This document shows, in pieces, positions 1 through 54,476 of a stretch of 54,476 nt of DNA. This stretch comes from Deltaproteobacteria bacterium. GTDB taxonomy: Bacteria; Desulfobacterota; Dissulfuribacteria; Dissulfuribacterales; UBA3076. The stretch is taken from the NCBI GenBank assembly GCA_011042225.1, contig DQXT01000056.1, forward strand, positions 1-54,476, read 5' to 3'. Both the position numbers and the translations under genes were made by a program. The notes beneath the pieces are model-generated. The model ran no database searches, was not told the DNA's origin, and worked only from the letters and a program-made list of their open reading frames with translations. The stretch's first letter is position 1; every line of letters begins with the position of its first letter.

Positions 1-150
1 ACGGAAATCAAAGTGCATGTGACCGGCATCGTGCTGCTGAATCACAAAAATCGGTTTCGCTCCTGATTTTATGAGGGCGGCTTTGGGCTCCGCTGTCTTC
101 TCAAAATCACGTTTTGCCCTGTATTCTTGAAGCGTTTTGTCCTTTTTCAT
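1..150 (-). CDS. N-terminal fragment of a LigD-type 3-prime-phosphoesterase domain protein; the gene runs off the left edge
   Basis: My own minus-strand translation from the ATG (complement of 148-150) gives MKKDKTLQEYRAKRDFEKTAEPKAALIKSGAKPIFVIQQHDAGHMHFDFR. The YRxKRDFxxTxEP ... FVxQxHxAxxxHxDFR pattern is the recognisable N-terminus of DNA ligase D phosphoesterase modules. Only 50 codons are visible. Confidence 0.5.
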   Translation of the reverse strand, partial: MKKDKTLQEYRAKRDFEKTAEPKAALIKSGAKPIFVIQQHDAGHMHFDFR

Positions 151-228
151 GATCCCAGGATTTCTTGAATTTGACGCCTGAGAAATTTAGATAGACGCCC
201 AATTAAACCCTTAATCTTTCAGAATGTC

Positions 229-1005
229 TTACAAATTTACCTTCAGGCCCTTTTCCTGAAGATACTTTTTAAGCTCCCTGATACCTATGGTGCGATAGTG
301 AAAAACCGAAGCGGCCAATAAAATCCGGGCACCCCCCTGAACAACTCCCTGGTAGAAATCTTCCAGCGTTCCGGCCCCGCCCGACGCTACCACAGGCAGG
401 TCAACTGCATCTGAAATGGCCCTTGTATACTCCAGGTCGTAACCGGTCTGGGTCCCGTCGCCATCCATACTCGTCGGCAGGATAACACCGGCCCCCAGTT
501 CCTGACACTGCCTGGCCCAGTCCACGGCGTCTTTTCCCACCGGCTTGGTACCACCTGAGACCACCAGTTCAAATCCGGATGGCATATCCCTGTTCCTCCT
601 GGCGTCAATGGCTACCGTCACCTTCTCCGGTCCGAAATCATTCGCTGCCTGCCGGACCAGATCCGGATCCTTAACAGCGGCACTATTCATGGATATTTTG
701 TCGGCACCCGCATCAAATACCGATCTTATATCCTCCAAAGAGGAAATGCCCCCGCCGACCGTAAGTGGAATACTGATAACCGATGAGACCCTCCTGACCC
801 ATTCCAGCATGGTCTTTCGATTTTCCAGTGTAGCGGCGATATCCAGCATGGCCAGCTCATCAGCCCCTTCCTTTTCATAAAAAGACGCATTCTCCACTGG
901 ATCACCTGCGTCTTTCAGGTCCACAAAATGTATGCCCTTGACGACCCTTCCGTCTTTCATATCAAGGCACGGCATGATTTTTATTTTATTCTGTACTAAA
1001 TTCAT
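229..1005 (-). CDS. hisF: Imidazole glycerol phosphate synthase, cyclase subunit HisF
   Basis: 258-aa ORF with typical HisF (beta/alpha)8 motifs: IIPCLDxxxGRVVKG-like N-terminus ([15 protein letters not shown]), [35 protein letters not shown]. Confidence 0.95.
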
Positions 1006-1039
1006 TATTTCTCCTTTCGTTTTTCGAAAATGCCCATAA

Positions 1040-2644
1040 TTATTTTCTCATTAGCTTCATGGCCTTTGAATAAAGTCTGATATATTTCTCTCTTACCTTG
1101 CTCCATGTATAGTGTTCGTATATATTACGAACCGCGTTTATTTGCATCTCCCTTATTGTATCAGGTGAATTTCTAAAAACATTTAAGGCCCTGTTCATGC
1201 ACTCGATAAGGGCATCGGTTGTAGAATCCTTAAAAGAAAAACCGTTAAAGCCTTCTTTTACCTTTATCAGACCGCCTGTAGTGTGGACAATGGGTATATT
1301 ACCCATTAGCTGAGCCATAAAATCAGTGAGACCACAAGGCTCGTATCGGGAAGAAATTACAAAAAAATCCCCCGCGGCATAAATAAGATTTGCAAGCCCT
1401 GAATCATATCCTATCAGCAGTGCAAAACGCTCCTCATCAGCCAGGTGCTCCGCCAGGGATATCAATTGTTTCTCTATATCACTGTTGCCGCTGCCAAGGA
1501 TTACCACCTGAATCTTCTTATCCTCTGCAAGCAGGTTTTCCAGGGCCTCGCCCAGTACATCCAGACCCTTCTGTTCGGAAAAACGGCTCACAACGGTAAA
1601 CAGGGGCTGACTCGGGCTGTAATCAATAGCGCCATATGTCTTAATACCGCTAATGTCACCGAACATCGCTCTGATGACAAGCTCCTTTCTGCAAATTGAT
1701 TTACCGGCCAAATCACCCCCGGCTGGATCAAAGGATGCAGGAAGTCCTAATTTTTCCGGATATTTCGGGCTGAACTCATCAGGATTGATGCCGTTTGTGA
1801 TCCCTTCTATCAATATGCCCCTGTCCTTAAGGGTATGGCCCAGCCATCCTGTAAGGGCGTCAAGTTCTGTTTCCTGGAGTTCCCTCGCGTAGTTTTCGCT
1901 TACCGTATTTATAGGCGCATAAGCGGCACCGGCGAGAAATGGATTAAAGGAACCATTGAGGACAGCGTTGTAGACGACCCTTTGGGGAAGCCCGGTTACA
2001 ACCATGGCAAAAAACAGGTCCGCCACATCCTGGTGATAGCCCAGGCCGGCATTATGTATGGTAAGCAGGGCGCCACTATCCTTAAAGTACTGCCGGAAGC
2101 CGTCAATCTCCCTCATCATGGCCGGAAGCACGCTTGTATGACCATCCTGACAATGGAATATATCAGGCCTGGTACCCGTGAAAATTGCATAATCCAGTAC
2201 GGCCTTCTGAAGCAGGATATTCATGGCGAAATAGTCCAGGTGTCCCTCTCCTTTCTTATGACTGATATCAACATCCTCTTCTTCTTCTGTGTATAAATAG
2301 ATTCCAAGCTTTTCGCTGAAGCGGCCTGCCTCTACAAGTATTATATCCACACCCTTCAGATTCCTGTGCCAGAAGCCCACACCTTCCCTGCGTTCTTCGC
2401 GTGCATAGTTCAAGTCTACATCGAACTGCGGGCAAAGGGTCCTGAAACCCAATTCTTCCGGGTCCATAAAACCGTAGCGAGGCATAAAGACTGAAACTTC
2501 ATAGCCCGCACGCGCCAGTGATTCCGCAAGATCCCGGCTCACATCCTTTACCCCTCCTGCACCGGCTATCCCCCTGTACTCACGGGTCAGCATCCATATG
2601 GATTCAACATCATTCGGGTCTTTAAAATTCCGTAATACCTTCAT
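1040..2644 (-). CDS. glgA: Glycogen/starch synthase-like glycosyltransferase (GT5-type, GlgA-like)
   Basis: The ORF track frame is 1040..2764. I place the start at the internal MKVLRN (ATG complement 2642-2644) because the family N-terminus (GGVKDVSRDLAESLARAGYEVSVFMPRYG) follows directly. The C-terminal GT-B motifs (SRYEPCGLTDFMAQLMG) are present. Confidence 0.8.
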   Translation of the reverse strand: MKVLRNFKDPNDVESIWMLTREYRGIAGAGGVKDVSRDLAESLARAGYEVSVFMPRYGFMDPEELGFRTLCPQFDVDLNYAREERREGVGFWHRNLKGVDIILVEAGRFSEKLGIYLYTEEEEDVDISHKKGEGHLDYFAMNILLQKAVLDYAIFTGTRPDIFHCQDGHTSVLPAMMREIDGFRQYFKDSGALLTIHNAGLGYHQDVADLFFAMVVTGLPQRVVYNAVLNGSFNPFLAGAAYAPINTVSENYARELQETELDALTGWLGHTLKDRGILIEGITNGINPDEFSPKYPEKLGLPASFDPAGGDLAGKSICRKELVIRAMFGDISGIKTYGAIDYSPSQPLFTVVSRFSEQKGLDVLGEALENLLAEDKKIQVVILGSGNSDIEKQLISLAEHLADEERFALLIGYDSGLANLIYAAGDFFVISSRYEPCGLTDFMAQLMGNIPIVHTTGGLIKVKEGFNGFSFKDSTTDALIECMNRALNVFRNSPDTIREMQINAVRNIYEHYTWSKVREKYIRLYSKAMKLMRK

Positions 2645-2889
2645 GAAGCCCTCTTTTCTTTTTTGTTGGTGTTCAGCGGCCCCGGCCTTTTCGCCGCACA
2701 TCCCGAATCTCTTGGCGTCGTCTTTTACTGTTTTGTTTTGAACTGCAAATGTGAATAACCACATCGCCCTTGTAAAGTAAAGCCAGTGAATTTATGTTGA
2801 TGCTTGTTCTTTTGTCAATACAGTCGTTCGTAATATATTAATTTGTTATATTCAGGCCTAATGTTGTTTAGGTTTAGATTTGGAAACTA

Positions 2890-5256
2890 ATGAGAAAGCC
2901 TGTTAAAAACATCCTGGATACAATTGGCAATACTCCACTCGTCCATATTTGCCGTATCAATCCCGGCAACAAGGTCACTATCCTGGCAAAGATGGAAAGC
3001 TTTAATCCAGGGGGCTCTATTAAAGATCGTATAGCCCTTTCCATGATTGAAAGGGCGGAAGAAAGGGGGGAGCTGACAAAGGACAGGATAATCCTTGAGG
3101 CAAGCAGTGGTAATACAGGCATTGGCCTTGCGATGGTATCGGCCGTAAAGGGTTATCGCTGTCTTATTGCAATGAGTGAGGCAGCCAGTAGGGAGCGCCG
3201 TCAAATCATGCGCGCATATGGTGCTGAAATCCTCCTGACCCCCGCCCGCTTCGGGACTGACGGCGCCATAGAGGCTGTGTACAAACTGGCACTTGAAAAC
3301 CCCGACCGCTACTTCTGCACGGACCAGTACAACAACCCCGATAATACGCTGGCTCACTATCACGGTACAGCCACGGAGATCTGGGAACAGACCGGGGGCA
3401 AGGTGAATGTAATAGTGACCGCCATGGGGACCACCGGCACGCTGATGGGGATTACGCAACGTTTTCGAGAACTCAATCCAAAGGTAAGGATAGTCGGGGT
3501 AGAGCCATATTTTGGTCACGGCATCCAGGGGCTTAAGAATATGAAGGAATCCTACCGCCCCGGGATCTTTGACAAGCACCTGCCGGACGACATTGTCAAT
3601 GTCCACGACGATGAGGCCTTTGATCTGACTAAAAGACTTGCGCTGGAGGAAGGGCTTTTTGTCGGAATGAGTTCAGGTGCCGCCATGGCGGCGGCACTTG
3701 CAATAGCCGCGAAACTGGAAAAGGGCCTTGTAGTCGTTATTTTCCCCGATGGGGGCGACCGTTATCTGAGCACGGATATCTTTTCAGTTCCACAGGTTGA
3801 GCAGGCAGATCAGACCAAGGCCCTGCAACTAATTAACACCCTTACCCGGAGAAAGGAGATCTTTGAGCCATTAAATCCCGGAAAGGCGGGGATCTATTCC
3901 TGTGGACCCACGGTCCATGAATTCGCCCACATGGGACTCTGCAGGAGGCTGGTGGTTGCGGATCTTTTGAGACGCATACTTGAATACCAGGGTTATGAGG
4001 TCACACACGTAATGAATATTACCGACCTTGATGACAAGACGATCCATGCCGCCCAGTCCCAAGGTGTAAGTCTCAAGGAACTCACAGACCTTTATACCCA
4101 GGCCTTTATGGAAGATATTTCATCACTGAATATCAGGCCTGCCGCCTGCTATCCCAGGGCAAGCGCCCATATTGAGGCCATGATTCAACTGACCGAGCGA
4201 CTGGTTGATGCAGGTTATGCATACGTAAAACACGGTTCAGTATACTTTGACATATCAAAACTGCCTTCATATGGAAGGCTTTCCCGCGTGAGCCTTTCCG
4301 AAATTGACATTGGTAGGACAGTGGACCTGGATGACTACGAAAAAGACAGTCCTGTTGACTTCACGCTGTTCAAGAGGGTAACCCTGGATGAACTCAAAAG
4401 GGGATTAGGTTTTAAGACAAAATGGGGACAGGTCCGTCCGGGCTGGCATATAGAGTGTGCCGCAATGTCAATGCAATATTTGGGGGAATTTTTTGATATT
4501 CATACAAGCGGCTGCGACCTCATTTTTCCCCACCATGAAAATGAAATTGCAATTGCAATGGCCCTCACCAACCAGCCACTAGCCAGGACCTGGGTTCACA
4601 GCGAACTTATTTTGGTTGATGGGAAAAAGATGTCACGGTCAGCGGGTAATGTCGTTACACTACGAGATTTAATTAAAAGGGGTTTCACCGGAAGACAGGT
4701 CAGATTCTTTCTCCTGAGGACACACTATAGAAAGCCCATTAATTTCTCTTATGAATACCTGGAAGAATCCGCCAGGGCATTGAAACGATTTGACTATTTT
4801 GTATCTGAAGTCCAGGCCTTTACTATGGATAAAGTCTCTGCCGGAGACCCGAACCCTGATACTAAAAAGGCCTTGGAGGCCATGAAAAACGCATTTAATC
4901 TTGCTGTTAATGATGATCTCAATACTTCAAAGGCCGTGGGGACGATTTTCAGGTTGATCAGATATGTAAACCGGCTCATTGCCGCCCGGAAATTTTCTTC
5001 CCTGGATGCCCAAAATGTCATGGATACCCTGCAGGATGTGGATAAAGTCCTTGGTTGCCTGGATATTTCTATACCCAGACCAGAGCTAATAAAGAAAATC
5101 CAGGACTTGGTCTCACAGAGGGAAGAGGCCAGGAACTCAAAAAACTGGGACATAGCGGATACTATTCGGCGGCAACTCATGGATATTGGAGTGGAGGTAA
5201 TGGACACTGAAAACGGGGTCCGCTGGAGGTGGATTAAGAGGGTTGTAACCGTTTAG
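2890..5256 (+). CDS. Fusion protein: PLP-dependent cysteine synthase (CysK/CysM-like, residues 1 to about 300) joined to a full-length cysteinyl-tRNA synthetase (from about residue 312)
   Basis: Single 788-codon frame. The N-terminal half has SFNPGGSIKDR (PLP lysine), SSGNTG and GTTGT. The C-terminal half has NTLTRRKEIFEPL...YSCGPTV, WHIEC, FPHHENE, KMSRS and the DDLNT anticodon-domain motif. The HIGH motif reads HMGL. Confidence 0.9.
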   Translation: MRKPVKNILDTIGNTPLVHICRINPGNKVTILAKMESFNPGGSIKDRIALSMIERAEERGELTKDRIILEASSGNTGIGLAMVSAVKGYRCLIAMSEAASRERRQIMRAYGAEILLTPARFGTDGAIEAVYKLALENPDRYFCTDQYNNPDNTLAHYHGTATEIWEQTGGKVNVIVTAMGTTGTLMGITQRFRELNPKVRIVGVEPYFGHGIQGLKNMKESYRPGIFDKHLPDDIVNVHDDEAFDLTKRLALEEGLFVGMSSGAAMAAALAIAAKLEKGLVVVIFPDGGDRYLSTDIFSVPQVEQADQTKALQLINTLTRRKEIFEPLNPGKAGIYSCGPTVHEFAHMGLCRRLVVADLLRRILEYQGYEVTHVMNITDLDDKTIHAAQSQGVSLKELTDLYTQAFMEDISSLNIRPAACYPRASAHIEAMIQLTERLVDAGYAYVKHGSVYFDISKLPSYGRLSRVSLSEIDIGRTVDLDDYEKDSPVDFTLFKRVTLDELKRGLGFKTKWGQVRPGWHIECAAMSMQYLGEFFDIHTSGCDLIFPHHENEIAIAMALTNQPLARTWVHSELILVDGKKMSRSAGNVVTLRDLIKRGFTGRQVRFFLLRTHYRKPINFSYEYLEESARALKRFDYFVSEVQAFTMDKVSAGDPNPDTKKALEAMKNAFNLAVNDDLNTSKAVGTIFRLIRYVNRLIAARKFSSLDAQNVMDTLQDVDKVLGCLDISIPRPELIKKIQDLVSQREEARNSKNWDIADTIRRQLMDIGVEVMDTENGVRWRWIKRVVTV

Positions 5257-5425
5257 GGGTTCAGAGGTTCAGAGGTTCAAAGTTTAACGAAAATCTGAAC
5301 CGTTGATTCGTGAGTTCTGAATGGCTTGTGACGACATTAGTCATTGGTCATTGGGGAAATTGTGATATAAAATTGGAAAATTTGAACCCTGAACGGTGAA
5401 CCCTGAACCTTTGAACCCTGAAAGG
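5257..5425. repeat. Inverted arrays of GGTTCA-containing short repeats flanking a spacer of about 90 bp
   Basis: The left arm (5257-5285) is GGGTTCAGAGGTTCAGAGGTTCAAAGTTT. The right arm (5378-5425) has three direct copies of TGAACCCTGAA, which is the reverse complement of TTCAGGGTTCA. The spacer contains a GTCATTG GTCATTG tandem. The last right-arm unit ends in the AAAGGA ribosome-binding site of the next gene. Confidence 0.7.
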
Positions 5426-5431
5426 AAATTT

Positions 5432-6274
5432 ATGCGCACATTTTTGGACTGCATTCCCTGTTTCATGATCCAGGCCCTGAGAACCGGTCGTCTGGCAGGT
5501 CTTTCCGACGAGAAAATTCTCAGGTTGCTGATAGAGCTGGGGGGGGAAATCAAAAAAATCAGGCTGGATGATCCGCCGCCCAAGACGGCGGTAATGGTGT
5601 ATGACCTTATAAACAGATACACAGGCGAACCGGACGCCTTTAAGAGAGTAAAAAGGCAAGCGACCGATAGGGCACTCGCCCTTTATCCCGAATTGAAAAA
5701 AGAGGTCATGGAGGCTGAAGACCCATTGGGACTCGCTATGCGGCTTGCCACGGCAGGAAATGTGATTGATTTCGGCGTATCATCCAGTTATGACCTGGAA
5801 TCGGAGATTCAAAAAATAATACACCAGCCTTTTGGGCGATGGGATGAGCAGGAATTTAAAAAGGCGATTAGCACGGCGGACTGGATCCTCTATCTGGGGG
5901 ACAATGCGGGAGAGACCGTCTTTGACCGCCTTCTTATAGAGACCATGGGGCATAAGGTCACTTATGTGGTCAGGGAAAAACCGATTATTAACGATGCCAC
6001 CATGGAAGATGCTTTAGAGGCCGGCCTTGATAAAATAGCATCCATCATTTCATCCGGGTGTGCCACCCCTGGTACTGTTTTGAGCCAATGCTCCCCGGAA
6101 TTCCTTGAGCTGTTTAAAAAGGCACCTGTCATCATAAGTAAAGGTCAGGGGAATTACGAGACCCTGTCAGGATCGGGCGTACCTGTATTTTTCTTCCTGA
6201 AGGCCAAATGTGATGTGGTGGCAAGGCACCTCGGAGTAAAAAAAGGCGATCTGGTCCTTGCTTACAGCTCCTGA
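5432..6274 (+). CDS. DUF89 (ARMT1-like damage-control phosphatase) family protein
   Basis: The N-terminus MRTFLDCIPCFMIQALR is the typical CxxC opening of bacterial and archaeal DUF89 proteins. The C-terminal SKGQGNYETL motif is also present. I moved the start to ATG 5432, which follows AAAGGA; the track start 5396 lies inside the repeat. Confidence 0.75.
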   Translation: MRTFLDCIPCFMIQALRTGRLAGLSDEKILRLLIELGGEIKKIRLDDPPPKTAVMVYDLINRYTGEPDAFKRVKRQATDRALALYPELKKEVMEAEDPLGLAMRLATAGNVIDFGVSSSYDLESEIQKIIHQPFGRWDEQEFKKAISTADWILYLGDNAGETVFDRLLIETMGHKVTYVVREKPIINDATMEDALEAGLDKIASIISSGCATPGTVLSQCSPEFLELFKKAPVIISKGQGNYETLSGSGVPVFFFLKAKCDVVARHLGVKKGDLVLAYSS

Positions 6275-6402
6275 ACGCAGAGTCCTTCGGGCGAATTTAA
6301 AAATCTTCGGCCCGGATTCTATGGATTTACACCGCTTAATACGTATTCATCTATATAATCCGTGGCCAAGAAAGTCCTATAATTTGAACTTAGCAGGTAA
6401 TC

Positions 6403-7998
6403 TTGAGTACACAACGCGCGCCCGGCCATAGTGGAAAGGCGGTCCATCTTGCCCGTTCGGCGGGATCGGTGAGTATTGCCGTACTCTTTTCCCGCATACT
6501 GGGCCTCGTAAGAGAGCAGGTGCTTGCAGGCCTTTTTGGTGCCGGTACTGCAATGGACGCCTTTGTTGTGGCCTTTCGTATACCCAATCTCCTGAGGGAC
6601 CTCTTTGCAGAGGGCGCACTGAGCGCGGCGTTTGTTACGGTCTTTACTGAATACGATCAAAAACGCTCAAAAGAAGAGATCTGGCGTCTTGTAAACAACG
6701 TCCTGGCGGTAGTCACTGTAGTTGTTTCTTTGACCGTTATTCTAGGAATGATCTTCTCCCATGAACTGGTAATGCTGCTCGCACCGGATTTTGCCAAAGT
6801 AGCCGGCAAGGTGGAACTTACCCAGCGGCTGACAATCATAATGTTTCCCTTCTTGCTGCTGGTCTCTATTTCGTCAGTACTTATGGGAATATTGAACACA
6901 AGGGGTTATTTCTTTATCCCCTCTCTGGCATCCAGTTGTTTCAATATGACCTCCATAATTGTGGGCGTAGGGCTTGCTCTATTATTGCCGTTGTTCGGGC
7001 AACCGGCCATAATAGGTATGGCGGTGGGAAGCCTGCTGGGCGGCCTTTCACAAATGGGGATACAGGTGCCTGCTGTTCTGCGCCAGGGGTTTAAAATAAA
7101 GCCGGTGACGGATCTGGCGGATCCGGGGCTAAGACACATAGGCCGGTTGATTGTGCCTGCCATAATAGGCCTTTCCGCCACCCAGATTAACATCTTTGTA
7201 AATACAAACTTCGCCTCTCGCTGTGCAGAAGGGAGTGTCGCCTGGCTGAATTATGCATTCAGGCTGGTACAATTTCCCATAGGGCTCTTTGGCGTAGCTG
7301 TTTCAATAGCAACACTTCCTGTCGTAGCAAGACTGGCAACCAGAGGAGACTACAAACTACTGGGTGATACGCTGGTTTCGTCTCTCACCCTGGCCTCTGC
7401 CCTTACGATTCCAGCTGCCGTAGGGCTATGGGTCCTGGCCGAGCCAATAGTAGGGCTTATCTTCGAACACGGCCGTTTTACTCAATCGGATACCTTTATG
7501 ACGGCCCAGGCCCTGAGATTTTATTCAATCGGTCTCCTGGCCTATGCAGCAGTGAAAATAGTGGTGCCTGTATTCTATGCCCTTAATGACACACGATGGC
7601 CGGTAATAGGAAGTTTTTTGGCAGTAGCGCTTAATATATGCATCATACTTGCTACATTGGACAAATTGCAACACAGGGCCATAGCGCTATCCACCTCTGC
7701 CACCATGATATTCAATTTCATGCTCCTGGCTGCGGTGCTTTACAAAAAAATAGGCGGCTATCCTTCAAGAAGGCTTTTCTTGTCCCTGGGAAAGATTTTT
7801 CTGGCATCCGGCATAATGGGCCTGCTAGTATGGTGGGTTGAGATTCACATTGCAGGCGACCCTGGTATCCGGCTTTCAACGTTCAAGGTGTTTGCATCGA
7901 TGTTATTGGGCATTGTCTCATACGGGGTATTGGCCTATGTCTTAAAACTAACTGAATTTACTGAAATCATTGATAAAATCATAAAACGAATCAGGTAA
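6403..7998 (+). CDS. murJ: Lipid II flippase MurJ (MviN family)
   Basis: 531-aa polytopic membrane protein with the MurJ N-terminal signature SRILGLVREQVLAGLFGAGTAMDAFVVAFRIPNLLRDLFAEGALSAAF. The start codon is uncertain. Confidence 0.9.
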   Translation: MSTQRAPGHSGKAVHLARSAGSVSIAVLFSRILGLVREQVLAGLFGAGTAMDAFVVAFRIPNLLRDLFAEGALSAAFVTVFTEYDQKRSKEEIWRLVNNVLAVVTVVVSLTVILGMIFSHELVMLLAPDFAKVAGKVELTQRLTIIMFPFLLLVSISSVLMGILNTRGYFFIPSLASSCFNMTSIIVGVGLALLLPLFGQPAIIGMAVGSLLGGLSQMGIQVPAVLRQGFKIKPVTDLADPGLRHIGRLIVPAIIGLSATQINIFVNTNFASRCAEGSVAWLNYAFRLVQFPIGLFGVAVSIATLPVVARLATRGDYKLLGDTLVSSLTLASALTIPAAVGLWVLAEPIVGLIFEHGRFTQSDTFMTAQALRFYSIGLLAYAAVKIVVPVFYALNDTRWPVIGSFLAVALNICIILATLDKLQHRAIALSTSATMIFNFMLLAAVLYKKIGGYPSRRLFLSLGKIFLASGIMGLLVWWVEIHIAGDPGIRLSTFKVFASMLLGIVSYGVLAYVLKLTEFTEIIDKIIKRIR

Positions 7999-8000
7999 TC

Positions 8001-8804
8001 CTATATCTCCCCCGATCTCACCATATTGCAGAGTAACTCCCTGTAGTTTATGCCGGCCTTCCTGAATCCTTGAGTACCAAAATTCATGTTTGCTTCAAGG
8101 ATAAGAATTTTCCCCTGATGCTCACACATATCGAGCCCTACAAAATCGAAACCGCAGCGAATAGCAACATCCAGTGCCAGATTAAGGATATCTTCCGGGA
8201 CAGGATCAAGCAGAATCCTCCCTCCCTTGGCCACATTGGTACGGAATTCTCCAGGGGTAGATTCCTTCCAATAGGCATGGACAACTCGTTTGCCCAAAAT
8301 GACTACCCGGATATCCTTTTTCAAAGGGATATATCGTTGAATATAGGCTATTTTGGTCTTATGAAGATATTCCTCCAGCTCAGTATCGTTCTTAATCATA
8401 AAAACCCCGTCCCCTTTTGAGGACCCGACAGGCATTTTCCCTATACAGGGAAAGTCAAAATAATTAAGGATCTTAACTTTCCTTTGTTTACCATAGAACA
8501 GACGGGTCTCAGGTGTGGCGACATCCAAGAGATTAAAAAGAAGCGTTTGCTTTATCTTGTCACCCAAATGCCTATAACACTGCACGCTTGGAAAGGTCTT
8601 TTTCCCCATTGCATGCAGGGCATCGGCAAAAAATATAGTCGGGAAATAGATCTTAGAGGCATTTTGGATAAGGTTTCTCTCCTCTGTTGTATAATCCGCC
8701 AGGTTGGTCCTCAATCCGATAGAAAAAACCAATGGGCAGCGTCTAAGCTGGTAACCCAGAGCAATCCGCATCACTTGGCCATACCGGTTGATTTCCTCTG
8801 ACAT
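8001..8804 (-). CDS. ATP-grasp domain protein (RimK-like ligase family)
   Basis: 267 aa. The C-terminal half resembles the RimK/GshB-type ATP-grasp fold (YIQRYIP..KDIRVVILG, FRTNVAKGG, GLDMCEHQGKILILEANMNFG). It is convergent with murJ with a 2-nt gap. Confidence 0.7.
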   Translation of the reverse strand: MSEEINRYGQVMRIALGYQLRRCPLVFSIGLRTNLADYTTEERNLIQNASKIYFPTIFFADALHAMGKKTFPSVQCYRHLGDKIKQTLLFNLLDVATPETRLFYGKQRKVKILNYFDFPCIGKMPVGSSKGDGVFMIKNDTELEEYLHKTKIAYIQRYIPLKKDIRVVILGKRVVHAYWKESTPGEFRTNVAKGGRILLDPVPEDILNLALDVAIRCGFDFVGLDMCEHQGKILILEANMNFGTQGFRKAGINYRELLCNMVRSGEI

Positions 8805-8992
8805 CCTGTGGAATCAGGGATCAAAGAATAATTTCAGGGCCAGATATTCAGGCGGCCCTATTCTTAAAAGCAACAGGTTTAATTATAACCGATTCCGCTG
8901 TAAAATCGCAATTTAAGTTTTATTGATACGGAGACTTTACACACAAAAAATTGTCATGCCTGAGGTTCGGGAGAAGATAGTCCTGGTTGGTA

Positions 8993-9940
8993 TCAGCCAT
9001 TAAACATTTTTCCAGAACCGCATCCTCGCCAAAGTCTTTTTACCTCCCCAACCAACCTTAGATCAACATCAACAGGCCTACCTGCTACTGTAAGATACCC
9101 GCCGATAAGCATCGCATCCGCCCCTGCCCAAAAGGCAAGACCTTGGAAATCCATCAATGCTGATTCCCTGCCTCCTGCAATTCTTATAGCCTTGTCCGGA
9201 AAAATCAGTCTGAACATTGCTATAGACCGCAGTATCTCCTCTACTGTCATTGCGGCCTGAGAAGCCAGGGGGGTACCTGGAACCGGGATCAGAATATTCA
9301 ATGGAATGGAATCTACCTCCAGGCCAGCCAGTGTGAGGGCCATTGAGATCCTGTCTTCAGCAGACTCTCCAATGCCTATAATCCCGCCTGAGCAAACATC
9401 AAGCCCTATCTCCTTCGCTTTATGAATAGTGGAGATACGGTCTTTAAAACTATGTGTGGAGATTACCTTGGGGAAAAATGCCTCTGACGTCTCAATATTG
9501 TGGTGGTAACGACTAAGACCGGCTGACTTAAGGGTTGCAAGCGCTGCGGAATCCAAAATGCCAAAAGATGCGCAAACACTTATACCCACATAGGTCCTTA
9601 TCTGCTCTATTCGCACTGCCAGATCATCTACTTCAGACATGGAAAGACCCCGTCCACTGGTTACAAGACTGAATCTGGCCGCGCCTGCATCTCTGGCCTT
9701 TGTTGCCGCTTTCAAAATTTCATCTGTCGATTTTATGGGAAAGACTGGGCTGCCTGTCCTGTATCTGGAGGACTGGGCACAAAATGCGCAGTCCTCAGAA
9801 CACCTTCCGGACTTTACATTCATTATTGTACACAGAGAAAAACGATCACCCCTGTCCCTCAACTTTGCATCAAGGGCCAATGCCATCAGATCAGACAGCG
9901 GCATCTTCAACAAATCACGGATTTTATCAATGCTGTACAT
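8993..9940 (-). CDS. bioB: Biotin synthase BioB (radical SAM)
   Basis: CSEDCAFCAQ radical-SAM CxxxCxxC motif, followed by the typical BioB motifs (FSLVTSGRG, YHHNIETS, CSGGIIGIGES). Confidence 0.95.
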   Translation of the reverse strand: MYSIDKIRDLLKMPLSDLMALALDAKLRDRGDRFSLCTIMNVKSGRCSEDCAFCAQSSRYRTGSPVFPIKSTDEILKAATKARDAGAARFSLVTSGRGLSMSEVDDLAVRIEQIRTYVGISVCASFGILDSAALATLKSAGLSRYHHNIETSEAFFPKVISTHSFKDRISTIHKAKEIGLDVCSGGIIGIGESAEDRISMALTLAGLEVDSIPLNILIPVPGTPLASQAAMTVEEILRSIAMFRLIFPDKAIRIAGGRESALMDFQGLAFWAGADAMLIGGYLTVAGRPVDVDLRLVGEVKRLWRGCGSGKMFNG

Positions 9941-9950
9941 TAATTTTAAA

Positions 9951-11336
9951 CTACAGACTCAATCCAGAGATAACCTCAAAACTCCGATCGAGGATATCTT
10001 CTATCTGATCCACTGTTACCGAAAGTGGAAGAAAAAGATAAACTATATCGTTTAAGGGCCTGAGTATCAGTCCTTTTTTTAATCCATCTTTATAAATCAT
10101 CTGCCCTACCCTTTTTTCAGGCGGAAACATGGTCCCGGTCTTCCGATCCATGACCAGTTCAAAAGCAGCCACCATGCCGATACCTCTGACATCTCCAACG
10201 AAAGGCAGCTTTCTAAAGCCTTTAATGCCGGACTGGAAAACACTGATTTTATCCTGCAACCCATTAAGCACATTCTCTTGCTCAAATACCTCCAAAGAGG
10301 CCAAAGCAGCTGCAGATGCCAAAGGATTACCCGTAAAAGTATGACCATGGAAAAACGTCCTTCCTTCTCGGTAGTCGGCATAAAAGGCGTTATATACCTC
10401 GTCAGTAGTTATAGTGGCTGCCATGGGGATATATCCGGCGGTCAGCCCCTTTGAAAGACATAAAAAATCAGGACTTATCCCGGCGTGTTCAAGGGCGAAC
10501 ATCCGCCCGGTCCGCCCGAAGCCAGTGGCAACTTCGTCCAGAATCAGATGGATCCCGTAGTTAGAAACAAGCTCGGCCAACCTTTTCAGGTATTTCACTG
10601 GATATACTATCATCCCACCCGCTGCCTGGAGCAAAGGCTCAAGTATGATTCCTGCTATCTCATGCCCTTTATCAGCAAGCAATTCATCAAGAGGACCAAG
10701 GCAGGCAAGCGAGCAGTCGAGTAATCCGGCGCCTTGACGATTTGGTGATTCAACGGTTGGTTCGGCCTTATATGGACAGCGGTAACAATACGGAGATGGT
10801 ATCCGATAGGAATCAAAGGTGAGGGTATCAAATGGGCTATTGAATGCCTTAACACCTCCAAGGCTCATGGCACCGACAGTATCACCGTGATAACCTCTTT
10901 CAAGTGAAATAAAACCTTTCCTCGCGGTCTCGCCCATATGCCTCCAGTACTGAAAGGACATATTTATTGCCACCTCACAGGCAGTAGAGCCGTTATCAGA
11001 ATAAAAAACCCGGTCCAGCCCATCAGGGGTCAAGTCAACCAGTCTTTCAGCCAGGCGAATGGCTCCCTCATGGGTAGTACCTGCGAAATGTACGTGTTCC
11101 AGTCTATCCAACTGAGCCATGATTGCGGATTTGATCATGGGATGATTGTGACCGTGAAGTATACACCACCATGAGGATATGGTGTCATAATAGCGTCGTC
11201 CCAGTGAATCAAATAGAAATATACCCTCACCCCGATCCACAAAAAGTAGATTATCCTTCTCAAAATCCTTCATCTGGGTATAAGGATGCCACAGGTATTT
11301 GCGATCGAGGTCCAGCAAATCAAGTTCGGAGTTCAT
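9951..11336 (-). CDS. bioA: Adenosylmethionine-8-amino-7-oxononanoate aminotransferase BioA
   Basis: Class III aminotransferase with the BioA N-terminus (LWHPYTQMKDF), ILDEVATGFGRTG, and the PLP lysine context LCLSKGLTAGY. It lies directly upstream of bioB. Confidence 0.9.
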   Translation of the reverse strand: MNSELDLLDLDRKYLWHPYTQMKDFEKDNLLFVDRGEGIFLFDSLGRRYYDTISSWWCILHGHNHPMIKSAIMAQLDRLEHVHFAGTTHEGAIRLAERLVDLTPDGLDRVFYSDNGSTACEVAINMSFQYWRHMGETARKGFISLERGYHGDTVGAMSLGGVKAFNSPFDTLTFDSYRIPSPYCYRCPYKAEPTVESPNRQGAGLLDCSLACLGPLDELLADKGHEIAGIILEPLLQAAGGMIVYPVKYLKRLAELVSNYGIHLILDEVATGFGRTGRMFALEHAGISPDFLCLSKGLTAGYIPMAATITTDEVYNAFYADYREGRTFFHGHTFTGNPLASAAALASLEVFEQENVLNGLQDKISVFQSGIKGFRKLPFVGDVRGIGMVAAFELVMDRKTGTMFPPEKRVGQMIYKDGLKKGLILRPLNDIVYLFLPLSVTVDQIEDILDRSFEVISGLSL

Positions 11337-12825
11337 ATTGATTAACCTTTATAAAAGAACCGGATTCCAAAGGCCGGTCCAGAGTTTCTTGAAGAAAAGA
11401 AGTAAGATCAACCCGGTTTCCATTGTGCCACCAGCAACGGAGGATATTGCCGGTCTCAGGATTCCTCATCCAATCAGCTCCAGCGGTTTCGGACAGATAT
11501 TCTGATAGACAGGCGGATCCTATAAATGCCTGGAAGTAATCCAGGGAATAAAAATCAGGCATGAGATCAAAAAGATAGGTCTCCGGATCATAGTAAAAGC
11601 CGGATTCCCTTTTCATCACTTCCGAGTAAAAGGGCTGTCCCCTTTTTAGTCGACCGAGGCGGAAATTCTCCACTTCAATAACCAGTTTCGTGGCGTAACG
11701 GCGAGTCAAAGTGAGCCACTTCATGGCATGGGCGCTTGAGACAACCTCCGCATTTTCAGAAGACAGCCCCAGAACTTCACTAAGAAATTCTCTGGACATG
11801 CACATTCTCTGAAAAAGAAAGGCAAAGGCCTCTGATAAGGCCCATGTTTGAAAGAAGTCCTTCTCTTCAGGGGAAAGCGCCGGATCTGTATAAGTGAAAC
11901 TCAGGGCGTGACCCAGTTCATGGAAGAGTGATTCCATATCCAACCAGCCCTTGATAGGTCCGGTAATGATGTGTATCTCTCCCGGTATATCCACCGGGAT
12001 ACAGTAAGACTGGCAGCCCGGAACCCCTTTTGAATGAATATGGAGTGCGGAATTCCCAATAAGGTCAATTCCCCATTTGCGAAAAAAGTCTGCAATCTTC
12101 TCGATGGTGATACTCTGAGGAAAAAGGTGATCCAGATAACGGAGTCCCAAAAGATATATGGCATCAAAACGGGAGGCAGGCTTCAGCGACATCCCTGTAA
12201 CCCTGTTCAGCCAAGGCTCGATAAAATATCTGTATGTCTCTCTGGTTTGACCGAGAAAGTCTTGGGCCTGAGATCCTGATTCTGTCAGAGAAATACCCCT
12301 TTTCCCTTCGCAAAATGCTATATATTCAGGATAACCAAGGTCGTGTTTCAGCACATTTAAAAGGGCCTTCCACGAGGCATAACTGAAAGGCATCAATAAG
12401 GCACAAATAGAGCGCACTTCTTCGGCCAGTGTATTTCTGTCCTGGTTATCGCTGGTTTCCTGGCACCATGTGATTATTTCAGTAAACGGGATATGCCGGG
12501 AACCTACCCTGGCCTTTGCTCCCCGCATCCATGTGTTAAGCACTGCCTGAAATGGTTCAATCTTTAACCGTATAAAATAATCAATTGCCTGGTAGTAAAC
12601 CCGCCCGGCAAATCCAACCGTACCAAAGGCGTGCTTTATCTTCTCAACATCCGCCAATTCCATGGGAACGAGCATATCATTTCGTTTATGCCCTGCTCCA
12701 AGATAGAGACTAAAGTCACGACTCCTTATTGCCTTGGTCATATTCAGAAGTCTTTCTATCCATTCATTACGGACATGATTTTGAAGTCCCTGCAGTCCTG
12801 ATCCAGTCATTTGTTCCTGCTTCAT
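11320..12825 (-). CDS. Putative zinc metallopeptidase (HExxH, M3/oligoendopeptidase-like), function unknown
   Basis: 501-aa ORF with a single HELGH motif (LFHELGHALSF) and no signal peptide. Its stop overlaps the bioA start by 17 nt. Confidence 0.55.
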   Translation of the reverse strand: MKQEQMTGSGLQGLQNHVRNEWIERLLNMTKAIRSRDFSLYLGAGHKRNDMLVPMELADVEKIKHAFGTVGFAGRVYYQAIDYFIRLKIEPFQAVLNTWMRGAKARVGSRHIPFTEIITWCQETSDNQDRNTLAEEVRSICALLMPFSYASWKALLNVLKHDLGYPEYIAFCEGKRGISLTESGSQAQDFLGQTRETYRYFIEPWLNRVTGMSLKPASRFDAIYLLGLRYLDHLFPQSITIEKIADFFRKWGIDLIGNSALHIHSKGVPGCQSYCIPVDIPGEIHIITGPIKGWLDMESLFHELGHALSFTYTDPALSPEEKDFFQTWALSEAFAFLFQRMCMSREFLSEVLGLSSENAEVVSSAHAMKWLTLTRRYATKLVIEVENFRLGRLKRGQPFYSEVMKRESGFYYDPETYLFDLMPDFYSLDYFQAFIGSACLSEYLSETAGADWMRNPETGNILRCWWHNGNRVDLTSFLQETLDRPLESGSFIKVNQYELRT

Positions 12826-12930
12826 GATTTATAAAATATAGATAATAGCATAAGACCATTCGAATATTAGAGCAATGGCATGTGACACACCTGCATGAAA
12901 AAATATATCCTGAAACTGTTTCCTCAAAAT

Positions 12931-12958
12931 TAAAGTATATTCGGTTTGTGTTCGATTT
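12931..12958 (+). promoter_or_regulatory. Weak sigma-28 (FliA)-like promoter candidate upstream of the chemosensory operon
   Basis: TAAAGTAT-N12-TTCGATTT compared with the consensus TAAAGTTT-N11-GCCGATAA. It lies about 50 nt upstream of the STAS gene ATG. The -10 match is only partial. Confidence 0.2.
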
Positions 12959-13008
12959 ATAACTAACACCTTAAGTAATTACATTTTTGTTGTTGGTACT
13001 GTTTCAAA

Positions 13009-13305
13009 ATGAGTGCAAGAAACTTTAGCGTGAGCCAAGACGGCCAAGGTGTTTATCACCTTGAAGGAGAACTCTCTATCCATGAACTGGATAAGGTCAA
13101 AGTCTTTCTGGAAGAGTCTCTTAAAGGCGTAGGGGAGGTTTCCCTTTCCCTTGCCAAAGTCAGATTTATTGACACTGCTGCTCTTCAGTTGCTGATTGCC
13201 TTTAAGCGACGTTTGGAACCCGGGGCCAAACTGAAAATTTCCTCTGTTTCTGATGAGGTGGAGGACATTTTGTCTCTTTGCGGTCTAAAGGCCTCATTGC
13301 TGTAA
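13009..13305 (+). CDS. STAS domain protein (anti-sigma-antagonist fold)
   Basis: 98 aa with the characteristic VRFIDTAALQLL segment of SpoIIAA/STAS domains. It is the first gene of the che operon. Confidence 0.8.
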   Translation: MSARNFSVSQDGQGVYHLEGELSIHELDKVKVFLEESLKGVGEVSLSLAKVRFIDTAALQLLIAFKRRLEPGAKLKISSVSDEVEDILSLCGLKASLL

Positions 13306-13317
13306 CAAGTATGCCAG

Positions 13318-13701
13318 ATGGAAAAACATATTCTCTTGATAGATGATTCGCCTACGATGAGGTTATCTGTTTCATTTTGTCTGCGAAATGCAGGATATAA
13401 AGTGACAGAAGCTACAGACGGCAAAGATGCCTTTCAAAAACTGCAGCTGCTAAAAGACAAAGATGATTCTCTGGCCTTAATTATCACCGACATTAATATG
13501 CCGGAGATGGATGGAATTACTTTCATATCCAAGATAAAAGAGAGCGAGCTAAAATTCCTTCCCATATTAGTCCTGACTACAGAGGATGAAGAATCCATGA
13601 TAGGTAAAGGCCGTGCCGCCGGCGTCTCGGGGTGGCTGCTGAAGCCTTTTCAACCAGAACAACTGCTCTGGGCTGTCAAGAAAGTCATGTGGTCGAAATG
13701 A
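13318..13701 (+). CDS. cheY: CheY-like single-domain response regulator
   Basis: ILLIDDSPTMR, LIITDINMPEMDG and LLKPF are present, so all canonical receiver residues are intact. Its stop overlaps the cheA start (ATGA). Confidence 0.9.
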   Translation: MEKHILLIDDSPTMRLSVSFCLRNAGYKVTEATDGKDAFQKLQLLKDKDDSLALIITDINMPEMDGITFISKIKESELKFLPILVLTTEDEESMIGKGRAAGVSGWLLKPFQPEQLLWAVKKVMWSK

Positions 13702-15827
13702 GTGGACAAGAAGAAATCTTAGATATCTTTTTCTCTGAGTCAGACGATCTGCTCAAATTGGCGGAAGAAAGTCTTCTGTCGCTCGAATCCACACCAGATT
13801 CCATGCCGGACATAGAACAGCTTTTCAGGTCGGTTCATACAATAAAGAGTAGTGCGGCAATGGTCGGATTCATGAATATTTCAGACTATGCCCACCAGCT
13901 TGAGACCCTAATGGAACGTCTTAGGTCTCATAAGCTGGATATTACAAAGAACCTTATTACCACTCTTTTAAGCTCAATAGATTTTATTCGGTCTATGATT
14001 GACAGGGTGTCTCAAGGAGAGACCGAAGCAGAGCCTGGGGTCCTCGATGAAAAAAAAGACCAGGTGAAACGCTACCTGGGGATCCAGGCCATGGATGCAC
14101 CTGAGGAGAAATCAGTCGCACCGGTCAAGGAAGCCCCCAAGGAACCCATAGAAAAATTCAGCTTTTACAGAATCGACCTTGTGTTTCGAAAGGATCTTTT
14201 CTATTCCGGCCAGGACCCGATCCTTGTCTTATCATGCCTATCGGAGCTAGCCGAATTTGTCGAGGTAGTACCTGACCTTTCTGAATTTCCCGATTTTAAA
14301 ACCTTTTGTATGTATGATCTCTATATATCCTGGCGGGTAATCATTAAGACCAAACAGCCTCTTGAGGATATTGAAGACGTCTTCATGTTTGTCAAAGACG
14401 ACAACGACATTCGTATTGAAAATATTACCAAAAACTACAGAGAGGGTATTGATATAGGACTTGCTGAAAAAAAACTGGGCGAAGTGCTACTGGAAAACGG
14501 GAAAATTACAGCGGACGTATTGACCAGTGCTTTGAACAAACAAAAAAGGCTGGGCGAGGTATTGCTGGAAGATGGGAAAATTGAGCCTAAAGAGCTTCAA
14601 AAGGTCCTGGCCCTGCAGGAGGAGAGCCGCAAGGTCTATCGTAAGACAACTATTCGTGTTGACGTGGAAAAGCTTGATAACCTGGTAAATCTGGCTGAGG
14701 AAATGGGGATTGGAGTCTCTAAAGTACTCATGTTATTTGAAAAATATACAGGCAATGGGAAAATGGAAATGCTGGAAGAAGTGGAAAATCTCCTCAAGGT
14801 GAATCGAGAATTTGAAGAACGAGTCGCCCAGGTCAGAATGTTTCCTCTGGAAGGGACCTTCCAGAGATTCCAACGCATGGTAAGGGATCTTGCTTTTAAA
14901 CAAAACAAAGAGGTCAAGGTGATATCGACCGGACTTGATACCGAATTGGACAAAGAGGTTATTGAACATATTTCAGATCCCTTAAAACACATTGTGCGAA
15001 ATTGTCTTGATCATGGCATAGAAACCGCGGAAGAAAGGCAGGCAAAGGGCAAAACGCCCTTTGGGATAATAAAATTAAAGGCCTATCAAAAAGGAGGAAG
15101 CATCTTTATTGAGATCAGTGACGACGGAAGAGGAATAAATTTGATTGACATTCAGCAAAAGGCGCTTGAAAAGGGCTGGATTCAAACGGATCAAGACTTG
15201 AGCAATGAAGACTTGCTGAAATTTATCCTTATGCCAGGATTTTCCACGAGCTCAAAAATTACGGAACTCTCTGGAAGAGGGGTTGGGATGGATGTGGTCA
15301 AGACACAGATTGATCAGCTTGGCGGCACCATAGATATAAAAACGGAAAAGGACAAGGGGACCAGGTTTACCTTATGCCTGCCTTTGACATTCGCCCTCAT
15401 GCAGGCATTGCATGTGATGGTGCATAACAATTCATACATGGTACCACTGCAGGCTGTTCTTGAAACCGAAAGGTTTGACAAGGGACTCGTAAAAAGCTTC
15501 GGGGCCGAGGAAAAGATGTACCCATTCCAAGATGATTATCTTCCTCTTATAGATATCACAAAAATACTCAATACAGGTGTGCTTTCTGCAAACGACAACA
15601 CCTCTGCTCTGGTCTTTGTAGATACAGGGAGAAAGTCCTTCGGAATACCTGTAGAGCAGGTGCTGGAACCGAGACAGATTGTTGTTAAGAATCTGGAGGC
15701 AAACTACCGCCCCGTAAAGGGGATTGCCGGTGCCAGCATCCTCGGGGATGGTTCGGTCTCACTCGTCTTAGATCTTTTAGGATTCGAAGAAATATTTTTC
15801 CAACATCCCTTTGAAGGGGCTGGATAA
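13698..15827 (+). CDS. cheA: Chemotaxis histidine kinase CheA with an atypical insert between the Hpt and dimerisation domains
   Basis: Contains Hpt (HTIKSSAAMVGF), HATPase_c (DHGIE, DDGRGI, SGRGVGMDVV, GTRFTL) and a C-terminal CheW-like domain. The start is set at ATG 13698 (MSGQEEILDIFF); the track's upstream extension overlaps cheY. Confidence 0.9.
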   Translation: MSGQEEILDIFFSESDDLLKLAEESLLSLESTPDSMPDIEQLFRSVHTIKSSAAMVGFMNISDYAHQLETLMERLRSHKLDITKNLITTLLSSIDFIRSMIDRVSQGETEAEPGVLDEKKDQVKRYLGIQAMDAPEEKSVAPVKEAPKEPIEKFSFYRIDLVFRKDLFYSGQDPILVLSCLSELAEFVEVVPDLSEFPDFKTFCMYDLYISWRVIIKTKQPLEDIEDVFMFVKDDNDIRIENITKNYREGIDIGLAEKKLGEVLLENGKITADVLTSALNKQKRLGEVLLEDGKIEPKELQKVLALQEESRKVYRKTTIRVDVEKLDNLVNLAEEMGIGVSKVLMLFEKYTGNGKMEMLEEVENLLKVNREFEERVAQVRMFPLEGTFQRFQRMVRDLAFKQNKEVKVISTGLDTELDKEVIEHISDPLKHIVRNCLDHGIETAEERQAKGKTPFGIIKLKAYQKGGSIFIEISDDGRGINLIDIQQKALEKGWIQTDQDLSNEDLLKFILMPGFSTSSKITELSGRGVGMDVVKTQIDQLGGTIDIKTEKDKGTRFTLCLPLTFALMQALHVMVHNNSYMVPLQAVLETERFDKGLVKSFGAEEKMYPFQDDYLPLIDITKILNTGVLSANDNTSALVFVDTGRKSFGIPVEQVLEPRQIVVKNLEANYRPVKGIAGASILGDGSVSLVLDLLGFEEIFFQHPFEGAG
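14472..14617 (+). other. Tandem MshEN/T2SSE_N-like 24-residue motifs inside CheA
   Basis: KLGEVLLENGKITADVLTSALNKQ, then K, then RLGEVLLEDGKIEPKELQKVLALQ. Both copies fit RLGxx[LVI][LVI]xxGx[LVI]xxxxLxxxLxxQ. The two DNA copies are also visibly similar (ctgggcgaagtgctactggaaaacgggaaaatt versus ctgggcgaggtattgctggaagatgggaaaatt). Confidence 0.55.
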
Positions 15828-15866
15828 TTATTTATAAAAGCTCGATTTATATATAAAGGTGAAGTC

Positions 15867-18179
15867 ATGATAAATTGGATAGATAAACTGCTGAAAAGAA
15901 CCGGACTTCGTGTCAAAATCCTGGTGGCGACAATTATGGTGGTCGGAGTATTTACCGGCCTTTTCCTTTATGAGGCGCTGTCTTCCTCCACTGAAAGGGC
16001 CTTGAAACAGATATCACAATCGAATCAAAGTCTGCTCAAAAACACCTACAGCGCCATCAGATATCCCATGTCTGTAGGGGACAGCAAGACAGTTGAAGCT
16101 CAATTGAAGGACGTAAAAGAGCACATGGAAGGCATTGAGGTCTATATATCGGACTTCCGCAACACCGTCATCTATGCCTCAGAAGAGGACCGCATTAATA
16201 CCAGCATTACCCACTACTTGTCTGAAAAAAAGAACCAGAAAGTACTCAGCAACGTAATAAGCACAGGTCTGCCGCCTGAAGAATCCCTTACAGAAACTGA
16301 AGATAATGAGATATTCATGGTCACCATGATGCCCCTCTTGAACGAAAGTAGTTGTCACCACTGCCACGGGACAAGTCAAAGGATACTGGGTGCCATGGTT
16401 GTGAAACACTCCGTAAAGGAGGTTTACGCGTCGCTTGCCGCAGCCAGGAATCGCCTAATCGTGTTTTCTGCAATTGAAATCATAGGGATTATACTTGTCA
16501 TTAACTTTCTGTTTAATCGACTGGTAACCCGTCGTATTACGTCTCTGGCAGAAAAAACTGGCCAGGTCTCGGCAGGCGATATAAACGTCGAAATCCACGA
16601 TGATTCCCGAGACTCCATCGGGAGGTTGGCTCGGGATTTCAACCATATGATCCGGAACATCCGCGATCGCATAGAATATGCCAACAGCCTCAGCCGAGGC
16701 ATCACGGACGCGTTTCTTATGGTCGACCCTGATATGAAGATAACCTATATAAATGATGCGGCTGCAAAACTTGCCGGAGTCCGACCTGCTGATGTTCAGG
16801 GCAAGAAAACCTGTAAAGAGGTATTCAACAGTGATATGTGCCGCACGTCATGCCCTATAAAAAGGGCCATGCAAACAGGAAAAGTCAGCGCTGGCCAGAA
16901 GGTCACCCTGAAAACCTCTGAAGGCAAAGAAATTCCCATCATGGCGAGTGGCGCTACCCTGTTGGATTCTTCCGGCAAAATCCTGGGTGGATTTGAAATT
17001 ATGCGCAATATATCCAAAGAGGTCAAGGCAGAATCTATACTCAAGAATTCTTTTCTTAAAGAAGAAGAAAAAAAGGAGAAATTACAGAGCAGGGTCGAAG
17101 ACCTTTCGAATATCTTGAACAGGGTTTCCAGGGGAGACCTGACAGTAAGAGGCAAAATTAGTAGCGAAAACGATGCAATGGACCAGTTGGTCCAAAGGAC
17201 CAACGAGACTATTGACCGCATGGAGGAGCTTATCGGACAGACGAAAAACGCAGCTCTTGCAGTGGTCAATGGGGTTCGGTACATCTCAGAAGAAAATCAG
17301 AAGCTTTCGCAGCGCACCCAGCAACAGGCCAGCACTACGGAAGAAACGAGCGGAACCGTGCAAGAACTTGTATCGGGTATTACCATGAACGCTGGCAATA
17401 CCCAGAGGGCCGACAGGCTTTCAAAGGAGGCAGTGACAGTCGCCGCAGAAGGTGGAAATACAGTTAAAAATACAACCGAGGCCATGAACGATATGGCAGA
17501 AGGTAGCCGCAAGGTAGTTGAGATGATGGATTTGATCAACGAGATAACCTTTCAGACAAGCCTTCTTTCGATCAATGCTGCCGTAGAGGCGGCAAGGGCC
17601 GGAGAGCACGGCAGGGGATTTGCCGTAGTTGCCGACGAAATTCGACGTCTTGCAAGAAGAAGCTCCAGCGCATCCAAAGATATCCAAGGCCTTGTACAAA
17701 ATATCGTGGAAAGGGCCGGCACTGGCAAGGAATGGGTCGGCCAACTGGAAAATGGTTTTAAAAAGATCATTCAAACCATTAAAGAGGCCTCTGATGCCCT
17801 TGGTGAAGTCTCCTCGGCCACACAGGAAAGCGCAAAAGGTGTAGAACAAATTGGCCAGGCAATGGGCGAGATGAGTGATGTGGTTGAACACAATGCGACA
17901 TTGGTGGATGAACTTGCAAACGCTGCAGAACATCTCAACGAAAAAGCGACCTTACTGCAAGACATGACGGATAAGTTCATTCTTAGCGACCGTTACGATA
18001 TCGAGGTTGAAGATTTTGGTTTCAAAAAAGGCATCTTGGTTTCAAAAAACGAGAGGCGGGGAAATAAACCGCTTACCACAAAGCCCCTTCGTGAAGAGCT
18101 GGCCACTCAATATCCAATTGAAGAGAAGTCCGAAGACTTTATAGGAAAAGAACTGGATGCAGGGTTTGAGGAATTTTAA
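15867..18179 (+). CDS. Methyl-accepting chemotaxis protein: periplasmic CxxCH sensor, HAMP, PAS, MA domain, C-terminal GFEEF tail
   Basis: Domain order: TM1, periplasmic domain ending in SSCHHCHG, TM2 (LIVFSAIEIIGIILVINFLF), HAMP (IGRLARDFNHMIRNI), PAS, then the conserved signalling hairpin (EITFQTSLLSINAAVEAARAGEHGRGFAVVADEIRRLA). Confidence 0.9.
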   Translation: MINWIDKLLKRTGLRVKILVATIMVVGVFTGLFLYEALSSSTERALKQISQSNQSLLKNTYSAIRYPMSVGDSKTVEAQLKDVKEHMEGIEVYISDFRNTVIYASEEDRINTSITHYLSEKKNQKVLSNVISTGLPPEESLTETEDNEIFMVTMMPLLNESSCHHCHGTSQRILGAMVVKHSVKEVYASLAAARNRLIVFSAIEIIGIILVINFLFNRLVTRRITSLAEKTGQVSAGDINVEIHDDSRDSIGRLARDFNHMIRNIRDRIEYANSLSRGITDAFLMVDPDMKITYINDAAAKLAGVRPADVQGKKTCKEVFNSDMCRTSCPIKRAMQTGKVSAGQKVTLKTSEGKEIPIMASGATLLDSSGKILGGFEIMRNISKEVKAESILKNSFLKEEEKKEKLQSRVEDLSNILNRVSRGDLTVRGKISSENDAMDQLVQRTNETIDRMEELIGQTKNAALAVVNGVRYISEENQKLSQRTQQQASTTEETSGTVQELVSGITMNAGNTQRADRLSKEAVTVAAEGGNTVKNTTEAMNDMAEGSRKVVEMMDLINEITFQTSLLSINAAVEAARAGEHGRGFAVVADEIRRLARRSSSASKDIQGLVQNIVERAGTGKEWVGQLENGFKKIIQTIKEASDALGEVSSATQESAKGVEQIGQAMGEMSDVVEHNATLVDELANAAEHLNEKATLLQDMTDKFILSDRYDIEVEDFGFKKGILVSKNERRGNKPLTTKPLREELATQYPIEEKSEDFIGKELDAGFEEF

Positions 18180-18631
18180 TGTCTGACGCTCAGCAATATG
18201 TAGTCTTTTTAATAAATGAACAGACATATGGAATTGAGATCCTCAAGATAAAAGAGGTCGTCGCTTATAAAAAGATCACACCTCTTCCCGACATGAAAGG
18301 GTTCATAAAGGGGATCATTAATCTGAGGGGTGTTGTCTTGCCTGTATTCGATTTGAGAAAAAAGTTTAATCTACCGGAGACATCATACACTCCCTTCCAT
18401 ACAATCATTGTAATGGAAATTTCAGGAAGGGTTATGGGGGTTATAGTGGATGAGATCTCGGACGTGGTGGAACTCCTCCCTGAAGAAGTTCAAGCTACCT
18501 CCAGCCTTCCTCCCGGTGTACACACCGAATACATGAAAGGAATCGGGAAAAAGGAATATGGCCTTATGGTCCTGTTAGATATAGATCGACTCTTGAGTCC
18601 CGAAGAACTTGAGATCCTTGATGCTGCATGA
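18179..18631 (+). CDS. cheW: Coupling protein CheW
   Basis: 150 aa with typical CheW sequence (YVVFLINEQTYGIEILKIKEV, INLRGVVLPVFDLRKKF). The ATG overlaps the MCP stop (TAATG). Confidence 0.9.
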   Translation: MSDAQQYVVFLINEQTYGIEILKIKEVVAYKKITPLPDMKGFIKGIINLRGVVLPVFDLRKKFNLPETSYTPFHTIIVMEISGRVMGVIVDEISDVVELLPEEVQATSSLPPGVHTEYMKGIGKKEYGLMVLLDIDRLLSPEELEILDAA

Positions 18632-18652
18632 TCAGCGCGACGTGCTCTTATA

Positions 18653-19483
18653 ATGGACGGCCTGTCGGAAAGAGAATTTGAGTCATTCAGAAATCTAGTA
18701 AAAAAACATATAGGCATTTCGTTTGATCGTACCAAAAAGGCGGTCCTGCAAAGAAAGTTGGCCCTCAGAGTAAATAGCCTTGGATTGGAATCATATGGAA
18801 AATATTATCTTTACTTGCTCCAAGAAAAAGAAAGCAAAGGGGAATTAAGGCAACTCATCAACACGCTTACAGTCGACCAAACCGCCTTTTTCAGGCATCT
18901 GAAGCAGTTTGAGCTTTTGGCCAATATCTTATTGCCTCAAGTGGCGATACAGAAGAACACCATCAAAAAGCTGCGCATATGGTCCGCTGGATGCGCCACA
19001 GGACAGGAGGCTTACAGTATCGCCATGGTGGTAAACGATATGTTTAAAGAAGATCACACTTGGGACATAAGGATCTTGGCCAGCGATATTGATACCGATG
19101 CTCTCAAATTCGCCTATAGGGGTCTATATACAAAGGAGTCCATAAAACAGGTCCCGACAGAATATCTAAACAGATATTTCAGAAGAGGTACCGGAAAGGA
19201 CTCAGGATTATTCCAAGTCAACGAGGACTTAAAAAATCGACTACTGTTTCGCAGGCTCAACTTTGTCGATTTCAACTTCCCTTTCAAGAGTCCTGTAGAC
19301 ATTATTTTTTGTCGAAATGTGATGATATATTTTGATACAGAGGTCAAGAAAAGGCTTATAGATAACTTTTTCCGCCTTTTAGAACCAGATGGATTCCTGT
19401 GTCTGGGGACTTCTGAATCTTTGATCGGAGTGGATGACCGTTTTGCCTTAGTGGGTCATTTCGTTTATCAAAAGAGGGGATAG
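18653..19483 (+). CDS. cheR: Chemoreceptor methyltransferase CheR
   Basis: Contains TAFFR, IWSAGCATGQEAYSIAM and IFCRNVMIYF (SAM-binding fold). Confidence 0.9.
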   Translation: MDGLSEREFESFRNLVKKHIGISFDRTKKAVLQRKLALRVNSLGLESYGKYYLYLLQEKESKGELRQLINTLTVDQTAFFRHLKQFELLANILLPQVAIQKNTIKKLRIWSAGCATGQEAYSIAMVVNDMFKEDHTWDIRILASDIDTDALKFAYRGLYTKESIKQVPTEYLNRYFRRGTGKDSGLFQVNEDLKNRLLFRRLNFVDFNFPFKSPVDIIFCRNVMIYFDTEVKKRLIDNFFRLLEPDGFLCLGTSESLIGVDDRFALVGHFVYQKRG

Positions 19484-19487
19484 ATAT

Positions 19488-20072
19488 TTGTACCGATTTT
19501 ACAGCAACAAGCTAAAAAAACCGGTTATAACGCTCACGGCCGGTGAATATTTCGTCACACAAAATGGTGAGGTACTTCATACCGTTGTCGGCTCCTGTAT
19601 TGCCACCTGCATCTATGATGAGAAAATAAAAGCAGCAGGGATGAACCATTTTCTACTTCCGGGGATAATTCATCCTGATGAAATCCTGTCTTCTGAAGTC
19701 GCCCGATATGGTATGTTTGCCATGGAGCTGTTGATCGGAGAACTTATTAAGTTGGGAGCACGAAGAAAAGGGCTTCAGGCCAAGGTCTTTGGAGGAGCCA
19801 ATGTATTGAAATTCAGAAGAAATGATAACGATATTACCGGATCCAATATTCGTTTTGTAAAAAAATTCTTAGAACTGGAAGACATTCCTGCTGTAAAGAT
19901 AGATGTAGGAGGCAATGCCGGCAGAAAGATATTCTTTTTTACCGACAGCCACCGAGTCCTCTTAAAACGATTTGACATGGAAAAAGACCAAAGTTCCTTT
20001 CAAGACGAAGAGGTTTATACGAGAAAGGTCTTCCAGGGACGACTGGCAAAATCCCGAGTAGTGATATATTAG
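19488..20072 (+). CDS. cheD: Chemoreceptor glutamine deamidase CheD
   Basis: Contains the GSCIATCIYD catalytic cysteine context, MNHFLLP and KVFGGANV. The start codon is TTG. Confidence 0.85.
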   Translation: MYRFYSNKLKKPVITLTAGEYFVTQNGEVLHTVVGSCIATCIYDEKIKAAGMNHFLLPGIIHPDEILSSEVARYGMFAMELLIGELIKLGARRKGLQAKVFGGANVLKFRRNDNDITGSNIRFVKKFLELEDIPAVKIDVGGNAGRKIFFFTDSHRVLLKRFDMEKDQSSFQDEEVYTRKVFQGRLAKSRVVIY

Positions 20073-20075
20073 AAG

Positions 20076-21113
20076 ATGAAACCAATCCGAGTGCTCATTG
20101 TTGATGACTCACCTGTTGTGCAGTCAGTGTTGACTACTATGCTGTCATCTAGTTCTGATATTGAGGTAGTGGGAGTTGCTTCGGACGCCTTTGATGCCAA
20201 GGATATTATGATAGAAAAAAGGCCTGATGTGATCACTCTGGACATTGAAATGCCTCGAATGGATGGAATCACATTTCTAAAACGTCTAATGAGCTTTCGT
20301 CCCATTCCAGTAATCATGATCAGTTCCTATACGTGGAAAAACAGCATTAATACCATGGAAGCCCTGAATATCGGGGCTGTTGATTTCATTACCAAACCCA
20401 GAGAGGACGCCAAAACCGGTCTCTGGAAATTGAAGCATGAAATTATCACTAAGATAAGGACGGCAGCCTGTACTCACATCAGACCCTATGCCATGGTCGG
20501 CAAAAACAGAAAGTTTGTTCCGGCGGCAAGTATGACAAACTCGAATAAAATTATTGCCGTCGGGGCCTCTACCGGCGGCACTTCTGCCATAGAAAGACTG
20601 CTGAGGTTCATGCCTCCCGATATAAACGGCACTGTCATAGTCCAGCATATGCCGGCTCGCTATACAAAGGCATATGCCAGGCGGCTGGACTCATTGTTGC
20701 CTATGGATATCAAAGAGGCCGACGGCCTGGATCGTCTCGATAGAGGAAAGGTGCTGGTAGCGCCCGGTGGAATGCATATAAATATAGCAAAGGACCATAC
20801 GGGATACTATGTCCGGCTGTTAAACGGCCCGCCAATCAAATATCAGCAGCCTTCTATAAATATGTTCTTCAATTCAGTTGCAAATACAGCGGCCTCAAAT
20901 GCCATAGGCATACTCCTGACAGGGATGGGAAGCGACGGGGCCGACGGCTTGCTGGCTATGAGGCAAGCCGGGGCCTTTACAGTCGCCCAGGACGAAGCCA
21001 CCTCACTGGTGTTCGGCATGCCGGCGGCTGCTATCAAACTGGGCGCGGTTGAAGTAGTGGCTCCACTTGATGACATACCGAATATCGTTCTTTCGAGGCT
21101 CAAGTCAGTATGA
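20076..21113 (+). CDS. cheB: Chemoreceptor methylesterase CheB (REC plus esterase)
   Basis: Contains VLIVDDSPVV, ITLDIEMPRMDG, AVGASTGG, VQHMP and GMGSDGA. Confidence 0.9.
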   Translation: MKPIRVLIVDDSPVVQSVLTTMLSSSSDIEVVGVASDAFDAKDIMIEKRPDVITLDIEMPRMDGITFLKRLMSFRPIPVIMISSYTWKNSINTMEALNIGAVDFITKPREDAKTGLWKLKHEIITKIRTAACTHIRPYAMVGKNRKFVPAASMTNSNKIIAVGASTGGTSAIERLLRFMPPDINGTVIVQHMPARYTKAYARRLDSLLPMDIKEADGLDRLDRGKVLVAPGGMHINIAKDHTGYYVRLLNGPPIKYQQPSINMFFNSVANTAASNAIGILLTGMGSDGADGLLAMRQAGAFTVAQDEATSLVFGMPAAAIKLGAVEVVAPLDDIPNIVLSRLKSV

Positions 21114-21208
21114 CAATAAAGGAAGTAGCCTATATGTGTGAATTTCATATTTCAGATCCTTTCAAGGCATAAGCTGCAAATTCAAAACATAGTGATGAGG
21201 ATTATTGC

Positions 21209-22114
21209 GTGGCCAAGATACTTGTCGTAGACGATAGTCGATTAATTTCCCACGTTGCAAAAACCATTCTGACCCAGCGAGGACATGAGATAATTTTGGC
21301 TCAAGATGGCTTGGAAGGCCTGGAGGCAGCCAAATCCCAACAACCTGACCTCATCCTGTTGGATTTGATCATGCCGGTCATGGATGGATACCAAATGTGT
21401 CAAAATTTAAAAGAGGAAGACAGCACCAAAGAAATACCTGTAATTATGCTCACGTCAAAGGCAGAACCTGTAGACAAGGTAAAGGGCCTGGAGCTGGGGG
21501 CCTTGGACTACGTGACCAAACCCTTTGACGAAAGCGAATTGGTAACGCGCGTAAATATACAGTTACGATTGAGGCAGCTCTATGAAGCCCTTCAAAAAAA
21601 GAATAGGCAGCTCCAGAATTTAGCCAACCGGGACGGGTTGACAGACTTATATAACCATAGATATTTCCACGATCAGCTATCAAAAGACTTTTTGCGCGCC
21701 CAGAGATATCATGAGTCTTTGTCGTGCATCTTATTAGACATAGACTATTTTAAGAAATTTAACGACACTTACGGACACCAGACAGGGGATATAGTATTAA
21801 AAACTCTGGGACAACTCATCAAAGACTCTATAAGAGACAGCGATTTCGCGGCCAGATACGGAGGCGAAGAATTTGCGATCATTTTGTATTACACAGACAA
21901 GCCGGACGCGGTTCACGTAGCTGAACGCTTAAGGCATATGGTTGAACATTGCGAGATACCCGACAAGGACAATCTGTTGCATTTCACCATCAGTTTAGGG
22001 ATTGCCACATTTCCAGACGAGCGCATCCACAATTACAAGCAGATAGTTGAATGTGCCGATAAGGCGCTATATCAGGCCAAGGGAAACGGCCGAAACCGAG
22101 TAGAGTGCTATTGA
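21209..22114 (+). CDS. Response regulator-diguanylate cyclase (REC-GGDEF)
   Basis: GTG start preceded by GAGGA. The receiver is intact (VVDDS, LLDLIMPVMDG, TKPF) and the active site reads RYGGEEF. A possible RxxD I-site (RDSD) sits 5 residues upstream of GGEEF. Confidence 0.9.
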   Translation: MAKILVVDDSRLISHVAKTILTQRGHEIILAQDGLEGLEAAKSQQPDLILLDLIMPVMDGYQMCQNLKEEDSTKEIPVIMLTSKAEPVDKVKGLELGALDYVTKPFDESELVTRVNIQLRLRQLYEALQKKNRQLQNLANRDGLTDLYNHRYFHDQLSKDFLRAQRYHESLSCILLDIDYFKKFNDTYGHQTGDIVLKTLGQLIKDSIRDSDFAARYGGEEFAIILYYTDKPDAVHVAERLRHMVEHCEIPDKDNLLHFTISLGIATFPDERIHNYKQIVECADKALYQAKGNGRNRVECY

Positions 22115-22145
22115 ATGGAAAAACAGAGACCATGTGAAATCCGTG

Positions 22146-23123
22146 TCAGAGACTCCTGGCCATATCCTTTGCAAAATAAGTAATTATGACATCGGCGCCC
22201 GCCCGACGGATGCCGTGAAGAGACTCTTCTACAACCCTGGCCTCATCCAGCCAGCCTTTGGAAGATGCAGCCTTTATCATAGAATATTCACCGCTCACCT
22301 GATAGGCGGCAATGGGAAGGGTGAACTCCTGCCGCAGCAAACGGATTATATCAAGGTAGGGCATGGCAGGCTTCACCATAAGGATATCAGCCCCTTCCTC
22401 AAGGTCCAGCATAGCCTCCCGCATAGCTTCCCTGGCATTTGCAAAGTCCATCTGGTATGAGCGGCGATCTCCTGATTTGGGAGCGCACTCTGCAGCTTCA
22501 CGAAAGGGTCCATAGAATGATGAAGCATACTTAACAGCATAGGAGAGAATGGGGACCTGGTCAAAGCCTTGTTCGTCAAGGGCTCCCCTTATTGCTCCCA
22601 CTCGGCCGTCCATCATATCGGAAGGCGCCACAATGTCCGCCCCTGCCCTGGCATGGGAGAGAGCTACCTTTACCAGCTGCTCCAGAGTTGCATCATTATC
22701 TATACGCCCATTTGAGAGTATGCCACAATGTCCGTGTGAAGTATATTCACAAAGGCACACATCGGTTACAACAAGCAGGTCGGGCACCGACTTCTTTATG
22801 GCAGATACGGCATTTTGCACCACACCGTTTTTTATCCAGGCATGAGAACCAGCTGAGTCCTTCTTTTCAGGAAGGCCAAAGAGAAGGACTGCATTAATTC
22901 CCAGATCAAAGACTTCCTTGGCCTCTCTTACTATCCTGTCCACAGAAAACTGAAAGCAGCCGGGCATGGCCTCAATAGGCTGCTTAATACCTTTCCCATG
23001 TATAACGAAAAGTGGATATATCAGGTGCTTCGGACTCAAGGCAGTCTCACGGATCAGGGCGCGCAGAGATTCAGTACGGCGCAGCCTGCGAGGACGATAT
23101 TCAGGATACATCATGACAACCAA
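22146..23123 (-). CDS. hemB: Porphobilinogen synthase (delta-aminolevulinate dehydratase), Zn type
   Basis: RPRRLR N-terminus, the cysteine-rich [14 protein letters not shown] metal site, and the Schiff-base lysine contexts ([13 protein letters not shown]). Confidence 0.95.
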
Positions 23124-23482
23124 TTCTCCAGTCTTCGACGTAAATCGTCTGCGGTAAACGGCTCCTCAATGAAACCGCTGCAGCCTGCGTCGTGCAAGCG
23201 TTCCCTCTCCGAAGAAGAGGTTATCTCACTTATAAGCACAACCGGTATATTCTCAGTCTCATGGGACTGCTTGAGAAGCACGCTCACAGACAAGGCATCC
23301 AGCATGGGGACATCCTTACGTATAATAATCAGATCAGGCAACTCGGCCTTTGCCAAATCCAAACCTTCCTGGCCATCCTCGGCAAGTATCAGTCTGAGCC
23401 CGCTTGTATCCGCCATTTTACGGACCGTCTCGATTACTGATTCATTATAATCCACAAGGAGTATGGTCTGGCCTTCTTTCAC
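23111..23482 (-). CDS. Single-domain pseudo-receiver (REC fold lacking the phospho-acceptor residues)
   Basis: Aligned by eye to CheY. The DD pair reads D-Y (LLVDYNES). The acceptor position reads R ([13 protein letters not shown] versus xxxxxDxxMPxMDG). The conserved K reads E (IEEPF versus KPF). The gene overlaps the hemB start by 13 nt. Confidence 0.75.
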
Positions 23483-23513
23483 CTGATTATTCCTCTCTAT
23501 AAAGAGGCTTAGG

Positions 23514-25337
23514 TTAATAGCACGTACGAATAAGTCTATTTATATAGAGCTCCGGGTTATTCACTGCTTCAGCTGAAATATTAAAGATATCCTGAGCGGT
23601 TTTCTCTCTTATAAGAGTGAGACCATATTCAAGAATATTACATAATCTCTCACACTGGACATAGAGATTAGTGGAATCATCCATGCAGTTGTACATCAAC
23701 TTGTCCACGGCTTCTTCCTCTAAATAGATCCTCAGGCCGCACCGGTTAAAAAAAGAGTCTTCATAACTCTTTATCTGCTTTATCCATGATCGCACCCGCT
23801 CCCCGGCCTGTCTAAAATCCAAGTCTTCTTTCAATGATAGCTGGGCCACGAGGTCCAGTCTGTTTGGGGTCGGCTTCAAATTGAAGTCTTCCCACAAGGG
23901 TGAATCCTCCTGCTCAAGACGAGAAATCAGGTCCTGTTTTTCCTCAGCAAGTATGGCTTTATACCTTCTCAGCCTTGCCTTGTCCTGTAAATTCTCTAAG
24001 AGCCTTTGAAGCTCCCGCTCCGGGTCATTAACCACATCGCTGGTCACTATCAAGAAAGACACATCGATTGAGGGCAATTTTTTTTCAAAAGGCAACAAGG
24101 CCCTTTCCACTACGCTGACAAGAGCCCTTGCCCCCGTATGTTCCTGATAGGCTTGGCGTGCAAGAGATCTTAAGGCATCTTCCTCAAACTTGAGGTCTAT
24201 TGCATAGGCCCTGAAGTCCTGCTTCTTGCTCATGATAATCGGGTTGTTCGGATTACGCAGTATCTCAAACAAATCTTGTTCTGAGAGTTCTTCAAGAATG
24301 GAAATAACAGGAATTCGTCCGACGAACTCGGGCTCAAAGCCATATTCAACAAGATCTTGTGGCTTCACATGCCTTAGCCATCCCCTCTCATCCTGGGCAT
24401 CTATCACTGCACCAAAACCTATACCCTTTTTCTTAAGTCTGTTTTTAATTATATCGCTTAGACCATCAAAAGCACCACTCAATATAAATAATATATTGCG
24501 CGTATTGAGACTCTGTTTAACCCTTTTTCCCGTCTTGCGGTATCTTTCTATCGCCTCTATCTGTGAAATAGGGTCATGGGGAACCCGAATGTTCACTTCG
24601 GTCTCCTCAAGAGGTTTTAATAAAGCCCTCTGGACTCCGGACCTGGAAACATCCGGACCACTCATATGATAAGAAGAGGCAATTTTGTCAATTTCATCTA
24701 TATATACAATTCCGTACTGTGCCCTTTCAAGGTCGCCGTCCGCCTCCTGGACCAAGTCTCGAATAAGATCTTCTATGTCTCCGCCAACATAACCTGTCTC
24801 ACTAAACTTTGTGGCATCGCCTTTTACGAAAGGCACACCAAGTTTGGCCGCTATGAGCTTGACTATATATGTCTTTCCAACACCAGTAGGACCTATTAAT
24901 ATTATATTATTCTTTATGCCTCCAATCGAATGGGGATCTTTCCCCTTTTCTTGAAGATATGTGATCTTATTAAAGTGAGTACATATCTTTGTTGCCATAA
25001 CGGCTTTTGCCCTATCCTGCCTGATCACATATCTGTTCAGATAGACCTCAAGCTCCTCAGGCTTGAGATTAAAGCTCATTTTTGGGCCCTTTTCAGAATC
25101 AGCCCCTTCTTTTTGGTCAGTTCCGTCAGAGTTCACCTGCCAAGGAAAGGCCATCTGAGACACTACCTGTATCCTACCCCCATACTTTTTAGAAAGATAA
25201 TTACTTATCTCCTTTTCCAGATCTTTTTGTGAAGGCAAACTTACAGTCCCGTCCGTCTTCTCATTGTTGATAGCAGAATGTCCTGTATTCAGCTCTTTCA
25301 AGGGCCTTTTCCCATCATATCGTTTTTGCATATTCAT
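23514..25337 (-). CDS. ClpX-family AAA+ unfoldase paralog lacking the N-terminal zinc-binding domain, with a C-terminal extension of about 170 aa
   Basis: Contains Walker A (GPTGVGKT), the GYVG pore loop (ETGYVGGD), Walker B (IVYIDEIDK), an IGF docking-loop-like segment (KGIGFGA) and sensor 2 (GARAL). There is no C4 zinc ribbon at the N-terminus. An extra helical C-terminal region follows (from RELQRLLENLQDKARL). Confidence 0.8.
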   Translation of the reverse strand: MNMQKRYDGKRPLKELNTGHSAINNEKTDGTVSLPSQKDLEKEISNYLSKKYGGRIQVVSQMAFPWQVNSDGTDQKEGADSEKGPKMSFNLKPEELEVYLNRYVIRQDRAKAVMATKICTHFNKITYLQEKGKDPHSIGGIKNNIILIGPTGVGKTYIVKLIAAKLGVPFVKGDATKFSETGYVGGDIEDLIRDLVQEADGDLERAQYGIVYIDEIDKIASSYHMSGPDVSRSGVQRALLKPLEETEVNIRVPHDPISQIEAIERYRKTGKRVKQSLNTRNILFILSGAFDGLSDIIKNRLKKKGIGFGAVIDAQDERGWLRHVKPQDLVEYGFEPEFVGRIPVISILEELSEQDLFEILRNPNNPIIMSKKQDFRAYAIDLKFEEDALRSLARQAYQEHTGARALVSVVERALLPFEKKLPSIDVSFLIVTSDVVNDPERELQRLLENLQDKARLRRYKAILAEEKQDLISRLEQEDSPLWEDFNLKPTPNRLDLVAQLSLKEDLDFRQAGERVRSWIKQIKSYEDSFFNRCGLRIYLEEEAVDKLMYNCMDDSTNLYVQCERLCNILEYGLTLIREKTAQDIFNISAEAVNNPELYINRLIRTCY

Positions 25338-25646
25338 ACTTTATAGCAGAAACAAGCTATAAGCTCAATCCCCAGTCTTAGGGACCTAAAAAATAACTTG
25401 ATGTCTCCTCATTCCGGCTTCACCATATCTTTAAACAATCCTCAATCACAAAATTCCAGAATTATCGCTGACAATACTGCAATAAGGCTTGATCCGGATC
25501 AACCAGGTCCATGGCGAAATCCGTATGCGAACATTCCATTTTTTTCAAGGTCCTTATCCATGCCTTTGCATACTTAAGGCTCCTGTGATAATTTCAAAAG
25601 ATTTAGAAGGTTTTTTTAGTTTATATAAAAAATGGGAGAAAAAACA

Positions 25647-27371
25647 ATGGGTGAAAAAATCGTAATTGTAGGCGCAGTAGCAGCAGGCCCTAAGGCGGCC
25701 TGCAGGACCAGACGGCTTATGCCTGATGCTCAAATTTCCCTAATAGACCAAGATAATCTGATTTCCTATGGAGGTTGCGGAATACCCTATTTTGTTTCAG
25801 GCGATGTAACAGATGAAAAGGAGCTGCGCTCAACTACCTTTAATATGGTCAGGGATGATTATTATTTCAAGCGGGCAAAGGGCATTGAAGTATGGACCAT
25901 GACAAAGGCCCTATCTATTGATCCGAAACAAAAGCTTCTTCACGTTGAAGACGTCCGCACCATGGAAAAGGACTCTATACCATATGATAAGCTGATCTTG
26001 GCCACAGGGAGCAGGCCGAACATACTACCCATACCTGGAAATGACCTTGATGGCGTTTTTACCATCAGCAGCCTGCATAAGGCCATAGCCATAAAGGACT
26101 GCCTTGCAAAAGGCCGGGTAGGCAAGGCAGTTGTAATCGGAGGTGGTGCTATCGGGATCGAAATGGCCGAGGCTATGGCAGATCTCTGGGGCGTTGAAAC
26201 GACTATTGTTGAATTCATGCCGCAGTTACTGCCCAGGATCATTGATCGCACCCTTGCTTCCATGGTTGAACATCACCTGAAGGAGAACGGCATAACTGTA
26301 TATACACAGGAGACCGCACGTAAATTCGAAGGAGACGACCAAGGTAAAATATGCAAGGTTATTACGGATAAAAGAGAGATTGAAACGGATTTAGTTATCA
26401 TGGCCGTGGGTGTCAGGCCCCGGTCGGAACTTGCAAAAGATGCCGGCTTGCTGGTCTCGTCACAAGGTGGGATAGTAGTAAACCAGAGGATGCAGACATC
26501 AGATCCCAATATTTACGCTGCCGGCGACTGCGTTGAAACCAACAACTTGATAAGCGGGAAAAAGGCCTATGCCCCGATGGGCTCCATAGCAAATCGCCAG
26601 GGCCGTGTAGTGGCGGATAATCTGGCGGGTATTCCCAGCACCTTCAATGGGGTAATAGGGAGCTTTATCATGAAGGTCTTTGATCTTTCCGTAGGTTCTA
26701 CGGGTCTTAGTCTGGACGTGGCGAAAGCGGAAGGCTATGACGCTGCCGGCGCTCTTTGTGCCCAATATGACCGCGCCCATTTTTTCCCAAATAAAAAAAA
26801 TATGTTCCTCCACATGGTGGTCGACAGGTCCGACAAAAGGGTACTGGGTCTTCAGGGAATAGGAACTCTTGGAGATGGTCTAATGGCCAGAATCAACGCC
26901 GTAGCCGGATTGCTGGAGAGAAAAGCGGTCATCAGTGACTTAAGCAATCTAGAGCTGCCATACGCCCCACCCTTTTCCACGGCTATCGATATACTGAATG
27001 CTACCGCCAACGTATCTGACAACGTGGTTTCCGGCCGAGTCAGGGCCATTGACATAGAGGAATTTATATCTTGGATGGACGGAAATGAAACACATCCTGA
27101 CTGGTTGGTCATTGATCTTCGCCATCCAGCCGATGCGGCGCGTTTTATAGAAAAATTTCCAGACCGATGGCAGCTCATGTTATATGATAAATTCAGGGAA
27201 GAATACGAACAACTCCCGAAAGATAAGATGCTTATTCTCACGTGCAATGCCGGCGCAAAGGCTTATGAAGTCCAGTGCTTCCTTGACAGTGTCGACATTA
27301 AAAAAACCGTTGTGCTGCCCGGCGGTCTCAATGTAATACGTAATTTAGGGGTGGATTGGTGGCCGAGCTAG
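25647..27371 (+). CDS. CoA-disulfide reductase / NAD(P)H persulfide-polysulfide reductase-like flavoprotein with a C-terminal rhodanese domain
   Basis: Contains the FAD motif (VIVGAVAAGPKAA), the redox cysteine context SYGGCGIPY, a second dinucleotide fold (VVIGGGAIGIEMAE) and the rhodanese active-site loop (LTCNAGAKA). The second ATG (25647) follows GGGAG; the track start 25632 is an alternative. Confidence 0.8.
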   Translation: MGEKIVIVGAVAAGPKAACRTRRLMPDAQISLIDQDNLISYGGCGIPYFVSGDVTDEKELRSTTFNMVRDDYYFKRAKGIEVWTMTKALSIDPKQKLLHVEDVRTMEKDSIPYDKLILATGSRPNILPIPGNDLDGVFTISSLHKAIAIKDCLAKGRVGKAVVIGGGAIGIEMAEAMADLWGVETTIVEFMPQLLPRIIDRTLASMVEHHLKENGITVYTQETARKFEGDDQGKICKVITDKREIETDLVIMAVGVRPRSELAKDAGLLVSSQGGIVVNQRMQTSDPNIYAAGDCVETNNLISGKKAYAPMGSIANRQGRVVADNLAGIPSTFNGVIGSFIMKVFDLSVGSTGLSLDVAKAEGYDAAGALCAQYDRAHFFPNKKNMFLHMVVDRSDKRVLGLQGIGTLGDGLMARINAVAGLLERKAVISDLSNLELPYAPPFSTAIDILNATANVSDNVVSGRVRAIDIEEFISWMDGNETHPDWLVIDLRHPADAARFIEKFPDRWQLMLYDKFREEYEQLPKDKMLILTCNAGAKAYEVQCFLDSVDIKKTVVLPGGLNVIRNLGVDWWPS

Positions 27372-27499
27372 CTGATTTATTGAGCCTTGAGTAAAAATCA
27401 ATATTTTGGACCCGAATTTTGCACTATTCATGCTGGACCTCGGCGGTTAAATATTGCCCTAATAATACCTAATTGAATTAAAATAAGGAGGATTTAAAA

Positions 27500-28279
27500 A
27501 TGTCCATTCTTAGTTATCTGTCGCTGTTATTAATGCCTCTATTTTTCTTATTTCAGGCCCAAGACTGCTCTGCTGATACCTGTCCATCAAAGGAGATCAT
27601 GCAAAAAAAGGTAGTGGAGACCTTCAAACAAAATATCACCGTAACAAAGATCCAGGCATGTATTGTGCCAGGGCTTTGCGAAATCCAGGTGGATCTCAAG
27701 GGCCAAAACCGAATCCTGTATACCGACTCAAAGGGGGAATTTCTGATCGCCGGGCAAATCTTTAAGACATCAGATGGAACCAATATAACAAAAGAGGCAA
27801 TTGTTGAACTCAATCGTTTTACTGATTCGGACATCAGACGACTTGAAGACCTGACTGCCTTTACGATCGGTTCAAAAGGGGAAATTGTTTATTTCGTCAC
27901 AGACCCCCAATGTCCATATTGCAAAAAGGCAGAGAGAATTATCGCCCAAATGGCGGAATCAGAGGAATTGCAATTAAAGGTCTTGCTGTTTCCCCTCAGT
28001 TTTCATAAAGGCGCAAAGGAACAGTGTATATCCGCCATATGTAATAATAAGGGACTTGAAGGCCTTCACAGTGAACTCAAATCGGAGAACCTTTGCCAAG
28101 AGGGGAAAAACAAGGTCGAAGATACCATACGCTTTTTAAGACAAAAGGGTATATCAAGTGTTCCGACCTATATATTCACCGACGGCAAGTATCGTTCAGG
28201 CGTGCTTGAGGAACAGTCCGTAAAAGAGATGCTGACAGGGCTTCCAAGGGATGAGGCGGCTCGGAAAGAACAAAAATAG
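27500..28279 (+). CDS. Secreted DsbC/DsbG-like thiol:disulfide interchange protein
   Basis: Has a signal peptide (MSILSYLSLLLMPLFFLFQA) and a thioredoxin fold with the CPYC active site (VTDPQCPYCKK). The overall layout resembles DsbC. Confidence 0.7.
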   Translation: MSILSYLSLLLMPLFFLFQAQDCSADTCPSKEIMQKKVVETFKQNITVTKIQACIVPGLCEIQVDLKGQNRILYTDSKGEFLIAGQIFKTSDGTNITKEAIVELNRFTDSDIRRLEDLTAFTIGSKGEIVYFVTDPQCPYCKKAERIIAQMAESEELQLKVLLFPLSFHKGAKEQCISAICNNKGLEGLHSELKSENLCQEGKNKVEDTIRFLRQKGISSVPTYIFTDGKYRSGVLEEQSVKEMLTGLPRDEAARKEQK

Positions 28280-29219
28280 TCGGCTGCTGCCGGGGTATGC
28301 CCTGGCAGCAATCGCTGCTCTTGCTGTTGCCGAGATCTTTCTTTTTTTAAAGATTCCTATAGTTCAGGACTATTTTTATATCCTTGCCTGGTGGCCTTAT
28401 ATAATCCTTGCTGACGGCCTGATTTACAAACAACGAGGATGGTCGCCCATTAAAGGCAGGCCGTTTGGTTTTCTTTCACTGATCACTTGGTCTGTTACCA
28501 TATGGCTGGTCTTTGAGCTTTTCAACTTAAGACTCCAAAACTGGCATTATATACAACTTGTATCAAATCCTCTCTTGAGATGGTCAGGCTATACCCTTGC
28601 CTTTGCCACGGTTTTTCCCGCCCTCTTTGAAACCTACTACCTTATAAAAACCTTGGGTATCTCAGAGCAAATAAGGTCCCGACCTTTTACCATAAAGCCG
28701 ATAATTGAAAGAATTTCTTTGTCAACAGGACTGATTTGTTTGATTTTGCCTATAGTTTTGCCTAAATATTTTTTCCCCTTGGTATGGATTGGGTTTGTGC
28801 TTCTTTTGGATCCTATAAACGCAAGGATGAAGGGACCCAGTTTACTTAAGGACATCTCAAACGGAACACCTCAAAAGGCTATCCAGCTCCTGATCTCCGG
28901 CATGATATGCGGCCTTCTGTGGGAATTCTGGAATTTCTGGGCAAAATCCAAGTGGATCTATACAATCCCCTTTGTAGGAGACTTAAAACTTTTTGAAATG
29001 CCTGTTCTGGGATTTCTGGGTTTCCCGCCCTTCGCCCTTGAGTGTTATGTAATGTATAATTCTATATGCTGCCTCGGTTTGGCCATTCCATGGGAGCAAA
29101 AAATCAGCAACAAAAAGATGTGTAAAGGTATCTCCGTTATTGTACCGGCAGTTCAAATAGCCTTCTGGTTTTTTGTTTTTTCTCTTATAGATAAAAATAC
29201 TGTTAGTTCATTCCATTGA
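28251..29219 (+). CDS. Polytopic membrane protein, family not recognised
   Basis: 322-aa frame with about 8 hydrophobic segments rich in W/F/Y. It overlaps the preceding gene by 29 nt and the next frame by 4 nt. Confidence 0.55.
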   Translation: MRRLGKNKNSRLLPGYALAAIAALAVAEIFLFLKIPIVQDYFYILAWWPYIILADGLIYKQRGWSPIKGRPFGFLSLITWSVTIWLVFELFNLRLQNWHYIQLVSNPLLRWSGYTLAFATVFPALFETYYLIKTLGISEQIRSRPFTIKPIIERISLSTGLICLILPIVLPKYFFPLVWIGFVLLLDPINARMKGPSLLKDISNGTPQKAIQLLISGMICGLLWEFWNFWAKSKWIYTIPFVGDLKLFEMPVLGFLGFPPFALECYVMYNSICCLGLAIPWEQKISNKKMCKGISVIVPAVQIAFWFFVFSLIDKNTVSSFH

Positions 29220-29323
29220 CGGATCATAGACTCCGGCTATATTGTCTGTCAGTAATCCGTAAAAGTTCATGGGTTAAAACAGTAAATTTATCAATGCCTA
29301 ATATTAAGAGGAGGAAACCGCTG

Positions 29324-30616
29324 ATGAAAGACTTGAAACAGATGTATAAGACAATACTTGGGGATCAGTTTCCTCTGGAACTCCGCATATCCTTCGGTGA
29401 GCAGACACTGATTTATCGTAAGCGGACCTGGAAGATAAAAAACGACAAGTCCGGAGAACTGGAAGAAAAAGGTATCCGTTACGGAGAAAACCCAGACCAG
29501 GAAGCGGCACTTTACGAACTGGTAAATGGAAATCTTGTCTTGGGTGACTGCGCTTATATTGAGGCTGGAAACGGTCTCGTAAGCTCAATAAACGATGAAG
29601 ATATGATTCAGGCCGGCAAGCATCCAGGCAAGATCAATCTTACTGATATAGATAATTCTCTTAATATACTTAAATTTCTTTCCAAGGGCCCCGCCGCCGT
29701 CATAGTGAAACACAATAACCCTTGCGGAGCAGCCTGTGGCACCAGCATCGAGGACGCCCTAATAAAGGCGTCCAGGGCGGACAGAGTAGCGGCATTCGGC
29801 GGTTGTGTTGCCCTCAACAGACCTATAGACAAGCCAACAGCCGAGGCCCTCAGCAGTCAATATCTTGAGGTTGTTTGTGCACCTGATTACGAAAAAGGCG
29901 CGGTAGATATACTGTCTCGGAAGAAAAATTTAAGAATTATCCGGATCAAACGCATCGATCAACTGGAGACCTTTTGGGACAAGCGTTTTATAGACTTTAA
30001 GAGCCTGATAGACGGAGGAATCATAGTCCAGCAATCCCCTGTAAACAAAATCCGTACCAGGAAAGACTTGAAGCCCGCCGAATGTGAATACCAGGGCAAG
30101 ATATACAAGATTAATCGTCTGCCGGATGACAGAGAATACGAAGACATGCTGTTCGGTTGGGCAGTTGAACAAGGAGTTACTTCCAACTCTGTAATCTATG
30201 TCAAAAATGGAGTAACCGTAGGGATAGGCACAGGAGAACAGGACAGAGTCGGCGTAGCAGAAATCGCGGTCTACAAGGCATATACAAAGTACGCAGACAT
30301 TCTCTGCTATGACAGGCTTGGAATAGCCTATAAGGAACTTGAGCTTTTGATAAATAAAGGAGAACGTGACGTTGCCGAAAAAGATGAAATCGATCAACAG
30401 GTAAAGGCGGATCGTGGCGGTCTTCCCGGTTCTGTCATGGTCTCTGATGCATTCTTTCCGTTCAGGGACGGGGTGGATGTAGGCATCAAACAGGGTGTTT
30501 CGGCAATTGTACACCCAGGTGGCTCCCTTAAAGATTGGGAATCCATCGAAGCCTGTAATGAGGCCGGGCCTCCAGTTACTATGGCATTTACGGGTCAAAG
30601 GGCCTTTAAACACTAG
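29324..30616 (+). CDS. purH: AICAR transformylase-only PurH homolog (no MGS/IMP cyclohydrolase domain)
   Basis: Contains IRYGENPDQEAALYE, VKHNNPCGAA and SDAFFPFRDG (AICARFT domain). The start is set at ATG 29324, 9 nt after GAGGAGG; the track's upstream extension has no homology signal. Confidence 0.8.
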   Translation: MKDLKQMYKTILGDQFPLELRISFGEQTLIYRKRTWKIKNDKSGELEEKGIRYGENPDQEAALYELVNGNLVLGDCAYIEAGNGLVSSINDEDMIQAGKHPGKINLTDIDNSLNILKFLSKGPAAVIVKHNNPCGAACGTSIEDALIKASRADRVAAFGGCVALNRPIDKPTAEALSSQYLEVVCAPDYEKGAVDILSRKKNLRIIRIKRIDQLETFWDKRFIDFKSLIDGGIIVQQSPVNKIRTRKDLKPAECEYQGKIYKINRLPDDREYEDMLFGWAVEQGVTSNSVIYVKNGVTVGIGTGEQDRVGVAEIAVYKAYTKYADILCYDRLGIAYKELELLINKGERDVAEKDEIDQQVKADRGGLPGSVMVSDAFFPFRDGVDVGIKQGVSAIVHPGGSLKDWESIEACNEAGPPVTMAFTGQRAFKH

Positions 30617-30643
30617 ACCTGATTCAATTAGAGGCATTATATA

Positions 30644-31060
30644 TTGCAAAAATCTCAGAAGCATGGCAGTTTGAAGACAGCTCCTTCCAAGATTGTTGAG
30701 AAAATAAATCTCCCAAACAATCTTATTCTGGAAATATATGACTATTCCCGTCTTGTAGCCGGGGACAGGTGGCTTGTGGGATTACTTGTAAGGATTCCAA
30801 TAACAATCAGTGAGAAAGACTTTGCTGACAAGGACGAAAGGCTTTACAAAGACTTTTTAAAGGATCAAGGGCCTGTAATATATTTCGAGCTGAAAAAGGA
30901 GAGAAACTTCATAGACGTAAAGGAAAAAGAAAAAATCTTTAACCAAATGTTGAATGAACTAAAAGAATATGCATTGTACTATATGGGGCATGTATCCTTT
31001 GCAAAGGGATTCATAAGGCGGCGGATTCAGTCCTTTGAAGAAAGACAGAAATGGCGATAA
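30644..31060 (+). CDS. Hypothetical protein (138 aa)
   Basis: Open frame with a TTG start. Its stop overlaps the next gene's ATG by 10 nt. I recognise no motifs. Confidence 0.45.
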   Translation: MQKSQKHGSLKTAPSKIVEKINLPNNLILEIYDYSRLVAGDRWLVGLLVRIPITISEKDFADKDERLYKDFLKDQGPVIYFELKKERNFIDVKEKEKIFNQMLNELKEYALYYMGHVSFAKGFIRRRIQSFEERQKWR

Positions 31061-31896
31061 ACAATCATCTGGGGCAGCTGGACCGTCCAGAAATAATCAA
31101 TTTCTTGTTTAGGAACAGAAATAGTTCGCATGGGACGGCAGAAGAATCTCGTTCAACATGGAAAACAACGACAGGTACACTGACAGCAAAATCCTCGGAC
31201 GGAATTGATATTCATTGCAGGATCTTCAGTGGAATACCGGAAGAGCCTCACATTCTGTTTTTCCCTGCAGAGTACGACCATGAAACAGATATCATGAATC
31301 TGGCAACCGGGTTTGGGCAAATAGGCATTACCCTGATAACAACGGACTATCGCGGATGCCGGGATAGCGGCGGAGAACCATCCGTAAGCACCTTACCTCA
31401 GGATGCCGAGGCCTTCTATCAGGCTGTAAAAGACTGGTATGTCGCGAGACAAAGGACCGGCCCCTTTGTATTCATGGGTCGTTCCCTTGGATCTGCGGTT
31501 GCACTCGATCTTGCCTTTCATCACAACGATGATTCCCTGGCCCTTATTATGGAAAGCTCCTTTGACTTGACAGAAGATTTTCTGTCGGGCAATGGAATTC
31601 AAATAAATGGATCAGGGCTTTCCGGAGAAGATCCTTTTTCAAACCGCTCTAAGATGAATGACTACAGCAAGGCAGTACTCTTTCTGCACAGCCACCGCGA
31701 CGAAGTCATATCTCTGAATCAGATTGAGTGGCTGGTGGCCGAGAGCCGTTCAAAAGCGACCCAGCTCCAGATCGTACCCAGCGAATGCAGAAAGGACATT
31801 GCGGAAAAGGCGGGAGATCTCTATTTTGCTATAATAAAAGACTTTCTTAATAGACGTATGGGTCGAAGACTGCATAGAAGGCGGAAAAAGAAATGA
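31051..31896 (+). CDS. Alpha/beta hydrolase fold protein
   Basis: Contains the nucleophile elbow GRSLGSAVA, followed by downstream D and H candidates (HSHRDEV). The C-terminal tail is very basic. Confidence 0.65.
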   Translation: MAINNHLGQLDRPEIINFLFRNRNSSHGTAEESRSTWKTTTGTLTAKSSDGIDIHCRIFSGIPEEPHILFFPAEYDHETDIMNLATGFGQIGITLITTDYRGCRDSGGEPSVSTLPQDAEAFYQAVKDWYVARQRTGPFVFMGRSLGSAVALDLAFHHNDDSLALIMESSFDLTEDFLSGNGIQINGSGLSGEDPFSNRSKMNDYSKAVLFLHSHRDEVISLNQIEWLVAESRSKATQLQIVPSECRKDIAEKAGDLYFAIIKDFLNRRMGRRLHRRRKKK

Positions 31897-32910
31897 TCAG
31901 ACCCATACACCCTGGATAATCTCTCCGCACTTGCTGCATTTTCCGTCAGACAGCAAATTTTTCACTATCCTGAAACCGATTCTTTTTATAATTTCTGCAC
32001 CGCAAGACGGGCAATAGGTAGTCTCTCCGCCCTCACCAGGCACATTGCCCTCATAGACAAATCGCAGGCCTTCCTCAAGGCCTATCTCCCTGGCACGACG
32101 CAGGGTGGCAACCGGAGTAGGCGGCCTGTCCAACATTTTGTGGGTAGGATAAAAGGCGGTGACATGCCACGGTATTGATGGTTCGACCCCTTTAATGAAC
32201 CCGGCTATATCCCTCAACTCCTTTGGTGAATCATTCCATCCGGGGATAACCAGGGTTGTAACCTCTACCCATACGCCCAATTCGTGCATCAGACGAACAT
32301 TGTCAAGCACAGGTTGAAGCCTTGCACTGCAGACATCGTGGTAAAATTTATCCGTAAAGGCCTTTATATCAATATTTATTCCGTCCAGTACAGGAGCAAG
32401 GTGACGCGTTACCTCCGGTGTCATATAACCATTGCTGACAAATACGTTCTTAAGCCCCTTATTTCTAGCTGAAATTGCACAATCATAAGCAAATTCATAA
32501 AAGATTGTAGGTTCAACATATGTATAGCTGATACCTTTTGCTCCATGCAACACCGCCTCATTTACAATATCTTCCGGATTCCTTTCTTCTCCTGGGATGT
32601 CTCCTCCATAGATGCTTGGATACTGGGCAATTTGCCAGTTCTGACAGTGCAGACACTTAAAGTTGCACCCTACCGTGGCAATTGAATACGAGATTGAGCC
32701 CGGCAAAAAATGAAAAAGTGGTTTCTTCTCAATCGGGTCGGAGTTTTCCGAAACTATCTTACCATATACAAGACTATAGAGCTTGCCGTCCCAGTTCTCA
32801 CGGACCTTGCAAATTCCTCTTTTCCCGGACTTGATATGACAACGGTGGTTACATAGACTGCATTGCACATTCCCTTTGTCCTCAACCTTATAAAAAAGGG
32901 CCTCTTTCAT
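31897..32910 (-). CDS. AmmeMemoRadiSam-system-type radical SAM enzyme (PflA-related)
   Basis: Has an N-terminal Cys cluster (VQCSLCNHRCHIKSGKRGICKVREN), the radical SAM motif GCNFKCLHCQNW and a C-terminal CPSCG...CSKCG ribbon. I see no AMMECR1 or Memo partner in this window. Confidence 0.75.
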   Translation of the reverse strand: MKEALFYKVEDKGNVQCSLCNHRCHIKSGKRGICKVRENWDGKLYSLVYGKIVSENSDPIEKKPLFHFLPGSISYSIATVGCNFKCLHCQNWQIAQYPSIYGGDIPGEERNPEDIVNEAVLHGAKGISYTYVEPTIFYEFAYDCAISARNKGLKNVFVSNGYMTPEVTRHLAPVLDGINIDIKAFTDKFYHDVCSARLQPVLDNVRLMHELGVWVEVTTLVIPGWNDSPKELRDIAGFIKGVEPSIPWHVTAFYPTHKMLDRPPTPVATLRRAREIGLEEGLRFVYEGNVPGEGGETTYCPSCGAEIIKRIGFRIVKNLLSDGKCSKCGEIIQGVWV

Positions 32911-33133
32911 AAAGAAATTCTCCTTTACAGTTTATGATTAAACTGATAGTAGATATTCTTTTTTATATTTTATAAATTATATCACAAAACATAAATTTAT
33001 CCCACTAGATGAATGAACAAATAGGCATTATGCGATAGTGATCAAGTTCTATCCCTCCATATTTTAATCAAAAAAATCCCTTATAGATTAATGATTCACT
33101 ATTTACAAAAGCTCTAAGTACAATTAAAAATAG

Positions 33134-33161
33134 TTCGACCGTATCTATTCGACCGTATCTA
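33134..33161 (+). promoter_or_regulatory. Perfect 14-bp tandem direct repeat (TTCGACCGTATCTA x2), 56 bp upstream of the acetyl-CoA synthetase gene
   Basis: Read directly: tagTTCGACCGTATCTATTCGACCGTATCTAatag. It sits inside a 306-bp AT-rich intergenic region. Confidence 0.5.
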
Positions 33162-33216
33162 ATAGATTTTAATGCCCATAACTTTAAATTTGATTTATAA
33201 AATGCATCCATAAAAC

Positions 33217-35319
33217 ATGCTGGAAGCTCTGCTCTACCCTAAAAACATCGCTGTAATCGGGGCATCGAGAACACCTGGAAAGGTAGGTTACGAGATAGTA
33301 GCCAATCTGATAAATGGCGGTTTTGCAGGCGATATAGTACCTGTCAACCCGTCAGCAGACCAGATAATCGGGCTCAAATGCTGCAAAACCCTTAAAAACT
33401 ATGAAGGAACTGTGGATTTGGGCATCGTGACTGTTCCCCGCCAGAATGTCATGGTCGCCGTACAGTCCTCTATAGAGGCCGGGGTGAAGGCCCTTGCAGT
33501 GATTACTGCCGGCTTCAGGGAGACCGGCAAAGAAGGTGCGGAGCTTGAGCGCAAACTGGCAGGGCTCTGCAGGGCACACAATGTGCGTTTACTTGGACCT
33601 AACTGTTTGGGCATTATGAACACACATCAACACATGAATGCCTCGTTTGCAGGGATCATGCCTGAATCAGGAAATATATCGGTCTTTTCCCAATCAGGAG
33701 CACTCTGCACCGCCATTGTAGATTCGTCTGTCACAGGCCATTTCGGGCTTGCTAAGCTCATAAGTCTCGGTAACAAAGCAGATCTCACGGAGGTTGATTT
33801 TCTTAAAGCCCTGGCCAAAGATGACAATACAAAGGTAATCGTCGGATACCTTGAAGATATAGTTTCTGGTGACGAATTTGTTAAGGCGGCCGAAGACACT
33901 TGTTCCATGAAGCCTGTTGTAATTCTCAAGGCCGGGACCACCCCCTCAGGTCTGAAGGCTGCTTCATCTCACACGGGGGGTCTTGCCGGAGCCGATATAG
34001 CCTATGGAGCTGCTTTCAGACGCTCAGGAGTAATCAGGGCAGATAATTTTCAGGCCCTTTTTGATTACGCATCGGCCCTGGCAATGCAGCCTCTCCCCAG
34101 GGGTGACCGAGTTCTCATTATTACAAACGCCGGTGGACCGGGAACAATGGCTGCGGATGCTGTAGAAAAATCAGGCATGACCGTCGCGGCCCTGGCCTAT
34201 AGTACCTCAGCCGCCCTTAAAGGAAAGCTTCCAAGGGCATCGAGTACTGGAAATCCCGTAGATGTGCTGGGCGACGCTGATCCGGAAAGATATGCTATTG
34301 CATTAAGCACCGCCCAGGATGACGATTCAGTAGACGCCATTATCGTAATTTTGACGCCTCAGGCCATGACAAGGCCCTCAGAGACCGCAAGAGCTATCGC
34401 CGATTGCGTGAGATCCGACAAGCCTGTTCTTGCCTCATTCATGGGGGGCAAACATGTAATGCCGGGAAATAAAGAACTGGTTGCTGCCGGACTCCCGGTC
34501 TATAATTCGCCTGAGCGGGCAGTCGACGCCCTCAAGGCCATGTACGAATATTCAGTATGGCGGCGGCGCCCACCCCGGATAGTGACACGATTCAGAGTCC
34601 ATCGCCGGCGGGTTGAGCGTATTATCGCACGGCATCTCAGGACCAACAGGACCCATGTAGGTGATATTAAAGCCAAGCATATCCTGAGTGCTTATGGCTT
34701 TAGGATACCGGAAGGCCACCTGGCAAATACTACCGATGAAGCATTGGAGGCCGCAGAGCAAATAGGCTACCCTGTAGCTATAAAAATAGTCTCACCCGAC
34801 ATTATTCATAAAACAGACCTCGGTGGCGTGAAATTAAACCTTTCTACTGCTGATGATGTACGAGATGCATTTGATCTGATGATGCTCAGGATAAGGCAGA
34901 TTGCGCCTGAAGCCTATATCGAAGGCATTTATATAGAAAAAATGCTGCCGCGGGGCATGGAAGTCATAATAGGCATGAGCCGTGATCCCCAGTTTGGTCC
35001 AATGCTCATGTTCGGGCTTGGAGGCATATTTGTCGAAGTAATGAAAGACGTTACCTTTCATCTGGCCCCTATCACCACGGAAGAGGCGTTTCAAATGCTT
35101 AAAAGTACCAGGTCCTATGAGATGCTTAAAGGGACCCGCGGCAAAAGAGGAGTTGATTTTGCCGCAATAGCCAACGGACTTCAAAGAATAAGCCAGTTGG
35201 TTACGGATTATACGGAAATTATCGAGCTTGATATCAACCCATTTATTGTCGGAGACATCGGGACAGGACCATTTGTGGCCGATGCACGCATGACCTTGGC
35301 TCACAAAAAGACTGAGTAA
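33217..35319 (+). CDS. ADP-forming acetyl-CoA synthetase (fused alpha-beta, ACD / NDP-forming acyl-CoA synthetase family)
   Basis: Contains the CoA-binding N-terminus (IAVIGASRTPGKVG), the phosphohistidine loop ASSHTGGLAG and a C-terminal ATP-grasp domain (GYPVAIKIVSPDIIHKTDLGGV). Confidence 0.9.
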   Translation: MLEALLYPKNIAVIGASRTPGKVGYEIVANLINGGFAGDIVPVNPSADQIIGLKCCKTLKNYEGTVDLGIVTVPRQNVMVAVQSSIEAGVKALAVITAGFRETGKEGAELERKLAGLCRAHNVRLLGPNCLGIMNTHQHMNASFAGIMPESGNISVFSQSGALCTAIVDSSVTGHFGLAKLISLGNKADLTEVDFLKALAKDDNTKVIVGYLEDIVSGDEFVKAAEDTCSMKPVVILKAGTTPSGLKAASSHTGGLAGADIAYGAAFRRSGVIRADNFQALFDYASALAMQPLPRGDRVLIITNAGGPGTMAADAVEKSGMTVAALAYSTSAALKGKLPRASSTGNPVDVLGDADPERYAIALSTAQDDDSVDAIIVILTPQAMTRPSETARAIADCVRSDKPVLASFMGGKHVMPGNKELVAAGLPVYNSPERAVDALKAMYEYSVWRRRPPRIVTRFRVHRRRVERIIARHLRTNRTHVGDIKAKHILSAYGFRIPEGHLANTTDEALEAAEQIGYPVAIKIVSPDIIHKTDLGGVKLNLSTADDVRDAFDLMMLRIRQIAPEAYIEGIYIEKMLPRGMEVIIGMSRDPQFGPMLMFGLGGIFVEVMKDVTFHLAPITTEEAFQMLKSTRSYEMLKGTRGKRGVDFAAIANGLQRISQLVTDYTEIIELDINPFIVGDIGTGPFVADARMTLAHKKTE

Positions 35320-37199
35320 TGGGCAAACCAAATCAGATGGATTACGACACAAACTGGCTGGATAAATATAAAGACATGATCGCCACTCCGGGACAGGCGC
35401 TGTCGCAACTGCGGCCGGGGCAGCGAGTATTTATCGGGACAGGGTGTGGAGAACCGAAAAAACTGGTAAAGGCCTTGACTGACCGTGCCTCCAAACTGGC
35501 CGACATGGAGATTGTCCAACTACTTACTTTGGGCGAGGCCCCTTATGCCCATAAGAAACTTACTGATTGCTTTCTGGTAAACAGCTTTTTTATTGCGGAC
35601 AATATCAGAGAACTCATTCAGGAAGGCCTGGGCAAATATACACCTATCTTTCTTTCAGATATTCCACGACTTTTCAGTTCGGGTCAGTTACCTCTGGATG
35701 CCGCCCTAATACAGGTTACACCTCCGGATGAACGCGGGAAGGTGAGCCTCGGGATCTCCGTGGATATTGTAAAAAGTGCTGCGGAAAATGCCTCGCTTGT
35801 CATCGCTCAAGTCAACTCCCAGATGCCGAGGACCCTTGGAGACAGTTTTATTGATGTCTACGATCTGGATTTTCTGGTTCCTGCGGACATACCTATCTTT
35901 GAAACCACCGCGCCGGAAAGCACAGAAGTGACCCGCCGCATAGGAAAACGGATCGCAGCCCTTATAGAAGACGGATCAACGATTGAGGTGGGAATCGGAC
36001 GCATCCCTCACACAGCAGTCGATTTTCTAAAGGAAAAACAAAATCTTGGTATACACACGGAGATGTTCACGGACAACATTATAGATCTGGTGGAATCAGG
36101 GGCTGTAACCGGCGCAAGGAAGACCCTTGACAGGGGTAAAATTGTTGCCAGCTTCTGTTTTGGCACACGAAGGCTCTATGACTATATCCACAACAATCCC
36201 CTCTTCTCTTTTCGTCCGACCGAATATGTCAATAATCCCTTTATTATTGCAAAACAATACAAAATGGTGGCCATTAACACGGCCCTGGAGATAGACCTTA
36301 CAGGGCAGGTCTGCGCGGATTCCCTCGGCACCAAATTTTATTCGGGTATAGGCGGCCAGGTGGATTTTAACAGTGGGGCGGCCAGATCATATGGTGGCAA
36401 GGCAATTATAGCCCTGCCATCCACTACATCGGACGGGAACACTTCACGAATCGTTGCAAAACTGAGTCCGGGCGCCGGCGTAGTAACTACCCGCGGAGAT
36501 GTACACTATGTTGTAACTGAGTACGGTGTAGCCTATCTTCACGGCAAAAGTGTGCGTGACCGGGCGCTGGCATTGATCAGCATTGCTCACCCGCGTTTTC
36601 TTGAAACTCTGCTTAAGGAAGCTATTGAGGCGAAATATCTCCGAAAAGAGCTCGCAGATGTAGGGGAAAGCTTTATAATAGCTCCACACGAGGCAAAGAC
36701 ATCCTTGCTTTTAGATGATGGAACGAAAATCAATTTCAGGCCTATACATCCTACCGACGAACCGAAAATGAAGGACCTGCTGTATACACTCTCTCAAGAT
36801 GCAGTGTACTCTCGTTTCATGACACACGTACAGCGCTTCCCATATAAGCAGATTAAAGACTTCGTGTTCGTCGACCATAGAAAAGAAGTGGCCATCGTAG
36901 CTGTTCTGCCTGAGGCCCATGGAGAAGATATAATTGCGGTTGGCAGATATTACCTTGATCCACGGACCAACCGCGCGGAGGTCGCATTTGTAGTACGCGA
37001 TGATTGGCAGGGTCGCGGCATAGGTAAGTTTTTGTTCAGACACCTTACCAATATTGCCAAACGGCATGGCATATCCGGATTTACAGCGGAAGTCCTTAGA
37101 GAAAACAAAAGAATGCAGGCAATTTTTAATAACAGTGATTTGCGAGTCAGAAGCAAGCTGAATGATGACATCTATAGCTTTGAGATGGACTTTAATTGA
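35319..37199 (+). CDS. Fusion protein: acetyl-CoA hydrolase/transferase family (4-hydroxybutyrate CoA-transferase-like) domain plus a C-terminal GNAT acetyltransferase
   Basis: Contains the family I CoA-transferase motifs GIHTEMFTD and SGIGGQVDF, then the GNAT acetyl-CoA motif (VRDDWQGRGIGKFL). The ATG overlaps the preceding TAA (TAATG). Confidence 0.85.
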   Translation: MGKPNQMDYDTNWLDKYKDMIATPGQALSQLRPGQRVFIGTGCGEPKKLVKALTDRASKLADMEIVQLLTLGEAPYAHKKLTDCFLVNSFFIADNIRELIQEGLGKYTPIFLSDIPRLFSSGQLPLDAALIQVTPPDERGKVSLGISVDIVKSAAENASLVIAQVNSQMPRTLGDSFIDVYDLDFLVPADIPIFETTAPESTEVTRRIGKRIAALIEDGSTIEVGIGRIPHTAVDFLKEKQNLGIHTEMFTDNIIDLVESGAVTGARKTLDRGKIVASFCFGTRRLYDYIHNNPLFSFRPTEYVNNPFIIAKQYKMVAINTALEIDLTGQVCADSLGTKFYSGIGGQVDFNSGAARSYGGKAIIALPSTTSDGNTSRIVAKLSPGAGVVTTRGDVHYVVTEYGVAYLHGKSVRDRALALISIAHPRFLETLLKEAIEAKYLRKELADVGESFIIAPHEAKTSLLLDDGTKINFRPIHPTDEPKMKDLLYTLSQDAVYSRFMTHVQRFPYKQIKDFVFVDHRKEVAIVAVLPEAHGEDIIAVGRYYLDPRTNRAEVAFVVRDDWQGRGIGKFLFRHLTNIAKRHGISGFTAEVLRENKRMQAIFNNSDLRVRSKLNDDIYSFEMDFN

Positions 37200-37994
37200 T
37201 CAGAAAACAAACTCGGCTACCAGGAAAGTATGGTCCGAGGGTTTTTGAACAAGCCTCGAACTGATATCTATATATGCCCTTTCAGCACGATTCGCTAAAG
37301 CAGCTGTAGCAAGTATGTGATCTATGCGCCACCCTAAATGTCTCTTCACTGCATTTGGTATTCTGTAGTCGTAAAACGTATACTGGTCCGGATCCATATT
37401 AAACTTCCGGAATACGTCTATAAATCCCCATGACTTAACTTTCTCCAAGGCCTTGCGGGCATCTTCATGGAAGCAGACGTGATTTGCATGATGATCAGGG
37501 TCATAAACATCTCTTGACTCAGGGGCAACATTGAGGTCTCCACACCAAAGCAGCGGTTCGTCCGCGGAATAATTCCTGTCAAATAGATCTCTTAACCTTT
37601 CAAACCACTTTAGCTTGATCTGAAAATACATGTGGTCCAAGGCCCTACCCTGGGGGACATATGAATTAACAACAGGAATATCTTTTACCATGCAACGGAT
37701 AAGCCTGGCTTCATCCTCCGGACTGTTTTCAAGGTCATCGAAACCAACGGCTATATTGCTCATCTCATGTTTACTGGCGATTGAAACGCCATTATAAGAC
37801 TTCTGGCCTTTGTAGATCACATTATAGTCTATTTTATCAAATGCCTCCCTTGGGAAATTTTCATCCTGTACCTTTGTTTCCTGCATACAAAGAACATCAA
37901 TCGAATTCCTTTCTAGCCAAGGTATCAGTATGTGAAGACGTGACCTTATGGAATTCACATTAAAAGTAGCAATACTGAAGTTATTAGTTTTCAC
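37200..37994 (-). CDS. xthA: Exodeoxyribonuclease III (AP endonuclease)
   Basis: Contains ATFNVNSIRSRL, LCMQETK, GDLNVAP and the C-terminal SDH motif (PSDHTFLVAEF). Confidence 0.9.
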   Translation of the reverse strand: MKTNNFSIATFNVNSIRSRLHILIPWLERNSIDVLCMQETKVQDENFPREAFDKIDYNVIYKGQKSYNGVSIASKHEMSNIAVGFDDLENSPEDEARLIRCMVKDIPVVNSYVPQGRALDHMYFQIKLKWFERLRDLFDRNYSADEPLLWCGDLNVAPESRDVYDPDHHANHVCFHEDARKALEKVKSWGFIDVFRKFNMDPDQYTFYDYRIPNAVKRHLGWRIDHILATAALANRAERAYIDISSRLVQKPSDHTFLVAEFVF

Positions 37995-38170
37995 ATTTTA
38001 AGGCCCCTTGCTGAATACTCTGTTTCATGGTCTGCATAAGTTATGCAAACGCAACCAGGATCGGATTTATGCATTTCACTATTTATTACGATAAATATCC
38101 AAGAGATTAAACTATAAATCAATAGGCTGAAATAATACCGCAACATGGTAAGTCACCAAGGAAAGATTCA

Positions 38171-38512
38171 ATGGGTATTGATGAACGAAAACACGTTAGG
38201 GCACCTATTCAGTTAACTGTTAACTATTCAGATCGACGTTTCTTCTTTACAGAATTCATAAGCAATATCAGTATTGGAGGAATGTGCATAACCGCCTCGA
38301 AACCGCTTGAACCTAAAAGCAAGCTGAGCATAACCAGTTCGACAAAGCCGCCGATCAAAGTTAACGGGATAGTTGCATGGTGTAAAAAGAGTAAAACAAA
38401 CAAATTTAAATACGAAATAGGCATCCGCTTCGATGAGCTCTCAGACGATCAGAAATCCCAAATTTCAGATATTATATCCTCAAGCTTCTGGGAAACGTGT
38501 CATTCTCATTAG
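38171..38512 (+). CDS. PilZ domain protein (c-di-GMP receptor type)
   Basis: Both PilZ motifs are present: RxxxR (ERKHVRA) and [DN]xSxxG (NISIGG). Confidence 0.75.
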   Translation: MGIDERKHVRAPIQLTVNYSDRRFFFTEFISNISIGGMCITASKPLEPKSKLSITSSTKPPIKVNGIVAWCKKSKTNKFKYEIGIRFDELSDDQKSQISDIISSSFWETCHSH

Positions 38513-38608
38513 ATTGATATAAATAATTTTAAAAAACTCCACCGATCATCCAGATCTAGGATAATGGAAGAGCCTTAAGTCTAATCTTCTCCCCCTGGTG
38601 TTTCATTT

Positions 38609-39586
38609 TCACGGGAGTTTTTGTAGTGCCTCAAGGGCGGCTTCCTTTACTTCGTCAGGGTAAAGACCTTTGCAGACACTTTTGAGTTTCGGTATCACAT
38701 TAAGATCCTTTGACTCACCCAAAACATAGAGAATATCGCCTTTAGTATTATCATCTGCCCGGGGAAACCGGTCCCACAAAGGCCCAACAACCTGAGAAGC
38801 CATTTCTTTACGCTCTTCGGCTAAGAACTCAAACGTCACCATGGCGCCCAGGCGAATCTGCCATTTTGCGTGGGTCAGCAGATCTAGAAATGCAGGATAT
38901 ATACTTCCGCTTTCCATCATCATCTGAGCCAGTCCAGCGGCATTACCCTGCTCGATGATTTTTATAAGTGAGTCAGTACCAAGCTGTGAAGGGTCCCTGG
39001 TCAGCATAATATGAACGAGTTCTTCCATCTGAATCGCTCCAGTCCAACGGAACCGGTCATCCAATATAACCGTGGGCACGGACCGGACGTGGTTATATTT
39101 TGCTCTTTCAGGAAACATAGCCCCATCAATAACAGCGATATAGATGAGATTTTCAGATGCGGCGAGAGTCAGTAGCAAAGTCACAACCTGAGGACAAAAA
39201 GGACATTGAGGAGCAATATAGACCTGCAGCAAAGCCGGGGCCTTCAGTTTCTTAAGGACGTCTCGAACCGGTGCACCCGGTTTATCCCCGGGCATGTCGC
39301 ATCTGCCCAGCAAGTTTAAAAAGGGGACCAACTCCCTTCCCAGGGGGACGGCATGATAGGTTATGTTCTCCCCGATACTGATTCCAGGCAACTGTTCGCC
39401 GTCAGCCTCCGCTCTTTCTATATGTACGCCTGGAGCCAGACGGCTAAAGTCTTCGCAAAATGCCTGAATTTGCTTGCTGCGGTGGTCTTCTGTCCGTATA
39501 AAACCGATCCGAATTTCTCCGTCTAATTTCCTATGCCACTCGGTTATAATCGCCTCGTCCTCAGGAGTCATAATATTCGCTTCCAT
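38609..39586 (-). CDS. Thioredoxin/glutaredoxin-like double-domain protein with a HEAT-like C-terminal region
   Basis: Contains the CPFC active site (IAPQCPFCPQV) followed by VPTVILD. The C-terminal helical repeats (LGESKDLNVIPKL...EVKEAALEAL) resemble HEAT/PBS repeats. Confidence 0.65.
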   Translation of the reverse strand: MEANIMTPEDEAIITEWHRKLDGEIRIGFIRTEDHRSKQIQAFCEDFSRLAPGVHIERAEADGEQLPGISIGENITYHAVPLGRELVPFLNLLGRCDMPGDKPGAPVRDVLKKLKAPALLQVYIAPQCPFCPQVVTLLLTLAASENLIYIAVIDGAMFPERAKYNHVRSVPTVILDDRFRWTGAIQMEELVHIMLTRDPSQLGTDSLIKIIEQGNAAGLAQMMMESGSIYPAFLDLLTHAKWQIRLGAMVTFEFLAEERKEMASQVVGPLWDRFPRADDNTKGDILYVLGESKDLNVIPKLKSVCKGLYPDEVKEAALEALQKLP

Positions 39587-39597
39587 ACAAAGAATTA

Positions 39598-39984
39598 TTA
39601 TGCCAATCGTCTGGGATTCAGAAAGAGCTTTATATAACCATCTGTTCGTACTTCGGCCAAAAGTTTTTTGGCCCGCCTGGATATCTCCAGCATATGCTTT
39701 GCACCTTCAGAGCGTCCATCCCAAAAATTTATCACAAAGTCCGCTGATCTGAGCAATACCTCATTTCTCATCATAGTAGCCTTCAGCCCGTGCTTTTCCC
39801 ACTCTGAAGGAATAATCTTCCATTCAAGACCCGCTTCACTTGCGTAGCGCTCGCCCAAACGATCAACCCCTGGAGCATTCCCCGAAAGTACAACGTCTCC
39901 ATCAATCAGCAAATGCTTCAGTACACTTTGAATCAATTCATATGACTCTATACTTCGAGAACCTCCAACAGCCACTCTTGCCAT
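39598..39984 (-). CDS. DUF2493-like SLOG-superfamily protein
   Basis: Contains VAVGGSR, VVLSGNAPGVDRLGERYA, WEKHGLKATMMRNEVLL and INFWDGRSEGAKHM. This matches the GG...G(G/N)AxGxD...W..hG..AG..RN...pattern I recall for DUF2493, which is often phage or mobile-element associated. Confidence 0.65.
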   Translation of the reverse strand: MARVAVGGSRSIESYELIQSVLKHLLIDGDVVLSGNAPGVDRLGERYASEAGLEWKIIPSEWEKHGLKATMMRNEVLLRSADFVINFWDGRSEGAKHMLEISRRAKKLLAEVRTDGYIKLFLNPRRLA

Positions 39985-40344
39985 ATAAAACCGCCTTTAT
40001 TAGTCTTATACCTTCATTCTTTTTCGCCCCGTGCCTGATAATAAATGCCATCGCCTTTCATAGTTCTTGATCCGGTTATTTTACCTTATGAATAATAATC
40101 ATACCTCCTTATACCCCGCCTGGAAAATATAACTTCCCTATTTTTCGTCTTTTTTATATTAGCCATCAAATAGATAGTGAAGCAGCGTCTTTCCAGTCAC
40201 CATTTATTTCCTGCAAATGATCTTAACTGTCTAAATGTTCTAAATAATTGTTGCTAAATAGTTTCTTCCTCCTGTTCTTTCCTTGATACTATGACTTGGC
40301 CCGCGCTCCTGATTTTTGCCTTTTTATTTGGCCATGTTAATTCT

Positions 40345-40509
40345 TTATTTATTTCTTGCGCAAGCTTTATGGACCACCGTACCATCTTTCAACCTCAATT
40401 TTTTACCTGTACCAAATGGCTTTCCACAACGCGGGCAGAAGTCAGTAGCTTTTGGCCACTTAACCTTTTTCTCGCCTATGCCCGAAATGCTGTAACCTCC
40501 TGATTTCAT
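40345..40509 (-). CDS. Small (54-aa) zinc-ribbon-like protein, below the ORF-track cutoff
   Basis: Own translation, checked base by base: MKSGGYSISGIGEKKVKWPKATDFCPRCGKPFGTGKKLRLKDGTVVHKACARNK. It has a CxxC-N18-HxxC motif, and GGAAGG lies 4-9 nt upstream of the ATG. Confidence 0.5.
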   Translation of the reverse strand: MKSGGYSISGIGEKKVKWPKATDFCPRCGKPFGTGKKLRLKDGTVVHKACARNK

Positions 40510-40627
40510 ATCGCCTTCCGCTTATTCCTTAAAATCTGCCTTTAAATCGTTTATAATCTAAAAATTATACCTCTTATTGATTTCAGCACGGAAAACATCT
40601 GCTCAGACTGTGTTTTTCAGTGCAGAA

Positions 40628-40807
40628 TTATCTCTTAATATACGCATTCAGTCCTATTGTCAAAGGCTTGCCGTCAACCATGACGTCGGTGACAATATTC
40701 CCTCTAGTACTGGCCACAATTGAGGTCTTTCCTGATGCACTTGGTACAGGTTCTTTATTAATTTCAATTTCGATATAAAGTTTGTTGTTTTCGATCTTGG
40801 CCTTCAT
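40628..40807 (-). CDS. Small (59-aa) hypothetical protein, below the ORF-track cutoff
   Basis: Own translation, checked base by base: MKAKIENNKLYIEIEINKEPVPSASGKTSIVASTRGNIVTDVMVDGKPLTIGLNAYIKR. A strong AAGGAGA ribosome-binding site lies 6 nt upstream. Confidence 0.5.
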   Translation of the reverse strand: MKAKIENNKLYIEIEINKEPVPSASGKTSIVASTRGNIVTDVMVDGKPLTIGLNAYIKR

Positions 40808-40880
40808 TACGTTTCTCCTTATTTTGTCTCTTTATAGAGACATACACTGAACCGCTGGCATACTCAGCCTAATCAGCTTA

Positions 40881-41168
40881 GTTAAATTTATCTGTTAAGC
40901 GCCTTCTATATAGGCTTGAAACCTGTCTTGACTTATGGCCAATGTAAATAGCGGTCTCAACAATGTTATTTTTACAGAACTTGTAGATTTTATTGGCGAA
41001 ATTTTTACTTAACGAATTGGCTATTACTCGATTATCCGAGCCCTAACAGTTGTGTAATCTTGTGATAATTAGGATGGTATGTATGTATGTATGTATGTTA
41101 ATTGGTTTGATATGCCCTGTGAGCCTTCTTTCTGACTCAGTTATAGCTGTATAAGAAAGGGCCTGCAT
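40881..41168 (-). pseudogene. 96-codon frame interrupted by one in-frame TAG (41043-41045); possible decayed small HTH-like gene
   Basis: The ATG (complement of 41166-41168) is preceded by GAGGA at 9 nt. Translation: MQALSYTAITESERRLTGHIKPINIHTYIHTILIITRLHNC, then TAG, then GSDNRVIANSLSKNFANKIYKFCKNNIVETAIYIGHKSRQVSSLYRRRLTDKFN. The downstream part has no start codon of its own. Confidence 0.3.
41077..41098. repeat. Tetranucleotide microsatellite (GTAT)5.5
   Basis: Read directly: ggtatgtatgtatgtatgtatgtt. It lies inside the interrupted frame, where it encodes IHTYIHT on the minus strand. Confidence 0.9.
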
Positions 41169-41301
41169 TTCAGTCGATCCTCGTTAAATTAAAGCCTGAT
41201 CAAAATTAAATTTTTGAATACAATAAAAAATAGCATAATCAAAAATACGAACAGGCATATAACCACAATTCTAATCAATGAGACATTTATCTACCAAAAC
41301 G

Positions 41302-41598
41302 TCAGTCATCTTCTTCTGAGTTTTCTCTGACAATGTCCTTTACATTCTCAAGAATGTAGAGCACATCATGAACAGTGACTTTTGAATGTTCCTCACAAAA
41401 ATCGTCGATTGTAACAAGTATACACTCGGTTAATTCGTTAAATTGATCCACAGAAAGATTGGAAACAGGCTCCGAAGCCATGAGCGAATCCAGATCAATA
41501 CCATAATATCCTGACAGTTCTTCTTTAATTTTTTTCAGCCTGTAGGCATGCCCTCGACCCGAAGGTTTTCTGTCCCGCATATTTACAACTTTGCCCAT
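41302..41598 (-). CDS. Hypothetical 98-aa protein with a basic N-terminus and an acidic C-terminus
   Basis: ORF with a GGAGG-like ribosome-binding site (ctggaggtctttATG on the minus strand). I recognise no family. Confidence 0.5.
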   Translation of the reverse strand: MGKVVNMRDRKPSGRGHAYRLKKIKEELSGYYGIDLDSLMASEPVSNLSVDQFNELTECILVTIDDFCEEHSKVTVHDVLYILENVKDIVRENSEEDD

Positions 41599-41746
41599 AA
41601 AGACCTCCAGCCTGTGTAAGATGTTTTTTTATATAACACAGGTCTCAAATATATTAGCTCAATTTATTGAGCAGTGGCAAGCTTTTTAAAATAAAATTCA
41701 GAAGTGATCAATTGACAGATTTTATCACAAAAAGTAAATTTCCTCT

Positions 41747-42466
41747 ATGATTCTAGAAGAACTTACCATGCCGGCCTTTATAAAAGCTCTCACTAAAACC
41801 CGCACTATTATAGTCCCCTTTGGTGCTGTCGAAGAACACGGACAACATCTACCATTAGGGACAGATACGATTCATTCGTATGAATTGGCAAAGGAAACAA
41901 GCAAATATCGTCCTATTTTTGTTGCGCCACCAGTGTGGTACGGTCTGTGCAGAAGCACAAATCAACATGCCGGAACAATTACCATATCCGGAGATACCTT
42001 GAAAAGCCTTGCCGTAGAACTCAGCACATCACTTTATAATCAAGGACTCAGAAACTTTATACTCCTTTCCGGTCATGCCGGTGGCACCCACATGGCTGCA
42101 CTCACTGATGCAGGCGAAGAGATACTCTCTAATCTTGAAAAAAGCCGGGTGGCTGTATTGTCTATCCTTGATCTGATAGCTGAAATTCGAGACGGAACTG
42201 TAGAAACAGAAAACGACTCGCATGCCGGTGAAGTAGAGACTTCATTAATGCTCCACCTGAGGCCGGCTTACATAAATGGTACAAGCCCGGAAGAGTATCC
42301 CTCCTTTCCCACACCTATATTGGCGAGAGACAAAAGAAAATTTTGGCCCGGGGGCGTATGGGGTGATCCTTCCAAGGCCTCTCTTGAAAAGGGAAAAACT
42401 TTGCTTCAGAAAGAAGTTGAAGCCCTGCTAAGCCTGGTAAACAGAATCGAGTCTTTTGATGGTTAA
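41747..42466 (+). CDS. Creatininase-family amidohydrolase
   Basis: Contains the metal-ligand motifs FGAVEEHGQHLPLGTD and HAGEVETS, plus LSGHAGG. Confidence 0.85.
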   Translation: MILEELTMPAFIKALTKTRTIIVPFGAVEEHGQHLPLGTDTIHSYELAKETSKYRPIFVAPPVWYGLCRSTNQHAGTITISGDTLKSLAVELSTSLYNQGLRNFILLSGHAGGTHMAALTDAGEEILSNLEKSRVAVLSILDLIAEIRDGTVETENDSHAGEVETSLMLHLRPAYINGTSPEEYPSFPTPILARDKRKFWPGGVWGDPSKASLEKGKTLLQKEVEALLSLVNRIESFDG

Positions 42467-43082
42467 GGCCAATTCAATTTGGGCACTTGGTTTTTGGAAC
42501 GTATTTCTAAAAAATTCTGAATTATGGAGAAAATTGCCATGTCCACGTAATGGCTGTCCTGAGCAAAGATGGATTTTACAAGTAGCTCCGATATTAAACT
42601 GCCTTCTTCTATCTCTTATGGGAGTAGTCTTGTTGCAGGCATGTCAGAACGGCGCAGATCCTTCCAGGGCCCCTGATTTTACACTTTTAAATCTCCGGAA
42701 CAAATCTGTAAACCTCTCTGAATATAAAGGGCAGGTAGTACTTATTAACTTCTTTGCAACCACCTGCCCTCCCTGTAGAGCTGAAATCCCGGATTTCATT
42801 CTTTTGCAAAACAAATATGGTCCGAAGGGTTTTGCCGTTATTGGAATATCTGTTGACCAAAATTGGAAAAGAATTCTTCCTGAATTTGTTCAGGCATTAA
42901 GTATTAACTACCCTATACTGCTTGCCACATCTAGGGTGATAAGAGATTACGGAAATATCTATGCGCTTCCGGCATCCTTTTTGATTGACAAAGAACATCG
43001 GATTCTCAAAAAATATACCGGCCTGGTATCCAAGGACGAACTAGAACCAATCATAGTTAATGCGTTAGGCATCAATAAATAA
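42456..43082 (+). CDS. TlpA/ResA-like periplasmic thiol:disulfide oxidoreductase (probable lipoprotein)
   Basis: Contains INFFATTCPPCRAEIP (CxxC) and a lipobox-like LLQAC. The true start is probably downstream of the track start, for example TTG 42534 after GGAGA. Confidence 0.7.
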   Translation: MMVKANSIWALGFWNVFLKNSELWRKLPCPRNGCPEQRWILQVAPILNCLLLSLMGVVLLQACQNGADPSRAPDFTLLNLRNKSVNLSEYKGQVVLINFFATTCPPCRAEIPDFILLQNKYGPKGFAVIGISVDQNWKRILPEFVQALSINYPILLATSRVIRDYGNIYALPASFLIDKEHRILKKYTGLVSKDELEPIIVNALGINK

Positions 43083-43176
43083 TTCTCCAAGAAAGACAAA
43101 AAATGATTACCCCGTAAAAAGTCATAAAATACAGTTCTTTTCCTTTATACAACGGGAAATAAAAGGGATTTTTAAT

Positions 43177-44529
43177 ATGACAACTTTTGCAACTGATAAA
43201 TTCACAATTCAACAATTCTATAACCGTCGAGAATTTCTTAAGTTATCTGCCCTGGCATCTGCAGGTTTTCTGGCAGGATGTGCCATTAACCCGGTAACGG
43301 GGGAAAAACAGATGATGCTGGTTTCAGAGGAATGGGAAATAGAAGTTGACCAGCAGAATTCGCCTCATCAATTTTCCACAGACTACGGAATACTCCAGGA
43401 TGAAGGATTGAATAGATATATTCAACAGGTCGGGGCCTTGATGGTCCCTCACACCCACCGCCCCCAAATGCCCTATTCTTTTCAAGGGGTCAATGCAACC
43501 TATATCAATGCATATGCCTTTCCAGGCGGAAGCATTGCCGCTACCCGGGGAATTCTGCTTTCACTTGAAAGTGAAGCTGCATTTTCCGCCCTTCTGGGTC
43601 ACGAACTGGGTCATGTCAATGCCAGACATACGGCTCAGCAGATGTCAAAAGGGGCTGTAACTCAAGCCATACTGGGGGGGATAAGTGCTTATGTGGGGAC
43701 CAAAGGAGAATTTTACGGGCAGCTGGCCTCCCAGCTCGGCATGCTGGGCGCCGGGGCGCTTCTGGCATCCTACAGCCGTGACAACGAACGCGAAGCGGAT
43801 TATTTGGGTATGACGTATATGATCAAAAGCGGGTATGGCACAGAAGGTATCGTACAACTGATGACCTTACTAAACGATCTTCATAAGGGAAGCTCCAATG
43901 CAGTTTCCCTTCTTTTCGCCACACACCCCATGAGCCAGGAGCGATACGATACTGCGGTCTCACGAGGGAATTCCGAATTTAGCTATGCCAGAGGAAGGCC
44001 GCTTAATCGAGAACGTTACATGGACAATACCGCCGGTCTTCGAAAGTTGAAAATCCCCATACAGCATTTTCAGGAGGCCGAGGCATTAATGGCCGAAGAA
44101 TCATATGACAAGGCCGAAACTTCTTTTCAAGAGGGATTGAAAATTGCACCATCGGATTATGCCGGCCTGGTTATGATGGCCAAATGTCAATACGCACAGG
44201 AAAAATATGACCGTGCGCTGGATTTTTCTGAAGAGGCCAAGCGGGTGTATCCTGAGGAGGCGCAGGCAAACCATCTTAGCGGGCTTTCCAAAATCAAGCT
44301 AAAGAAATTTGATCAGGCGGTTGAGGATTTCACCAACTATGAAAAAAAACTGCCAGGGAATCCGAACACCATTTTTTATAGAGGATATGCCTTTGAAGGC
44401 ATGGACAACAGGCAAAAATCGGCCGAAGACTACTCTCGATATCTCCAGCAGGTCACAGAGGGAGATAAGGCAGAGTATGCCTATCAACGTTTAGTGAAAT
44501 GGGGGGTCATAAAGCAGTCGAAACAATAA
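43177..44529 (+). CDS. M48-family zinc metalloprotease with C-terminal TPR repeats (BepA-like), Tat/lipoprotein signal
   Basis: Contains NRREFLKLSALASAGFLAGC (twin-arginine motif plus lipobox), HELGHVNARH, and downstream TPR-like repeats. Confidence 0.85.
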   Translation: MTTFATDKFTIQQFYNRREFLKLSALASAGFLAGCAINPVTGEKQMMLVSEEWEIEVDQQNSPHQFSTDYGILQDEGLNRYIQQVGALMVPHTHRPQMPYSFQGVNATYINAYAFPGGSIAATRGILLSLESEAAFSALLGHELGHVNARHTAQQMSKGAVTQAILGGISAYVGTKGEFYGQLASQLGMLGAGALLASYSRDNEREADYLGMTYMIKSGYGTEGIVQLMTLLNDLHKGSSNAVSLLFATHPMSQERYDTAVSRGNSEFSYARGRPLNRERYMDNTAGLRKLKIPIQHFQEAEALMAEESYDKAETSFQEGLKIAPSDYAGLVMMAKCQYAQEKYDRALDFSEEAKRVYPEEAQANHLSGLSKIKLKKFDQAVEDFTNYEKKLPGNPNTIFYRGYAFEGMDNRQKSAEDYSRYLQQVTEGDKAEYAYQRLVKWGVIKQSKQ

Positions 44530-44546
44530 GTTGACAGGAAATCGAT

Positions 44547-44577
44547 CAAGGTAGTAGGAAGATACCTTGTCTTTTTT
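44547..44577 (+). terminator. Rho-independent terminator after the M48 protease gene
   Basis: CAAGGTA, a 9-nt loop, then TACCTTG, followed by TCTTTTTT. Confidence 0.6.
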
Positions 44578-44581
44578 ACCA

Positions 44582-44815
44582 CTATTTTTTAACCCACTTT
44601 ATGACATCCGCCCTAGTCGGGATCTTGCCCACGGATTTCACTTCGCCGTCAACAATGACCGCCGGCGTGCCGAACACGCCGTAACTCGCGATTTTCATTG
44701 CATCCGTCACTTTTTCCACATTGGCGGCGACATTGGCTTCAGCCAGCGCATCCATGACAATGCTCTCGGTCTGTCTACACCTCGGACATCCTGGTCCTAA
44801 TACTTTAATATCCAT
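44582..44815 (-). CDS. Small thioredoxin-fold protein (redox-active disulfide protein 2 type)
   Basis: 77 aa with MDIKVLGPGCPRCRQTE and a GTPAVIVDGEV-type C-terminal half. This protein is a typical companion of the upstream permease family. Confidence 0.85.
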   Translation of the reverse strand: MDIKVLGPGCPRCRQTESIVMDALAEANVAANVEKVTDAMKIASYGVFGTPAVIVDGEVKSVGKIPTRADVIKWVKK

Positions 44816-44860
44816 TGGTTACCTTCCTTTCATGATTTTTTGTTTATTTTTCATATCAGC

Positions 44861-46033
44861 CTATACAACAAACGTCCCATATACCATCCCGGCAATGGTG
44901 GACATAACCACGACGGTGGTGACGAAAACCGCTGTTTTTTTGAATCCCATCACACCGCCAATGACAATCATGTTCGGCAAGGATAGTGCCGGACCCGCTA
45001 AAAGCAGCGCAAGGGCCGGACCCTGTCCCATGCCGGAGCCTAAAAGGCCCTGCAGGATCGGTACTTCGGTCAAGGTGGCAAAATACATCAACGCACCTGC
45101 CATGGACGCAAACAGGTTGGCCGACAAAGAATTGCCGCCCACCAGCATGGCAACGTATTTTTCCGGTATCAGGGCCGGATGGCCGGGACGGCCCAGCAGA
45201 AACCCGGCGGCAATGACGCCGATGGCGAGCAGCGGGGTAATCTGTTTTATAAATCCCCATGTGGCGTCCACCCAGGAGATCAGTTCATCCCTTTTGAACC
45301 AGGCCTTGAGCATCCATGCCAGGACAATCAGCAGAAAGATGGTGACAATCCATTTGGCGGCAAAAATTCCTTTCCAGATCACGGCTGCATCCGGACCGGG
45401 TTTGACAAACGCCGCAAACACCAGGATCAAAATCATGGTCAGCATATACATGGAGTCCTGTATCAAAGTTCGTCCTTTTTCATCTTCATCCGGAAAATAA
45501 AAATTTCCAGCTACCCGCTCTGCATCTTCTTTTCGAAAAATAAACGCCATGGTCAGGCCGACACCCACTGCAAAAACAACAGCGCAGACGGCCCGGGCAA
45601 GGCCCAGCTGCCAACCCAGAATACGGGCGGTGAACACGATGGCCAACACATTGATGGCCGGACCGGAATACAGAAATGCAGTGGCCGGACCGATGCCCGC
45701 ACCCCGGGTGTAAATTCCAGCGAACAGGGGGAGCACGGTACAGGAACACACTGCCAGGATCGTTCCTGAAACCGACGCCACCGAATACGCCAGGACCTTT
45801 TTTGCCTGGGCCCCGAAGTATTTCAGCACCGCCGCCTGGGACACAAATACCGTAATGGCGCCGGCAATAAAAAATGCCGGGATCAGACAGGTCAGTACAT
45901 GTTCCTGGGCGTACTCCTGAAGCATCATAAATGCCTCAAGTCCGGCCTGACGGACCCCCGGGTCGGCCCAGGGGATGAAATAAACGCCAAGATACAGGGC
46001 AACCAGCCAGAAAAGTCTTGTTTTTTCCTTCAT
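44861..46033 (-). CDS. Permease of the ArsP/DUF318-like family (two-repeat membrane permease)
   Basis: 390-aa, GC-rich polytopic protein with an internal duplication-like layout and CxC-type motifs (AVCSCTVLP). Confidence 0.8.
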   Translation of the reverse strand: MKEKTRLFWLVALYLGVYFIPWADPGVRQAGLEAFMMLQEYAQEHVLTCLIPAFFIAGAITVFVSQAAVLKYFGAQAKKVLAYSVASVSGTILAVCSCTVLPLFAGIYTRGAGIGPATAFLYSGPAINVLAIVFTARILGWQLGLARAVCAVVFAVGVGLTMAFIFRKEDAERVAGNFYFPDEDEKGRTLIQDSMYMLTMILILVFAAFVKPGPDAAVIWKGIFAAKWIVTIFLLIVLAWMLKAWFKRDELISWVDATWGFIKQITPLLAIGVIAAGFLLGRPGHPALIPEKYVAMLVGGNSLSANLFASMAGALMYFATLTEVPILQGLLGSGMGQGPALALLLAGPALSLPNMIVIGGVMGFKKTAVFVTTVVVMSTIAGMVYGTFVV

Positions 46034-46063
46034 TTTCTTATTTTTACCTTGTTTAAATAAAAA

Positions 46064-46180
46064 TCATGCCTTCAAAGGCCAGCCGGCAATGGCGGCTCCC
46101 GGCACAGACAGAGTGCCCTCAAAAAAGGCGACCACCTTCTGACCCGGGGGCCCATTTTTTTCATCGGCTGCGCCTGGCAT
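46064..46180 (-). CDS. Possible 38-aa leader ORF upstream of the permease
   Basis: Translation: MPGAADEKNGPPGQKVVAFFEGTLSVPGAAIAGWPLKA. AAGGAG lies 8 nt upstream of the ATG. It sits between the operator copy and the permease gene. It could be a chance ORF in GC-rich DNA. Confidence 0.3.
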   Translation of the reverse strand: MPGAADEKNGPPGQKVVAFFEGTLSVPGAAIAGWPLKA

Positions 46181-46216
46181 AAAACAAACTCCTTTCACTC
46201 CCGAATAAATCTATAG

Positions 46217-46236
46217 TATCGAAATATAACGATATA
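46217..46236. promoter_or_regulatory. Putative ArsR-family operator, copy 1 (upstream of the leader ORF and permease)
   Basis: TATCGaAATATAACGATATA contains the dyad ATCG-N8-CGAT. It is identical at 19 of 20 positions to the copy upstream of the arsR-like gene. Confidence 0.5.
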
Positions 46237-46429
46237 ATAAGTACGTTAACAAAAAAACCCGAAACCCGGCGCTTTATTGCGAGGTTTAAGGAACAAATAC
46301 CGAAGCAACCTCATCTAAAAGGCAGGGGATTGCTTCAGTCGTACCATCCCTGCTATATCAGGGGTTTAGCTCTCAAAGAGAGAAAAAATATAATCTAGAG
46401 ACTTTCTGGTCAGTCATGATTTATGAAAT

Positions 46430-46774
46430 TTATTTTTTACAGATATTCTCACGTCTGATACTGGGCAAAAGGCCCGCCAACATCCGAATTTCCGGATCAT
46501 CCTCCAGCCAGTGTCTTAAGCCTCCGATCATCGTCGCCGCATAGGGGCTCTGTCCACCGTCCGCCACCCGGTAGTTAACCCACAATCCTTCTTTTTTGGA
46601 TGTGATCAGACCGGCATCCTCCAGGATCTGAAGGTGTTTGCTGGCCGTGGACTGGGCCACGGAGAGCGCGGCCTGGATTTCGCACACGCACATCTCCCGG
46701 TGCTGAAGCATTTTCATGATCTTGACTCGACTGGGATCGGACAGGGTCTTCATAACCTTTAAAAATGATTTCAT
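46430..46774 (-). CDS. ArsR/SmtB-family metalloregulatory transcription repressor
   Basis: Contains LSDPSRVKIMKML, the metal-site-like CVCEI motif, and the wHTH segment (SQSTASKHLQILEDAGLI). Confidence 0.9.
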   Translation of the reverse strand: MKSFLKVMKTLSDPSRVKIMKMLQHREMCVCEIQAALSVAQSTASKHLQILEDAGLITSKKEGLWVNYRVADGGQSPYAATMIGGLRHWLEDDPEIRMLAGLLPSIRRENICKK

Positions 46775-46803
46775 GGTTTCTCCTTACTTATAAATCGTAA
46801 TAT

Positions 46804-46822
46804 AACGATATATAAAACTCTG
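46804..46822. promoter_or_regulatory. Putative ArsR-family operator, copy 2 (autoregulatory position)
   Basis: ATCGtAATATAACGATATA lies 30-48 nt upstream of the arsR-like ATG. It shares the 14-mer AATATAACGATATA with copy 1 in the same orientation. Confidence 0.5.
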
Positions 46823-47155
46823 TCAATCTTTTGCCTTCATCAAAATAGTTTATGGGAAATCTCTCCGGGGATTAGGGAAATACCTTATTTTCTGCTCACA
46901 TTCAGGCGGAAAGAAAGGGCAGACGGGCCGAAGATTCATCGATTTTGAAGACCTGCGAGCCGGTACCGGCAGATACCGGCGCCCGGTTGAAAAATTTCCC
47001 CGGCATTGCTATTTTATTACAGCATATATCAAGGGAAAGCTTCAAAGGCCCATATAAGTAGGGTGATGATTCAAAAAGCAAGCGGCACTGGACTGGTCAA
47101 CCTGCTTGCCAATCCCTGAAAAGCGATTTCCCGTCACCTTTATTTATTTTCTATT

Positions 47156-47476
47156 ATGCACGAACAGGCATTTATCGATAAGATCATCGAACAGGCGAGT
47201 GCTCAAGGAGAGATAGAATCAGTTTTTCTTGAAATTGGGGAGCTTGCCCATGTCCCTGGCGAAGAGCTTGTCTCTTCCTTTCGGATACGTGTCTCCTGGA
47301 AAATTGATTGGAAAGAGATCCCTGCGCAGGTGGAGTGTGACTGTGGATTTTCCGGTCATCCGACCATTCTTGAACGCGGCCATGACCATTTCATGATTGA
47401 ATGTCCAAAATGCAAGGGTATGCCTGTCATAGTCGCCGGCACTGATATCAAACTCGTAAGCGTCAGGGTAAAATAG
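47156..47476 (+). CDS. hypA: Hydrogenase nickel-insertion protein HypA
   Basis: Contains the MHE N-terminus (Ni site) and the CDC...CPKC zinc site. 106 aa. Confidence 0.85.
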   Translation: MHEQAFIDKIIEQASAQGEIESVFLEIGELAHVPGEELVSSFRIRVSWKIDWKEIPAQVECDCGFSGHPTILERGHDHFMIECPKCKGMPVIVAGTDIKLVSVRVK

Positions 47477-47686
47477 ATGTGTCTCATGGTCCCTGGGAAA
47501 ATCATCTCTCTTGCTTCCGGCAGGGCTGTTGTTGATTACGGAACAGAGAAACGGGAAGGCATTATTGTTGAAGGAGATTATTCTGTTGGCGAGTACGTCC
47601 TTGTTCAGGGCGGCATCGTGATTCAGAAGATACCAAAAGAAGAAGCGGAAGAATCCCTCAAGCTCTATCAAAAAGTGTGTTCATGA
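47477..47686 (+). CDS. hypC: Hydrogenase assembly chaperone HypC/HupF family
   Basis: Has the MCLMVPGKII N-terminus with the essential Cys2. 69 aa. It starts immediately after the hypA stop. Confidence 0.85.
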   Translation: MCLMVPGKIISLASGRAVVDYGTEKREGIIVEGDYSVGEYVLVQGGIVIQKIPKEEAEESLKLYQKVCS

Positions 47687-48380
47687 CGTCTCTGACCTTC
47701 TTTGTATATCTTTTCAGATTCTCTTCCTGCTCTTTTGTAAGTATGTGTCCTGCATAGCCCCAGTGAATTGCCACCTTGTCTCCTTTTTTGATCCCAGGCA
47801 GCATAAGCTCGGAATAGACTATTGTCTTCATCTCGCCTTCTTTAAGAAAATATTCTTTTTCTTTTTTTAATACATTAGTCTTTACAATTATCTGAGTTTT
47901 AAAAACATCCAATACTTCTCCCCATGCTATCCTGCAGTTGTCCATGTTGCGTATGTTTGTTTCCACTGAACCTGTCGTCGCTCCGACACCGACAAACAGT
48001 ACATTGAAATCATGATGTGGTACAAAGCCTTCCGGCAGTCTCTCGATCAGCTTTTTGGCAAATGAAGGCGGAAGACCTCTTGTTGTCAGTTTTGTGATTA
48101 TCTTTCCACTATCTTCTTTATTGAATCCGTCAAGGAGTTCATTTCCTATCCAGTAGGCTTCAACTACTTCATAATCAAATGGATCTTTATTGTTCTTCTC
48201 TGCTATTGACTCAAAGTAAGGGTAGAGACCTTCAAATTTTCTGAATACCTCTTCCACCTCTTCCCTGTTATCCCTTTTTTCCAAATACCTCAGGAAAACC
48301 CCCTTTCCTTCTTTTGGTCCGCAGAACCGGAGGGAATTTGTGATAAATGAGAACCTGATCCCTAATTCAAGCCCATCCAT
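47658..48380 (-). CDS. Conserved hypothetical protein whose C-terminal 90 aa or so resemble HypC
   Basis: Residues 148-211 read NCRIAWGEVLDV...GIKKGDKVAIHWGYA. These parallel the HypC motifs MC[LI]x[IV]PGx[IV][VI]E[IV] and GDxVLVHxGFA. The first 145 aa or so are not recognised. The gene overlaps the EamA stop by 14 nt, and its last 29 nt overlap hypC convergently. Confidence 0.6.
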   Translation of the reverse strand: MDGLELGIRFSFITNSLRFCGPKEGKGVFLRYLEKRDNREEVEEVFRKFEGLYPYFESIAEKNNKDPFDYEVVEAYWIGNELLDGFNKEDSGKIITKLTTRGLPPSFAKKLIERLPEGFVPHHDFNVLFVGVGATTGSVETNIRNMDNCRIAWGEVLDVFKTQIIVKTNVLKKEKEYFLKEGEMKTIVYSELMLPGIKKGDKVAIHWGYAGHILTKEQEENLKRYTKKVRDVMNTLFDRA

Positions 48381-49272
48381 AACCTTTTGCCTTTAATGCT
48401 GTTGACGGGGGGTGTTCTGAAAGCCGGACGATTAAAATTATCCCCGTCACGATCAGCAGCATACCCGCTGCTTCATTTATCGTTACAGTTGCTCCCAGGA
48501 AAGACCAGGAGAGAATGGTTGTTATCGGTGCTCCCAGCGTGAGGATTGCAGCTGCAGTTGTGACCTTGATGAATTTTAAGCCGTTATAATATGTCAGGAC
48601 ATACAAGAGCAAAAATACATCACTAATCAATATCCACGTCCATTGTGATGTACTCACGGAAAAGAGGATACTGATTTTACCCGCTGCAGAAAGGAATGCG
48701 AGGATAAAAACGGATCCGAAGAACATCCTGCCAAAGGCCACTGTTGTTCCTGAGAGATCCCTGAGTACGTATTTTGCCAGGGTGTTTTCTATTGCCCAGA
48801 ACAGTGTTGCCGCAAGGATGAGGAGATTTCCCAGGGAGAATTTCAGTTCCGGCTGTATCATCACGTATGTTCCCCCCATCAGGAGGATCGCCCCTGCGAG
48901 TATGCCTTTTGTCATCTTCTCTTTCAGAAAGATCATTGCGAATACCGCGACATAGACAAACATCGTCTTGTGTATGAATGAGCCTGCTGCTCCGGTTGTC
49001 ATCTGTAGGCCTTTGAAAAAGAGAAGGAATGGTATCGAACCGCCCGCTAATCCAATTACAGTCAATTTCAGCCACTGATTTTTTGTGAGATTTTTCAGTT
49101 CCTTCCAGTTTCCAATTCCAAGGAGAATTGCAAAAAGCGAGACTGCTACAATGATATTTTTTGAAAAGGTGAATACAGATGAGTCAAATCCTTTTACGCC
49201 AAAACTGTTTATGAATATTGAAAACCCTGAGATGAGCGCGGTGCAGAACACAAGCACTATACCTTTATTCAT
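48367..49272 (-). CDS. DMT-superfamily (EamA-like) transporter
   Basis: 301 aa with 10 predicted hydrophobic helices and the two-EamA-repeat layout. Confidence 0.8.
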   Translation of the reverse strand: MNKGIVLVFCTALISGFSIFINSFGVKGFDSSVFTFSKNIIVAVSLFAILLGIGNWKELKNLTKNQWLKLTVIGLAGGSIPFLLFFKGLQMTTGAAGSFIHKTMFVYVAVFAMIFLKEKMTKGILAGAILLMGGTYVMIQPELKFSLGNLLILAATLFWAIENTLAKYVLRDLSGTTVAFGRMFFGSVFILAFLSAAGKISILFSVSTSQWTWILISDVFLLLYVLTYYNGLKFIKVTTAAAILTLGAPITTILSWSFLGATVTINEAAGMLLIVTGIILIVRLSEHPPSTALKAKGYGWA

Positions 49273-49637
49273 AGATATTTTATTATCTCCTCCTTAATCT
49301 TCTTTTTATCTCCACTCTCTGGAACCCCTATTATTTTTATCTTTTTTAACATTCCCAGCTGTTTCATCAGCTCAAGGAAATAGGCAACATCGAAATCATG
49401 CATCGAGACGAGTTTATTTATCTTCAGTTGAGCTGCATCAGTGATGACTGTTGTCTCTTTTACGTTCTTTATCACATCAAGGATAATGATCTCTTCTTCC
49501 TCTGCATCAAGGAGCAGGTCCGGTGTTGTGCAGAAGGTTATCTTTGCCTTTTCTTTCAATTCTTCCGCCATCTCTTTTGCAAAGGAATCACTTTTCAGAT
49601 ACTCATTTCCAAAGACGTACAGGTGCTTTAGAGCCAT
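49269..49637 (-). CDS. Hydrogenase maturation endopeptidase (HycI/FrhD-like)
   Basis: 122 aa with GNEYLKSD, IIILDV and SMHDF, which correspond to the E/D, D and H nickel-ligand positions. It overlaps the large-subunit stop by 10 nt. Confidence 0.7.
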   Translation of the reverse strand: MALKHLYVFGNEYLKSDSFAKEMAEELKEKAKITFCTTPDLLLDAEEEEIIILDVIKNVKETTVITDAAQLKINKLVSMHDFDVAYFLELMKQLGMLKKIKIIGVPESGDKKKIKEEIIKYL

Positions 49638-50899
49638 TTTACCTCAAGGAAGTGTGCAGAGCAGGAGAAGCAGGGATCGTAATTTCTTATAAGCTTCTCG
49701 ACATCCAATACAATCTCTTCTCTTTTCTTTTTCAGCAGGCTCGGCATCCTTTTTCTGATGTCTTCCTGCATCGCATAGAGGTTCTGTGCCGTTGGAGTGA
49801 TAATATTTGCATCTGTAATTGTCCCTCTTTCATCCAGGGTATAATCGTGCCAGAGTGTTCCTCTCGGCACCTCTATCGCGCCGACACCTCTTCCTGGCCT
49901 TGGCGTAATCTCAGGCATCTCTTCTTTTTTTATTTCCCCCTTGCATATCTCCATCGCATGATCGATGCAATGGATGAGTTCTATCGCCTGCGCGAGATTA
50001 TTATGATAGGGATTTTTTGATGGAAGCTTCAGGCCAGTATCTTTCAACGCCTTTTGTGCATCCTTTGAGAGTTGACGATGATTGTTATTAAGTCGTGCCA
50101 AGGCACTCACAAAATATCTATGATCTTCTTTTACTACAAAATTTGCTGTTGAATAGGATTGATGATATTCTTCAATGAACTTTCTGTATTCATGTTTTCC
50201 AAATGAGCTTTTTCCTGATGCGAATTTTCCGTTCAGGACCGCATATTCATTTGGATCAACAAGAGAGAACCACTCTGCGTCTGATTCAAATTCAGGCTGT
50301 CTTAAACCTGCAAAGAGCTTTACTGTCGCAATCGCGTCTTTCTTTACTTTCAGAAGCTCTTTTCCTGTCTCCTCCATTTCTTCCTGTCTTGGGAGTTTCA
50401 GCCATCCTCCGACCCCTGCGGAAACAGGATGAAGATCCCGTCCGCCTAAGAGCTTTACTACTCCATTTCCCATTTTCATCAATCGCAATGCCGACTGCAG
50501 CTGCGGCTTATATTCCGGTGCCATGGAAAGGGCGGATTCATATCCCAAATAGTCCGGAAGCGCAAGAAAATAGAGATGGGTCGCATGGCTTCTGATGCGT
50601 TCCGCAAGCGTAAGGAGGACCCTTAACCGGCAGGATTGTTCGGAAATTGTCAAACCAAGGGCGTCTTCTATTGCAGTCAATGCAGCAACAACGTGGGCAC
50701 AGCTGCAGATGCCGCAAATCCTGCTTGTCATCTCATGGGCGGCATAATACCTCCTTCCTTTCACAATGCCTTCAAAATACCTTGCCCCCTCAGTCGCCGA
50801 TAGTTCACAGGTCGTGATTTTTCCCTTTTCTATCTTGAGATTCAGCCTTGCATGGCCTTCAATTTTTGTGATATGATTCAACGTGATAGTCTTACTCAT
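49628..50899 (-). CDS. hydA: [NiFe] hydrogenase large subunit, group 3b (sulfhydrogenase alpha-like)
   Basis: Contains RICGICSCAH (L1) and DPCFSCSAH (L5), followed by a 7-aa cleavable tail. The start is set at MSKTITLNHITKIEGH (ATG complement 50897-50899). Confidence 0.9.
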   Translation of the reverse strand: MSKTITLNHITKIEGHARLNLKIEKGKITTCELSATEGARYFEGIVKGRRYYAAHEMTSRICGICSCAHVVAALTAIEDALGLTISEQSCRLRVLLTLAERIRSHATHLYFLALPDYLGYESALSMAPEYKPQLQSALRLMKMGNGVVKLLGGRDLHPVSAGVGGWLKLPRQEEMEETGKELLKVKKDAIATVKLFAGLRQPEFESDAEWFSLVDPNEYAVLNGKFASGKSSFGKHEYRKFIEEYHQSYSTANFVVKEDHRYFVSALARLNNNHRQLSKDAQKALKDTGLKLPSKNPYHNNLAQAIELIHCIDHAMEICKGEIKKEEMPEITPRPGRGVGAIEVPRGTLWHDYTLDERGTITDANIITPTAQNLYAMQEDIRKRMPSLLKKKREEIVLDVEKLIRNYDPCFSCSAHFLEVKWL

Positions 50900-51719
50900 A
50901 GAATTTCTTTTCTCCGTCAAATCTTGTCTGCAAAACCTTTGATTTTGATCCTTGCATGACTCTCTCAAGCATAGGCAGCTTCAGCCCTGCAAATGTCCGC
51001 ATACGGTCCTGAATGAACCTGTCGTCAAACCCCCTGTCTCTCAGTATCTTGATCATGAGCTCAAGATTCATATCTTTTGTCGGTCCTCTGCAACCCCAGC
51101 ATTCAAGGCCACCATTGATACATACTGCGTTGCAGCCTCCGGTTGTTATCGGCCCGAGGCAAGGTTTTCCTTCGTCCAGAAGACATGCATTTCCATTTCT
51201 TCTGCATTCGATGCAGACTGGATTCTGATGAGGTCTTGGAAGGACCCCCCTGACCGATCCCTTAATGAATCTGAGGATCTCTTTTTTATCCGGCGGACAG
51301 CCCGGGATGTAATAATCTACCTTTACATGTTCATCATGGGGACTTGGTTCTATGTCCTGCAACTCCTCTTGCCTTTTATACAGAAGGTGTTCATAGTTCT
51401 CTTTCAGTGTGAAGTGACGATATGCAGGCACACAACCTGTGCATGCACAGGCACCGAGGGAAATAAGCATCTTGCTGTTCTTTCTTAATTTCCGGAGAAT
51501 TTCAAGATCCAATTTATTTGCAACAAGGCCTTCCAGGATTACGTAGTCGAACTCTTCGTCGGTATTCAATTCCTTGATGAAGGGAAATGCCTTAAGATCA
51601 ATCAGGCTTAGGAGATCCAGAATCTCTTCTTCATTGAAGATGATGGAGAGCTGACAGCCGGCACAGCCGGTAATTCCATATACTCCTACTTTGAGCTTTT
51701 TGTTTTTACTCATTTTCAA
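50892..51719 (-). CDS. hydD: [NiFe] hydrogenase small subunit, group 3b (delta-like, NuoB fold)
   Basis: Contains GITGCAGCQ, GACACTGC and GCPP cluster ligands, plus the C-terminal extra Cys motifs (CIECR, GGCNAVC). Confidence 0.85.
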   Translation of the reverse strand: MKMSKNKKLKVGVYGITGCAGCQLSIIFNEEEILDLLSLIDLKAFPFIKELNTDEEFDYVILEGLVANKLDLEILRKLRKNSKMLISLGACACTGCVPAYRHFTLKENYEHLLYKRQEELQDIEPSPHDEHVKVDYYIPGCPPDKKEILRFIKGSVRGVLPRPHQNPVCIECRRNGNACLLDEGKPCLGPITTGGCNAVCINGGLECWGCRGPTKDMNLELMIKILRDRGFDDRFIQDRMRTFAGLKLPMLERVMQGSKSKVLQTRFDGEKKFYE

Positions 51720-52527
51720 GATCTTTTATCTCATCATATCTAAACACCGGTCCATCCACGCAGGTGAACTTGCCTTTTATCATGCAGTGACAGCATACAC
51801 CAAGGGCACAGTACATCAGGCGTTCTGTTGAGAGAAATATCTGATCATCGTTGAATCCTTTGTCTTTCAGGGACCTTATCACGAACTTCATCATGACTGG
51901 AGGACCGCAGACAAAGGCTATCTGATTGTTGTTTGATATATCCATTGATTCGAGCGCATCGGTCACAAATCCTTCTTTCGCTCCGTAGCAAAACTTTCCA
52001 TGAGTGTTTTGATCGACAGTCACCTGAAGATTATATCTATTCTTCCATTCCAATAACTCCCGCTGAAATAATATATCATCCGGGGAACGGTATCCCAGCA
52101 GGAGAGTCAGGTCTTTATAATCTCTCCTGTGGTTTTCTGCGTAATCAATGATTCCTTTGAGGGGAGCCACGCCGCAACCACCACCTATGATCAGAAGGCT
52201 GTTTCCCTTCAGGTATCTCATGGGATATCCTTTACCATAGGGCCCGCGTATGAAGACCGTATCTCCCTGCTCAAGTTTTGAAAGCGCTATGGTCACATTG
52301 CCTACTTCTCTTATGTTTAACTGGATATATTCTCTTGAATCAGAACAGATGCTTATCGGGCATTCTCCGATTCCAAGGAGGCCCACCTGGACAAATTGGC
52401 CGGGATCATGATCTATCTCCATATCTGCCTTGACGGTAAAGCTGTCGGATGTCTCTCTATAGAACTCCAGAATCTTATACGGCTTTGGCAGGTATGGATT
52501 TTCAACCGTTGTTTTCTGTTTTGCCAT
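51706..52527 (-). CDS. hydG: Hydrogenase gamma subunit (FAD/NAD(P)-binding, PyrK-like 2Fe-2S)
   Basis: Has a ferredoxin-reductase fold (LLIIGGGCGVAPL) and the C-terminal CALGVCCHC...C cluster. Confidence 0.85.
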   Translation of the reverse strand: MAKQKTTVENPYLPKPYKILEFYRETSDSFTVKADMEIDHDPGQFVQVGLLGIGECPISICSDSREYIQLNIREVGNVTIALSKLEQGDTVFIRGPYGKGYPMRYLKGNSLLIIGGGCGVAPLKGIIDYAENHRRDYKDLTLLLGYRSPDDILFQRELLEWKNRYNLQVTVDQNTHGKFCYGAKEGFVTDALESMDISNNNQIAFVCGPPVMMKFVIRSLKDKGFNDDQIFLSTERLMYCALGVCCHCMIKGKFTCVDGPVFRYDEIKDLENE

Positions 52528-53494
52528 TCTTCATCTCATTCAGTATCCTGACAAAATCAATCCTTGTAGGGCAGCCCTCGATACACCTGCCGCAGCCTAC
52601 ACACATCTGTACACCATATTTTTCCTTGAAATATTGCAGTTGATGGTAGATTCTGTGTTTGAACCTGTCTTCTCTTTCTTTTCTGAATATGTGGTCTCCT
52701 GCCACTCTTGTGAATTCCTGGAGCTGACAGGAGCTCCACTCCCTTCTTCGTTCTCCTTTGCATGGATCCGCTGTCTTCACTTCATCATGGATCTCAAAAC
52801 AATAACAGGTTGGGCAGAGTGTTGTGCAGGCGCCGCAGGAAAGACAGATGTCTGCACCCTTTTTCCAGTCCTGGTGATCGTAGAATCCGGATATGTCCTT
52901 ATTCTCCAGCCTGTGAACTCCGGGAATCCTTTTCTCATTCTGGGTTATGAGGCGCTGTGAATCCGTGAAAAATTCCCGGTATTTTTCCGCGAGTGATTTT
53001 CCTCTTTCTGAGCCTACTTCTACCAAAAAATGATCTTCTTTATCAAAAAACATGAGATCGAAGAAATCCACAAGGTCCAATGATCCACAGAAACAATAGG
53101 GTGAAGGGGCTGTATTGCAGTGATATCCCAGCAGGTAGGAGTTTTCCCGCGCTGCTTTGTAATAGGGATCTCCCATATCGCCGATAAACACTATGTCTTG
53201 ATTTTTTATCGCATTCAGATCGCAGCGCCTCAAACCAAAGAACATGCGTTTTTTGGCCGCGTATGCCGGTACTGTTATACTGGTACCTCTGAACTGAAAG
53301 AGTGTCTCTTCTTTCCTGAAGAAGTACTCTTTTACCGGAAAGTAGGACTGCTTCTCAAGATAGATCTCTTCTGCATGGTATATTTTTGAGAATCTTACCA
53401 GGTCGGACTTTACTGGCGCAATGATCTCAAAGCCCTTTTTCACCACATCCAGAAAATGGAGCAGCCTCTTTTTTTCTAAACGTAAAACCTGCAT
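52502..53494 (-). CDS. hydB: Hydrogenase beta subunit (4Fe-4S dicluster, AsrA-like)
   Basis: Contains CLSCGACTTLCPTCYC and CVGCGRCIEGCP. Confidence 0.85.
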   Translation of the reverse strand: MQVLRLEKKRLLHFLDVVKKGFEIIAPVKSDLVRFSKIYHAEEIYLEKQSYFPVKEYFFRKEETLFQFRGTSITVPAYAAKKRMFFGLRRCDLNAIKNQDIVFIGDMGDPYYKAARENSYLLGYHCNTAPSPYCFCGSLDLVDFFDLMFFDKEDHFLVEVGSERGKSLAEKYREFFTDSQRLITQNEKRIPGVHRLENKDISGFYDHQDWKKGADICLSCGACTTLCPTCYCFEIHDEVKTADPCKGERRREWSSCQLQEFTRVAGDHIFRKEREDRFKHRIYHQLQYFKEKYGVQMCVGCGRCIEGCPTRIDFVRILNEMKNGKTENNG

Positions 53495-53611
53495 ATACGG
53501 ATTTAAAGACGGTATTTATTTATAAGGTCATGATAACGAGTCGAAAAAAACTTAACTTTGTCTGTAAGGCACAGGAAACATATATAAATTCTTCAATCAA
53601 TATTTGAAGTT

Positions 53612-53785
53612 ATGGCAAATGGGAAAGGGATCAAATTCTATCTTGGAATATTTATTATTGTAATTGCTGTAATAGAACTCGTCAAACTTAGCATACTTTC
53701 AAGGAGACCTCTGAGAAACTTTCTAGCTAATTTAAAAACATACCTAATACTAATATCTTGCTATATATTACTCAATATTATATAA
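53612..53785 (+). CDS. Possible 57-aa hydrophobic peptide
   Basis: Own translation: MANGKGIKFYLGIFIIVIAVIELVKLSILSRRPLRNFLANLKTYLILISCYILLNII. It has two hydrophobic stretches. It is an open frame in very AT-rich DNA, where stops are frequent. There is no convincing ribosome-binding site. Confidence 0.25.
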   Translation: MANGKGIKFYLGIFIIVIAVIELVKLSILSRRPLRNFLANLKTYLILISCYILLNII

Positions 53786-53816
53786 TCTCTCTGAATCCAA
53801 TTCAGGAGAGATAACG

Positions 53817-54476
53817 ATGATAAAGAAGAAAAAGTATCAAATATCATTTGCGCAACTCCAGGTCAATAAATGCTTAGATAAGACCAACTGGTTGCATAAT
53901 GTTAACAAGCTGCTCGATTGGGAGCCAATAAGGCGGAAATTTGCCAATCTTCACCCCTCTAATACCGGTAGACCTGCATATGACCCTGTCTTTATGTTCA
54001 AAATACTCCTCATGCAACAGTGGTTCAACCTGTCGGACCCCCAGGCTGAAGCCCGGATCAATGACCGGATCTCTTTCAAGATCTTTCTCGGTTTGGATAT
54101 CGCTGATACCGGACCAGATGAGACCACCATCTGCAACTTTAGAAACTACATTGGTAGCATAGGATTGGCTGATGACCTGTTTGAAGAAATCAACAAACAA
54201 TTTAAACAAAAAGGGCTTATTGTAAAAACTGGCACCTTGATTGACGCATCTTTCTATCAGGCCTCTACTAAACCACCAGCAAAAGGGAAAGAAGCCAAGG
54301 ATTCTGATGCTGCATGGGGTGCCAAGGGAAAGGGTAAAAACAAGAAATATTGTTACGGATACAAGGTCCATATAGGAGTGGATCAGGACTCCGGCATAGT
54401 TCGGAAAACAGAAATAACCAATGCCAGGATCAATGATCACGAGGTGTTTGATGAACTCATCAGCGGAAATGAACAG
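53817..54476 (+). mobile_element. IS5-family (DDE) transposase gene, 5-prime 220 codons; continues beyond the window
   Basis: Own translation: MIKKKKYQISFAQLQVNKCLDKTNWLHNVNKLLDWEPIRRKFANLHPSNTGRPAYDPVFMFKILLMQQWFNLSDPQAEARINDRISFKIFLGL...GTLIDASF...YGYKVHIGVD. This is the typical IS5/DUF772 N-terminal domain and first DDE aspartate region. The track's 53874..54440 minus ORF is its antisense shadow. I could not define the IS ends. Confidence 0.85.

What the first reader, a model, noticed from the sequence alone, without database searches (positions are those of the whole stretch)
14472..14617. CheA carries a tandem MshEN-like (c-di-GMP receptor type) motif pair, in an operon that ends with a diguanylate cyclase
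**Seen in sequence.** CheA has a long non-canonical insert between its Hpt domain and its dimerisation domain. The insert contains KLGEVLLENGKITADVLTSALNKQ-K-RLGEVLLEDGKIEPKELQKVLALQ.

**Match to a known motif.** Each half fits the 24-residue signature published for the MshEN (T2SSE_N) c-di-GMP-binding domain, RLGxx[LVI][LVI]xxG[LVI][LVI]xxxxLxxxLxxQ. The only deviation is K at motif position 11 in both halves, plus K for R at position 1 of the first.

**Inference.** The last gene of the same operon is a REC-GGDEF cyclase that CheA could phosphorylate. This suggests a feedback loop in which the pathway output (c-di-GMP) binds the kinase itself.

**Caveats.** The spacer between the two motifs is 1 residue, against 5 in MshE. 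I cannot check whether this architecture has already been described.
Basis: partly seen in the sequence, partly recalled or inferred. Interest (0 to 1): 0.7.

Follow-up and report, generated by a model that had tools for sequence, protein, structure and literature searches.

The report
c-di-GMP-binding module inside CheA kinase
The chemotaxis-type kinase CheA in this window carries a genuine copy of the small MshEN_N domain that binds the bacterial messenger c-di-GMP. This architecture was already catalogued in 2016, and one example was shown to bind c-di-GMP; what is new here is a conserved operon that also makes c-di-GMP, so a feedback loop is plausible but untested.

Summary
**Observation: confirmed.** CheA residues 259-307 read KLGEVLLENGKITADVLTSALNKQ-K-RLGEVLLEDGKIEPKELQKVLALQ (window 14472-14618).

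**Identity.**
- The curated NCBIfam model of the 53-residue MshE-type c-di-GMP-binding domain (NF053729) matches end to end, above its cut-off.
- Every significant PDB sequence hit is an MshEN domain (PilF, MshE, PilB).
- Pfam T2SSE_N misses the segment, but that model hardly covers this subdomain.

**Spacer.** The 1-residue spacer is the norm in CheA: 108 of 124 diverse representatives and 118 of 120 close homologues.

**Already known.** Wang et al. [quoted passage not shown] They measured a KD of 2.6 µM for c-di-GMP on the Aeromonas veronii CheA fragment.

**What is specific here.**
- In the window's Desulfobacterales clade, 7 of 7 independent contexts keep a REC-GGDEF cyclase at the end of the cluster.
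- In the wider CheA-MshEN_N family only 2 of 79 loci have a GGDEF nearby.
- The feedback loop is therefore a clade-specific, untested hypothesis.

**Open points.** The predicted model has four helices, but Foldseek gave no significant match. Binding by the 1-residue-spacer form is unmeasured.

**Verdict:** new member of a known kind; moderate interest.

The parts
13009..13305 (+). STAS-domain protein (98 aa), first gene of the cluster
   Evidence: Pfam STAS E 4.5e-12. The STAS-CheY-CheA order recurs in orthologous and wider loci.
13318..13701 (+). CheY-like single-domain response regulator (127 aa). Its stop overlaps the CheA start by 4 nt.
   Evidence: Pfam Response_reg E 3.8e-26; gene calls.
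13698..15827 (+). CheA histidine kinase, 709 aa, with the domain order P1(Hpt)-P2-MshEN_N-P3-P4-P5
   Evidence: Pfam Hpt 6-106, H-kinase_dim 317-367, HATPase_c 426-564, CheW 569-694. NCBIfam CheA models match at E 4e-118. The protein is identical to public protein P0170. The public gene call is also 709 aa.
13713..14015 (+). P1 / Hpt domain. The phospho-accepting His (H47) lies in RSVHTIKS.
   Evidence: Pfam Hpt E 4.3e-17. H47 was read from the translation.
14151..14417 (+). Divergent P2 (CheY-binding) domain
   Evidence: Pfam P2 is only weak in the window protein (E 0.07-0.24). In family members, CheY-binding PF09078 matches 6 of 31 (best 5.8e-7) and P2 PF07194 matches 3 of 31. There is no PDB sequence hit.
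14472..14543 (+). MshEN_N motif 1 (CheA 259-282): KLGEVLLENGKITADVLTSALNKQ
   Evidence: Contact positions are K1, L2, G3, L17, L21 and Q24.
14544..14546 (+). Single-residue spacer (K283)
   Evidence: The spacer is K in 71% of 109 family units and in 105 of 107 clade units.
14547..14618 (+). MshEN_N motif 2 (CheA 284-307): RLGEVLLEDGKIEPKELQKVLALQ
   Evidence: Contact positions R1, L2, G3, L17, L21 and Q24 are all canonical.
14646..14798 (+). P3 dimerisation domain, reached from MshEN_N helix 4 through a continuous helix plus a 5-residue break
   Evidence: Pfam H-kinase_dim E 2.7e-6. AF2 model helices H57-77 and H83-109.
14973..15389 (+). P4 ATP-binding kinase domain
   Evidence: Pfam HATPase_c E 2.1e-17.
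15402..15779 (+). P5 CheW-like domain
   Evidence: Pfam CheW E 1.1e-16.
15867..18179 (+). MCP chemoreceptor (770 aa): periplasmic sensor with a CHHCH haem-c motif, then HAMP, PAS and the MCP signalling domain
   Evidence: Pfam Mcp40H-20_sensor, HAMP, PAS_9, MCPsignal. The motif was read from the translation.
18179..18631 (+). CheW
   Evidence: Pfam CheW E 1.5e-35.
18653..19483 (+). CheR methyltransferase
   Evidence: Pfam CheR_N and CheR on the public gene call.
19488..20072 (+). CheD
   Evidence: Pfam CheD E 2.2e-26.
20076..21113 (+). CheB methylesterase (REC + CheB_methylest)
21209..22114 (+). REC-GGDEF diguanylate cyclase (301 aa). It has GGEEF at residues 218-222 and the I-site RDSD at 209-212 (window 21833-21874). 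It is the last gene of the cluster.
   Evidence: Pfam GGDEF E 1.5e-51 and Response_reg E 4.5e-31. Motifs. The nearest solved relatives are PleD (3e-69) and WspR 3bre (1e-55). It is conserved in 7 of 7 clade contexts.

Best explanation
CheA residues 259-307 are a true MshEN_N domain, the four-helix module built from two 24-residue motifs that binds c-di-GMP in MshE, PilF and NfrB. It sits between the P2 domain and the P3 dimerisation helix of an otherwise complete CheA.

**Most likely mechanism.**
- c-di-GMP binds across the two motifs. L2 of each motif packs with L17 and L21 of the other against a guanine.
- The G3 backbone amides and Q24 make the polar contacts.
- The domain replaces the usual flexible P2-P3 linker, and its last helix runs almost straight into P3. 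Ligand binding would therefore change how P1/P2 reach the P4 active site, or how P3/P4 are positioned, and so tune autophosphorylation.

**In this clade.** In this Desulfobacterales clade the same operon ends with a WspR/PleD-like REC-GGDEF cyclase. If CheA phosphorylates it, the product c-di-GMP would feed back on its own kinase. The sign of that feedback is unknown.

**Shown:** homology, conservation and synteny.

**Inferred:** binding by this 1-residue-spacer variant (about 0.7), an effect on kinase activity (about 0.55), and closure of the loop through the operon's own cyclase (about 0.4).
For: **Homology.**
- NCBIfam NF053729.1 'c-di-GMP_motif' matches positions 1-53 of 53. It scores 42.1 bits on the whole protein and 48.8 bits on the excerpt, against a cut-off of 38.
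- phmmer of the segment against the PDB puts only MshEN proteins at the top.
- A profile of 78 CheA units hits only MshEN domains at E<=0.01: PilF 3.6e-30 and MshE 5HTL 7e-12, with both motifs aligned and a 4-residue gap at the spacer. The c-di-GMP-bound PilF GSPII domains are also hit.

**Contact residues.** Of the contact residues defined by Wang et al., 11 of 12 are canonical here. The twelfth is the conservative K for R.

**Conservation.**
- G3, L6, L17, L21 and Q24 are conserved across 109 diverse units and 107 clade units.
- 118 of 120 close homologues keep the pair.

**Predicted structure.** AF2 predicts four helices at pLDDT 90, with a 3-residue break (Q-K-R) between helices 2 and 3. 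Helix 4 continues toward P3.

**Precedent for binding.**
- The A. veronii CheA fragment 261-390 binds c-di-GMP with KD 2.6 µM (Wang 2016, Suppl. Table 6).
- Bd2402, aligned there with a 3-residue spacer, is listed as binding at KD 0.04 µM. NfrB, with a 4-residue spacer, is a c-di-GMP receptor.

**Synteny.** REC-GGDEF sits at the end of the cluster in 7 of 7 independent clade contexts with different flanking genes. GGEEF is kept in 6 of 6 and the I-site in 5 of 6.
Against: - No binding or kinase data exist for any CheA with the 1-residue spacer. The tested Aeromonas example has a spacer of about 9 residues.
- Foldseek found no significant structural match. The best MshEN hit was 9glg_B, with E 5.4, TM 0.41 and rmsd 10.6 Å. 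The four-helix-bundle packing is therefore not shown.
- Position 11, a core residue in MshE, is K in both halves.
- In this clade Arg at position 1 is a minority: K or P in motif 1, K or M in motif 2.
- In the wider family, GGDEF neighbours are rare: 2 of 79 loci, or 1 of 33 with full flanks. The domain's general role cannot be feedback from a cluster-encoded cyclase.
- The cluster also encodes CheY and CheB receivers, so the GGDEF protein is not the only possible phosphoacceptor.
Confidence: 0.6

Rival explanations
1. The domain senses the global c-di-GMP pool and there is no dedicated feedback. It binds c-di-GMP made by any cyclase in the cell and biases CheA output. The operon's REC-GGDEF is simply one output, or is controlled by another kinase.
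For: - 79 of 79 wider-family loci carry the same 1-residue-spacer domain. Only 2 have a GGDEF and 2 a REC-HD_5 (HD-GYP-like) gene within 10 kb.
- Most of these are ordinary MCP-CheY-CheA-CheW-CheR-CheD-CheB clusters.
- The domain therefore predates, and does not depend on, a cyclase output.
- A separate PilZ protein in the window shows that the organism has a wider c-di-GMP network.
Against: REC-GGDEF is kept at the cluster end in 7 of 7 clade contexts, even where CheR, CheD or CheB are lost (L004, L086) and where flanking genes differ. This argues that the cyclase is the pathway's output. Its product would then necessarily reach the adjacent CheA.
Confidence: 0.25
2. The module is a degenerate MshEN_N that no longer binds any nucleotide, as in Xanthomonas XpsE/GspE. 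It would serve only as a structured spacer or protein-interaction element between P2 and P3.
For: - The spacer is 1 residue instead of 5, and position 11 is K in both halves.
- The sequence fails even the published relaxed regex.
- Foldseek finds no significant match to solved MshEN domains.
- Arg at position 1 is often replaced in the clade.
Against: - The residues that are conserved are the ligand-contact ones (L2, G3, L17, L21, Q24), not only the core. XpsE lost exactly these.
- The curated HMM cut-off is passed.
- T. thermophilus PilF motifs also have K at position 11.
- A CheA fragment with M and K at position 1 binds at 2.6 µM.
Confidence: 0.15
3. The domain binds a different cyclic dinucleotide, for example 3',3'-cGAMP, which some Desulfobacterota make with Hypr GGDEF enzymes.
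For: From general knowledge only: Geobacter, Myxococcus and Bdellovibrio use cGAMP signalling. Nothing in the tool results points to this.
Against: - The operon's cyclase has the canonical N...D guanine-specificity pair (FNDTYGHQTGD; read against the PleD N335/D344 pattern, from general knowledge), not the Ser of Hypr enzymes.
- All characterised MshEN domains found here bind c-di-GMP.
Confidence: 0.05
4. The pair is a chance or lineage-specific low-complexity duplication with no function.
For: None beyond the internal repeat itself.
Against: - It is present in 118 of 120 homologues down to 53% identity and in 124 of 157 listed proteins from the representative search, many of them truncated fragments.
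- A single-pattern scan of one genome per species found 453 matching stretches that encode a relative.
- The two halves share only 54% nt identity.
- HMM E-value is 4.6e-13.
Confidence: 0.01

Closest known systems
Aeromonas veronii CheA (EKB11881) with MshEN_N, from Wang et al. 2016, Nat Commun 7:12481 (PMC5013675)
   Same: [quoted passage not shown]
- The MshEN_N sits directly before P3.
- The fragment 261-390 binds c-di-GMP with KD 2.6 µM.
   Different: - The Aeromonas unit has a spacer of about 9 residues and M at position 1 of motif 1. The window has a 1-residue spacer and K/R at position 1.
- Its operon context and any link to a cyclase were not examined here.
- No functional follow-up was found in the searchable literature.
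Vibrio cholerae MshE N-terminal domain (MshEN, PDB 5HTL)
   Same: It has two tandem 24-residue motifs of the form RLGxxLLxxGxIxxxxLxxxLxxQ. The CheA-unit profile aligns to MshE residues 7-61 across both motifs (E 7e-12). The contact residues are the same.
   Different: - MshE has a 5-residue spacer, a hydrophobic residue at position 11, and a following MshEN_C (T2SSE_N1) subdomain.
- Its domain is N-terminal to a secretion/pilus ATPase. Here the subdomain stands alone inside a histidine kinase.
Thermus thermophilus PilF GSPII domains (PDB 6F8L, 6EJF, 8PDK, 9GLG)
   Same: This is the best sequence match in the PDB (E 3.6e-30 for the profile). Several PilF motifs have K at position 11, as in the window. 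c-di-GMP-bound structures exist.
   Different: - PilF has three full MshEN domains on a pilus ATPase, with spacers of 4-5 residues.
- The Foldseek match of the AF2 model to 9glg_B is not significant.
Pseudomonas Wsp system (WspA-F plus WspR). The comparison rests on general knowledge.
   Same: A chemosensory cluster (MCP, CheW, CheR, CheB, CheA) whose output is a REC-GGDEF cyclase with an I-site. The window's cyclase matches WspR 3BRE at E 1.2e-55.
   Different: - WspE is a CheA-REC hybrid without MshEN_N.
- Wsp has no STAS, stand-alone CheY or CheD.
- The only known product feedback in Wsp is through the WspR I-site, not through the kinase.
c-di-GMP-controlled histidine kinases CckA and ShkA of Caulobacter (general knowledge)
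   Same: They are precedents that c-di-GMP can bind a histidine kinase directly and switch its activity.
   Different: The binding sites are unrelated: the CA domain in CckA and a pseudo-receiver in ShkA. Neither is a CheA-class kinase and neither has an MshEN fold.
Other c-di-GMP entries into chemotaxis: PilZ-MCPs (Tlp1, Cbp1) and MapZ-CheR1, and YcgR (general knowledge)
   Same: They link c-di-GMP levels to chemotaxis signalling or motor output.
   Different: They act through PilZ domains on receptors, the methyltransferase or the motor, not through the kinase itself.

Membership tests
MshEN_N c-di-GMP-binding domain (NCBIfam NF053729; Wang et al. 2016) | Match to the curated 53-position domain model above its cut-off | tested here: met
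   NF053729.1 covers model positions 1-53 and CheA 259-307. It scores 42.1 bits on the whole protein and 48.8 bits (E 4.6e-13) on the excerpt, against a cut-off of 38.
MshEN_N c-di-GMP-binding domain (NCBIfam NF053729; Wang et al. 2016) | Two tandem 24-residue motifs with the ligand-contact residues R1, L2, G3, L17, L21 and Q24 in each | tested here: met
   Motif 1 has K, L, G, L, L, Q. Motif 2 has R, L, G, L, L, Q. K at position 1 is allowed by the published relaxed motif [RKPN].
MshEN_N c-di-GMP-binding domain (NCBIfam NF053729; Wang et al. 2016) | Hydrophobic core residue at motif position 11 (strict and relaxed published regex) | tested here: not met
   Position 11 is K in both halves, so the relaxed regex gives no match. 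The position varies in the CheA family (D/L/V/K in motif 1, K/L/A/V in motif 2). It is also K in T. thermophilus PilF motifs.
MshEN_N c-di-GMP-binding domain (NCBIfam NF053729; Wang et al. 2016) | 5-residue spacer between the motifs (53-residue unit) | tested here: not met
   The spacer is 1 residue, giving a 49-residue unit. Spacers of 3 (Bd2402), 4 (NfrB) and about 9 (A. veronii CheA) occur in proteins reported to bind c-di-GMP. Spacer length is therefore not strictly defining, but a 1-residue spacer has not been tested.
MshEN_N c-di-GMP-binding domain (NCBIfam NF053729; Wang et al. 2016) | Four-helix bundle fold | tested here: inconclusive
   AF2 predicts four helices in the expected places, with pLDDT 89.9 and pTM 0.53. 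Foldseek against the PDB finds nothing significant; the best MshEN hit is 9glg_B (E 5.4, TM 0.41, rmsd 10.6 Å).
MshEN_N c-di-GMP-binding domain (NCBIfam NF053729; Wang et al. 2016) | Binds c-di-GMP with nM to low-µM affinity | not testable with these tools
   There is only a precedent: A. veronii CheA 261-390 binds with KD 2.6 µM.
Pfam T2SSE_N (PF05157) | Match to PF05157 at or above the gathering score | tested here: not met
   No hit at E<=1. By the 2016 supplementary alignment, the Pfam model begins inside motif 2 and mainly covers the MshEN_C/N1 subdomain, which this CheA lacks. The miss is therefore expected and uninformative.
CheA-class histidine kinase | P1 Hpt, P3 dimerisation, P4 HATPase_c and P5 CheW-like domains in order, with the phospho-His present | tested here: met
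   All four Pfam domains score above their cut-offs. NCBIfam CheA models match at E 4e-118. H47 lies in RSVHTIKS.
CheA-class histidine kinase | P2 response-regulator-binding domain | tested here: inconclusive
   In the window protein the match is weak (P2 E 0.07-0.24). Homologous segments in family members match CheY-binding (6 of 31, best 5.8e-7) and P2 (3 of 31). There is no PDB sequence hit.
Wsp-like chemosensory pathway with a diguanylate cyclase output | REC-GGDEF with an intact GGEEF active site encoded in the che cluster | tested here: met
   Window 21209-22114 has GGEEF and the I-site RDSD. The gene is conserved in 7 of 7 clade contexts.
Wsp-like chemosensory pathway with a diguanylate cyclase output | WspE-type hybrid CheA with a C-terminal receiver | tested here: not met
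   CheA ends with P5 and has no REC domain. A separate CheY is encoded upstream.
Wsp-like chemosensory pathway with a diguanylate cyclase output | Phosphotransfer from CheA to the REC-GGDEF | not testable with these tools
   Inferred from gene order only.
PATAN / DUF4388 (PF14332) | Match at or above the gathering score | tested here: not met
   15.3-17 bits against a cut-off of 25, and only profile positions 31-76 are matched. This probably reflects an MshEN_N-like insert within that family's model, not membership.

The most novel reading that the evidence does not exclude
In this Desulfobacterales clade, one operon would form a closed c-di-GMP loop. A haem-bearing, PAS-containing chemoreceptor drives CheA. 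CheA phosphorylates a WspR-like cyclase. The c-di-GMP produced binds the MshEN_N module of the same CheA and resets kinase activity. This would give adaptation (negative feedback) or a bistable switch (positive feedback) at the kinase level, alongside methylation.

A further, more speculative twist concerns the 1-residue spacer that is typical of CheA. It might force motif 1 of one protomer to pair with motif 2 of the other, so that c-di-GMP staples the CheA dimer next to P3.
Probability: 0.3. Interest if true: 0.6.

Novelty: new member of a known kind. Interest (0 to 1): 0.35.

Why it matters
c-di-GMP and chemosensory pathways are the two main systems that decide between motile and sessile life. 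The known links between them run through PilZ proteins acting on receptors, on CheR or on the motor. A c-di-GMP site on CheA itself was catalogued in 2016 and shown to bind in vitro once. No functional study was found in the literature searched here.

**What this window adds.**
- It gives a well-defined test case: a complete, conserved operon in which the candidate ligand is also the pathway's product.
- A cultured relative, Desulfatibacillum alkenivorans AK-01, carries the same cluster.

**What the survey adds.**
- The CheA-embedded form almost always has a 1-residue spacer.
- It is common in Desulfobacterota and Nitrospirota and occurs in other phyla; a single-pattern scan of one genome per species found 453 stretches that encode a relative.
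- c-di-GMP control of CheA may therefore be widespread and overlooked.

If binding changes kinase activity, this would be a new point at which c-di-GMP enters chemotaxis signalling.

Tried and rejected
It gave no hit. I rejected it as a test because that model barely covers MshEN_N.
- **Foldseek of two AF2 models against the PDB.** The 110-aa and 62-aa models gave nothing significant, so fold identity is unproven.
- **The search for homologous proteins with short queries.** The 198-aa query and the 110-aa profile returned only short fragments. The full-length query was needed.
- **The search for related loci with the 45-sequence alignment.** It failed because no stretch was conserved enough. 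I replaced it with a 7-sequence subset whose only pattern was GEIL[LVI]ERGD. The wide sample is therefore biased to that subgroup.
- **P2-region profile against the PDB.** No meaningful hit.
- **Context look-ups for intermediate representatives.** P0014, P0017, P0019, P0020 and P0025 landed on contigs too short to show the cluster end.
- **Rfam scan of the window.** No hits, so no c-di-GMP riboswitch.
- **Promoter and terminator scan of the cluster.** Counts were no higher than in shuffled sequence.
- **Recent DNA duplication or low-complexity origin.** Rejected.
- **Hypr-GGDEF (cGAMP) reading of the cyclase.** Rejected, because the sequence has the canonical specificity Asp.


Full report
**1. 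The observation**

Translating window 14472-14617 (+) gives KLGEVLLENGKITADVLTSALNKQKRLGEVLLEDGKIEPKELQKVLAL. The stated end cuts the last codon, so the full unit is 14472-14618.

It lies in the CheA ORF. The likely start is ATG 13698 (MSGQEE..., 709 aa), which overlaps the CheY stop by 4 nt and agrees with the public gene call. In that numbering:
- motif 1 is K259-Q282;
- the spacer is K283;
- motif 2 is R284-Q307.

Position 11 is K in both halves and position 1 of the first half is K. The published relaxed regex fails only because of position 11.

The pair is not a chance match:
- Of 44,849 stop-free 24-mers in all six frames of the window, these two are the two best matches to a simple motif score, and they are adjacent in one frame.
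- It is not a recent duplication. The halves share 39 of 72 nt, and 6 of 13 shared-residue codons differ.

**2. What the segment is**

Pfam gives no T2SSE_N hit at E<=1. This test is uninformative. In the supplementary alignment of Wang et al. 2016, the PF05157 consensus begins inside motif 2 and mainly covers the following MshEN_C/N1 subdomain, which this CheA lacks.

The appropriate model is NCBIfam NF053729.1 ('c-di-GMP_motif', 53 positions, MshE-related).
- It matches CheA 259-307 over model positions 1-53.
- It scores 42.1 bits on the whole protein and 48.8 bits (E 4.6e-13) on the excerpt, against a cut-off of 38.

The PDB searches agree:
- phmmer of the segment puts T. thermophilus PilF (E 2.6e-9), PilB and MshE 5HTL at the top.
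- A profile of 78 CheA-embedded units hits 14 PDB sequences at E<=0.01, and all are MshEN-type domains. These include PilF 6F8L (3.6e-30), MshE 5HTL (7e-12) and the c-di-GMP-bound PilF GSPII domains.
- In the MshE alignment both motifs align, with a 4-residue gap at the spacer.

Wang et al. define the ligand-contact residues as R1, L2, G3, L17, L21 and Q24 of each motif. The window has K/L/G/L/L/Q and R/L/G/L/L/Q.

**3. Anatomy of the protein and operon**

CheA has these domains:
- Hpt, residues 6-106, with H47;
- H-kinase_dim, 317-367;
- HATPase_c, 426-564;
- CheW-like, 569-694.

The stretch 152-240 is a divergent P2. It is only weak in the window protein (E 0.07-0.24). The homologous stretch of family members matches CheY-binding PF09078 (6 of 31, best 5.8e-7) and P2 PF07194 (3 of 31). 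The 'long insert' is therefore P2 plus the 49-residue MshEN_N.

The cluster, all on the + strand, is:
- STAS (13009-13305);
- CheY (13318-13701);
- CheA;
- MCP (15867-18179; sensor-HAMP-PAS-MCPsignal);
- CheW, CheR, CheD and CheB;
- REC-GGDEF (21209-22114).

hemB follows on the opposite strand.

The cyclase has GGEEF and an I-site RDSD five residues upstream. Its closest solved relatives are PleD (3e-69) and WspR (1e-55).

**4. Distribution and the spacer**

The window is a metagenomic contig (JGI 3300022552, Ga0212118_10000048; also Logan SRR7787605). Its CheA is in nr as 'Deltaproteobacteria bacterium'.

Close homologues:
- There are 120 full-length homologues at 53-100% identity. They include Desulfatibacillum aliphaticivorans and alkenivorans.
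- 118 of them keep both motifs and the 1-residue spacer.
- G3 is invariant in both halves, and L6, L17, A20, L21 and Q24 are nearly so.
- Position 1 is mostly K/P in motif 1 and K/M in motif 2.

Wider search with P2+MshEN_N+P3 against 1.84 billion cluster representatives:
- It found 1083 hits at E<=1e-3 and 213 at E<=1e-10.
- Of the proteins on hand, 124 have a motif pair, and 108 of those have a spacer of exactly 1. Nine have 5 and one has 9.
- Pro occurs at position 1 of either motif in about 10%. This fits a helix break there rather than one continuous helix.

Genome scan:
- One scan of one genome per GTDB species, with the single pattern GEIL[LVI]ERGD, gave 453 confirmed stretches.
- The taxa include Desulfobacterota (Geobacter, Syntrophus, Desulfohalobiaceae, Desulfovibrionaceae), Nitrospirota, Brocadiaceae, SAR324, Magnetospirillum and Aminiphilus.
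- All 79 loci fetched have a CheA with the pair and a spacer of 1.

The 1-residue spacer is therefore the standard form in CheA, not an anomaly.

**5. Predicted structure**

- A 110-residue model (MshEN_N plus the start of P3, 45-sequence alignment) has mean pLDDT 83.9.
- A 62-residue model (78 sequences) has pLDDT 89.9 and pTM 0.53. Its helices are at 9-15, 21-30, 34-40 and 46-61. These are motif 1 helices 1 and 2, a 3-residue break (Q-K-R), then motif 2 helices 3 and 4.
- In the longer model, helix 4 continues for 21 residues and is separated from the first P3 helix by 5 residues.

Foldseek against the PDB was not significant for either model. The best MshEN hit was 9glg_B, with E 5.4, TM 0.41 and rmsd 10.6 Å. 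The secondary structure fits MshEN_N, but the tertiary packing is not demonstrated. Small helical domains are hard for Foldseek. Even so, the possibility that the short spacer changes the packing, for example to an inter-protomer arrangement in the CheA dimer, stays open.

**6. Is the cyclase link real and general?**

In the window's clade the link is consistent. Seven independent contexts all carry REC-GGDEF as the last gene of the cluster:
- the window itself (L001);
- D. alkenivorans AK-01 (L003);
- L004 and L005;
- L085, L086 and L087, whose CheAs are 42-47% identical to the window over the P2-MshEN_N-P3 region.

These contexts have different flanking genes. The REC-GGDEF is kept even where CheR, CheD and CheB are absent, as in L004 and L086. 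GGEEF is kept in 6 of 6 and RxxD in 5 of 6.

In the 79 wider-family loci the link is rare:
- A GGDEF lies within 10 kb in only 2 loci, or in 1 of the 33 loci with at least 6 kb on both sides.
- Fisher's exact test for 7 of 7 against 1 of 33 gives p = 4e-7, not corrected for phylogeny.
- The multi-domain receiver proteins near those clusters are mostly sigma-54 activators (14) and hybrid kinases (8). Only 2 are HD_5 (HD-GYP-like) proteins.

The MshEN_N module is thus a general feature of a large CheA family that sits in ordinary che clusters. Coupling to a cluster-encoded cyclase is specific to the window's clade.

**7. What is already known**

Wang et al. 2016 (PMC5013675) state that MshEN associates with 'chemotaxis protein kinase CheA'. 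[quoted passage not shown] They align its motifs. Their Supplementary Table 6 reports a KD of 2.6 µM for c-di-GMP on residues 261-390.

The same paper shows that isolated MshEN_N binds as well as the full domain. Later papers in the searchable library cite the domain, but none addresses the CheA case.

**8. Most likely mechanism**

Shown:
- The segment is homologous to MshEN_N.
- The contact residues are conserved under divergence.
- The domain sits directly before P3.
- The REC-GGDEF is conserved in the clade.

Inferred:
- c-di-GMP binds across the two motifs, as in MshE.
- The domain replaces the flexible P2-P3 tether and its last helix leads into P3. Binding would therefore alter P1 delivery to P4, or P3/P4 geometry, and so change autophosphorylation.
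- In this clade CheA-P would activate the WspR-like cyclase, and its product would act back on CheA.

The sign of the feedback cannot be predicted. The cyclase also has its own I-site.

Precedents for direct c-di-GMP control of histidine kinases exist (CckA and ShkA; general knowledge), but they use unrelated sites. The main rival is that CheA reads the global c-di-GMP pool without any dedicated loop. The family-wide data favour that reading as the ancestral role.

**9. Verdict**

- The domain assignment is correct.
- The architecture, and in-vitro c-di-GMP binding for one example, are already published.
- The window's protein is a new member of that kind.

Two modest new points emerge. First, the CheA-embedded form almost always has a 1-residue spacer, and that form has not been tested experimentally. 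Second, a Desulfobacterales clade, including a cultured species, couples it to a cyclase in one operon. This gives a clean system in which to test what c-di-GMP does to CheA.

Interest is moderate (0.35).

**10. Limits**

- The wide sample of loci comes from one peptide pattern and is biased to that subgroup.
- My motif score was used both to pick and to describe units, so conservation at scored positions is partly circular. However, unscored positions (E4, I/L/V5, E8, A20) are also conserved, and HMM results agree.
- GGDEF detection in loci used a single-sequence phmmer query.
- No control set of CheAs without MshEN_N was available.

Noticed in passing
window 15867-18179 (MCP, residues ~160-170); L003, L005, L085, L086: The MCP's periplasmic sensor (Pfam Mcp40H-20_sensor) contains a CXXCH haem-c motif (CHHCH). 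Four orthologous clusters carry a small multihaem cytochrome gene (Cytochrome_C554/C7-like, 148-187 aa) between CheA and the MCP. That gene is absent from the window and from L004. This suggests that the pathway senses periplasmic redox state or electron acceptors.
   Followed up: partly
window 38171-38512 (+): A stand-alone PilZ-domain protein of 113 aa (Pfam PilZ E 5.5e-15) lies about 16 kb downstream of the cyclase. It is a second predicted c-di-GMP receptor in the window.
   Followed up: no
window 2890-5256 (+): A 788-aa ORF combines a PALP (pyridoxal-phosphate enzyme, cysteine-synthase-like) domain with a complete cysteinyl-tRNA synthetase (tRNA-synt_1e, DALR_2, CysS_C). The fusion is unusual.
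   Followed up: no
window 11320-12825 (-): A 501-aa ORF, transcribed divergently from the STAS gene, has no Pfam match at E<=1e-6. The public gene call gives 496 aa with no family on record.
   Followed up: no
window ~39985-41746: A stretch of about 1.7 kb has no ORF of 100 aa or more and lower G+C (0.34-0.39, against 0.45-0.50 in flanking genes). It has no Rfam hit and no notable repeats.
   Followed up: partly
window 53817-54476 (+): A transposase fragment (DUF772 plus DDE_Tnp_1) runs off the end of the window.
   Followed up: no
CheA 258-309; proteins P0162, P0163, P0165, P0169: The Pfam DUF4388/PATAN model (PF14332, positions 31-76) weakly matches the MshEN_N pair. The CheA-unit profile also retrieved PF14332-annotated proteins. 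This suggests that the helical insert of PATAN domains is itself MshEN_N-like.
   Followed up: no
L010, L014, L019, L065, L069, L073, L074, L079, L085, L088, L090, L092: A small STAS-domain gene recurs next to CheY-CheA(MshEN_N) in many unrelated genomes. It lies upstream in most, and just downstream of CheA in L090 and L092. It may be a conserved, uncharacterised partner of this CheA family.
   Followed up: partly
window 23111-23482 (-) and 23514-25337 (-): A stand-alone receiver protein (123 aa) is followed on the same strand by a ClpB-like AAA_2 ATPase (607-aa ORF; public aa). Both lie just beyond hemB, on the strand opposite to the che cluster.
   Followed up: no
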